Source: Lingula anatina (Eukaryota; Animalia; Brachiopoda). Taken from it: DNA of 64,000 nucleotides. The notes below the pieces were generated by a model. That model did no database searches, had not been told where the DNA came from, and saw nothing but the letters and a program-made list of their open reading frames with translations. The position numbers were made by a program, and so were the translations under genes. The stretch covers positions 24,744,401 to 24,808,400 of the forward strand of contig CM120641.1 in the NCBI GenBank assembly GCA_051362555.1. Reading direction: 5' to 3'. Each line of letters starts with the position of its first letter. Positions within the stretch are counted from its first letter, which is position 1. This document shows positions 1 to 64,000 of the stretch, piece by piece.

Positions 1-276
1 ATATGAAAAATGTTCATGATGAAATGCACTGTCATATATAGGCTGACTTTTGCGTGAGGTTAAATATAAGGCCAAATATAAAAGAAGGCAGTAATTCATA
101 CAAACTGAAAAGAAGAAATTCTGGATGTTCATTACAAATAAGTACAATATGTGACAGTAATATTAAAAGGAAAAATGTACACGAAAAAAAGACAAAATAT
201 CTGAACGGTCAATGTGCCAAAGCACAATCCCCATGTAGTATTGCACATGCAATATCTTGTTATTAAGTGCACTTAC

Positions 277-3200
277 CTCTCTCTCCTGCCTCAGATCACT
301 CTGATGCCTGATGCTCAGCTCTGACTGATCCTGTTTCATCCTGGCCACAAGGCCCTCTAAATGATGGGACTTTTGCTGCTCTAGAGCAAGTTCTGATTCT
401 ACCATTGATAATCTGTAATAACAAAGTAAATGCTTAATCATGGGACTTATTTTTCTGTTTTGGAACCAGTTCTGACTTAACTACAGACAGTCATCGATAA
501 CCTACAAATAAAGCCAAAAATTTAAAGAAAAGTGACGGCATATAAACACAGAAAAATATCATTATGTAAATGGTGCTATCTGTTTTATAGGTAAACGTAT
601 ATAACCATATGCAAATGTTAATAATGGTTTCCAAAGAGTACAAATAGAAGCTATTCTTTTTAACAAGGTTTAATAGTAAAAAATGTTACTTTAAAAACCA
701 GCTTTAACCAGTTTTAAAAAAGAAAGCATTGCCTAAGACTTACTTTGCTTTAAGTGACTTAAATGCAGCCTTCCTTTCATCCAGTGCTGACTGCAGCTGT
801 CCAATCTTGTGTGAAGTGGACCGGGTGGTTTTTCTCATGAAATCTTCCTGCTCATCAATTTTATCCATCAATTCACTCATCTGTAAGAATAGAATATATA
901 GAAAATTCATAAACCATGCAAAAAAATATGACTATGCTGGTAAAAGTCCAAGAACATCATTTAACAGCAAGAAGAGTAATATACAAAGAAAAGTCATTAC
1001 TATGAAACAGAAAATAAATAACACCAAACAATTGACAGCATTTGCAAACACAAGTATTTGTCAATCTATTCTGATGTGTGTAGCATTCGTTGATTATGAA
1101 AAAGCCTTCGACTCAGTAGAAACCCAGTATATACTGGCATCCCTGCAAGATCTAGGGATCGAAGATGGATACGTAGACGTCCTCAGAGACATATACACCA
1201 ATAGCTCTGTAACAGTCAAACTACACAAGACCACCAATAAGATCAGGATCAAGAAAGGTGTACGCCAAGGAGATACAATCTCTCCTAAACTGTTCACAGC
1301 AGCATTGGAAAGTATATTCAGGGATCTAGACTGGCAGGACAAGGGCATAAACATAGACGGTACCAGGCTCAATCACCTTAGGTTTGCAGACGACATCATA
1401 ATAGTAGCAGATGATGCAAAAGACCTCGAAGAAATGCTACAGGCGTTAGCAGATGAAAGCGCAAAAAGTGGGCTAAAGATGAACACCAGCAAGACAAAGG
1501 TGATGTTTGGACCACTAACCACCCCTTGCACAGTGAAAGTCAACACCAAAGAGATAGAAGCAGTGGAAGAGTATATATACCTTGGGCAACGGTTCAGCCT
1601 TGGTGATCGAACACTGGAGAAAGAAATCCAACGAAGGATAAAAGCAGGATGGGCAGCATATGGGAAACACAATGACATCTTCAAGAGCAACCTTCCTACC
1701 TGCCTGAAAAAGAAAGTGTTCAATGCTTGTGTGCTGCCGGCAATCACCTATGGTTCAGAGACCTGGGCACTGAATGCCTCCATGGAACACAAGCTACAAG
1801 TAGCTCAGAGAAAGATGGAAAGAATTATGTTGAACATCAATCCAAGAGAGCGGAAAACGAATGTATGGTTACGTGAACAGACCAAAGTTAAGGACGTACT
1901 GCTCACAGTTAAAGAAATGAAATGGAGGTGGGCAGGACATGTCAAAAGAATGAGGGACAATAGGTGGACAATCAGGCTTACAGAATGGACCCCAAGGTAT
2001 GGACAAAGAAAAAGAGGAAGGCCGGTCAAACGATGGAGGGATGAATTAGATGACTACTGGAAGTCTTGGAAGAAGAAACCTTGGCCAAACTGGAAATCTG
2101 AGGCTCAGGATAGGAAACAATGGAAAAAGCATGCTGAGGCCTTTGTCCAACAGTGGAACACTATAGGCTCTAAATGATGATGATGATGATTCTGATGTCA
2201 CCAAGAAATATTTTTTCGTGATAACCTGCATCTTTTTCTCTTCTTTGAGTGTCCTCAACTCACAGGATAACATGTGTGTTCGCTGATAGTAGTCATTACA
2301 CATCAGTTGACGGTCTTCATTATGACCTAAAGCTGTGTCTGGAAAAATATAAAGGTTTTTACCTCAACATCAACATGTTTCATTACATCTTACTTTTTTA
2401 CTTTCAGTTATGGTCTGAGAAGAAAATAGTCAAGTTTGTCATATTATATATATATATATAAGTATTTCCAATAATAGTCTTGAATATTTTTCCTAAAATT
2501 TTAAAAAGCCCACTATTTCCAATTAAAATCTTGACAATGGTAATTAATACACAAAATTTCAACTGGCATCAAATAAAAAATCCTATCATGTCTTAGGAAA
2601 GAGTAGAATATAAACTATCAGTTATTTGAGAAAATTTTCAAACAAAACAAAGCCCTGTTCATCTGTCAACAATGATTTTACCAATAGATTGTAAAACATC
2701 TGTAGGAATGTTGTTCCCAGACAAGCTGAGTTTGTAAATAGTTTTGTTCCTCCTCAGTGCTTCCAGGAGAGCTTGCCCTCCGATAAAACCAACATTGTTT
2801 GACCTCATATCTAAAAAAATATTTAATAAATTTCACCTAACATGAAAGTAACTCTGTTTTCAACCCTCGTAGATAATCTGTAAAAAATCTGAATGTGGTT
2901 TTATTAAAAGAGTCAATATATATCTTGCAAGTTGCTCTACAAAAAAGAAAAAAAATACACAGTTCAATTTTTACCTAATATGCCATGTCATAGACATTTG
3001 ATATCTTTCAATTTCCATCAAGAATTTTCAAATGACATTAAGCATAGCTGAGAGAGTACTGAATATATTATTCATCTGATCAAAATAATAATAATAATAA
3101 TGATAATGCACATTTCAGAACAAGACATAACTCATGTCTGCTCACCTATTGCCTGTAGTGTGGTATTCCTCTTCAAGGCAGAAGCCAGCTCCTGCGCCCC

Positions 3201-4758
3201 GTTGTGGCTAATCTGGTTGCTCCTAAGGTCAAGCTCCTTGAGGGTGGTGTTGGCAGCCAGGGCCTCACAGAATGTACCAAAGGAATTCTCTATCATGCCC
3301 ATATCATTCTGTTCCAGACAGAGACTAGGGGTACAATTACAAAAATATAACCATCTCATTCTGATTAACTAAAATTAATTCATCTAAATGATACTTTATT
3401 CACTCAGATCTTTAAGTGACAAAACATTCATAAAATCATATGCAGCTCTCTTTATGTAAATTGTTAAATGGTGCTTATTTTCAAAGGAATAAGCTAGAAA
3501 ATTGTTGAGCAACTATTACATGATATACAAATATATGAACAATTGTCAAAATAAACAGAGCACTTGTGGTTAATGTACATGTAGAAGGAATGATGTGGTC
3601 ATTACCTAGTTAAACTCTTATTATGGCGTAACATTCTGGCAAGAGCCTCAGTCCCAGTTCCTCTTATATTATTTCCCTACAAAAAATTTTATGTCAAAAA
3701 GTGATAAGCATTTACATAAAAATATATCTATAAAATAATTTAGTAAATAAAAACTTAAAATTTTTTTTTTCTTTTTTGTAAATCAGTAAAATATTTTGAA
3801 AAGATGATAAAATCTAAAGAAAAAAAAAATCATATATTTTGTGAGGAAACGTAACACAAAGAAAACTTAACATACTGTTGTGTATGTAAGTACTAAATCT
3901 TATTGATTTAAAATGAACAAAAATGTAATACATTTACTTACTTTTAAATCCAGTCTTTTACAAACCACATTTTCAGCCATCCCATAAGCAAGACTTTTTA
4001 CAGCTGCAAGTAAAATGACAAATGTGTACTGATGATAAAATAATCTGTCACAAATTATGTTATTTTGTAAAACACTTTGATCAAAACTACTTAAAAGTAT
4101 ACTGACAGATTAAGAAGGTGCTTTGTATCCTTTAGAACCTTACCATCTTCATTAAGCATACAGTTTGCCAGATTTATTTCAGTGAAAGTATGATCTGTTG
4201 CCAGCACTTTGCCAAGTATAGTACAGGTCTTTGGTGACAGACTCTCTTTGGATAGTTGAAGACTTTGTTTGCATTTTCTGGGACTTGTGGGAATACTGAA
4301 AGAAATATTTTAAATGTACACATCTGTGTGTATGTTAAGGGGGGGGAGGGTATTTGCATCTTAACAGACTACATTTAAAGTTATATATAAGTGATGTTCA
4401 AAGCCTTAATCATATATATGGCCCAGAAGGTGGAAATATTTATTAATGGTTTACTACAGTTTATGTGACTAAAAGGGAATGAAATACTGATAAAATTTAG
4501 CTGTGTGGTGCACCTGCAACCTTGTTCAGTAACCTATTAATATATACAAAACGTTTTCCAATTCTTTAATCGCATCAATATAATTAATGCAACATCATTT
4601 TGTGAAAATATTGAAATACCTGCAAAAATTAATATTTACAATATTGGGACACAAAAAACATCAAATTCTTACATTTTAAGTTGCTTCATCAAGGCATCAT
4701 GCGGTTCCACATTGTACTCCCTACACAAGCATAAGTAAGCTGACTTGAATTCATCCAT
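277..4758 (-). CDS. LRRC45: LRRC45 tandem paralog, copy B (coding exons 1-9; gene continues beyond the left window edge)
   Basis: Exons 4673-4758, 4144-4295, 3942-4003, 3606-3676, 3146-3324, 2682-2810, 2226-2338, 744-880, 277-412 have the same lengths as in copy A, with no stops or frameshifts and GT-AG retained. About 30 amino-acid differences over ~355 codons. Confidence 0.88.
1078..2188 (+). mobile_element. 5'-truncated RTE-clade LINE in intron 7 of LRRC45 copy B
   Basis: Open RT C-terminal half ([47 protein letters not shown]) ending in a (TGA)n tail. 10-bp TSD attctgatgt at 1068-1077 and 2189-2198. Empty site attctgaagt at 13318-13327 in copy A. Confidence 0.95.
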
Positions 4759-5264
4759 CGCAACACCATCTCTAGTAACTGTGAATCAGATATAAAACAT
4801 GTTATCACCAAAGATACAGGGGAAAAATACTTGAAGTACACAGTATACATGCATTTGAAAAAAAAATACATTTATTTTTCATCTCAAAAAAGTATATTTA
4901 CCACAACTTTGGTATAAAAGAAAAATGCATTTTAACACATTCACTAATATTCTTTGTGTTCATTTTGCCAAAGCAATCTATAATAATAAATAAATCAGAA
5001 TATCTGTGTGAAGTGGATTTAAGATTGTGTGATATTCTTCTGTTCAGTATGTACTGGTAACATATGGCATACTGGGTATTTACGGTGTACAATATAATCA
5101 ATTTCCAAAATGCAAAATTATCTTAAACCATCTCTCATAATCTGAATTTATGATAAACATAAAATGTCCACACTCTCTTTACAAAAGTGATCAAGAGCTT
5201 CTCTCTGAAGAAAGGAATATGAGGATGGTTATATACAGTACATGTACAATGTAGCTCTAAATAT

Positions 5265-5438
5265 GGGGGCGTCTCGATAGTCCCAAAGTTCATTGGTCCC
5301 AAGGTTCATATGCCCGAAAAATCGTAACATTTTTATCAGTTTTTTAATCAAGGGTTTGTTGGTTCGAAGGTTCTATAGTGAACATTCAGACCAATGAACC
5401 TTTGGACTATTGAACCTTGGACTATTGCTACGGCCCCC
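5265..5438. mobile_element. Foldback MITE in the 5' intron of LRRC45 copy B
   Basis: Termini gggggcgt / acggccccc, internal inverted subrepeats (gtcccaaggttca / tgaaccttggac), 7-8-bp TSD (c)taaatat on both sides. Absent from the matching site in copy A (~16215-16225). Confidence 0.8.
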
Positions 5439-5685
5439 TAAATATACTGTCACATTTCAATATAATAAGCAAATTTGGACAGCGTGGTCAAAAAAGTAAC
5501 GAACGTTTTCTCGTGTTAATTCAAATGGAAGTTATTAAACCAATACCATACCTTTTGTTTATTAAATAAGTTTATATCTTCTACACCAGAAAAATTTCAA
5601 AGCACCGCCATGTATAAACAAACCTCATTTCGATACTCCATATACGAAAGAGCAGCTTCACTCGAAAAGGAGCGAAGATTTTAAA

Positions 5686-5710
5686 CATAGAAGTAGAGAA
5701 AACTTCTATG
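5686..5710. mobile_element. 25-bp TIR remnant with 8-bp TSD (probable P-like transposon excision footprint)
   Basis: catagaagt-agagaaa-acttctatg flanked by attttaaa at 5678-5685 and 5711-5718. Absent from copy A (~16481). Confidence 0.7.
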
Positions 5711-6293
5711 ATTTTAAAAAATGGTATTTCGTGTAGTAAATCGGTGCTGTGTTAAAAACATGCTATTATTGGCAATTTCGAAGAGTTAGAGTTGGCAATT
5801 TCTTATATATCCACGTTGAAGTTTTTTTAGTTTTGCACAGAATTTTATTATTACTGCGTGTAATATAATACGGTGAAGCGAGCAGAACACGCATACAGAA
5901 ATACATGACATCAAACTGGCACAAAAACAAACATATACATATGCATGTATGTTGTAAACAAATGTGGCACATGGAAAAATTGAAAATATTTTCTTGTTGC
6001 ATAGCTCTGTAAAAATTATCAATTAACTTTTGGTCTTATGTTTACTGATACCTACAGCACAACCCTTGCAAGTGAGTTTGAAAACTGAGGCAATGTTAAA
6101 AAATGTTGTCCCACGTACTGCATAGGTCAGAGGGATTTAGTCATTTTCCTTTGACTGTGACTGTGGCTTTATTTGGTTTTAGAGGTGTTTTTTGGTGAAA
6201 TGTGAATGTGTATGTCAAAGAATACGCTGCCACCCTCTTGCAATATATGCCTTGAGCACCTCTCGCTGATGCTTGAGATGTTCAGGCACATAT

Positions 6294-6549
6294 CGGTTGG
6301 CGGATCCAGACTTTTTTTAAGGGGGGGGGGGGGGGGGGGGGTTAAGGGTTTAATTGACAGGCCTCAGATTGTAAGGCCTCACCCCTTTGGTGTCAGGTTT
6401 TGAAGATTGGTGTTTCGGAGGGCAAATGTCACCATTTTGGTACAGATGAGAACTATGTTTAGGCTATCTGTTTTTTTGGTGCGTTTTTTATCAGAAATCG
6501 AAGCGAGGGTCAGGACCCCCCTGACACCCCCCCCCTAAATCTGCCACTG
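6294..6549. mobile_element. Degenerate hAT-like MITE
   Basis: Imperfect TIRs cggttggcggatccag / ctaaatctgccactg with G and C runs next to them. Absent from the paralogous region near 17210. No clean TSD. Confidence 0.6.
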
Positions 6550-7421
6550 TAGCATCCCACACTTACAAGTAACCTCTACATACAGTATGGAGTTTATGTC
6601 TGTATATCACTGGTATATGTCACAGACTGATGTAAATTTTAGGGATTGTGCTGTCAGTTGGTTAATTTAGTTAGTGATCATTATTTAATCCTTACATGCA
6701 TCAGTCCAGCTACTTAAGTTACCCATATATACATGTAGCACAGTTTGAAACATACAGAGCTTGCACATTATCAAATGCCTTTCATATCACTCACTTAAGG
6801 AAACTTTTGCATTTTGAAAATTGGATTATTGTCCACCCTGTACATGTACATTTGATTTGGAATGTCTATTTGATGTTTTTAATTACAGTTATTTCAAGAT
6901 AATTTATAGTGACTGAAATTCATACTAATTCTAGGATTTATTACAGATTTATTAAAGAGCTTATGGAAAATAAATAAATATTGACAGATCTTTTTACAAC
7001 AATCTGTACTGCAATATGTACCATTGCACAATAACTGTCCAACATTATTGCTGAAAAAGTGACAAAGATTGATGGAATCTATTCTGCTACTTTAGTATGT
7101 ACATTTGAGCAATATTATGCTTCAACAGTTCATTTTAACTGAAGTTTGAAGACTACATTAACATGCCACATGGACTGTACACTGTATGACTAATGTGTTC
7201 ACACAGTTGAGTGAATGGTATGGTGATTGCATTAACTTTTACAGAGGCAGGCATGAGAGTTTCTCCAACGTTTGTCTTTACAAGTATAGAACTATTTTAA
7301 TTACTGTTAATTTCAGATTAATTCCATCTCTAAAAGATTTTTCTTTTTGTTCTGTTATCGGTGGAATGTTATCAACTTATACAGTCCGGGTTCTAGCACA
7401 CAACTGGGACATCCGTGTACA

Positions 7422-10400
7422 TCATTTATGTGGTGACCTTGCCACATAAGTCATAATGGCAGACTGGAGCATTGACGATCTCTGAGCATCCTCTTCCCTC
7501 ATTCGAATAAGTTCCTTGTCTTTTTCTCTGACTTTTTCTTGCAAACTCTCAATTTCTCTTTCCTTATCATGGATGAGTTCCCTGTGCTTTCCTGTTTGCT
7601 CTGAAGATAAAATGTAATGCCAATTTCATGTCATTGCTGTTAGATAGAAAGCCATTTTATGTAAAAAAAAAAACTTGCTGTCAATTATCCAAAGCATTTT
7701 TAATGGTAATACAGTACATATTTAACAAAATAATACAGTTAAGGGAGAGAAGTGTCACAAAGATTAACATACCTGAGATTTGCCTCTTCAGTCTTTCTAT
7801 TTCTTCTTTCAATTCATTCTGAGCTTGCCTTTCAGTTTCTAATTGAGCCATTTTCTGTTTTACTTCCAGTTTTACTTTCCCAACTTCAGCCATCATCTCA
7901 TTGTTCTTCCCAGACAATTCCTAAATTAGAAAACAATAACTAGTAGAATAAAAAACTTTTTTAATAACAAAAATTCATAACAAATAGAAAATCAGCAATT
8001 AAGTAACACATAAGCACACATTAATTTTCTTTGCTTTTGATTCATAATAATTGAGTTGCCAAAAAAGCCTATTCACCATAAGTGTCAAAATAAAGTGGAA
8101 ACTGATATCTAAAATCACAGTGACTCCTGCCATTTTCAGTAACTGTTATAAGCAACCACAAGAGATATGCTGCTAACAGATGTCACTTTCCAATAAACTC
8201 CGTAACCGAGGGTGTTCTTACTGTGTTCTGTGCATCGATCCTTCTCTTGTGTGTCTCAAGTTCCAGCACCATGCTGCTGTTCTTCCCTTGGAGCTCTGAT
8301 ATCAGGGCCTGCTGGTGGTTACTATGGGACTGCAGCTCATCCTTGGACTGTTGCAGGATACGCATTCTGTCTTCTAGCTGCTTCTGACGTTGCTCCTAAA
8401 TGGGGTGAAATAACTTTTAACAACTGTACAGACACATTTCTATGAGATTGAAGATATAGTTACTAAAAGACAAATATGTATTTAATAGAAGTTACATATA
8501 TCAAACTTGTATCGAAATGCATTTTAATTTATACTTAATTATACATATTTTTATGTACAGACACAGATGTGTCTGTACATATTACCATCACCTGCGTCTG
8601 TCGTCGCCGATGGCGATGGCGATGGCGATGGCGATGCCGATGCCGATGCCGGCGCCGTGCACTTTCCTTGTAAACACGATAAGTGGAGGGCAGTTTTACT
8701 TTTTGGCTTTATATTTACAGAGCTGATGAATATTCATAAAACGCAGGTCAAGTTCGAAAATCAGCATGATCGGGCCATTATTGTAGAAGTTATGCTGTTT
8801 TTTCACTTTTCAGCATATTTTTCACATTTCCTCAGATTCAATTCTTAGGCATGTTAACAGTCTCATTATTTAACTAATAAGATACGTAAAAGTGTTTGTT
8901 TGACATTTCCTGCATCTTTACAACATTGTTAGTTGATTTTGTAAAAATGATGGTAAACTTGTTATCGTGTATTGTGTAATAAAGTTTCAAAAATGGAAAT
9001 AAACTCATATCATTGCAGTTTGTCAGATGCAATCATTCACTATGTTCAGAATCTCAGAATGGAAGAAATTGGACATTTAACACTGCTCTGTTGATATTTT
9101 TCCCATCTCATCAATTTTCTTAGTTGATAATATAAAAATGGCAGTAAACTGTTAATTTTGTTTTATGTTGAAAATTGTTAAAAATGAAAAAAAAAAAAAA
9201 TTTCAGAACAGTGCTGTCTTGTTTACATTTTGGCATTTTCAAGTTGTGACTTTGAAGTTCCATGGGCCTGAAGACCTTTGCTAGTCACATTTTCTGAATA
9301 TCCATGATACTAATATTTTATTCTTAAAAATTGATGGTCATCATGCTGTTAAACATTATGTAATATTGCATCAAAATTTGAAAAAAAACTATTTTGGGCA
9401 CTGCTCCCATGATGACCATTTAAGAAAAACCATGTCACTTACTGTTCTCAAACAGTACAGTAAATATATATAGATGTGTCTGTACATATTGCCATCACCT
9501 GCGTCTGTCGTCGCCGATGCCGTCGTTGCCGTGCACTTTCCTTGTAAACACGATAAGTGGAGGGCAGTTTTACTTTTTGGCTTTATATTTACAGAGCTGA
9601 TGAATATTCATAAAACGCAGGTCAAGTTCAAAAATCAGCATAATCGGGCCATTATTTTAGAAGTTATGCTGTTTTTTACATTTCCTTAGATTCAATTCTT
9701 AGGCATGTTAACAGTTTCATTATTTAATTAATAAGATACGTAAAAGTTTTTTTTGACATTTCGTGCATCTTTACAACATTGTTAGTTGATTTTGTAAAAA
9801 TGATGTTAAACTTGTTATTGTGTATTGTGTAATAAAGTTTCAAAAATGGAAATAAACTCATATCATTGCAGTTTGTCAGATTGAATCATTCACTATGTTC
9901 AGAATCTCAGAATGGAAGAAATTGGACATTTAACACTATTCTATTGATATTTTTCCAATCTCATCAATTTTCTTAGTTGATCATATAAAAATGGCAGTAA
10001 ACTGTTAATTTCGTTTTATGTTAAAAATTGTTAAAAATGGAAATAAACCCATTTCAGAACAGTGCTGTCTTGTTTACATTTTGGCATTTTCAAGTTGTGG
10101 CTTTGAAGTTCCATGGGCCTGAAGACCTTTGCTAGTCACATTTTCTGAATATCCATGATACTAATATTTTATTCTTAAAAATTGATGGTCATTATGCTGT
10201 TAAACATTATGTAATATTGCATTAAAATTTGAAAAAAACCTATTTTGGGCACTGCTCCCATGATGACCATTTAAGAAAAACCATGTCACTTACTGTTCTC
10301 AAACAGTACAGTAAATATGTACAGATGTGTCTGTACATATATTGCCATCACCTGCGTCTGTCGTCGCCGTCATCGCCGTTGCCGGCACCTTGCACCTCAT

Positions 10401-13400
10401 TGTAAACACAATAAGTGGAAGGCAGTTTTACTTTTGGGCTTTATATTTAAAGAGCTGATGAATATTCATAAAACGCAGGTCAAGTTCGAAAATCAGGATG
10501 ATCGGGCCATTATTGTAGAAGTTATGCTTTTTTCTTTCACTTTTCAACATATATGCAACACTGTAAACACATTTCAAGGAAAACCGATAGGCCTGTTGTC
10601 GTGAAACTCTCAGGAATAATCGATCTTACTAAAACGGAGGTCAAGTTCAAAAATCGGCATGCAGCCTGAGTTGGAAAAGCAGTCTAATTGGCTTCTTTTC
10701 TGGAAGTTATACATTTTCAAAGTGTGAACTTGAACTCTCATGGGCCTGAAGCCTTATGCTTGTTACACATTTTACTTTCATTGGTATTACCTGTTGAGCA
10801 TAATTAAAATTTGATGTTGAATTTACAGTTTAACATAATGTACTTTTGCATCAGAATTGACAGTAGCCTATTTTGTGCATAGTTATTTCCTGCTTTTTGT
10901 CTGTACATTTGACAGCTTTGCTGCCTTGTTTACTTAATTCAAGTCAAAACAAAGTCAAAACATTATTTTACATTTTCTTTTGCAAATTAATTTGATTACT
11001 ATTTGGCTGAGATTCAATATAACTGAGTCAGCCTAGAGCTTCCACCCACCTCATCAGATCTGATCTTGTGCTTAACTGTGGCCAATTCCTCCTCAGCTTT
11101 GATCCTGTCAGCTGCTGCCTGAGATTTCAGCTTGCTCACTTCTTCTTCCAACTCCAAACGTTGCCTCTCTAGTTTGTTGATTCTTTCTCTCAGCTGCTTC
11201 TCAGTGTCATCAAAGTCTTGCTGTAGCTTGGCAATCTGATATAGAAGTTACAAGTTTTAAAATTAACAATATTCTTTTTTATAACAAATGAAACTGATGT
11301 GAAGTCTTGTTCATGTCAGTATCAGTATTAAATGAAAGTAATTCCGTACACTACAGCTAGACTCTTTTTAGTTTTTTTAAGGTGACCCGTCCACATAAAG
11401 AAGCCAAGTAAATGTAAAATCAATTAACAATCTCTGAAAATGGAATAAATATCATGACACTGTAATAAACATATTTAAAATGAAAGACCTGTCTCACCTC
11501 TCGTGTCTTGAGAGACTCCACCTCTTGTAAAATTTCTTTGTTTTTTTGCTTTTCATTATTAAATTTCTCTGCAAAGAAGAAGTAAACCATCAGACATGAG
11601 TGACAACACAAAGACAAAAGGAACTTCATTGGTAAAATAATGCTCAAAATTTACCGTACTAATTGCTTATTATGTAAAAACACTAATTATAAGAGCAAAC
11701 CTTCATATTGTGCTCCTTTAAGTTTTATGTCAGCTTGTGCATGTGTCAGCTGCTCTTTAAGATCATATATCTGATCTTGTTGCTGCTTGCACTTTCTGCT
11801 AAGTTCATCTTCCTGACAAAATAATAATGACAACAATCACGAGAAGGGATTTTCAATATGTTGATATTTGTACCAAGCAAGTAGAAAGAGAGCATGTTTA
11901 TATATAAATATTGTTTATTCATGTTAAATAGTGTTTGACCCTTGCTGGGAAGCTAAGGAATAAATAAAACATAATTAATTTAAATGACTTCTTCCATTCT
12001 CTAATTTTTTTTTTTTTTGGTCTGAAATTAAAAACTTTATCAAAACAGAACCATTAAACTATTTCAAATGTGCCATTATATTTAAACTACTTGCGATTTC
12101 AATTTACCTTAGCTTCTAGTTGCACATTTCTGTCATTAGCTTCAGATAATTCCCTTAAAAGTCTGCTTTCCACAGAGGCTCTGTCCTGAAAGCAACAGAA
12201 AGTTAATTAACAAAATATAACAAATGATACATAAAGCAATTATGAAAAATGTTCATGATGAAATGCACTGTCGTATATAGGCTGCCTTTTGCGGGAGGTT
12301 AAACATAAGGCTAAATATAAGAGTAGGCAGTAATTCATACAAACTGAAAAAAAGAAATTCTGGATGTTTATTACAAAAAAGTACAGTATGTGACAGTGAC
12401 ATTAAAAATAAACATTTACAAGAAAAATAAGATGAAAAAATCTGAACAGTCAATGTGCCAAAGCACAATCCCCATGCAGTATTGCACATGCAATATCTTG
12501 TTACTAAGTGTACTTACCTCTCTCTCCTGCCTCAGATCACTCTGATGCCTGCTGCTCAGCTCTGACTGATCCTGTTTCATCCTGGCCACAAGACCCTCTA
12601 AATCATGGGACTTCTGCTGCTCTAGAGCAAGCTCTGATTCTACCATTGATAATCTGTAATAACAAAGACAAAAGTAAATGCATAATCACTGGACTTATTT
12701 CTCTGGTTTGGAACCAGCTCTGACTTAACTATAGACAGTCATCAATAACATAAAAATAAAGCCAAAACTTTAAAGAGAAGTGATGGCATCTAAATACAGA
12801 AAAATATCATTATGTAAATGGTGCTATCTGTTTTATAGGTAAATGTACATAAACATATGCAAATGTTAATAATGGCTGCAAAAGAGTACAAACAGAAGCT
12901 ATTCTTTTTAACAAGGTTTAATAGTAAAAAAATATCACTTTAAAAACCAGTTATAACCAGTTAAAAAAAAAAGACATTGCCAAAGACTTACTTGGCTTTA
13001 AGTGACTCAAATGCAGCCTTCCTTTCCTCCAGTGCTGACTGCAGCTGTCCAATCTTGTGTGAAGAGGACCGGGTGGTCTTCCTCATGAAATCTTCCTGCT
13101 CATCAATTTTACCCATTAATTCACTCATCTGTAAGAATATAATATATAGAAAATTCATAAACCATGCAAAAAAATATGACTATGCTGGTGAAAGTCCAAG
13201 AACAACATCTAACAGCAAGAAAAGTAATATACAAAGAAAAAAATTATTATTTTGAAACAGAAAATAAATAATACCAAACAATTGACAGCATTTGTAAATA
13301 CAAGTATTTGTCATTCTATTCTGAAGTCACCAAGAAATATTATTTCATGATTACCTGCATCATTTTCTCTTCTTTGAGTGTCCTCAGCTCACTGGATAAC

Positions 13401-15721
13401 ATGTGTGTACGCTGATAGTAATCATTACTCATCAGCTGACGGTCTTCATTATGACCTAAAGCTGTGTCTGGAAAAATATAAAGGTTTTTACCTCGACGTC
13501 GACATGTTTTATTACATCTTACTTTTTTACTTTCAGTTTTGGTCTGCAAAGAAAATAGCCAAGTTTGTCATATTATACATGTAAGTATTTCCAATAATAG
13601 TCTTGAATATTTTTCCTAAAATTTTAAAAAGCCCACTATTTCCAATTAAAATCTTGACAATGGTAATTAATACACAAAATTTCAACTGGCATCAAATAAA
13701 AAATCCTATCATGTCCTGGGAAAGAGTAGAATATAGAATATCAGTAATCTGAGAAAAATTTTAAACAAAACAAGGCCCTGTTTATCTGTCAACAATGATA
13801 TTACCAATAGATTGTAAAACATCTGTAGGAATGTTGTTCCCAGCCAAGCTGAGTTTGTAAATAGTTTTGTTTCTCCTCAGTGCTTCCAGGAGAGCTCGCC
13901 CTCCAATAATACCAACATTGTTCCACATCAAATCTGAAAAAAAAATTAATAAATTTCACCTAACATAAAAGTACTTTAGTTTTCAACCTTTATAGATGAT
14001 CTGTAAAAAACCTGAATGTGGTCTTATTAAAAGAGCCAATATATATCTTGCAAGTTGCTATACAAAAGAGAGAAAAAAATACACAGTTCAATTTTTACCT
14101 AATATGCCAGGTCTTTGATATCTTTCAATTTCATTAGAGTAACCTTCAAATGACATTAAGCATGGCTGAGAGAAGTACTGAATATATTATTCATCTAATC
14201 AAAAAATAATAATAATAATGCACATTTCAGAACAAGACAAAAATCATGTCTGCTCACCTATTGCCTGTAGTGTGGTGTTCCTCTTCAAGGCAGAAGCCAG
14301 CTCCTGCGCCCCATCATGGCTGATCTGGTTGTTCCTGAGGTCAAGCTCCTTGAGGGTGGTGTTGGCAGCCAGGGCCTCACAGAATGTACCAAAGGAATTG
14401 TCTATCATGCCCATAGCATTCCATTCCAGACACAGACTAGAGGTAGAATTACAAAAATATAACCATCTCATTCTGATTTACAAAATTTAATTCATCTAAA
14501 TGATACTTTATTCACTCACTATTTGCAAAAAATTATTAAAATAAACAGAGCACTTGTGGTAAATGTACATGTAGGAAGAATGATGAGGTCATTACCTAGT
14601 TAAACTCTTATTATGGCGTAACATTCTGGCTAGAGCCTCAGTCCCAGTTCCTCTTACATTATTCCCCTACAAAAAATTTTATGTCAAAAAGTGATGAGCA
14701 TTTATATAAAAATATATCTATTAAATAATTTAGTAAATAAAAACTTTAAAATCTTCTTTTTTTTTTTTTGTATAAACAGTAAAATATTTTGAAAGATGAT
14801 AAAATCTAAGGAAAAGAAAATTATATATTTTGTGAGGAAACCTAACACAAAGAAAACCTAACATACTGTTGTGTATGTAAGTGCTAAATCTTATTGATTT
14901 AAAATGAAAAAAAATTTAATACATTTTACTTACTTTTAAATCCAGTCTTTTACACACCACATTTTCAGCCAGCCCATAAGCAAGACTTTTAACAGCTGCA
15001 AGTAACATGAAAAATGTGTGCACTAATGGTAAAATAAATAATCTGTCATATATTATGTAATTTTGCAAAACACTTTGATTAAAACCATTCAAAAGTATAT
15101 GTAGAGATTGCGAAACTGCTTTGAATCCTTTAGAACCTTACCATCTTCATTAAGCATACAGTCTGCCAGTTTTATTTCAGTGAAAGTATGATCTGTTGCC
15201 AGCACTTTGCCAAGTACAGTACAGGTCTTTGGTGACAGACTCACACTGGATAGTTTAAGACTTTGTTTGCCTTTTCTGGGACTTGTGGGAATACTGAAAG
15301 AAATATTTTAAATATACACATCTGTGTGTGTTAAGGGGGGGGGGGGGGGGTATTTGCATCTTAACAGACTACATTTAAAGTTATATATAAGTAATGGTCA
15401 AAGCCTTAAACACATATATGGTCACCTATCCAGAAGGTGGAAATATTTGTTAATGGTTAACTACAGTGTACGTGACTAAAAGGGAATAGGTGGAAATATT
15501 TATTAATGGTTAAATACAGTGTACGTGACTTTAATCACATCAATATAATAATGCAACATCATTTTGTGAAGATATTGAAATACCTGCAAAAATAATATTT
15601 ATAATATTGGGACACAAAAAACATCAAATTCTTACATTTTCAGTTGCTTCATCAAGGCATCATGCGGTTCCACATTGTACTCCCTACACAAGCGTAAGTA
15701 TGCTGACTTGAATTCATCCAT
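7422..15721 (-). CDS. LRRC45: Leucine-rich repeat-containing protein 45, intact copy A (16 coding exons, 670 aa)
   Basis: Exons assembled by hand with GT-AG boundaries and consistent phases: 15636-15721, 15142-15293, 14934-14995, 14596-14666, 14258-14436, 13805-13933, 13355-13467, 12992-13128, 12518-12653, 12108-12185, 11701-11812, 11498-11568, 11050-11235, 8222-8395, 7773-7920, 7422-7600 (2013 nt). Protein starts [19 protein letters not shown], has RI-like LRRs ([39 protein letters not shown]), then a long coiled coil ending [14 protein letters not shown]. Matches the LRRC45 sequence and architecture as I recall it. Confidence 0.93.
8548..10931 (+). mobile_element. HINE/DINE-1-like non-autonomous Helentron-type element, three head-to-tail units, in LRRC45 intron 13
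   Basis: 5' T-run plus hairpin atgtacagacac-agat-gtgtctgtacat, (gccgat/ggcgat)n microsatellite, core repeat caggtcaagttcgaaaatcagcatgatcgggcc. Units restart at ~9472 and ~10323. 3' subTIR gtctgtacat, short stem-loop gacagctttgctgcc and ttgttt end. Confidence 0.8.
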
Positions 15722-16325
15722 CACAACACCATCTGCAGCTTTCTAGTAACTGTGAATCAGATATAAAACATTTTATCACCAAAGATACAGGGAAAAAATA
15801 ATTGAAGTACACAGTACATTTGAAAAAAAAAAATTTATTTTTCATCTCAAAAAAGTATATTTACCACAACTTTGGTATAAAAGAAAAATGCATTTTAACA
15901 CATTCACTAACATTCTTTGTGTTCATTCTGCCAAAGCAATCTATAATAATAAATAAATCAGAATATCTGTGTGAAGTGGATATAAGCTTGTGTGACATTC
16001 TTCTGTTCAGTATGTAACTGTTACATTAAACATATGGCATACTGGGTATTTACAGTGTACAATATAATCGATTTCCAAAATACAAAAGTTTCCTAACCAT
16101 CCCCCATAATCTGAATTAAAAACCAACATAAAATGTCCAATCCACCTTGACAAGAGTGAACAGCTTCTCTCTGAAAAGAGGAATCTGAGAAGAAAGATGG
16201 GTACTTCACAATAGCTCTGAATACACTATCGCATTTCAAGATGATCCGCAAATTTGAACGCCGTGGTTTAAAAAGTAACGAATATTTTTTCGTGTTTATT
16301 CAAATGGAAGCTGTTACGCCAATAC

Positions 16326-16496
16326 CATACCATTTGTTTCTTAAATAAACTTACATGTATCTTTTCGACGGCAGAAAAATTTCAAACCACCGCCATGTTG
16401 ATATAAACAAGTCTCATTTCGATACTCTGCATACAAAAGAGCAGCCTCACTAACGCAATGTTGAGTGGGAAAGAGCGAACATTTAAAATGGTAAGT
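16326..16496. promoter_or_regulatory. Putative bidirectional promoter with non-coding first exons
   Basis: Local CpG retention. YY1-like CAACATGGCGG on the minus strand (16390-16400). Minus-strand donors at 16354 (GTAAG) and 16330 (GTATG). Plus-strand consensus donor ATG|GTAAGT at 16491. Confidence 0.5.
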
Positions 16497-17473
16497 TTGT
16501 AAATTGGTGCTATGTAAAAACCATGATGATATCGGCCATTTAGAAGAGTTACACTCAATGCAATTTCTAATACATCCCCGATGTTTTTTTCAGTTTTGAA
16601 AAGGTGACCTCAAGCTTGGAACTCAAGCAGGTAACATTGAGTCACATTGCGATTGCGGCTGGCAACGTGGTAGTAATAATAGTAGTAGAATTTTATTGTT
16701 AATGTATGTATACAAAACGGTACAGCGAGCAGAACACACACACAGATATATATAACACCAAATTGGCACAAAAACGAACGTACATGTGCATGTATGTTGT
16801 AAACAAATGTGGCACATAGAAAAATTGAAAATATTTTCCTGTTGCATAGCTCTGTAAAAATGTTATTAACTTCTGGTCTTGTACATGTATGTTTACTTAT
16901 ATATATATATATACCTGCAGCATGAACCTTGCAAGTAAGGTTGAAAACTAAGGCAATGTTTAAGAATGTTGTCCCATGCACTGCCTGGGTCAGAATATCG
17001 ACTATAGCTCTTTTTCCCTTACATACCAGTGCCTATACCAGTAGGTGTTATGTGACCGTGGTGATACACACTTTATTTGGTTTTAGGGGTGTTTTTGGGT
17101 GAAATGCAAATATTAATGTCAAAGAATACATTGCCACCCTCTTGCAATATATGCATCCTTGAGCACCTCGCTGATGCTTGATTGCAGCTTGAGATGTCCT
17201 AACTGGCACATACCCCTTGGTTGACAGCTAGTATATTATCTCACTTCCAATTAACCTGTACATACAGTATGGAATTTATGTCTGAACATCACTGGTATAT
17301 GTCACACACTGCTGTAGATTTTAGGGATTGTGCTGCCAGTTGGTTAAATTATTTTCAAATAAAATGATTATTAATTAAAGTGATTATTCATTTAGTCTGT
17401 GCATGCATCAGTCCAGCTACAGTACTAGAGATACTCATATACACATTCATGTAGCACAGTTTGAAACATATAG

Positions 17474-17643
17474 CAGGGGGGGATAGATGCCGTATTCTGG
17501 GTCTACCTGAAAACGGTCAAAATTTTTCAAGTTTACATTGATAGGAATCTAATTTTTTGTGGTGGAAGACAATAAAAAATGGAGGATGGATCAACAAAGA
17601 TAATTTGAAAGACTGTCAGGATATACCTCTGGATCCGCCCCTG
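17474..17643. mobile_element. ~170-bp MITE with CAGGGG...CCCCTG ends and 5-bp TSD (hAT5-like)
   Basis: TIRs cagggggggat / atccgcccctg, TSD tatag at 17469-17473 and 17644-17648. Absent from copy B (~6752). A second copy lies at 25855. Confidence 0.78.
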
Positions 17644-18689
17644 TATAGAGCTAGCACATTATCAAATGCCTTAATTAATTTTGCTCCATTCACTTAAGGA
17701 AACTTTTGCATTTTGGAAATGAATTATTGTAAACCCAAAAAATATAATGGTAAAAGAAAATATGTAAACCAGAAAACTAAAAAAAAAAAAAAAAAAAAAC
17801 AATGTCTCAGATTTAGTGATTTTGCTTCATTCCTACTTTTTCCTGCTAGTATATCCCCCTTAACTGTAGTATGTTGCAACAGGAAGTATGGTTTTCTTGC
17901 ATGAACGGTTGGATTCCCTTATTCACATACATGTAGAAGATGCCATACTTGGAATAATATCATCATTTAGATTTTGTTGACAACTATGGATTTAATTACT
18001 GTTCATTAACAGCTCAGTGTTCATATTATCACACATTCATAATTCTGTATTGGTGCACTGTTGTTTTTGTTGTTGATGATGAGGAATTAAGACTTCTGCA
18101 TCCTTTCAAGAATGTTTTAATAGAAAAATATGAGCTTTTCTTGCCTGGCCTGCAGTATTGAACATGCCATAGCCCATAGGATCCAACATACCAAAATTAA
18201 TTATGATAGTTGTATGGGACATGTCATTGGAATGTGGTCGATGGTTTATGACCCAGCTTTACAAAACTGATAGCTTTGGGTAGTAGCAATGATGATGCTT
18301 GTTTTGACCTCTGCCTATACATTTGATTTGGAATGTCTATTTGATGTTTAAGTACTCATAATTATTTCTTTTCATGCTCTGGGTGCTACATGCACACATG
18401 TGCCATATATCACAGGATGTGGTTGACAATTTTATTTATCTGTTATATTTTGAGACCTGCCCATCCATGATATTCAAGATGAGTTTAAGCATGTAGAACT
18501 TCCCAGCGCACATCTATGCAGTGGTGCATGGTTTATGAATGGGACTTTATCAAAACTGATCATCTTGTACATTCACTGCCCATTCATACTTACTGCATGT
18601 CCAGTAGACTGAGGACGGTCCATATTTCTTTAACCATGCTTTCTCCTTTTTTTCTCCCTGATCAGATGCTGTGAATAGCAGAGTGAAAG

Positions 18690-19082
18690 TAGATAAGATG
18701 GACACTATTTGATTTCCAATCTTTATTAACTGGAAACAATGAAGGCTGAAATGCATACAAACAAACTATTAGTAAACTCAGTAATATAATAAATAGAAAA
18801 ATTTGAAATACTCAATAAAGAACTAGATTATGAAATACTGATATATGTAAATAAATGTAAGTCACCTCAGGTATAAAAAGTCCTGCACACCTCCTATCAG
18901 GGTGAAGTCCAGTGTCTGAATGATTCACTATATAGGCCTACACAGTGTGCATATAGAGAATGACATGTTCTCCAGGTAAGTACTGATGCAACATAGCCTT
19001 TGGCTATATCTAACATCTGACTAAGTACTCTTGGTAAGCAATTACCTTTGAATGAAAACTACAGTATGCTCATTATTCTCTA
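18690..19082 (-). repeat. 393-bp LTR with TAGA...TCTA termini, AATAAA near the 3' end and an internal 120-nt GT-AG intron (18746-18865)
   Basis: Bounded by the PPT and the TSD. Partial identical copies: direct at 20457-20673 and inverted at 20192-20450. Confidence 0.85.
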
Positions 19083-19120
19083 TGCCCCCCCAGTCTTTTA
19101 AACATTAAAGACGGTTAAAG

Positions 19121-19257
19121 TTAGTTTTTATTTAGTCTTACAGATCTGCGTAGTCCTTCATTTGATTCCTTTAGTCCGGGTTTGTTGTGTGGTAAAAGTC
19201 TTGTTAACATCCGTGGTGGTTTTGGAAGTGCTTTAGGAGTTTCATGAGATGGTTGTT
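19121..19257 (-). pseudogene. Gypsy pol C-terminal fragment
   Basis: QPSHETPKALPKPPRMLTRLLPHNKPGLKESNEGLRRSVRLNKN* directly before the PPT. The LRRSxR tail is typical of Gypsy integrase ends. Confidence 0.7.
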
Positions 19258-19337
19258 AATAGTGTGTTTACAATGGTATCTGCCACATCTTCTGTCTCAT
19301 AGGTGCAGTCTGGGAATGGGCACTTTACAACTGGCAT
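19258..19337 (-). pseudogene. Gypsy gag N-terminal fragment
   Basis: MPVVKCPFPDCTYETEDVADTIVNTL follows an 11-nt LTR end (19394-19404) and a short leader. It continues logically into the inverted plus-strand piece LLTIHAQSH. Confidence 0.75.
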
Positions 19338-19409
19338 GCTGGCCTGTAGGATGGACTGTTTACCGGTAGACTATGGTCATACCTGAGCCTTCATAGATAA
19401 GATGTATTG

Positions 19410-20198
19410 CTATTGACAATACATGCACAAAGCCATAATGCCACTTCCTCTCAGTCATCTACAAAGGTCAAAACTGACAAGATTCGTCGCCCCACAATAT
19501 CTACAGCGGGTACTAGTGAAGATTGGACTTACTTTCTGACTAGATGGAAAGAATATACCATAGCAACCAAAATTACTGGCCAAGATCGTGTAATACAATT
19601 ACTGGAATGCTGTGATGAAACTCTTAGGAAAAATATCACCCGCTCAGCTGGTGGAACTCTTACAAACAAAAGTGAAGAAGAGGTACTATCTGCTATCAAG
19701 AGACTGGCAGTACGTGAAGAAAATCCCATGGTTGCCCGAGTCATTCTACATGAGATGCGGCAGGACAGAGAAGAACCAATTCGTCAGTTTGGGGCAAGAA
19801 TCAAAGGTCAAGCTAGCATTTGTAAATTTACACTTAAATGCCCTAACTGTGAAACAGATGTAGATTACACAGATTGCATATTAAGGGACATTTTAAGTCG
19901 TGGCATAGCCGATAATGAAATCCAGCTAGACCTGCTTGGAAATATGAACCAGAACATGGACCTTGAAGATGTGTTCAGATTTATTGAATCTAAAGAATCT
20001 GGGAAACGTTCATCAGCGACATTAAATGCTTCCGAAGGTGCCCATGCCACTAGCTCGTACAGACGCGCTCAAAGGTATGCAAAGTCTGATAAAGCTGAGA
20101 TATGCAGTTACTGTGGGGAAAAAGGCCATGGTATTAAAGCACCATTTCGCACACGTCAGAAAATGTGCCCAGCATACAACCATATCTGCAAACACTGT
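19410..20198 (+). pseudogene. Gypsy gag main body, inverted relative to the element and truncated in the second zinc knuckle
   Basis: ORF 19407-20243: EDWTYFLTRWKEY, MHR-like QDREEPIRQFGARIK, CSYCGEKGH...CPAYNHICKHC. After CKHC the frame reads into inverted LTR sequence. Confidence 0.88.
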
Positions 20199-21039
20199 GT
20201 AGGCCTATATAGTGAATCATTCAGACACTGGACTTCACCCTGATAGGAGGTGTGCAGGACTTTTTATACCTGAGGTGACTTACATTTATTTACATATATC
20301 AGTATTTCATAATCTAGTTCTTTATTGAGTATTTCAAATTTTTCTATTTATTATATTACTGAGTTTACTAATAGTTTGTTTGTATGCATTTCAGCCTTCA
20401 TTGTTTCCAGTTAATAAAGATTGGAAATCAAATAGTGTCCATCTTATCTATGAAGGCTCAGGTATAAAAAGTCCTGCACACCTCCTATCAGGGTGAAGTC
20501 CAGTGTCTGAATGATTCACTATATAGGCCTACACAGTGTGCATATAGAGAATGACATGTTCTCCAGGTAAGTACTGATGCAACATAGCCTTTGGCTATAT
20601 CTAACATCTGACTAAGTACTCTTGGTAAGCAATTACCTTTGAATGAAAACTACAGTATGCTCATTATTCTCTAGAAAGGACTTAGTGATCCATGAGTGGT
20701 TCAATAGTATGTGGGGACAATAAATCAGTCAGAGGTAAAAGAGTTCTACAGCAAAGTTTTGGTGCAGGACAAACACAGAACAGTCTAGAGCACGGTTAGT
20801 ACATTTATTGGATCAAAAGTATTATCAGAGTATTTTTTGTTTTTGTTTTTGTTTTTTTTTTATGTTCAGGTTCGTTAAATGTTATTTGGAAGAATACTTG
20901 TTAAAAACGTAAAAACAAAGAAGACAAATAGGTAAGTATTTCAACAGTGCATTTCCATTCTAGGTTTTCTCCTTATTTTTCATAGAAAATGCTGCAAAAG
21001 AAAATTGGTATCCATTTGGTCTCGGTAACATTTATTCGT

Positions 21040-21365
21040 TGGAGGGATAGGCAATGAGGAAAAGCTTAGGTGGTTGGCAGTGAGGGAGGAAGAATGGAGG
21101 GGGTAGTAAGAGAGCACAAGGGAGAAATGGGGGTAGGCATTGAGAGAGGAAGGGGTAGGCAGAGACAGGAGGGTGGTAGGCAACAAAGGAGAGGGGGTGT
21201 GGGTAGGCAATGAAGGAGTAAGGGTATATATACAGTAGGCAATGAGATAGGAACAAGTAGGTAGGGCTTATAGGCAGTAAGGGAGAAGGAACGGGGATAA
21301 GGTAGAGAGCTACAGTCAGGACAGGGAGTGAGGAAGTAAGGGGGTAGATAGTGATAGAAGAAGGG
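21040..21365 (+). repeat. Purine-rich degenerate minisatellite (core GGTAGGCA)
   Basis: Repeated ggtaggca/gtaggcaatga motifs in a G/A-dominated tract. Confidence 0.6.
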
Positions 21366-23076
21366 ACCAGGATATGCAGTTTACCTTTAGCTGTAAAATA
21401 TTTTGATAGTAAATTGAACAAGCTTCCCTTAAGGCTTAACACCACAACCTGGCAGGTAACATGTGGTCTCCAGGGCTCAGTACTCACCTCTTGGTCAGGT
21501 TTAATGTACAGGTCGGTCCAACTACAAATGAATTATTTCTTCCCCTGCTGTAAATTATTCATTTATGTTGAGAACATACAACTTCAAAGACAGGAACCCC
21601 ATAGGGTGAAATTGAGTGACACATAGCATGTAATTAACTCTAGAAGGTGACATATCCCGGACATGTCAGATATATGTCCAGAGTGTGATCTTTGGTTACA
21701 AAAATAAGAAAAAGACACTTGCAAGCATGCACCTACACACAACTACACAAGCAAACCTGTGTTTGTCCATACAGGAAATATTTGAATATGAAAACCTCAC
21801 CAAAAAAGAAAAAAAAAGAAAGAGAAAAAATGTACCTTTAAGTATTAATAAATGGTGGCAACAATCCTTTATTTTAACAAACAAGCACGCTTTCTCTGAT
21901 TACTACACTTGTAGTAGTTGTACCTACTACACGTGTACGTACATTAAATACAAGGAGCAATTATCTACATTAACAACAGTAATGTTACTAGTGTAAATCA
22001 AAATTAGCAGTTGGGCCTGTCTCAACTTTGTATAATAAGAATAATAGAAGAAAAGTTATACCTAATTGGATAGAAGTATGACTATTAAAACATATTGCAG
22101 ATTGATACAATCTACAATAAAGTCTTTATAGTTTTTTTTAACTGAAAACTGACTATTACTAAAACTGTTAATTAAAAACTGTTAGTAAGTCATTATTCAG
22201 GTGGTACTGTCTTAATTGAAATCTGCTTTTAAGAAATCACTAAAAATGCACATCTGTCAAAGAAGCAATATAATATATGATTTCAAGGTACTTGGGATAC
22301 ATAGTCTTTTTATTCACCCTTAAGCAAGGCTTTTCCCAGAGAACTGTCCAGCCTCCCCCCCCCTGCACGTCTAGCTATTAGTATGGCAAATTGGTTTCTG
22401 TTGATAAATGTGTGAACACAGTTATTCCTAGTCCACCAAAGTCATTTAATAAATTTCAGTTTAGCGGGTGGATAAAGCTATTTCTCAATGTCACAGCACG
22501 TTTGTGCACACACAATCGTAAGTGTCATTTTTGTTTAGGAATCAGAAGTGAAAATTAGGTATTAACCCTGGCAGGTTTTGACAGTTTCTATTGGAGGAAC
22601 TTGTCAACCCATAAGGGACTAGTGATTGTAAACACACACACTGTCATATGTTGTAATGGCTGTGACAGAAAGTATGCCAAAAGGTATGGCTTTTTGTTAA
22701 GTTAGCCTGTCAAGAAAATATTTAAGGGATTGGTATTTTCATTTTACAGTCACTGGAGAACAACTGAAAGATTTTGAAATTTTAGAAGCATATTTGTTTT
22801 TAATAGGAGGAGAGTTGGTGTATCCGTTGTAGTACAGAATACATTGCAATACATTGTTCTTTGTGAATTGGACACATTTCAACTTAAACCATGAATTACC
22901 TGGGAACATAAGTTACGGGACAAAGATTTAAGACTAAAAAGTACTCATTTTAATAGAAACCCAGGCTCATTACGTAGTGAACTCTGTATCTCCCATCTGG
23001 TCCAAATTTGAACAGATGTTCCTCAAAGCTTCAGGTTCAGCAGTAGCTCTGATTACTTCTCTCCTTGCTCCTGCAG

Positions 23077-23168
23077 GCAGCGGCCAGAACTGAGGCAGAC
23101 AGAGAGACCATTCATTGGTGGTGGAGGAGAACTGGGTGCTGGTGATCCCCGCGGAAAACTAGATACTG
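23077..23168 (+). other. Candidate non-coding 5' exon of the downstream plus-strand gene
   Basis: Pyrimidine tract ttctctccttgctcctgcag, GC-richer body, donor CTG|GTAAGA. No transcript evidence. Confidence 0.3.
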
Positions 23169-25854
23169 GTAAGATGTGGAGGCAGCTAACACAGCCAAGG
23201 TCATAGTTCTGCAGAGTTTGTGATGTCCAAGATATGTCGGTCATGTTCATGACTAAGAGCAGTTAAACTAACAGTTTGATGAAGACGGTAGGAAATGATG
23301 ATTGCTATTCCAGTATATTTTTACAGTCTGCATGGTCAGATCTCATTATGTGTGCTCTATGGAAGCTGTCTGTATGTTTGTACAAGGCACAGAAGCTGTT
23401 GTTCTACTGATGGGTGAAGTATAAGACACTTGATACATCTTTGTGGGGTGGGGAGTTGGTTCTCTGTTGTAGTGTTAACAGATATTGACGGTTCCATGCT
23501 TTAACTAGCTATGCTGTCTGACTGTAAGTACATTACTCATACTTACATACATGTGCTACTCTGTGATCACAAAAGCAAGTTTTGATTTACTCAAGTTGCT
23601 GTCTCAGAACGTTACAAATTAGCTCTCAGATGAAGCCATATTACTAGTAAATTTTAGCTAGTTCAGCTTAGTTCCCTGTCATAAATAGCAGCATGTTTGT
23701 GAGCTTAGAAGTCAGGCATCTTTTAGCACCCTCGATAGAAATTAATGCCATCAGGGATAAGTTAATGTTGCTTCTTTCAGGTCTTACGGTGGGTAATAAA
23801 CAACTGCATGCTTTATATTATGACTAGCACAGGTTTTCTTTGCCAAGGGATGTGAGGTTTACTTTAAGTACCAGACTTCATGAGTGCTGTACATAACAAT
23901 CATGCAGTTTGCGATCATTAGTGTATTTTGCTATAATCTACAGTGGCTTCTTCTTTTAATGTGGGTAATAAACAAGTTTTGCAGATGCATATTTTGTTAT
24001 AAACGTATTGTGACCATTATTCTTAATGTGAATTGTGTATGTGACCCAATGACTACAGTAACCACAGTGACCCATTGACCACTGATCTGATCCGTCACCA
24101 AGCTTAAGAATTAAATATTGCCAACTGCATGGTGAATTAACAAACTGAGGTCTAATGAAAGGAAACTGCTCACTACATCCCTAAAAACATATCCCATGCA
24201 TGCTACATTATGTGTTTGTTTGAAAATCATAGGTAAATGATTAGTTAAATGATGGTAACTATTGTAATGGCTTTATATTAAAAACATGGAGAGGAAGCAA
24301 CATGATCATAGCTACAATGTATCATAATGACAGATCTAGAGGTAGATCTTAGAAAATTTATATGAATTAACAATCTTTATCTGAAATTTACCCAAGTCTT
24401 TGGTTGATAGGCAAATTGTCCTGCTGCAGAAGGTGAATTTACTTTTTTTCAGTTTTGCATGGTCCAAGTTTAGAAAGAGATTGAGCCAGTTGAATGGGTA
24501 CAAACTTTTCGGATTCTCACCTAAGGCCAGGTAATAGCTACCAATTTACTACTATGATATCTTGTGTTATTTCATACCAGTACTTTGGGGCAATTCAGTC
24601 ATAAACCATTCTCATAAAAAACCTCTGCCTGATTAAGCCCTCAAATAAGCTGATTTTTTTCCTTTTTTAGAAATAGACAAGATGGCTATTATTTTATAAC
24701 ATATAAAGTTTGTGAAAAGTGGATGCTATCTGCCTTATTGATAACCTTCTACATTGGTGTTACTTTTTCAAGTAACCCAGCAAAAGTGATTTGCTTTGGT
24801 GTTCTTAGCTCTTAACTTTTGCAACATTGTGAGGAAAAGGGTTCAGTATAAACAAAGTTGTTTTGGGCGTGAGAAATGAAAAAAAACTTGACTGGTTTAT
24901 TCATAGGAAATAACGTGCGTGACATGAGCATGTACATGTCACTGCAATGAATGGGAAACGTTCTTGAAATAACTTAACAATACGTAAATAAATTGAGTGA
25001 CTGTTGTTGTCAATTAAAAAGTTCAACTTTGAAAGATTCAGACCAAGTGCGACTTATTAAGCAGAGAATTTTTGTGGTATTTGGGGTGCAGAAATGTTTT
25101 TGGTTGAAAAGGATTGCCCCCATATATGTGATGACCCATACCTTAGTAATGTGTAACAAATCTGGTCAAGCTGCGTCATACTTGCAGGGCATACCTGGAA
25201 ATGACCAATAATTATATTTTTACAGCTGATTTTAAGCATGATATTCTTGTTGTTGCTGGTCAAAGTAAGTGTGGTTGTGGCAAGCAAATGTCTTTTTGTG
25301 GTGAAAAGGTATCTCATTTTCTCTTGCTATTATTTTTTGATTGCTTTTGTATTATGGGGTCCAATGGTCAATGGAATAAAATGTCTTATGAGCAAAATAG
25401 ATTAATATCCTGATTAAATTTAAATTTCATATTTTTTGTATACATAATTTTATATATAAAAAAACTGACATTGAAATAACACTTTTCACAAATGCACCCT
25501 GTGAATTGAATTGTGTGCACAGTATATGACACATTCATGAAATGAAAATAATTGAAGTTGAAATAGAAACTTTCTAGCATTCTTTAAAAACAAATATAAA
25601 TGTACTAGTATGAGTTCAATACTGGTTCATTGTGTCTATGACATGTGTGTTAGGGAACATTATTAGTTTCTAGCCACCACCTTAAGTTGATCCAGCAAAT
25701 ACCAGAGCCTGTTATCATAGATAATCTCTGTTTATAATGACCACAATACAATGGCTATTATGTCACCTGGGGGCTGTGACGGTGAGTAGGGTGGACGGAG
25801 GAAAGGATGGGGTGATAGACCAGGACCTGTCACCAGGTGCATGTAGGTAAGTAT

Positions 25855-26022
25855 CAGGGGCCGATTTAGGCCGTCGTCTGGGTCTTCCAGAAGATGGTCA
25901 GATTTTTAAGTTTACTTTGTCAGGCATCTATTGTTTTCTGTTGGAAGACAGTCAAAAATGGAGGATGAATCAACAAAGATAATTTGGAAGACTGTTAGAA
26001 AATATCTCTGGATCTGTCCCTG
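25855..26022. mobile_element. Second copy of the hAT5-like MITE
   Basis: Aligns end to end with 17474-17643. TSD agtat at 25850-25854 and 26023-26027. Confidence 0.78.
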
Positions 26023-29000
26023 AGTATCATAATCTAAAAACAAATGTACTGTAGTATTCATCACACATAAATTATCTGACCTCCACATTAATTATCTGAT
26101 CTCCACAGCCAGAAATGCAATATATGCAACATTATTTCATATGCTTGTTGTTGTTGATATTAACTCTTGCTTGTGACATAAGTATCAGGTAGTGCAGGAC
26201 CTTGTTTCACCAAGGAACATAGCTCAGAGGTGTGGCTGAACTTCAGACTGGACATTTTGGTCTATTAATTTTGACCTTGCAGAAGGTTGTAGTAGCCTAT
26301 TAAATGAGGACAATGGACCCGTTTCACAAAAACAAATTATAATTATTAATACAGGTACCAGTAGTCATTTTATGTCTCTTGTGTTAGTGGATTATTACTG
26401 AATTATCCCAAGTCAAAGGAGACTTAAGTTTAGAGTCTTTCAATTTGAATTATTTTGTGGAACAAACAAGAAACTGCTTTTTTAAATAAATAAGTTTGTG
26501 CACTTCTGATTTCTTGCATAAATGTAGAATGAATTGTTGGAAGGCTGTCATAAAAAGTTAATAATTGTCACTTCTTGTGTGTGGATGATGCTGGGGACAT
26601 GTAAGCAGGATGGGTTATTTTTGTGAAAAAGTGGGACTGCTTTACCCCAATAGACATACATGTAGTTGACCCAATTGTTTAAGAAATGACATCAAACTGA
26701 ATTTTGATCTATTAAGTGAATTTTTTTTTTCAGTCAAAAGAGTGGTTCTTTCAACACCCATCAAATCTCACCTGCCTACAGGCCTGCAGTGTTAATTGGA
26801 TGGTGTGTCAGTGCATTGTAATCTGCTAGCGTTGATAATGCATTGACATTGATAATGTAGCCCCATAAACTACTCATTACATAGATAAGTAATCTCCAGA
26901 CTGTTTGCTCTTCAGTCCACAAAATTTAACACCAATTTCTATAATATTATGTATTTACATATAGCCTTATTTCAGTTGTTAATTTGTCGGTTGTCATGGT
27001 ACAGTGGTGTTCTAATTCGCATTTCTTTTTTTTTTTTATGTAAAATGAGTGCCCCCAAAAGAATTCCCTTCAGGCAGTGATTTCGAAAGCATTTGAACAG
27101 TGTTACTTAATGAATCAGGTGAATTTTCAACATTTTGCAGGTGCCTTCCAACAGATTCCACTTGTCTTCTCGAGCTCTGTTGTTTTCCCACCTTGTATTC
27201 CTCTTCTCTCTTGGTGCAAGTGGAAAGAAAAACAGGGAATTATTTTTGCATATGCTGTTGTCTGTTTTGATAAGTCATGGGACCTCCCGGCATTTCCATG
27301 TGTCATATACATGGTTGCACAGTTTATACAATTCCCCTTGAAAATAGCAACAAGAGCTCTCCTCAAGAGCAGGCATTGCCCTATGACATTTACAGCTCAG
27401 ATGGTTACTTGCATTTTGGCAAAGAACACGGCAGGTATTCTTGATATATGATAGTTCTCTCTCTCTCTCTCACACAGTCAGCCCTGGGTCTGTTTTCTTG
27501 TAACCTCTATTCTCATTGCTTTTTATTCACTTTTATCTTAAAAGAGGACATTATTCTTGATGAGATTCCGTACCAATGGAACTTCAGTTTAAGAGGAAGT
27601 ATAGAACATTTTGAAGGTATTTTGATGTTGCGTACAGTTGCATGTGAGATATTATTGTTCTATAGCCAATTTTAGTATGTTAGTACTATTAATACTGCCT
27701 TCTTCAAGCTATAAAATAGTACAGGTATAATACTAATATTGGTTGTCGTAAAACAGGGACAACAAATTTTCACAGCATAACAGCTCCCTGTATTGTACCC
27801 CTCACCTTGGGATTATTTTGAAAGATGAAGCTTAGTTTTTCTTTAGTCTGTGGCATGATCAAGTAGCCAGGGTGAAGATAGGGCAAGGCATCTCAAATTC
27901 TTAATAGAAGCAGGTACCACTTCTACTGCTCACATAGAAACTGGTAGTATTTATACTTCATGTTGGTAGAAACAAGAACCACTTCTACAGCAACCCTATA
28001 ACACTTAGGCACAGGTAATTTATACACTATAGTATATGGCACTCTGTAGTCAGTATAGTATAGTATACAGGCCTTGCCACTTTGGAAACTCCATGCATTT
28101 TGAGAATTATACTTTTGGTATCCCTGTAAATAGTGAACTCATCAGAAAATAGTCACGGGGCTATTATCAGTTTGGTACAGCAAAGACTTATGAAAATATG
28201 GTGAACACAGCTTGGCATTCCACTTCATTGATCTCCCTGTTTCAATATTTGTAAATTTATTGGGGAGGTGGTCAAGCTTCCCCTTTCAGCTCCCCCTTAA
28301 TGCAGTTCCCCTCACATGTGTAATCAGTTAATGCCTGTGAGAGGAGTTGGATACTTAATTGTTCACCATCATTTCAGGTGAAATTTTTCTGATTACCTCA
28401 GTCAAATTGAAGGTGTGCAGCATTGGATGAGGTATATGGGATATTTTCCAGAAGGAGCTCCCAACTAAATGAATTACTCTACAAAGAAGACACACAAGTG
28501 CATGTCCGAGAAACGGAACTGGAGATTAAAGGAGGCAAAGTGCATTGAAGTAATTAGCCTGTGTTTGAAGTCTTATTGTTTGGATGTGTGTGAGAACTTT
28601 GCTACTGGGTAAAAGAAAGGAGCTCTGGGCCCCTGATTAATTTCTTGTACTCCCAGGTAACTTACTGTTGTGAATTATGCACACTCAGGTAAGGTAAAAC
28701 TGAAGACCAAGGGTAATAAATTAGCTTAGAAATGCATTATAGTGAGGTGAGTAAGGGAAAACATACATGTTATTACTTAATATGATATATGGGTTCAAAT
28801 TTGTAGCCTAAATCTGGGAATTTGTTCAATGTGCAGATTTGCCAGCTGTATGTGTTGGTAGTTAAAGTACTGAAAACAGAAATTATGATTTGATGAAGAT
28901 CTAAGTGGAAAGAGAGGAGGATTGAGATATAACTTTCTTTTACCGGAATTTTTCCCTGAAAGGGCATTTTTAGTTGGTGTGCTTTTCTGTGTACAAATTT

Positions 29001-32000
29001 GCGGTAGGTACTTCTGTCATATATGTACTTATATTTATAAACATGAGCATGTTTTCTTATACTGACTTGTGACTTTATATGCATTCTTAATTAATTTTAC
29101 TAATCTAAATGCCCATGGAAACAGTTGTTTGCAGAATGAATGGTTTCAATTCTTTTGTTACTTCTAACTCCTATCACAACTAAGTTGGATTTTTTTTTTT
29201 TTTTTGGCATTATTTAGTTATCATTTTCAGGTAACATGGTTGCTGTATTACTGTTTTATTGTACTATTAATGTATTTTTGCCCCTTCAAAATAAAACCAA
29301 CTAATTTGAAACAAAGTTATGATTAAATTTCACAAATTTTGACTTGCCAAGGGAATTTTGTAAAAAAAAAAATGAGACATTGCCCTTGGTGGCCTTTTCT
29401 CTTCATGGGCCCCATTCCCAGGTGCTGTTCAATTGCTAACTTAATAATGCAATAATATCCACTGTATTTATCAATGATTGATTTATGTAATAGACTCCCT
29501 GTGGCCATAGGATATTGAATATTGATTATTGACTACAATGCCATACTGACTGCCCATACACAACACTTATTAATTATTTTCATATATTTCTATGGAAAGT
29601 CAATACCTGGAAGATTATCCTCAGTTTGCCATAATATAACAATTGTTCACCTATTAATGCAAGATGTAGGTGTGATCATAGATAATATAGGTCTTGTTTT
29701 CTATGGGAGAGCTTTTCACATATCAATTAATTTCTTAATTTGTGTGGGTAAGCTGGTTTATGAATATCAGAACGAATTTTGACTTTTCATTTAATGTGTG
29801 GGCTTGCCACTTTTGAAAGCTGTAATATAGTTTGTCTTCATTTATCTGTTCAGACTTTTGGCTTTTGACTTCTCCCTGTTCAGATTGTATCTCTAGTTAG
29901 AAACTGGGAGGTTGGAAATATAAGACAGGTGATCTTTAACCAGTAATTAAACTCTCAGCTGTGGTAATTCACTCAGATATTCTCTGCAAGTAGATAACCA
30001 AACCCAAATAGCAGTCCGTTTATGGTTCAGTGCTTTGTAAAAGGATGAATGGATACATGTATTGGTACTGAAGATAGGCCAGTTAGGAGTGATATTAGGG
30101 ATGCTTCTACCCCCACCACCACCACCCTGTGTGTTCCTGTGCAGGATTGCCTTTTTTTCTGTTGGATGAGAGAGAAATCACATTTTGAGAGCAATATTGG
30201 TATTTATGGTGGTTTCTCCAAAGAACGTAAGTAGAAAATAAGTTTTGACTTTGCGATTGAAATTTTAGTCTTATTTGATCCAAGGTAAATCAGTAGTAAT
30301 TAAGATTATAAAATTAGTTGTTTTACAAGAAAGGATATTCTTTTTAGACTGACAGGTATATATACTTTATAATTAAGAACTGTTGCAGGTTAATCCTGCG
30401 TCGATTTATAAGGTGACCATATTTTCAGTCATGGCCAGAAATGTGCAGCATTTACGCGATACGCGAGGGCGCAACAGTAGGGTTTCACGTGACTCAACTA
30501 ACCAATCACAGCACAAGAATGGCATCGCACACAGACTCTGTGATAAGTGCTCAGCCCATTGTCAAGTAATGTTAGTTCATGGTAACAAGCGTCTGATATG
30601 TGCAGAGAAGTTTATTATTATAATATATATTGTTCTTATTGTTACATTATTAAATCTAACTCTGTATCCAAGTAGTAACTATAATGTACCAAGTCAGGTA
30701 CTGATGATGTACAGAGGTCATATATTCCAGAATAAGCCATTACCACTGATTTATAACTTTCATTTTTGTTTAATATGTTATTCATGAAAGAGTTCATGAA
30801 AGATTATTTTAATTTGTTAAATCGTGATCTTATTCTTTTTATATTCAAATAATTGAATACTGTGGGTAAAATTGGTCTTCCACTTCTTATTTGCATTTTT
30901 CCTTTACTACAAGATTATTTTGGAACAGTTGCAGCATTAAAAATTTAAATAAATAGCAATCTGAAAGAAGAATTTTGCATAATTATTAAATGATGATAGG
31001 AATTTTGGATTAAGAGATTAGTTAAATACTGAGTAGTGATATGGTCAGTCAATTTTTGTAGAATCTGATAATATGGTTGAAAATACTGATTGAATTCTTG
31101 GCCTTGCACTGGGCAGTTTTACATTTGTGCCAAGTGCTCTTTTTGGACTCCATTGTACAGTGGTAAAAAATCTTCAATTGCCATGAAATTTTTTAATCAG
31201 ACTCTGTATGTTACTGCTATCATCTGGTGCTATCGGCAACGAATTAATTTCCATTTGTTTCTGTGTGAATCTACCGTCTAAAATCACTATTACTGAAAAT
31301 ATTTGCGTTTTGCTGAGGGTAGTCTAGGGAATATACGGCAAGCTTCTTAGTACGTGTGTACAACAGAATTTTTTTAAAAACCCTAGCGATATTTGGTCAG
31401 GAGTTGCTTGAAGCATAGCACAGCGTTGCTGTCTATCGGCATCAGGCCGTTAGTTTGTCAATTCTCACGAATTACCCACGAATCGCGAACCCATTCATTT
31501 TCCTATGGCAATCTAGCAACTCATTAAAAATGCACGCATGCGCAGTGGGCTATGCGTGACGTCATGCAGTGCATTTCTGGGGATGGTTTCAGTTAAGGCT
31601 TTTGTAAGAGTGGTCTGTGATGACCATGAGGTGAAATGAGTGCATACAAGGCACTGTGCTGTGTTGTATGGCCTTTTGTAAGAAGCTGTGGCAGGGAGCC
31701 ATTAAGTTAGCATTTAGAATGCAATCTTTATTAAGTGACTTAATGTGGATATCTGCCTCTTTAGCCCATCTTCATACAACATGAAGGTTTTGTAAAAAAT
31801 AAAACATTGTAGCCTTTTCAAAATGCATTTTAAAATATTCTACTGGCTTGAAAAATAATTAAAAATAAAAAATATATATATATTTAGATAAAAAAAAACT
31901 ACATGTTGAATTGTTTCAAGATGAAATTAAGATAATGCTAATTGAATCATCTTAATGAGACAATTAGTTATTTTAGAATTCCTTTCATTCCACGGACTAA

Positions 32001-35000
32001 CGGTCCTGTTTGTGAAATGATGTCATTTATGATTCCTACCTTCATGAACAGTCTTCATTCATTATGTCATATGAATGACAGAAAATTATTTTCTGCATTT
32101 CAAGTTCTTTGTAGTATTGGACAAAATATTTCACATTATTATTAAGACTTTATGCCTTAGGCTTTGGCACATTGAAGTGTGACATGTTTTAAAATAAGTC
32201 TGCTTTTAATTGTAGAAATTGATGAGTGCATGCTGGGGTTTGTGTACAGTTGGTTGGTGCAAGGAGTTATAACAGTTATAACTCCTTGGTTGGTGTATTT
32301 ATACCCTAGTACATAGAAACAACGTCAGGTAGACAGTGATATTAGAAGTATCTTGTGTGTTAAGAGATGAAAGAGTAATTTTTCTTCATTGTGTAGATCC
32401 ATGAGTGAGATAATGCATACCCTGAAGTCTTGAAGGATGTGATGTCCCAGTGGAGGCCTTTCTTGTGGCACTTTGACATATATACTGTAACAACTAGCTG
32501 TCATTGTCCTAACTGCACCACCTTGAAATGTGTTCCATGTATTCCATTGTCCTTGTCCCTGTCAACCTAGAAAAGTTTTTCTAGACATCTAGGGAGCGTT
32601 TCACTAAAGAAATTTGTTGAAAATTTTAATTTGGATGTAACTTTATAATCTAATGTATTCCATTTTGAATCACTGGTCATGTCTTTCACTTCAAGCAAAA
32701 TATTTGGCTATAACTTTAAATTTTTTAAATTATGTTTGATATTACAGCTACTTTATATGGATGCAATTCTACAGTATCTTCTTGGATTAAAGTAGCCTCA
32801 CAGTTTAAACCAATTGTTGAAATTAATTTTTTGTGCAGAGCAGGTGCCCTGGAGACTTACCTGGGAAGATGGCATCCTAGGCCCCTGATTAGCTAATAGG
32901 CATGTCACCATCATTAATTAAAAGGGCTGACAGCAAGGCACCAGATCTGTGTGAATTATGGAGGTAAAGAAGGATGTACTATTGTGTGCAAATATATACT
33001 CAATTAAATATATAACCCGTTTCCATCCTAAGATGTGGTACGTTTTATGTATAGCATAAATTTGTTTGACTTGCCTTAATTGGTAGTTGATGTACCAGTG
33101 GTTTTAAGCCATGTACTAGTACAGTGTATATACATGAGGTCCATCATTGGCTTACTGTACTAAAAGAACTATTGGTTCAAGTGAAAAACTCATTTAGGGA
33201 ACTGGGCCAGACGGGGTTAGCATAGATGGTCATATTGTGCCCATGGTTATAAAAAGTGTCTGTCCATTTTTCTTTCTTCATTAGTTTGGAAAGAATAAAG
33301 TGCGTTAAAATTTGGATGACTAAAAAATGATATTCATCCTAAGTTACATTGTAAACGAATAGCTCTCTCGGCAGTATGTTAGATTTTCCTTAGAAAAAAA
33401 TCAAAGTTGCAAACAGACTCGTAAAATAATTCTCTGTTTTGATAAATGCCTCCCTTCCTGTTGCCTGAGATGCTAGTTCAGCAGGTATGTTTGCTAAAAT
33501 TGGAAGCAATTCTAGTTGAGATAACACATCAGACTCTCTCATCTCTTGGCCTGTGCTTATTCCCAGACAAATCAAAATAATTCTGAGATTAGCTAACAGA
33601 CATGACTTGATCAGTTCCAGAAATGATGCCCAAAATAGAAAATTACAAAAAATGCAAACCATAAACATTTTATCAAGATAAGAAGCCACGTCTGAAGAAA
33701 AAAAAAAGAAAAGCCTTTCTTTAATGTTTTCTACTCCCATGGCAACTTATTACTTTCTCTATTCAGGTTCTTTTTTATGGTTTACAGCCTGTGCAAAATT
33801 GAGAAAAACAAAACTTAATTGCCTCTTAAAAGTAAATTTTTTTTTTTTTAGGGGGGGGAGGTCAAAAGTTTGTTGGTCTGTTTGTAGAGTTGTTTCAAAT
33901 TAGTGAACTGTCAAAGAAGAAACTGAAAAAAGACAGAAAGAAACAGTCATAAATGATATATTTTAAAAGCCTACAAGTAATATCAGAAAAAAAAGTACTA
34001 GTAACTGAACTAAATATGGTCTTTGGAACCTAAGTATCTTAGAGCCCATTTAGAACCACAGACTTACAGACCCACAGATCAAATATGGCAGCCCACTTAA
34101 AACCTTGCCACTTAATTCCCGGTTTGATATTGAATAGATTTCCCGCAGGATTATGCAGCAAGCACTCAAGTGGATCAGTCATATTTGTTGAATGCACTCT
34201 TAATTGTATAAATATTTTTTTTTACTCATCACTGCAAATTGATATGTTCAATTTATGAATTATTATACAAATGATCTGCAGCTGTTGATGTGATATTTTG
34301 TTGTATATGTCATGTACTTGGTACTCTTCCAGCTCTTCATCATTTCAGACATGTCAATTTTATGCCCCTTTTAATGAGCTACTCAGTTTCCTGTCAAAAC
34401 TTAGATAGGATTAATTGGCTTGGCATTGGCTTTGACACTATGTACGCCTTATCTGATCCAGTACATACAAAGAGTTTACAATGATCAGAATGTGGCCAAC
34501 TTGTGCATGTGTACAGTACCTGGTGCCTATTGCACGAGTCCAATTAAAGCACTATTACTAGTAACCATGTCCCAATCTTTGTTCTTTAAAAATATCGACC
34601 AAAAAAACACTTTTTCAATTAGTTCCTATGATTCCTTAACACAAACTAGTTTGATCTTGGATCAGACAAGGTAAGGTCATACGAGTAAGTGTAAATGCCC
34701 CTTTGATATCCCCATTTTCAGGAGTCGTTGGTTTTGGTGAATGCTGCCCCCTTCATTAAAATATTTGGTGGAGTTTAGAACAATAGACATGTGGTTATAA
34801 TGATCTGATTGTCTGACCAACAACATATCTATGGGGATACCTGCATACATTAACTCTAATTTTACTGAAGAGGAAAATCTGATTAGGTTGTAAACAAACA
34901 TAAATTCATAATGATCTGTTTTATTTGACTTTTATTGGATGGTACACTCATATATATTGTCATTTTATTTATTTATTTATTTATTTATTTCATTGAACGT

Positions 35001-36302
35001 AAAATGTCTATTACAATTATATTTTATAGTGTTCTAGTGATCTTCAATATTCTTTTAGTATTTCTTCCTTAATGTTCAGAAATGAAGAAAGAAATTAATG
35101 TAACATTATATTGACATTGTGGTGAGAAAAGTTTCAGTGTGAAAAAATTTAGGCAATTATAATGATTCTTTTAATCTACTATAGTACTAATACTTTACAT
35201 TTGGTTGTTATTCTGAGAGAAGTAGATCAGCATTTATTTGTTTGACATCAGGTTGCCTTCCCAGCTTGATGATTTGTTAATGGTAGCTGCAACTTGAAAA
35301 AGAAAGGACTTAGCTGTTTTCTTTTTTTGAGAATTTGATTTGAATTTCAAAATTGTTTTTAGTCCCCTTTTGTTCTGCACTATAACATAGAGTGGTAGCA
35401 GTAATAAAACCATATTTTAAATTTAAAAAAACACCCATTAAAGTAAGGTGAAATTATACCAAGAGTACTGCCCACTGAAGACAAAAGCACAATCATTTAA
35501 CATTCTTAAGAAGATTATTTTCCAGATAATTTGATAAAAACAGCATAACTTTTTGGACTTTTAAATAGCCAGCTGAAAAAAACGTTAGTTATTAGATTTG
35601 GTACACTGTTTTGAATTTCCACAAATAATTATTTTCTCGACTGAAAATGGTTTTCATGTAGGTCCAATGTTACAGCTGCACAAATTACTGTCTATTACAG
35701 GTCAAACCAATTTGGCTGGAAAAAAAGCACTATTTGTAGACATTTAGTCTTCCTGGCAGTGAGTTTTATGGTCTAGTTGGTTTCCCCTCCACACAAACAT
35801 TGCTCTGACTGTTGAATTGCTACATGTCTGTGGAACATCTCTTAAAGTTCAGCATTTACGTCATGTGTTCATCTGCTAGATGGCCGACACCTCTGTTTTC
35901 ATTAGCGGGATAAATGAGGTAGAAGTGTAGCAGGCGGCCCCAGCTCATCACATGGTAGCTGAATTCAGAAGTATCATGAAAAATCTGGTCAACATTTCTG
36001 TATTTCTATCATGGATACACTTTTGCCAAATTTTCTTTTATTAAGTTGTACCCTGTTAACTTTCATTTAGTGGAAAACTGACACTTATACTGTGAGATAC
36101 AATTACGGAGATTTCCATGTGTTTAATTTAACAATTAGGCTTGTGGTATTAACCTGTATTTCTTATCTACTTTCTAGAATTATCCAATCAATGATTACTC
36201 TGCTTACCCCTAAGCATCATTCCCTGTTTAATGCCTTGGAAACCCTTATCTTCTCTCTCTTTCCCTTTTTCTTCAGCATTTGTGATTACATAAGAAATTA
36301 TA

Positions 36303-36497
36303 TGTATTTTTATGTTTCTGTGCATATTGCTTTCACCTGTGTCTGTCGTCGTCAGCGTGCACTTTCATTGTTATATAAATAATATAAAAACGGTTTTACC
36401 TTTTGTCTTAAAACTTATAGAACTGATGACTATTCATAAAATACAGGTCAAGTTCAAAAATCAGCCTGATCGGACCATTTTTTACAAAAATTATGCT

Positions 36498-36550
<53 letters not shown>

Positions 36551-36790
36551 TTAGCATACATGTATTTTATGCATCGTTATACAAATAAAATGAAAACTGT
36601 TTTACCTTTTGTCTTCAAACTTACAGGGCTGATGAATATTGATGAAATACAAGTCAAGTTCGACAATCAGCCTGATCAGACCATTTTTGCCAAAGTTCTG
36701 CTGTTTTTTGCTCTTTCAGCATATTTTAACCAACGTAATGCAAATAACATGCAAACCATTTTACCTTTTGTCTTCAAACTTTTTGGATGA
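36303..36790 (+). mobile_element. Degenerate partial HINE-like element with a ~52-nt poly(T) expansion
   Basis: cacctgtgtctgtcgtcgtc head and two caggtcaagttc core repeats. T-run at ~36498-36549. Confidence 0.65.
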
Positions 36791-39183
36791 GTATGTTTGT
36801 TTTTGTTTGTATTCCTTTGATGATTTGAGATTGAGTTGACATAACAAAGTCATCCATTTACTCAATATTATTATTCTTTGTAAATTTTCCCTTTGTTACT
36901 TTGCTTTTTTCTTTGATCATTAAAGAAAATGCTTTTATGCAGGCACTTGAACAACCAGTTATCCAGACAGTGGTGCCACGCTCCTACTGCCCATCCTAAT
37001 ATGTTCTTTTGATTCCATAATGGAAAGAACATCTTTCTTTATCAACTCTATCTTTTTGTATACATGCTCTTTTTTTCTTAGATGGTTTCTGAATTTAATG
37101 GTGCTCAAAAACAAAAATAAGTTTTTCAGCAATTTATAAGCTCTTAATGTGTTTTGGGAATAAACAAAGTTTGCATGATGCATTGCTGTTTTTCTCAGCT
37201 TCCTGTCTTCTTTTCCCCCTTTTCACTCACATACAAGGAGAAATGAACAAACTATGGTTGCATCACAAGTATGTTGTTTCAGTGAAGTTTAACTCAAACT
37301 GGGTATCTTTTACACTTTCGGCTTTGAGTAGGTTTGTAGTATGATTTTAACAAAAACAGCCAGAGGGCAGCTCGCTGTTGGTCGCTGTTGACTTTTCTTT
37401 TACTCCACAATCTCCATCAGAGCTTATTTCTCTCTGCTTGGCTTATGTACTTACTATTTACTACTATTTTATTGTCTTTATAGAAACTAGCGTGGTTGTG
37501 ACCCTAAGTGGTTTATTTGCCTCTGGGCAGAAAAGCATAACGTAGCTAGTATTAAATGCAATATCATCATGATTTAGAGGATACAGTGTGTGTAATGGGA
37601 AAGTAGATGAAATGTGTCCATCTGAATTTTAAAACTGTTGCACAGCTGCTCTAACAGCAGTAGTGGTGATTCAGAATGTCGAAGACATGTTTTTTCCAGA
37701 CACTAGGCTTTTTTTCTACATTTTTTAAAAGTATAATGTTGCAGGGGAAATTTTAAGCTTAGTTAGGAAACCAGGTATACACAAATTTGGACAATAGCAT
37801 CCTCAATTAGCAATGACTGTGAGGTGATTATCAGTTCCTGAAATCAAGAACTAACACAGACAGTTTGGCATTTCATAAGGTTTTTTATGTATGATTATTT
37901 TCCCAGCCAGTTGTAGAGAATCACAATTTTAATCCAGTAAGATATGCCCAAATGCCTGACAGGAGTAATGCCTCACAGTCAAACAAATGAGGCTGAACTT
38001 TGAATGGAGTGCCAATCTTCTCTGTGATGTCTTTTTGATGTGCTGCTTCTGTAGGACTCTGCCAGCAGGTAGCAGCAGAAATGTTTGCCAACTATTTCAA
38101 ATATTGGTATTATCATACCCTCTTTAGCATGATTTCCCTCAGCTTGCCTTTTTTTAATGATCAAAGTGTACATTTTAGACTCATCTCGCAACCCCTTCCT
38201 CACAGAGAACAAATGGGAATTGTCATGCTCTTTTTAACATGCACCATTTATTATAGGTAGTTAAAGAACTGTGTGAAAATATACTGAACCTGTTTAGAAA
38301 CTTATTGTGTTTGATTGGGCTGGTAAGTATTTTCACAGAATCGTGCTTCACTCTTGTTGGAGATGGTGGATGGGATTTTGCTGAAAGACATTATTTTCGC
38401 TTTTTTTTTTTCATATATGATTTAATCAATCAACAGTCAGGTTTAGGGCATAGACTATGTGTAGTAGAGGGCAGAATCAAGTCTGCTGACTCCCAGGCTT
38501 GTTTGATATGGTGCTGGATAATCGTCAAGCAAAGAAATTTCTGTGTCTAATAAGCCTCAAGAGCTTTGAATCTCTGTCTGTAAGGCTGAGTGTTCTTGGT
38601 AGATATATCACACCTGTGCAGTGTTATGGAATGCATCATAACCATGCAAGCCATTATATGATCAAAGCTGAAGTAAAGAACAGTATTACTATAATTAGTA
38701 TAACATATCTAGGCAATTGCTCCATTTTCTGTACCGTAAAATGGCATTTTAACAAGATTATATCCTGTGTAGCTCATTCTGAAATTACATTTTGCCAGAA
38801 ATTGTCTTGGAATCTCCAGCTTATGTTCTTAAGTAATTGCAACAAAAGAAAATCATTGTGTATTATATTTTTTGTTTCAGGAGGAACAATGGCCAATGAA
38901 GAAGTCCCATGGTACGGGGGCATCCATGCAGTGTACCACAGACATTGAGGATATGCCTCTGCATAACTTGTGATGGGACATTTAACCGAAGGTTATCCAA
39001 AAACTAACTTCCAAGGAAAATGTCAGTGGTGAAATAACATTGCCCTTACTCCCACAAATTGTGCAGAGGTTAGTGTGGAAGATTTCAGTTTTGGAGGCCT
39101 CAGGAAAGTTTTGAATGAGGGGTTAGCTGCATGTAGTTTGGCCCAACCGAGTTTCAGACACTGCCAGCCAACACAAACACACC

Positions 39184-42100
39184 ATGGAGAGCAGTCCACA
39201 GAGACCAAGTATAGAAACCAGCACACATGATCACAGTTCTGCCTCCATTGGAGCCAATACCAAGGTGCAAGAACAGGAAAGTCTTGTCAGTGGTATTGAA
39301 CAGAAAAACATGGAGGTGCAGTGTTTCTCTGACAGCCATGCCAGCAGCAGCAGCAGCAGCAGTAGTAGACCACATCTACGCAAACAGCGGCCAGTGGAAC
39401 AACCTGCTCTGTTATTTGAGGATGAAGATGAGGAGATACCAGCAGTGCCATCTGCTGATCCTTGTATTGTTCCTGCACTTTCGGATCAAAGCAGTATTGA
39501 TGCTGATAAAGATGCAGCAGAAGCATATTTAGATCCAAATGTGGTGAATTTTTTTCTGAGGCCTGAATCTTCATCAAGTGGTTTAAGTCAACAGAATGAA
39601 GGTAAAAGAAGGCCTGTCAGTTCCAGCACCAGTGAAGAAATGAATGAGACAAGTGAAAGTTGGCTGATGACAACCAAAGGCAGTTTGGAACTAAAACAAA
39701 CTTGGGTGCCTAGTAGTCCGCGGCCCTCACTAAAACATGGGCAAATGCTACGTTCGCCTAGTGCCAGTCCCTCCAGGCAGAGTGTAGGTCTGGACCACTT
39801 AGATAACTTGTGTCGTCTGATGGAACAATTGGCTGGATTAAAGGAAGAAAACAACAATCTTCGTAAGAAGTGCTCATATCTTGAAGATACTAAAATATTA
39901 CTTCAAGCTCAGAATGAAATGCTGGCCAATAGTGCTTCTGATGCAGTCTCTCATGTTTCTCGTCAGAACAAAGTTGACAGAAAAGAGAGCGCTCGCTCTC
40001 GAAAAAGACTTCCTAGTGCAGATTTCGGAGTTGAGGAAGCCATCAGACATTCGGATCTTCAACTTGTAAAAAGAAGAACTCAGTCAACTGGTTCACTAGA
40101 CATCACTGACAATGATGTTTTTCTGCCCGGTGAAGAAAGTGCCAATAAAAAACAAAAACTCATCAAACAGTCCTCAGACGTCCCCTTGTCAAAGCATGAA
40201 AAATCAAAATCTTCCCAGGACCCAAGATTCAAGAGCAAAAAAATCACCAAGTGGGAGAGGGTGAAGATGGTGTTTACGGGGAAAGAACCAGTTAATAAAC
40301 TCCAGGTTCCAAATGAGTCCTCGGCAGACATGAGGTCTGATGACAGCGGGATGGGAGAGGAGGGGAGCCATCAGAAACTGGATACCTGCAGTGAGCCTAC
40401 AACTCCCATGGTCATTGAGAGGGCAACATCACATGTTGATAATGATGAAGATCCAGAGATGGCACAAGTTGTCTGGATGAGGGACCCTGGTAGGTTTATA
40501 CTGGTATCAGGGTACCCATACTTTCTAATTTCTCTATATTTAATTACATTAGTGGCCTTTTTTATAATTGAAGATAATCCTGGTTCCAAATTCAGCAGCA
40601 CTGTGGTCAGATGCTGTGGGTTTTAAAAGATTTTCAGCAATCAAAAGTTACATTATTTTTCTTTTTCAAGCATAAAGTTGAATTAATTTAATCATTGGTA
40701 AAAAAAAATCAGCTTCAGCCTTGTCTTATCCAAAAATGGACATACCGGTTATATAACTGTAAATGTTATGTATAATTATTGCATTGAATTCATTAATCTG
40801 AGCATCAAAATGTTGGGGCAAATTACTTGAAAAAAGTATTTTCATCAATGGCATATTTTACATGCCTCCCTGTGATTGTTGTGGAAGGAAGCTTTGGCAG
40901 ACAGTTGAGATAAAACACTTTATCAATGTTTGTTATGACATTCTTAAAGCCTTAGTTGATATCATATTTTAGAATAACTCCTCAAATGCCAACCTTTCTT
41001 CATTGTTTTGCTTTCTCCCATAAGGAAAAGTTCAGAAACACTATGAGATAATTTATATTATACAATTCCATTAATACTTTACCAATCTTATTGTTATTTT
41101 GCATTTTTGTCCAGTGATAAATAAGTCATTGTTGTTTCATTCCAGCCCAGTTGACAGTTTTATTTGCATGTTAATGATTTCTCCTGGTGAAGTGAGAGTC
41201 CATATTTTTACAAGAGATAAAAGTGGAATTTCTTTTTAATTTTAATTAAATTGATCGATCTACTTTTTTCTGAATCATGATGCTTTTTATGTACAGACAC
41301 AGATGTGTCTGTACATATTGCCATCACCTGCGTCTGTCGTCGCCGTCGTCGCCGATGCCGATGCCGATGGCAATGCCGTCGCCGTGCACTTTCACTGTAA
41401 ACACGATAAGTGGAACACAGTTTTATTTTTTGGTTTTATATTTACAGAGCTGATGAATATTCATAAAACGCAGGTCAAGTTCAAAAATCAGCATGATCGG
41501 GCCATTATTGTAGAAGTTATGCTGTTTTATCACTTTTCAGCATATATGCAACCCTGTAAACACATTTTAAGGAAAACCGTTAGGCCTGTTGTCATGAAAC
41601 TCACAAGAGTAATCAATCTTACTAAAATGCAGGTCAAGTTCGAAAATTGGCATGATCGGGCCACTATTTTACTAGTTATGCTGTTTTTTCCTTTTTTTTC
41701 AGCATATGTGCAACACTGTAAACACAATATAAGAAAAACAGATGGGCCAATTGTCATGAAAGTCACAGGAGGGGTCAATTTTACTAAAATGCAGGTTGAG
41801 TTCGTAAATCAGCATAATCGTGCCATTATTTTAGAAGTTATGCTGTTTTTTCACATTTCCTCAGATTCAATTCTTAGGCATGTTAACAGTCTCATTATTA
41901 AACTAATAAGATACGTAAAAGTGTTTGTTTGACATTTCCTGCATCTTTACAACATTGTTAGTTGATTATGTAAAACTGATGGTAAACTTGTTATCGTGTA
42001 TTGTGTAATAAAGTTTCAAAAATAGAAATAAACTCATATCATTGCACTTTGTCAGATTCAATCATCCACTATGTTCAGAATCTCAGAATGGAGGAAATTG

Positions 42101-43850
42101 GACATTTAACATTGTTCTATTGATATTTTTCCAATATCATTAATTTTCTTAGTTGATCATATAAAAATGGCAGTAAACTGTTCATTTTGTTTTATGTTAA
42201 AAAAGTGTTAAAAATGGAAATAAACCCATTTCAGAACAGTGCTGTCTTGTTAAAATTTGATGTTGAATTTGCAGTTTAACATTATGTACTTTTGCATCAG
42301 AATTGGCAGTAGCCTATTTTGTGCATAGTTATTTCCTGCTTTTTGTCTGTACATTTGACAGCTTTGCTGCCTTGTTTTACCATTTGTATGCAACATGTGC
42401 ATGCTTTTAAGCACCACTGAAAATAATCCAATTTAGAAAGCCAGAGCAAATGATGTTGTGGCCTATGTTTTCAAACTCATTAAAGATTTATTTTGGAGAG
42501 CAGCAGATCTTGGGTCATTGAAAGAAAACACTTCACAGCTAGTGTTCACTGAATATATCTGCCTAACAAAATTACGTATCACCAAGAATGTGGCAATATA
42601 TTTTTAATATTACTGAAGGCAATAAGACTGGCGTCTAGAGCATTTGATTTCAATATAGGTAGAAGAAAAAAAGGGTGGAAGTAGCTTAAATTTGATTCAA
42701 TTTTTGTGAAAGATGTAAACATACACACCTCGTAGATAAGGAGTTCATGATGTATTGCCTCCCAGGTACATCCTTCTCTCCAAGCTTTGTTCTCATGTCA
42801 CAGTCTGCTGATTTGATGTTTAAAAATATATCAAATTAAATTTTGTTGCACAGTACAGTCATTGTATGGTTTGATTTTTAAACCTGTCTTAGAAGCAGGT
42901 ATTTTGCAGTCATTGTACATAAATTTGATGTTTTCCAGGTTGGGAAGAGCAGGGGACTGTTCTCCACCCTGGTGCTTCTGACGATGCCTGCCTGGACAGC
43001 CTGATGAAGTCCGCTCCGTCCACCACAGTGGCTGACCAAGTGTCCACTTACCTGGACATCGACACCATCAGTCTCAAGTCCAGTCCAGTCATGTCGCGCA
43101 GGCATACATCTGGGTCATCCAAGCACAGTCAGGTGTCTCTGCGCAGCACCTCCCCACACAGACATAAAGGAGAAGAGATGGAGCACCTGTCTCGTCACCC
43201 TGGAGGTGGGATACATCATGCTAAGACTGCCTGGGGTCGGGTCAAAGATATCATACATACTAGAAAGGACAGCATCAGGCGTAGGGGGCATAAAATAACT
43301 GACCATGGGAAAGGGACAGAGTACTACTCTGATGGCGACTATGTAGAGTACTATGATGAAGGAAGTCCTGTGCCTAAACAGAAGTTCAGCAGACGATTGG
43401 ATACATCTGTAAGGTCACATGACAGTTCGTCTCTACGGAGTCCCAGAGGGTCACCACATACACTGAGAAAGCAGGGATCTTCTGGAGGTATGCCCTGTGC
43501 GATTGTTTGGGAAAGTTTTATTATTTGCTTGGTAACAAATTAAAGACAAAATATCGAAAAGCTTGAGATTCCTGGAAAGACTTCATTTTGACTTTTAAAA
43601 ACATTTTTTGTCATTATTTTGCTAGTGTATTAATGATGTGGGAAAGGTATAAAAAATATAATAAGATATTATAGAAAAAATGACTCAAACAATTCTGTTA
43701 AGACTGACTGGCTAATGTTAGAAGCAATTCTAATGATACAGAAAACATAGATGAAGATCATATATAAAGATCTAGCTCGCTGCAAATTCTCTCTCTCTCT
43801 CTCTTTCTCTTTCTCTCTCTCTCTCTCTCGTGCGCGCATGCGCGTGCACA

Positions 43851-43884
<34 letters not shown>

Positions 43885-46800
43885 TATTACTGTAGCTCTT
43901 GCACCAACACATGGCTCCTTTCAGGCTGTAATTTGCCCAGAGATTCAATACCTTTCCATGAGCAACTAAGATCTAGCAACTAAAAAAGATGAGGTTAACA
44001 TACACTGTCAATAGCTACCTGAATTGGCCTTTAAAAGAGCATTGACTTTGAGTTAACCTATCTAATCTCCCTAGTTTACTGCTCCATGTGTTCCCTGCAG
44101 AGTTAGCCTTAATTATGCCACTCTCTCTCTCACTGGCAGCAGGAGTGTTCATTTCTACAGAAGACAGACTTTCTTTAGATCTTATGCACACCCTGAGGTA
44201 CAGAGATTATTTGAAACTTTTCTTTGTTGTCAGCATGCATTTGCCATCACTGAAAATAACACAGGTGTGGTGATCTTGGAGATATAGTTACCAGTAAACT
44301 TTGATACTCAGAATATTCGTATATAACAACCAGAATTAAACTGTAACTTCCACCTGTGTGAAAAATGCATACCTTAAATTTAACTTATTATTAGAAAAGA
44401 GAGCAAACTGTCTGTAATATCAGCAATGCCTCACTTTCAAACAAATTACTATTTTCTAAAAGAATGTATGAAGAATAAAATTGCAACTTCTACTTGTATG
44501 TTAAAATTGAATACTCTAAATTTCACTAATTATTAAAAAAAAGAAAACTGTGTTATATCAGCAATGCCTCACTTTCAAACAAATTGCTATTTTTTAAAGA
44601 ATCCTTGGAGAATAAAAAGAGGAAGATGTAAAAAGGTGACATGTTTGAAGTGAAGATATATATGTCCCTCTAATTGTAATTATATTATCCGTCCCATTAC
44701 CCAAATGCCAACTAATTTGATTGTTATGATTCCTCCCAGGAGTTGAGGTAAACAAGAAGCACCCAGATGATGATAAGATTAAGAGGCAAGGTAAGAACTA
44801 TATAAGGAACACAGATACTGTTACAAATCTTATTTCCACCTTGCAGAATTTGAAAGTCAAATGAATTAACCTCTTTGTGGGTCATTGTACATTTACCTTT
44901 GGTAGGGATAAAGAATATGTCAAAAGTGCAAAAAAGGTCAAAACATTATTTTCACAATATATTGATACTTACAGCACTGCCAACAGCAACCATGTGATAA
45001 ATACCTGTTGTAACACTGAGTAACTGTCACCAACAGCATGGTGGCTATTGATATTAATCGTGTACATGTGGAATTTGTTTCTTTTCAGACACAGCCATGG
45101 AACTCCAGCAAAACTTATCTGAAGACTTTTTCAAGAAAATGGAGGAATGGGAAAGGAAGAAAGCAAAAAGTAAGGTTTTCCATAAAGGTGGTTTAAAATT
45201 GTGGCATCTGTTGGAAAATGCACAAAAACAAGTTTTAGACCTTTGACTGTAATCTTTTTTGGGTAGAAAGCAGCAACCTCTAAATGGATGCTACATTCAT
45301 TTTCATTAATGAAATTACTGCTCCCTACCTAGAAGTTGCAGCTCACATTAAGTAAAATAAAGAAATGTGGGAACCTGTTCACTTGACATTAACAACCTAG
45401 TGAGAGAAAAGTCTTCAGACATTCATTCCTAGGGTATTTTTGTGTTTGAAATTTGGGGTGGATGAGTTCTTTTTTTTTCTTTTTTTTTATTTTGAGTTAA
45501 TCATTTATTTTGTTAATGTATTATACATTGACTCTCATTTCACCCTGTGCTTTTTTAGTATTGAATGCAAAAAGCATGTGTGATGAGATACACTTGCAGC
45601 CGATAAGATAGGAATTATATTTATAAGAGACCATTCCCAGACCCTATCATACTAACTGTGGATCAATCTATCTCCAAGGGGATCCTTGCTAAATTGCAAT
45701 CAACATAAGTGGCTTAGATGATTGCTAGGGGTAATTAATTATTGTTTAGCAGCTTCAGTAGGCATGCCAGACATCTAAGTCGCTTAATCTGAAAGCAATT
45801 TAGTGAGAAACCCTTTGGAGATGGATCAATCTAGGTATGGGACCCAATCTAAGATGAGGAAAGGAAAAGAAAAGAAAAAGTCATTCTAAAGTCATTCTAA
45901 CAAAGGTTAATAAGTAATATTTTCAAGACTGAATTAAAAATTAACTTTTTAAAAAAGATGACATTTTTTTAAAAATGCTTGACACTAGTTTGTCTCCTCC
46001 AGGTCCCTCCCCAGCCAAGCAGGTCAGTGGCAGTGTCCCCTCGCCTCCCCCATCCACCACTTCGGCCACTGTGGACACAGTGGACATACAGCAGCAACAG
46101 CAACCCAGCCTAGAGTTTCTGCAAAAGAACCTCAGCGAGAGCTTTAACAAAAAGATGGAGGAGTGGGATAGACTAAGACTTCAGAAAGGTGGGCGGGATC
46201 CTAGCCCTGCCCCAGGGGCAATGGAAAGGAAAAGCCGTAAGGATGATAAGGGGAAAAGCAAGAAATTTAAACCAAAATCTGATGAGAAAAAGAAACGAAA
46301 GCAGAGCAAAGAGAGACCCAAGTCCAGAAATGGAAAAAGTCCAGATCAGAGGGGCTCAGTTCTTATAGAATCTGCAAATGGAGAGTATCTAGTCACGGAA
46401 GACTTTGCAAAGAAATTGCAAGAATGGGAAGAGATTAAGCTGAAGAGGGAAAGGTCAGCTTCAGAGCTAGGTAGCTCTCCACCCAACACAACAGCTAGGG
46501 ACAGGAGCAAATCTGAGGTGATGTTTGGGGAGATGTCTGGGCCTCACTCCCTCAGCCCCACCAGTTCCCCAGGCCCCAAGTCTCCAAATGAGAAGACTAA
46601 AGATACTGACAATGTGGACTTCTTTTGTAACACACCTGACGAGTTTGCTAGGTATGATGTTTAAAATAAGATTTTGATTGATTGATAGAATGATTGATTT
46701 CATTTTGATGGTATCAGCATAATCTAAACACATGCTTCTCTCTTCCATTAGTTACTTTAATGCTATAAATCAGTTATTAAAAGTCATGCATTCACATTTT

Positions 46801-49800
46801 AGCCTTGAAAATACCAACAAAAAACTTGCTAGTGAACTTGCACAGAAGGAGGCTGCCTGCAAGAACTTGGAAATGGAACTTGATCAGTTGAAGAATAAAA
46901 TACAAGAGATTAGCCAAGATCATCATCACACTATTGGTATGAACATACAAGTTATTTTTTCTTGCTAATTTGTCCTATGTACTCTCTGTGGCATTTTTAG
47001 ATTTTATTGGTACTCTTGATTTTTATTAAACATTATTTGCCAGTTTAGTCTTACTTTAATTATGTTTTTAATTTTAAGATAAGCTTGCTTGATTAGAGTC
47101 CTCTTACTGAAGCAGTTTATTTTTCACGGTACTTTTTTTCGTACTGTGTACAAATTTTCTTTACTTTTTTATTCACCTTACTGAGGCATTGTAAGTATAT
47201 CCTGTATCCTGATTTATTAACTGGCAACCAAACATAATTTACATTTTATTACTATTATTTGTTGGGGCATATAAGATATACTTGGTTGTTGGTTGTTAAA
47301 ATTGTGTTAAAAGCGTTTTAAACAGTGTTATATTTAATTTTTGTCTCATTAGTCTTGTTTGTTTGTTTGTTTGTTTTGATTGAATGAGATATGATATGCC
47401 TCTAAGTACTACTACTTCTTGCCTCTCTCAGTTTTTATCCTCATTCCAACATAACTTATATTATATAGTCTATACCATACACTGCTAAGACATACCAAGT
47501 GCTAGAATATAGACTAACACATTCAGCATAACATAAGTTTATCAAAATCTAATTTACAGAGAAGTACCGCCATGAACTGTGGGCTGGCAGTACATTTGGT
47601 CACTTCACCCAGGAGAAGGCTGAGCTGGAGAGGGTGATGTCACAGCTGAGACTCAGGCTTCAGGATCTGGAACACAATCAGGAACAGTTGGTCTTGGAGA
47701 AGAGTAATCTTGAGGTGAGAAGTGAATGTGTCCCTGTGTACATGTGTTATTCACATGCTCATGAGGGCACAAATCTCCCGTGATACTTTTATCGAGGCAT
47801 GCAGATTTGTAATTTTAGTAACATAATCCATAAAGATAAATCAGATAAAATGGTTACAGAATAATATTGCACTGAAGTATTTTAGTGAAAAAAATACCAA
47901 AGGTAGTGAAGAGAATGAAAATTGCTCAGTTGTTAATCACATTTGGACTTTTCTTCTAGGAAAAAACAATCAAGCAAATGGAGCAGCATAATCAAGCTGA
48001 GGCCAAACTTTTAGAAGAACTGAAAAGGTTACGGTCCCATCAGTTGGCTCAAGGTCAAAATGGACGCTTTCATGTTGATGACAAAATGAAACAAGACATT
48101 GACAAGTTTTGTGCACACATTTTAAGATTATATTGTAAGGTATGTAACTTGTTATAGTTTTCTGTCACATTTTGATTATATTTTATGTTGTTATTATTAT
48201 TATTCTCTGATATTTTGATGAATGAAAAAGAAACTAATTAGATTTTACTTAGCATGTGGAATTTTGTGCAGAAAGTTACTAGTTTGTAGAAGTTTTTCTT
48301 TTTTATTAACAAGTAAAAACATCAACCTTTATTGTGACATCCTAGAGAAAATTTTCTTATGAATATCTGATAACACTTATTAATAGATGTGTAAAGACAG
48401 AAATTTCTTTCCTTGTAACCAGATGAATGACATGAAGTTGGGGATAATGGAGAGGAACAAACTGGTGAAGGAGATGAAGAGACAGATGGTCCTGCAGGAA
48501 GTGACCAATCTACTTCTGGAGGCCGACAGCAACCGCCGTGGACTAGAGCTAAATTTTGTGAAGGATGCTCAGAGATCTGGCCACATAAAGCGCTGGAAGA
48601 CATTTCATGGCACAGAGGTTTGCCAAAGACAGGTACAGGTGCAGTTCATCTCTTTCCTGTGTTCAGTCTTTTAAATTGAAACGGTTACTCTTGGTGATAA
48701 GTGATAAAAGAGATTTTTTTTTCATACGGGCACTGCATTTTAAAAAAATTAGTGTTAAAAGGTAGAACTTTACAGACCCTCTCCCCACCAAGGTAGCAAC
48801 TTTTGCCAAGGACAAAGGAAATTTTAAAATATTTTCAAAACATAAGGAAAACTGAATTCCAGTGAAATTTTAATAATGTTTTTCCTCAAAAAATGTGAAG
48901 AACTGAGATATCTTGTCCACTAAAAAAAGGCAATGCCAATGAAAACATGTGCTTCTTCATTGGCAGAGGTAATCAAATAAGCCATATTGATGTTAAGATG
49001 AGATGTCTGACATGATAAAATGATAAATATGCAAAACAGCTTTGAAAGATTTTCAGCGTACACACACATGCATCATGTAACTTTACGTACAATATCAAAC
49101 TTTCCAGGTGCCCCCAGGAAACCACAGTGTTGACTATCACCTGACCAAGAAGTGTATCCATGCAGGACGGTTACACAGAGACATCGATAAGATACTGACT
49201 CAGTTTCAGCATGGACAGAGCGTGGACACAGCTGACCACTGTATGGAGTGGCTGGAGGCTCTTAAAGAAGCGGGTGGGTCATAAAATTTAGCCAGTGTCC
49301 AGTTTAATAAGGACAGAACATGGCTACTTCTAATAATTCCATGGATTGAAAATGCTCCCTCAATGTTGCCATCAACCTTTTAGTACTCCATAATAGAATG
49401 GTTAGAAAAAAGCAACGAAGTAATCCCAACTTCTGTAACCTAACTTGTCTCTGGTATTTGGCATTTTTTGTTTTTGCTAGTTTTTGTGAGCTAAGTCTTG
49501 TAATAATGCAAACATAAAACTTAATATTGTAAACTGTGTCAGCTCACTCTGTGGAAAGTCAATATGAATGCCCTCATATTGGAAAAACTTCTCATCTGAA
49601 AAAATTGACTGATCAGAAAATTCATTTTTTAGGCAAAGTGAAACTAGAAACTGCCATGGCTTCTAAAGAGACCTCTTCTACTCAGACGGACCCGCTGAAG
49701 TTGGAGGATGTTGTGGTACGTCCAAAATCTTTCCATCCAGAAATCACAAAAGTTGTTAAAACAGCAGAACTTGAAGGAAGCAGAATAGATAGTTCCTTTG

Positions 49801-52454
49801 CTGCAACAAAGACTAGTAAGGTTCACCAACAGTTCATGAGCTTCCATAAAAGAGATAACACCAAGTGTACTGAGACTAGCCCTGTCTCTGAAAGTTCGAC
49901 ATCTTCTGTCAAGATGGAACATGCTTCACCAAAACCGGAAGCCATTGCCATGTCTGCATCATCTTCAAAGACTGGATCAGCCCAAGGAGCAGCAGTTGCC
50001 AAAGACTGGGCTGTTCAGTATAAAACTAGAGCCTTTGAGGCCAAAGACACTTTCACAACCAAAATGATTGCTTCTCAAAAACAGTATCTGGAGGTGCCAA
50101 AACAGCGAGATAGATCAAGAAGTCCTGACCCTAATACAAAGAGGGAACCAACAGCAGTGGCTCCAACAACACATGAACCAATTGCATCGAAACTGGAAGG
50201 GAAACCCGCAAAATTTAGCATTGAAAAGCTCTCTGACATTAAACTGGCAAAATTTGGCCAAGATGCCGGTTCACCAAAGACATCAGTTTCAAAAGTTCAG
50301 AAGGTTCCTGAAAAGGAAACCAGATCATCTGTCAGTTCCACCAAGGATTTACTTGATGATACAAGTGTTAGACCAAGAGCTTCCAGCTTTGAAAGAAAGT
50401 CTACTGGCTCAGATAAAGTAGGTTTTGTTCAGTACAGAAAGATGCAGTTTGCAGATGGCAGTGATGCTGACTCTTCCTCTGGAAGTTTGATTGACAAAGG
50501 GAGCAAGGAAAGCTCACCAAGACCTGACGATACTGACAAAAAAGTGGGCGAATGTTCTGTGGAATTCAAAAAATGGATGGAAGATGATGGGAAAATTGTG
50601 GACATATCTCCTCAGAGTAGAGAGAAGAAGGATTTTGAGTCAGTCAAAAGCAAAAAGGTTGAAATGGGATTGTCAACAAATCTTGGTTTAGATTATAACA
50701 AAAAGCAGCTGAGACAAAGACGTGCTGGTCAGGATGGAAAACCAAGCAAGGAATTGTCTGTCTCCATCCCTGCCAATACCACATCATCTAACAAAGTTTT
50801 CAATGCTGCTGAAGGTAAAGATCTGTTTGCAAGACAAGATGGCCATGCAGGGACTACAGGGTCATCAGATGGCACCAAATCAAAAAATGAAGCAAAACCT
50901 CCCAGTCCCATACAGAAACCTTTAATAGAGCATGTGTCACCAGTCATGTCCCCAGTGAGGAAACTGAAGTCAGCAACTGAACTCATGCATGACAGTCAGA
51001 GCAGACGACATGCAGCCAGGCTGGCCAAGAGAGAGAGTATGGAGAAGAAAATTGAGAAGGAGGAGAAAACACCGACAACTCCCCCTGCAGGAGAAAGTCC
51101 AAGAGTCCAAGCTGACAGGAAATCCAGCAGGGTGCTATCCATTGTTAAATCTTGGTCAAGGGAGAATACCCCAGAACCTAACCTGAAATCCCCTGTATGG
51201 CCATCCCCTGTCAGAGGAGAGCCTGCACTCAGTATAACCAGGACATCTTCACCAGCATCCGTGGACTTCAATGTCCGCATGCGACGGCCATCTTCTTCCT
51301 CTGTCACCAGTGAAGGGGACTTGACAAGGTTCAGAGCTGGACTCAGAGACTTGATGCTCTCCCCCACTGAGGGCAAGGTACAAAAACTAAAGGAGGCTTT
51401 TGTATCAGAGAATTCAGCCAAACCATCCACGGAAAAACTGTCTCCAGTGGGGAACACCAAGGCCAGCCCACTACGGAGGAAATCCTATGAGGCTCCAAAA
51501 CACGGGACAGTATTAAAACACAGCTCATTGTTTCAAGGCAGGATTGATTCTTTTGATTCTGAGAGCCCCCCCAGTGCTGGCAGCTCGCGCCATGGCTCAC
51601 AGACAAACTTGGACAATCCTGCTCCAAAGGTCACCTCAAAGTCTCCACTCACTGAAAGAGAACGTAACCCCAGACAAACTCAAAAGAAAACAGAAGCCGA
51701 GAAAGATGCCAGAGTAACAGAAAAAGAAAATGTAAGTGTCATGAAACAAACTGATATGTCCAAAGCCAACAATGAGGGCACAAAAGAAACTGTGAGAAAA
51801 GTTTCTCCAAGAAATTTAGAACCTCGCCAGAGAGCATATGGGCGTGCTCGCACTGCTCCAGTGCCAAGTTTAAGTTCTCAGTACACAAGCATGGGAACCA
51901 CTTACCTCAAGAAGAAAGATGTCAATGACAACACTGATGACAAGGAAAATGTTGCTGATAATGACAGCAAGGAGTGCCAAGTAGAGCAAAATCAAGGGGA
52001 GACATCTGTCAGCACTGACCTAAAAGGGGACACCCCCACCCAACTTATGGGGAGCAGAAGGAGGGTGCTGAAACCTGATACTGTCACCCAGGGCACAAAG
52101 GCTGTGACCCCAACAAAAGACATACCAGTTATGGAGAAGACTGACATGGGACAGTTGAGGATGAGGCAGAGGAGGACAAGGGAAATCTCAACCTCTGTTA
52201 CTCCACCTGTAACACCCAGTCCTAAGTCTTCCATTTCTTCAACAGCAGTTACTGATTCTCCAACACAGGCCCCTACACCAGTGAAATCCTCGACACCTTC
52301 ATCTGTTCCTTCTCCAGAGGCTAAGTCTGAGGAGCAGGTGCCCACAGCCTCCAGCAGGAGTCAAGAGGAAGACAAGAAAAAAAGCAAAACAAAACAGTTC
52401 ATGGATAGTCACTGGCTACAGAAACCAAAGAGGTTTTTCAAAATATCAAAGTGA
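39184..52454 (+). CDS. Uncharacterised ~2095-aa Ser/Lys-rich, largely disordered protein with coiled coils (11 coding exons)
   Basis: Phase-consistent GT-AG exons: 39184-40489, 42939-43487, 44740-44790, 45089-45169, 46003-46651, 46803-46936, 47560-47714, 47960-48139, 48423-48617 (alternative donor after 48632), 49108-49273, 49633-52454 (6288 nt, open). In-frame stop upstream of the ATG; upstream acceptor at 38880. Coiled coil GLDHLDNLCRLMEQLAGLKEEN. I do not recognise the family. Confidence 0.8.
41284..42378 (+). mobile_element. Full-length HINE/DINE-1-like element
   Basis: Same 5' hairpin, microsatellite and 3' subTIR/stem-loop as 8548-10931. Three ~160-bp internal repeats start near 41396, 41555 and 41717. 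T-rich flanks, no TSD. Confidence 0.82.
43789..43883. repeat. Compound (CT)n-(CG)-(CA)n microsatellite
   Basis: Seen directly. Confidence 0.9.
44405..44613 (+). repeat. Local imperfect direct duplication (~70 bp, period ~140 bp)
   Basis: atatcagcaatgcctcactttcaaacaaatt at ~44417 and ~44555. Confidence 0.75.
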
Positions 52455-52755
52455 GTCAGTTCTCTCTTTTTTCTCTTCCTGCCTTTTTTGTCTGTCAACT
52501 TGCTTATTTTATCCATTCTTTTCACAGATCCACCCACCGTCTGTACTTCCCCACTGTTGTATTAGTATTACCCTACATCCTAAATGCCCATCTTAACTTT
52601 CTTACATACGTATCTATAATATTTATATGTACCTGTCCTATTTAGCAATTTGTACCTACACGTCCATCATACTTGCAGAGCCTACATGAAGCACCTGTCA
52701 TACAGTACATACATTTCCTGATTCTTGATTTTATTGTTTTTACTGTTAGTATAAC

Positions 52756-52805
52756 TGTGTGTGTGTGTGTGTTTGTTTGTGTGTGTGTAAGTGTGTGTTT
52801 GTGTT
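52756..52805. repeat. Imperfect (GT)n microsatellite in the probable 3' UTR
   Basis: Seen directly. Confidence 0.85.
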
Positions 52806-55800
52806 TAGGTAGGTTTGCATGCAAATGTGTTTGTGATACTAAGTTATACAGCATATTTATTTACTGAAGCGATTTTGTTGAATCATTTTGGCTGCAATAA
52901 TGATATTTTTCAGAGTTGAATTTTTAGAGAGGGAAAGCTATTGCTGAGGTTAGTCCCAGTCTTCAAGAAATCTATTCTTCTGATGTGTGTGTTAGCTCTG
53001 CCACAAGGACATGAAATTAGTATTGTGTTAAGCAAAACAATCATACTATCATCTTTCTACCTTGACTACTTACTTTTTCAAGTAAAATCTTTAAAAATTA
53101 TGTATTTGTTCACTGGTTCTCACACCTTCTGCATGGCTGAATAAAAAGGGGCACTTTGAAATATAACTCAGTAAAAAAAAAGATTAGATTTCAAACATTT
53201 TGTAAGGGAAAAGTTCTTTGCCAAAGGTCAAGGTCCCAAAGTCAAGGTCCAAAGATTTATTTGATATTTCCCTTGTCTTTTTATCTTCACGCTGCAGTTT
53301 CAAACTTGAATTGGCTCATCAATCTTGTATCTGCTTCACAGCTTCCAACCAGCATTGCTGTACTGTAGTCACCAAGGAGTTGGTGCTAAAATTGAGCGAT
53401 GATGTTTTTATTTTAATCTTGGGGTTCCGTGATAGTTTGTAAAATCTCACAAAGTGATTTTTTCATCAAGGGGATCTATGATCGTTTATAAAATCCTGCA
53501 AAGTGATTCCTCCCCAGACGGCCAATACATTCCATGTTCATTAATAAGACCCTGCAGCCAAGTAATTACATTGCTTTGGTAATGGATGAACGCATCTCTT
53601 GATGTATGGCCACAGGGATAACACCCGGTCTGGTGTCTGGCTCCATGAGCAGGCCCAGCTTCCCATAATGAAAGTACACATCATTTCCTTGTGCTTCTAT
53701 ATTAAATTAATACCGTCTATTTTTTTTCTTTGTTTGGAGAAAACTTTATTTATGCTTTTGTCCTTCCCCTGATAATAGAGCATATAGCAGCAATATGGTT
53801 GGTGGCTGCTGCATTGGTTTTGGTGGGGTTTAACAAGGAACAGGCTGCTGTGCTTGTAACATTACTTATGAAAACATTTTTAACACTAGAAGGGTTCTAT
53901 AAAAGAAAAAAATATTGTCACTCAAGTCGCTAAACTTAACGTATGCCGCATTCACAACCAAAGTTGATCTGTGGATTAACAGATCCGTATATCAAATATG
54001 GCCGACCTACTTGAAAGCTTGCCAGGGAATCTATTCATTGTCTGTTAGGGGATTATGCAGCAAGTTTTTAAGTGGGACGCCTATATTTGATCCGCTGATC
54101 TGTTTGGCCATGGATCAACTTGTTCTGAATGCGCGTATAGGAATTATTATCATATGAGAAATGATAAATGTAACTTTATAGCAGACAACCTAGTTTGAAT
54201 AGATCTTTTTTTTCCAATTTAAGGATCTCCATTTCCTTTTTCTTTTCCTTTTCCTTTGAAGCAGGGATAGTTGGAAACTGAAGAAAAAAATGTACTTTAA
54301 TACATGATGCTTATATTAATGCTTTGTATATTTTCAGGTGTTAAAGTGAGGCAAGTATGGGGACCATTTGCTGGGATTACTGATTGAAATGACACTTGTT
54401 TCTCGTCTCCACTGAGGCTTCTTTCTGCATGACTGCACCACAGTACAGTTATAATTTGAAGGACTTGAATGATCACAAAAACCTCAAACATAAACCAGAA
54501 ATAACTCAATTCTTGGAAATTGTTCTATTTGTGTTTTTAAACTGTCCCTTGCATGTAGTTGTTTCATATTTTCATTAGTTTATTTATAAAATGGTTTTGT
54601 AAGATTTCTATATCAATGATGTAATATCTATAGAAATGAAAATATGACAAATTAATAATTATTTGAAAGGCATGTGGGAGATTTATAATAATTTTGGGGC
54701 AAATTATTTTGCCATCATTCTCTTAAAAAAGAGGGCCCTGGTAATGATTAAACCCCAAGGAGTAATGGAGTCAAGGAAGTCGAGAACTGCTGAGCCATTT
54801 ACCATTCTTGTGGAAATAAACTTAACACAGAAATTAGAGCTTTCTCCACCTCAATTACGGAAGGGTGCAGAGACTGATTAAATTGTTGATAGGTGTGGAA
54901 ACAAATACAAATGCAAGCTGATTCCACCAGGAGAGCAGAAGTTGCTGATCAGTTCTTTCCCCAGGGTCTCTCCCCAGGGTCTGGAAGCTCCACAGTGTCC
55001 CAATGGAACCAGTTATCACCAGTTACAGCCCATAGTTTCCACTATTCAGGTGAACAATTAACACCAATGATTCCATTGCTTTCCCGGTTCAACAGTTTTT
55101 AAGAAATTATGATTCCAGGGAGGACATTCTGATGCATAGCTGGCTGCAGTTTCAGTTATTGAGAGCAGTGCATTATTGGAATTGGTCAATTAGACGTGTT
55201 CAACAGGAGCTAGAATGGTGCCAGAGCTGAAACTGCCTGGAACAGGAATCAATACTAGTCGCAGCTTAAGAAAGATAGGAGGCTTGATGCAGAGAGAAAG
55301 TGGTATTAGACTGTACCACTGCTCTGTTGGGTTGTGGTGTGTGCCTTCACTGATCTTGCAATAAACTTGGTTGCAATGAACAAATTGTTCAATTGATTTC
55401 TTCAGAGGATAAGGCTAAACAAATCAAAGATGTTGCCAGTGCACATTTATACAAATATGGAAATTGTTTGATATGCAACAATATCTCATTCTTGTTATAT
55501 TCCAGTTGAATTTTAAATTTGAATTTGTTAAGGGATATGTACAAAATATTGCAATACTTAATTCGAAGCATGACAGCTTTGTTCATCCAAGTTCAAAGCA
55601 ACATTGAAATTTATGAAATTAAGCTACATCATAGTTAAGGTGCGTATCAATTTATTCTGTAGATTTGTTTAACATGAAATAGAGTACTCTACCTCTTGAT
55701 ATTTAGTTTTATAATTTATTATTATTTGTTGCAATGTCTTCATCTTGCCTTTCTGTCTTATTTGTTCATCAGTTTACACCACCTAACTTGTATGAAATAC

Positions 55801-58800
55801 CAGTATGTAATTTTGATGTCTCTGTAATATCATGGATTATTGGTTCGTTCAAGGAGTTTCTCAACAGAGTTGAAACTCCTTGGTTCGTTTCAGTGTACAG
55901 AGTGAGGCAGCCTTGTGCCTTAAAGAAATGGAAATCATATGAGACATCACACTAGACTAGAAAGTGCAAGAATCTGCCTGAGCTCGGGTTAACTTTTCAG
56001 GACGAAACCCTATGCGCCAGGAATGTCGTCCTAGAAAGCAATACAAATGTCACATTCAAATCTTGGTTGAGCAACAGACTGTAATTTGGCAGAACTCATA
56101 AAAAAAATGACCAGAAAAACATCCTTTGGTGAATTCTGCCAGCTTTTATTTGTTGCCACACCACAGTCACTACCGGGTAGTCTGCCATTATTTCTGGCCT
56201 CCTTGTCCTCCAAATCCTGTGAAATATTTCTTGATTTTACACTTTGGGCTACTTGTATCTTGCATGATTCCCTTTGGTTATGTTCACATTTCTATTGACT
56301 TAATATGGCCGAGGCATGCTGATGATAGAGATAAGCTTTTAACAATCTTTGAAACTTGGGGGTTCTCTTAGTGTTTTCTCATGGTAAACTTGACATTGTC
56401 CTAGACCATTCTTATTATCACTATGAAAACACTGTCACAGTGATGAGCAGGGTAAAACACCATCAAGTATTTTTCTTCTGGTTGTTGGTATTTATAATTT
56501 AATTCAGTTATTATATGTACATTATTCATTACTCTGTAAGTTATTTTGTTAACTGGCTTGCTCTGTGCAATCAAGGTTAATTTGCCTTCTTTATGATAAT
56601 CCCAGTCTGGATTCTTTACACTCTAGTAGATATTTATGAATATTTTACAGACTTATTTGACTTATTAGAATACTCATATAAATTATTTTAGTCATTTATT
56701 TTACCTCTGCCAATATTTACATATTTACATGGTTGTGGATTGAGAGAGAAAAGGTTGGAAAAAGATAACTTTTATCTGGTTAACGCCTATGTGAGGTGGA
56801 TATTTGTTGTATTTTAACCTCCTGGACAGCAGTTATTTTGAAGGCTTTTGAGACTTCATACAAGCTAGAGACAGCAGGCACCACATGTCAGTTATATTGT
56901 ATTTGAACCCGCCTTTGGTTGGTGTTATATCATAACTAAGATACTCAATAAAATGAGATGAATCTTTGCACTATCTTATCTGTTTATGCTTGTGTATTAA
57001 AATACAGGTTAAATAAGTTGTCAAATTTTCTGATCAGAAATTATACATTTCACAATTTTGGGTATAAATATCTATTATTATTTTACAAGAGGATATTTTT
57101 CATTTTTATCATTTATTCAGAAAATATTTATTCATCACTTGAAACGAAAATGTAAACTGTATACTCAACAGAGCGTGTCATTGTAAAGAAAGGATTTTTG
57201 AACTGCAATGGCTTCCTTGGTTGATTATGCCTTTTAGCAAAATAATAAAAATGGGATTGTATTTCTTTTCTTAGTTTAAACATATGAAGTGGGGAAAAGT
57301 CCAACTCGCATATCAAAAAATGAAGTTAATTCGTTTACCATAACTTAATATATGAAAAAATAAAATTTTAATTTGCCACATTTTATCTAGGCGCGTATGT
57401 AAAAAGGAAGTCAAATTAATTTATTGCCAAAATTTGCGATTAACAAAACTCGCAGCTCTGTTTTCAAATATTATTACACATGGAACCTGAAACCGCTTAG
57501 TTTTACTTAAAACTAGCAAAAAGGAATAAAACTTAAAAGATATAAATGCTATTTTTAAAATAAAAACTCCAAATAATTGCCCTATTGTTTTTATCATTAA
57601 GAGGGACCTTTGACTTGTTGAGAACTTTATCATCACTAAAAGTGTGTCAGTTAAAATGATTATTAATCATGGATTGATTCGTTACTTTTTTCTGCTGGAA
57701 ATGGGCAAATACAAAACAGTACCTTGATTTTATTCAAATCCACTAAACAACGTACTTTTTTTTTGTACTTGCCCATTCTAAAACAGTACTTTGATTTTAT
57801 TCATAGTAAACAGATACTTTACGAAGCCACTAAAAAAGCGAAATTTGTATTCCTTTTTATTTCATTTAGATTTATTACAATATAGATACGCACTAAAAGT
57901 ACGAACGCGGCAACTGCATTAACGTGAACGGAGATAAATGCAACGTGACAATTACTATTTCAGTCGCGTGACTCCTCTGTTCGTTCCTATGATTCATTAA
58001 TTCATCAGAAAATAACTTTCTCGGAATAAAATTACCAAATTTGCTCAGACAAGTGCGTAATTTCAAATAACACGAAATAGTTGTATTAACAGTAATGGAT
58101 CGTATTGTACTATCCACCTTCTTGAGCAGATTGTTGTCAAACTGAAAGATATTTTGAGACACCATCTTCTGTTGAACGTTGATTAAAAATGTATTCACGA
58201 AGTATTTATAACCATATTCTTGTAGTCTTTTGTGTCAGGTTACATTTTTTATAAATACTTGTCAACGCATTCCCTCTTTAAAAAACTGGCAAATAAATGA
58301 CAGATAATTTGGAGCAATAATACACGGTATTTATCACCCTTTCAGACATACCAGACATCTGAATAACCTAGCATTCGAGTTAAAATTATTTGAAATTAAA
58401 TGACATTCTGTAAATCCTTCATGCGTATGAAATGCAAAATCCCCCTTTTCTATCCTTGGAAATGAAATAAGGCACTCAGTAACCTTGCTGTTTCTTTGAA
58501 ACCAAAGAAAAGTGCCTTATGATTGATAACGACATAACCAATATCGCACAATCTGGACGTGTCTCTTACAATTATGAATTTACGGACAACAAACGCATTA
58601 GTAGTCATGTAGTTCGGTTTTTGATATAAGCTACGCTCCACCGAGGCTGAAGATTTTAGCGTAAAACTTCATTTTGACGAATTCAGCACCAGCTAAAATT
58701 CAAATACAGAGAGGGAGAAAGAGAACTTGTACATTTTAAAGATTTTTTTGTGATATAGCCGTTCATTATTTCCATTATCCATAATTCACAGAAATACTCA

Positions 58801-59869
58801 TTAAGCTTCATTAAGATTTTTTAATGCTATCCTCTTAATCATAAAGCAGAATATCCTCGAGACATCGATTAGGTGAATTTTTACACGCATCATGAACATG
58901 CGACATTCTCGTTTTATTATTTCATAACATCATAAATATATGAAATAATTAAAATAAAATAAGACAATTAATCGCCTATCGTAATTCATACCCCATCTTA
59001 GACTAGTGGTTAGATTTATAATAGACACTTTAGCTGAAAGAACTTAGATATTAAAAAAAGCTTCTTTTCACAGGACTGGTCGCCTTTTCGAAAAAATATC
59101 CTTTCCTTTTTAACATTTGGTAACAGATCTATAAAATGAATATGCTTTAACATTGTGTTCACGGGTTGCGATCCGACAAACATTCTTTCATAAATAAAAA
59201 TATTTTGATTTCGCCAATGAAGGTACTTTTTTTACAATTGGACAGAACGGAGCTCGATTGAATTTAAAAGAATTGCGAGCTATGAAGGCCGCGCATATAC
59301 CCGTGTAGCTGCAGATCCTAACTTCCCTCTTCAACAACAAGATCATATGAAAACTATTTTTAAAAAAGCAATGCTGAATCGATTACGAAAAAATCTTTAA
59401 ATTCTATTAAAATTTTAGTTCGTGGTTAGGAATAACGTGCTCCTTTTAACCCTTTTAACCAGCGTCCGATCTGCCCGTTAAGATCAATCCACCGTAAAAT
59501 GAAGTTAACAGTTGAGCGGTAAACTTGTTACCGTGCCGGCGTGCCTTCATCCTTTGGCGGCTCAGGCGGCCATATCGACCGACAAAAGGGGTTCACAACA
59601 CCTGGGCGGGCTATCAGGCTTTCAATTAAGTTTCGTGTATTGTGAACCTTTAAACGGTGGTATATATTTCACGCCTAACCAGGAATTCTGACAGACGGCA
59701 AATCGAAGCCAATGGCTCAGAACATTTTGCACGCTCATCCCATGGCGAATAAGCTCCATTGACTGGAAGATTGGCGTTAGGTCGCGTCAATCACCGTCCT
59801 TGTGCATGTAACACCAAGATGACGACCGTCCTCTGCCTGTAATTAGTCAAAGCAATTGTTTAAACTAAA

Positions 59870-60054
59870 AATAAAGTAATTTTTCTTCAATCAACAGCTA
59901 CATATTGAAATACTTTACCTCCAATGTTTCGATGTCTAACAGAGCATCTTCACCTGGATACCCTCATTCCCTGATGAAGATGGTCTGGTAAACATCGAAA
60001 TATTGTAGGTAAACTATTTCAATATTGAGCTGTTGCTTGAAAAAATACTTTATT
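59870..60054. mobile_element. Inverted pair of Penelope-like pLTR remnants with minimal hammerhead ribozyme motifs
   Basis: ~88-bp imperfect inverted arms (59870-59958 / 59968-60054). The right arm reads CC-CTGATGA-A-GATG...CATC-GAAA-TATT-GTA-GG; the left arm carries a decayed core (CAGGTGA...GAAAC) on the minus strand. Confidence 0.7.
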
Positions 60055-62159
60055 CTTATAACATATGATGAAATTTTTCTCCAATTGTTTAAACCGCAGT
60101 GAATGGTGTTCAAGCAAATTACCTGTAGGCAAGGTTTTGTTTGATAGAAGGGGACGACTAGATATGCAAGCGCGTGTAAAGGATACCCAATCTAATAGAT
60201 ATGCAAATACGTGCAAAATGAAGGGCAGCATATATGAATTCGATTACAAGCAACAATGTTACTCTGCTTATTTATTTTTAGCACAACCCCTTTTCCATGA
60301 AATGAAGTTAAATATTTCATGTTTTCTTCAGCGCTAATTAATACGTCTCTAGTGAAACACATATTGACCATTCGTTTATTTACTTTATGTATTTATTATT
60401 TAAAGCTGACTTTCATTTTAATTATTATTTCGTCTTATTTTTTATCTTGGATCGCCCACTTAAAACATGTCTACAGGTAGCATGTCGTTTTCACATATGC
60501 CGCAAAAATCGATAAATTCCAGCTCGATGTCCACAATCGATCTGCATTCTATTATTGCCCGGTTGCTTTTTTCAATAATTGTATTAGCAAGGCATCAGGG
60601 ACAAATCCAGGATTTTTATCAAATTATATGTAATGGACTTCTTTTGCCTATTTATTATGCTCTTTTTTTTATTCACCCATTAGCCATTCTTCGGGGGAAG
60701 CGTACTTCGTTTCCTCAATGATACGAGACGATTTGTAGGCCTACTGTTGAAATGATACTTTTATTCAAAGTTATGACGTGCTAATATCTTCATCAATTCA
60801 ACTTTCTTTTATTTTGGGTATTACGTGTATAGCACCGGCCTGGTTAAAGAATCTCAAAACTACATTTATACTTTGTCAAATAATAGTTTCATTAAAATTA
60901 ATTTCAGCCTTGATATTCCATGGGTTAACATGATAAAATATGTATTTTTTTATGCGTGAAGGGGTTCTGTCATTTTAAAATCATTACCGAATGCATTTGT
61001 GTAAAAGTATGTGTGATAAAGCAGTTTTGTTAAAGGACTTAAATAAGTCATGTTGGCAACACATTGCAACGAAATTCGGGATTAGGCCAACGCAAAAAGG
61101 CTCATTCAGGGAGATCAAAATTCAAAATGTAATCTAGAAAAACGCCTAGGCCTACGCATAGGCCTAAGGGCCTACAGTTTTCAATGTTTGTTACAGAATG
61201 AGAAGGCAAAGATGACAATGGACCTTTAGGGAACCCTTGGACATAATAAGGTTATTATGTCCAAGGGGAACCACAAAACCTGTCCAAAATTTACTCCTGC
61301 ACCTTTTATGGCATAATGTGAAGCTAACGGTCGGTGCGGCACTACAAGCTACATCATGGCGGCATTTTCTGTCTTTAAATGCCAATCTTATGTTTTTAAA
61401 TATTAACTTTAAATCTAGACATGACAGTGAATAAATCAAAACATATCTAGCCCCAATGTGTGCGCTCAGTGGTAAATATAGAACTGTTAAAACTGTAAAC
61501 GAGAAGTAGGCCTACACATGTAGTCCCAAAATTAGGGGGTTTGGAGGTAGCTAAGAATTGCTCAAGTAGGCCTATTCTAGGGTCTTCAGTCTTTTTGCAG
61601 TGTAAATGAAATGCCAAGTAAATTTTATCTAACAAACAGTTTTGGGATGAAGGCACATGATACCGATTCGATGAAAAGGATCTCTTCGATGTAAGACAGT
61701 TAAACCCAACTTTGATCCGCCAGCGTCTCCCGTTACTGAGCGGACCAGCATCTCGCTCTAGGCCTAGTAGACCGCTGTCCAGACGTTGCCGCACTGCAAA
61801 TGAAGTTGATCACCATCTCCTTCCCACCCATCGCACTGATGTAGTTACGTGTCATGAGTCGACGTATAATTTTTCTAACCTTTTTGTTATTAAATTACCA
61901 TACAAATACTGCCTATCAATAACTTAGATAGAAAATCCATAATTGGAAAGGGAGAACGCACCAAGCGCGTATTGACATGTGGCAACACTAATAAACTGAT
62001 CACTAAAATCTCGGGGGTAGATCAAAGTAGATTAGGATGAAAGTGTTTTCACAATGCCATTGTTCCATATCGATTTTCCTTGTTCTGCTACCGAAAGGTT
62101 TTGTTGAACAGTACTAATACGGCTTTTGTTCACATCCAATGACCTTTCATTTTGGCTCA

Positions 62160-62230
62160 CTTTTAGCCGCAAGGTGGCGCTGCGTACAGGAAGCGCTAAT
62201 GACATCCGGGCCATAACAATGTGCTCATTT
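62160..62230 (+). promoter_or_regulatory. Putative core promoter of the third gene
   Basis: CpG-rich patch with ETS-like ACAGGAAG and ACATCCGG and YY1-like CAAGGTGGCG, ~270 bp upstream of the ATG. Confidence 0.35.
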
Positions 62231-62487
62231 ACTTGTGGATTCGAATGCTTAGCAGGTGTCCAAAATAGCTTTCATCAGTGTCAACAGTAGCGTGGCCAGG
62301 CTTTAGCCCACTAGAACTCAATGATACTGAACACAGTGTTCCTACCATTCATGTGAATCGACGTTTTGTTTTTTGAGTCCAGGATAAAGTCGAAGGAGGG
62401 GCAAGGAGTGGGAGTTAATCAGGAACTCGTCGTTCAGGGAGAGTGACTCGGTGACAGCTGATAACAGTGAATCTAATAACAATGAAA

Positions 62488-62709
62488 ATGGCGGAGTCTG
62501 ATTGTCAACCAGCTGAGAATGGCGTCCATTCTCCCGGGACTCAGCTGAAATTGGGTGTTAAATGTCCTCGCCTGGATATGAGCACGGTGAACTGTAAAAC
62601 TGTCCTAGACGGACTGGACCCCGCTGTTGTTATCGTGCCCAAACTCAATGGACTGGACACAGAACATAACAACAATAAAACTACCACCGATCAGCAACAA
62701 ACGAAACAG
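62488..62709 (+). CDS. First coding exon of an unidentified gene that continues beyond the window
   Basis: aaaATGGCG start (alternative ATG at 62482), MAESDCQPAENGVHSPG...DQQQTKQ, strong phase-0 donor CAG|GTAAGC, CpG-rich context. Confidence 0.65.
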
Positions 62710-64000
62710 GTAAGCTCCTTTTTTTCTTATGACACATTTTTTCTGTTGTTGGTATACTTCACAACAATAATGTACGTGCTATTATAGTGCACACACGTGG
62801 GATAAGGAAACGGGAAATGATTACCACGCACTATCGTTTAATATTACCGGAACGAAAGTGCAAAGCACACAGCGTTACCAAAAGTTGATTGTTTTTCCTA
62901 GGGCAGAGCAATATTGGAAATACAATATTTATGATCACTCAGGTGGTGTCATGATTTATCATTTCGTGTTGGGCTTTGTTGCATTGTATTTCAGGTGTTC
63001 TTCACTGAGTCAGACGTCTGCTTGTAAATTAGCATATGTCATCATGTTCTTTGTCAATTTCATTAGTGTGAAATGGATTAACAGAAATAATTCTAGGTAC
63101 GACCTTTAACAAAATTGAACAAATGTATGGAGAGTCTTGCTCTTGAATGTTGATTGGTGCGTAATTGAAGTTTTATAATGAGATTAACAGCTGTGAACTA
63201 AACAATGTATGATAATGGCTTTACAGGTAGTTATAACTATACTAGTATGGGGGGTTGCTCTTTTTTCTCTCTCTTCTTTATGTTTTTACAAAAATGAAAA
63301 GGTCATACATGATCATTTTTTATTTCTTTTTGTAGAGTCATTTATTTCAACAGATAACTGCAGAATTACAACTCAGTATCCTGTTTTTTAAACTTAATAT
63401 TTCTTTGTCACCCAAGTCAATCTGGGCAGACGAGTGATGTCATGCTCTAGCAGAAATTAATTTAAGAATTGCCTGACGGTTTGTTTCAGAAGTCTTCTTG
63501 AAGGCATGTTCCTAACTGATGAAATTAAAGATATGAGTTGAAGTGATCTCAGTAAAGTTACCCTTCAGTGTTGACGTATGTCAGGAGCGCAATATGGTAT
63601 TCTGATGTTAAAAGAAGAAAAGTAACATACAGACATAATAGTTCACCTCCAGTCTAAAGTGGTATTTGACTCATTTCCCCAATAATGTAAGCTTTGTATG
63701 ATATTGTTTGTTCCAATTCATTATACAAATGATCCTGTTAGCCGACCACACATGTTTCTCATCATCTATTTTAATCCAGTTAATATGCGCACTAGGCATG
63801 TTTGCTGAGAATGTAGGAGACCTCAGGACAAGTAAATATTACAGTGGAGCTTAATGTAACATACACCTGGCAAGCTGTTTGACGGAATGACATTTTGTGG
63901 CAGGTATAAATACTGTATCGTTGTCCATATGGAGGTGGAGTTAAAATAAAATACCATAGCCTTATCAAAAGTGTATCACCTTGAACCGCTGTGTACACAC

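Follow-up and report, generated by a model that had tools for sequence, protein, structure and literature searches.

To our knowledge, LTR retrotransposons with proven priming take their primer either from a tRNA of the host or from the 5' end of their own unspliced RNA. In the portions of the literature drawn on here, self-priming is reported for Tf1/sushi, Tcn1 and TAR elements (PMC6317226, PMC7175516, PMC11042837, PMC6238403, PMC3601003, PMC6934838). In Tf1, 11 bases pair with the primer-binding site (PBS); in the model given in the cited excerpt, RNase H cleaves the RNA duplex (PMC7175516). Roughly half of the Tf1 cDNA retains a PBS copy at its end, according to the passage cited (PMC11042837). 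A primer made across a splice junction was looked for in the excerpts available from the open-access literature (outside subscription journals and Repbase reports), and none was found.

Here we describe a Gypsy-type insertion in the window, i.e. the whole stretch of 64,000 nt of Lingula anatina DNA that was analysed. Sequence comparison and modelled RNA folding suggest that in the family of this element, and in a second one represented by the loci L058, L059 and L065, the primer is probably completed by splicing.

Structure of the insertion

The insertion comprises the following features (window coordinates, in the order in which the element is read):

18690-20673, minus strand: whole insertion, a rearranged, non-autonomous Gypsy-type LTR element with TA..TA ends
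20457-20673, minus strand: positions 1-217 of the 5' LTR, truncated exactly at the donor site according to the repeat comparison
20450-20465, minus strand: fold-back junction, in which the exact letters of the spliced primer run on into LTR sequence of the minus strand; the same joint occurs in three reads of the RNA run X4, possibly from this very allele
20192-20465, plus strand: inverted copy of LTR positions 135-393 plus PBS, with the putative intron at 20275-20394 and the PBS at 20451-20465
19410-20199, plus strand: inverted gag body, with 259 protein relatives at E<=1e-10
19394-19404, minus strand: LTR end before the PBS, the last 11 nt of an LTR by repeat comparison
19379-19393, minus strand: PBS, which starts with TGA and can pair with the predicted splice junction; 7 reads from 3 RNA runs join it to the LTR
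19257-19337, minus strand: gag start, the first 27 codons, resembling the N-termini of relatives
19121-19256, minus strand: tail of the integrase region, directly abutting the gag start (internal deletion); reads of other copies depart from the window at 19256
19083-19099, minus strand: polypurine tract, an AAGACT-G-run pattern shared with relatives, where it stands ahead of their LTRs
18690-19082, minus strand: complete 3' LTR, 393 nt, a direct repeat with 20457-20673 and an inverted repeat with 20192-20450

The 1,984 nt from 20673 to 18690 represent one insertion event, flanked by an identical target duplication of 5 bp (18685-18689 and 20674-20678), and the LTR repeat copies within it are 100% identical to each other. 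The 393-nt LTR, the 5-bp duplication and the polypurine tract are Ty3/gypsy marks; pol is missing from this copy. In element sense, the 5' LTR runs to position 217 and is followed by the inverted block (PBS positions 6-1, LTR positions 393-135, gag body), then by the 11-nt LTR end, the PBS, 27 gag codons, the integrase tail, the polypurine tract and the 3' LTR. The gag sequence is broken at the same codon by inversion and deletion (window 19410 and 19257), and these switch points lie on microhomologies of 5-9 nt. Upstream of the PBS at 19393 the LTR comprises 11 nt only, and a second copy of LTR end plus PBS lies at 20440-20465 inside the inverted block. Inversion and deletion are one multi-switch event, the product of which nonetheless integrated with exact ends.

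The 16-nt 'spliced' junction already exists as DNA at 20465-20450, and this first junction of the insertion, read as DNA, resembles a spliced primer extended by minus-strand synthesis. Since a template switch on a 9-nt homology yields identical letters, the fold-back junction is consistent with the splice model but is no proof of it. The Tf1 primer is reportedly not removed, as the title of one paper has it.

Elsewhere in the window, positions 1-5600 and 12240-16400 hold two copies with 85-96% identity, including a LINE-type reverse transcriptase (RT) frame (708-2177). Long host-like exons lie on opposite strands at 39127-43543 (plus) and 45945-52454 (minus); no Pfam match was obtained for the two that were scanned.

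An intron-like segment splits the complement to the PBS

Within the complete LTR, the following features surround the sequence complementary to the PBS:

18928-18934, minus strand: TATA-like motif, with a start predicted from the sequence near 18903 and an exon 1 of ~38 nt
18866-18874, minus strand: putative end of exon 1, the complement of PBS positions 7-15; 0/9 variant sites in RNA reads of other copies
18746-18865, minus strand: GT-AG intron-like segment of 120 nt; 14 variant sites in its 111-nt interior, 0 in donor +1..+6 or CAG
18768-18774, minus strand: branch-point-like motif TACTAAT, whose branch A lies 24 nt before the segment end; a variant in other copies preserves the branch A
18739-18745, minus strand: exon-2 part of the predicted primer, of which 6 nt pair with PBS 1-6 and the seventh with the last LTR base
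18722-18727, minus strand: AATAAA, 18 nt past the acceptor

The segment 18865-18746 has a GC content of 22% vs 39% upstream and displays the hallmarks of a U2-type intron, i.e. a GT donor (GAG/GTGACT, whose C at +5 counts against the splice reading), a branch motif, a pyrimidine tract and YAG (acceptor TTTCAG/). Once these 120 nt are removed, the LTR carries a 16-nt complement to its own last base plus the 15-nt PBS; in the unspliced LTR only two 9-nt halves match the PBS, with AG common to both. The LTR holds 218 GT..AG pairs of 50-300 nt, and the 16-nt match results from only one of them, the next best giving 10 nt. Shuffled U3 sequences produce the 9-mer followed by GT at a rate of 5.5e-5 (200,000 shuffles). 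In RNA reads of other copies, variants occur at 0/25 signal positions vs 14/111 interior positions (p 0.05); the conservation of the signal positions is not significant when compared with the whole LTR (p 0.18).

This arrangement had been proposed in a first-pass annotation, which described an LTR end (19404-19394) followed by a PBS without the usual TGG (19393-19379), and an AT-rich segment with donor, TACTAAT, acceptor and downstream AATAAA. Re-reading of the sequence confirmed all of these at their places, and recomputation reproduced both the 16-nt spliced match, with its uniqueness among the 218 pairs, and the two 9-nt unspliced halves.

Other donor-like sequences are present in the LTR and close to it. 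A stronger-looking donor (AAG/GTAATT) lies at window 19045 (minus), LTR position 38, 300 nt upstream of the acceptor, and would add almost no PBS pairing. The PBS itself contains a donor-like CAG/GTATGA at window 19382 (minus); located just past the 5' LTR, such a donor could keep the poly(A) signal of that LTR silent, as happens in HIV-1. The antisense LTR strand holds the perfect-consensus donor CAG/GTAAGT at window 18976 and 20567 (plus).

Probable self-priming in related elements

Named relatives among the 259 gag matches come from oyster, mussel, stony coral, soft coral and a fish; a search of viral contigs for relatives found 0. We took 87 relative loci, of which 80 (of 151) were from metagenomes and 7 from genome contigs. 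The pairing scan yielded rows from 76 of the 87, and removal of 11 with cut or unclear junctions and of 22 near-duplicates left 43 loci, corresponding to 37 gag clusters (families). In complete relatives, gag and pol share a single frame of ~1,600 codons that encodes RT, RNase H and integrase in the order seen in Gypsy elements, as found in the pol regions of L059 and L021.

The PBS of these elements is complementary to their own LTR, starting at the first base after the LTR, and the complement is exact over 10-19 nt in 38 of the 43 loci. Its mean length, which includes two low values from misplaced PBS anchors, is 12.7 nt vs 4.6 nt in 1,806 cross-family pairs, and 38 different 9-nt PBS starts are present among the 43 loci. 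With the PBS anchor picked by best pairing, PBS positions 1-10 are paired in 35-36 of 36 families, and all four pair types occur at several positions. Of the 17 loci with two LTRs, 15 have a PBS start no more than 4 nt away from the LTR end as defined by the repeats. LTRs end in TA in 35 families and in GA in the other 2, and TA..TA ends with an exact 5-bp duplication were found in 6 of the 17 two-LTR relatives. An ordinary PBS beginning with TGG was looked for and is present in 0/37 families. The covariation of PBS and own LTR supports the earlier claim that the element primes itself, and this strong comparative evidence from the sequences makes self-priming in the clade very probable.

Several relatives show further peculiarities around the primer. 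L020, L021, L033 and L035 have a second PBS-like copy in the LTR, 30-45 nt before the primer, which is able to pair with the primer across the acceptor, possibly as a competing hairpin. In L023, L025, L037, L043, L052, L053, L061, L082, L083 and L086, PBS positions 13-15 ask for GAG and the LTR has CAG (10/10); this conserved mismatch would be compatible with a G from the cap, with the end of a host exon or with a leader. Concerning the genomic context, L038 (471-3716) and L030 (4990-5030) are nested in or adjoin BEL/Pao elements, and the BEL element adjoining L030 has an ordinary TGG PBS. L081-L087 are animal-type retrotransposons within records titled as bacterial genomes, probably host contamination.

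Splice signals in the relatives

A pyrimidine tract with YAG 6-31 nt before the 3' end of the primer is present in 27 of 37 families vs 17% of control windows (p 2e-13), and a branch motif in 17 of 33 YAG-bearing families vs 20% of controls (p 7e-5); since the families are kin, both values overstate independence and are too small. Among the 33, 25 have the YAG at a distance of 10-14 nt from the primer end. Across the clade, the primer is an unsplit stretch of 10-14 nt immediately behind a 3' splice site, mostly donor-less. Some relatives have just 35-55 nt of LTR ahead of the AG. Of those with a known LTR start and an acceptor, 11/24 have no GT at least 45 nt upstream within the LTR, and a donor improving the pairing by 5 kcal/mol was found in 1/24 acceptor-bearing relatives.

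As most relatives are donor-less and their primer is unsplit, splicing within the LTR is no clade-wide gate of priming. One refuting condition named in the first-pass annotation, relatives that keep the PBS but not the splice signals, thus applies by half: PBS pairing and acceptor are kept in the relatives, but the donor is absent in most. The chief puzzle is that most members of the clade carry, ahead of the primer, an acceptor without a donor.

Individual loci deviate from this scheme. L046 has a 6-nt primer after the AG without a pairing-improving donor, and in L047 the pairing reaches into the acceptor itself; both observations count against the splice model. The acceptor signal is weak or absent in a clade with long primers of 12-19 nt (L002, L009, L011, L016, L018, L045). 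For L008, L047 and L083 apparent donors (extensions of 4-5 nt) were dismissed as chance matches, since their positions fall beyond the probable LTR. Flanking ORFs of the relatives, scanned for orientation with regard to exon trapping (87 of 117), gave host-type matches on both strands.

A second family with a split primer

A split primer joined by a GT-AG intron was found only in the window family and in L058/L059/L065. The latter have a 310-nt LTR with a 147-nt predicted GT-AG intron, and their primer combines 8 nt that follow the acceptor with 6 nt supplied by the end of the exon (shuffling gives p 0.004); its letters differ from those of the window. Alignment of L059 with L065 showed a donor block identical in 15/15 columns, compared with 58/101 in U3 and 84/128 in the intron interior; other conserved runs of 13 are also present. 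Both families have long LTRs, a donor of their own and a PBS reaching across the junction, and the primers behind the acceptors of these two families with a useful donor (6 and 8 nt) are two of the shortest. Quick gag trees, from which 4 rows were dropped for short frames, separate the two families. A single clade is not rejected (p-AU 0.72, tested with 22 relatives), so that the sequence data fit one or two origins of the split primer.

Predicted folding of the primer region

In the folded spliced RNA all 15 primer-PBS pairs form (p 0.75-1.0), and a predicted hairpin with AATAAA in its loop stacks on the primer duplex. The calculated energy of a 20-nt duplex changes from -14.2 kcal/mol unspliced to -28.7 kcal/mol spliced in the window and from -13.6 to -18.7 kcal/mol in L059. 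The duplexes of the relatives range from -10.2 to -29.4 kcal/mol (median -18.3), and the unspliced value of the window lies inside this range.

In unspliced RNA, the exon-2 half still forms its 8-bp duplex (p 0.74-1.0). The exon-1 half behaves differently: with 45 nt of downstream sequence, its pairing probability in the window, L059 and L065 is 0.00-0.15 unspliced (<=0.03 for the window, <=0.15 for L059/L065) vs 0.9-1.0 spliced. In a short fold, with the RNA cut at PBS position 15, both halves are paired and the intron is looped out (p 0.45-0.95). Since the exon-1 half is predicted to pair after joining and not in unspliced RNA with downstream sequence, the conserved exon end would be useful mainly after covalent joining.

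RNA reads

Of nine RNA runs labelled with the same species, all but X3 were used, 6-30% of each being read; these eight runs and gave 138 reads on 18600-19410 and 91 reads on 19405-20465. LTR-end-to-PBS joints are present in 7 reads from 3/4 runs, some from copies that are ~5% diverged, so the PBS is genuine, and the suspicion that it might be a rearrangement product of the window copy is removed.

Among the 229 reads of the 8 runs no splice joint was found, a joint requiring 3 reads in one run. Coverage of the 120-nt segment is even in X7 and X8 and partial in another five, and in several runs reads pass unspliced across donor and acceptor. The reads of 5' LTRs cannot be separated from those of 3' or solo LTRs, and many stem from LTRs with other flanks. 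Because of the low depth, the mixed LTR origin and the need of the splice model itself for unspliced 3' LTRs, this negative result of the proposed junction-read search is a weak test. Even so, the result argues that LTR transcripts are not all spliced efficiently. The proposal that splicing builds the primer draws its support in the two families from sequence, conservation and folding. Its stricter form, according to which the RNA must be spliced, goes further than the data: the reads gave no joint, unspliced RNA is predicted to form an 8-bp duplex, and most relatives combine PBS pairing and acceptor with the lack of a donor.

Proposed mechanism and alternative explanations

We consider it moderately probable that the element primes itself on its own LTR RNA and that host splicing of the 120-nt LTR intron lengthens the primer duplex from 8 to 15 bp. 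The 5' LTR transcript would be spliced with removal of the 120-nt segment, and the spliced junction would pair with the PBS. RNase H would then cut the RNA duplex opposite the LTR end, similar to Tf1, and minus-strand synthesis would begin at the LTR end. The intron would be handed on via the 3' LTR, which stays unspliced and would serve as template for all sequence 5' of the cut. That intronless LTRs have not displaced the others counts against this model, which gives no reason for it.

Self-priming might also proceed without splicing, if the RNA starts at or passes the AG (with the YAG acting as initiator or helping polyadenylation), priming falls to the 8-bp duplex, and the upstream 9-mer serves as a clamp with the segment looped out. 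The unspliced exon-2 pairing, the looped-out form in the short fold and the 229 reads without a joint agree with this reading, as does the L023-L086 group, in which pairing begins exactly at the A of TCAGT, presumably an initiator-like motif. We nevertheless regard it as unlikely, as it leaves the GT exactly at the complement end in two families and the branch-motif enrichment unaccounted for, the conserved L059/L065 block hardly pairs unspliced, and the clamp disappears once downstream sequence is included in the fold. Alternatively, the upstream 9-mer could be the relic of an old fold-back like that at 20457, with a coincidental intron look on top of the donor-less acceptor of the clade. The window does show this 9-nt homology used in template switching, and the donor is missing in most relatives; that the complement ends at 9 nt and is followed by GT, that variants spare the 9-mer while the interior drifts, and that a second family has the same design in other letters make such a relic improbable.

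Two further explanations have very little in their favour. If only the first splicing step took place, a free exon 1 with its 3' OH on PBS 7-15 could prime directly, and the 5' LTR indeed stops precisely at the donor, beyond which a copy of PBS 6-1 and of the LTR end follows. Synthesis would in that case begin 6 nt outside the LTR, yet the ends are precise with a 5-bp duplication, and there would be no need for the exon-2 pairing that 36/36 families retain, which renders this route highly improbable. Equally slight is the chance that the PBS binds a host tRNA, a tRNA half or another small RNA. The 64-kb window holds no tRNA for comparison, which leaves room for such a partner; against it stand the lack of TGG in 37/37 families, the 38 different PBS starts that each match their own LTR, and an Rfam scan with 4 matches, all far below threshold and none near it.

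A wider reading is conceivable, which we put forward as doubtful as a whole: an entire clade of marine-invertebrate Gypsy elements may tie priming to the spliceosome. Its short-LTR members would be promoter-poor exon traps, with an LTR that starts as the 3' end of an intron and a 5' exon borrowed from host transcripts or from a spliced leader, and its long-LTR members would supply their own exon 1, with a PBS evolved to read the junction. Replication would be restricted to RNA that has lost the intron from its 5' LTR but kept it in its 3' LTR, and the fold-back at 20457 would be the fossil of a retained spliced primer.

Comparison with known systems

A splice-completed primer would allow identical LTRs to take on different roles at either end of the RNA, would place retrotransposition under host splicing control and would account for LTR elements of marine animals without a detectable PBS. 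It would also provide a testable annotation rule, namely to seek the PBS partner across a splice junction.

The Mag lineage (A, B and C clades, MolGy3, MolGy11) shares with the window clade marine invertebrate hosts, a single gag-pol frame, the order RT, RNase H, integrase and a style of gag knuckle that we take to be Mag-like. The ends differ, being TG..CA in Mag A and Mag C as listed in Table 3 of PMC3601003 and TA..TA in the window clade. The biv-TRIM elements of bivalves, in the portion of text that describes them (PMC6934838), have the polypurine tract GGGGAGA, as in many relatives, no canonical PBS and short repeats; this comparison is by description, and kinship is a lead. Tcn1, TAR (plants) and the fungal GalEa hairpin site resemble the window clade in a PBS without tRNA and in priming inferred from sequence (PMC6317226, PMC6934838), but belong to other lineages and hosts, and the cited excerpts mention no splice step.

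The closest likeness in priming is to Tf1/Tf2 of Schizosaccharomyces pombe and the Tf1/sushi group, where, according to the excerpt cited, the PBS likewise complements the element's own LTR RNA (PMC7175516), and a hairpin beside the duplex, here predicted, adds to the similarity. Tf1/sushi elements end in TGT..ACA (PMC3601003, as given in Table 3), in contrast to TA..TA in the window clade, and no chromodomain family was detected at E<=0.001 in the 2/2 full-length relatives scanned, so that two chromovirus marks are missing despite the Tf1-like priming; as its ends also differ from those of Mag A and C, we leave the clade unassigned. The Tf1 primer is formed by the first 11 bases of unspliced RNA, whereas the predicted primer of the window clade lies behind a 3' splice site and would span an intron in two of the families.
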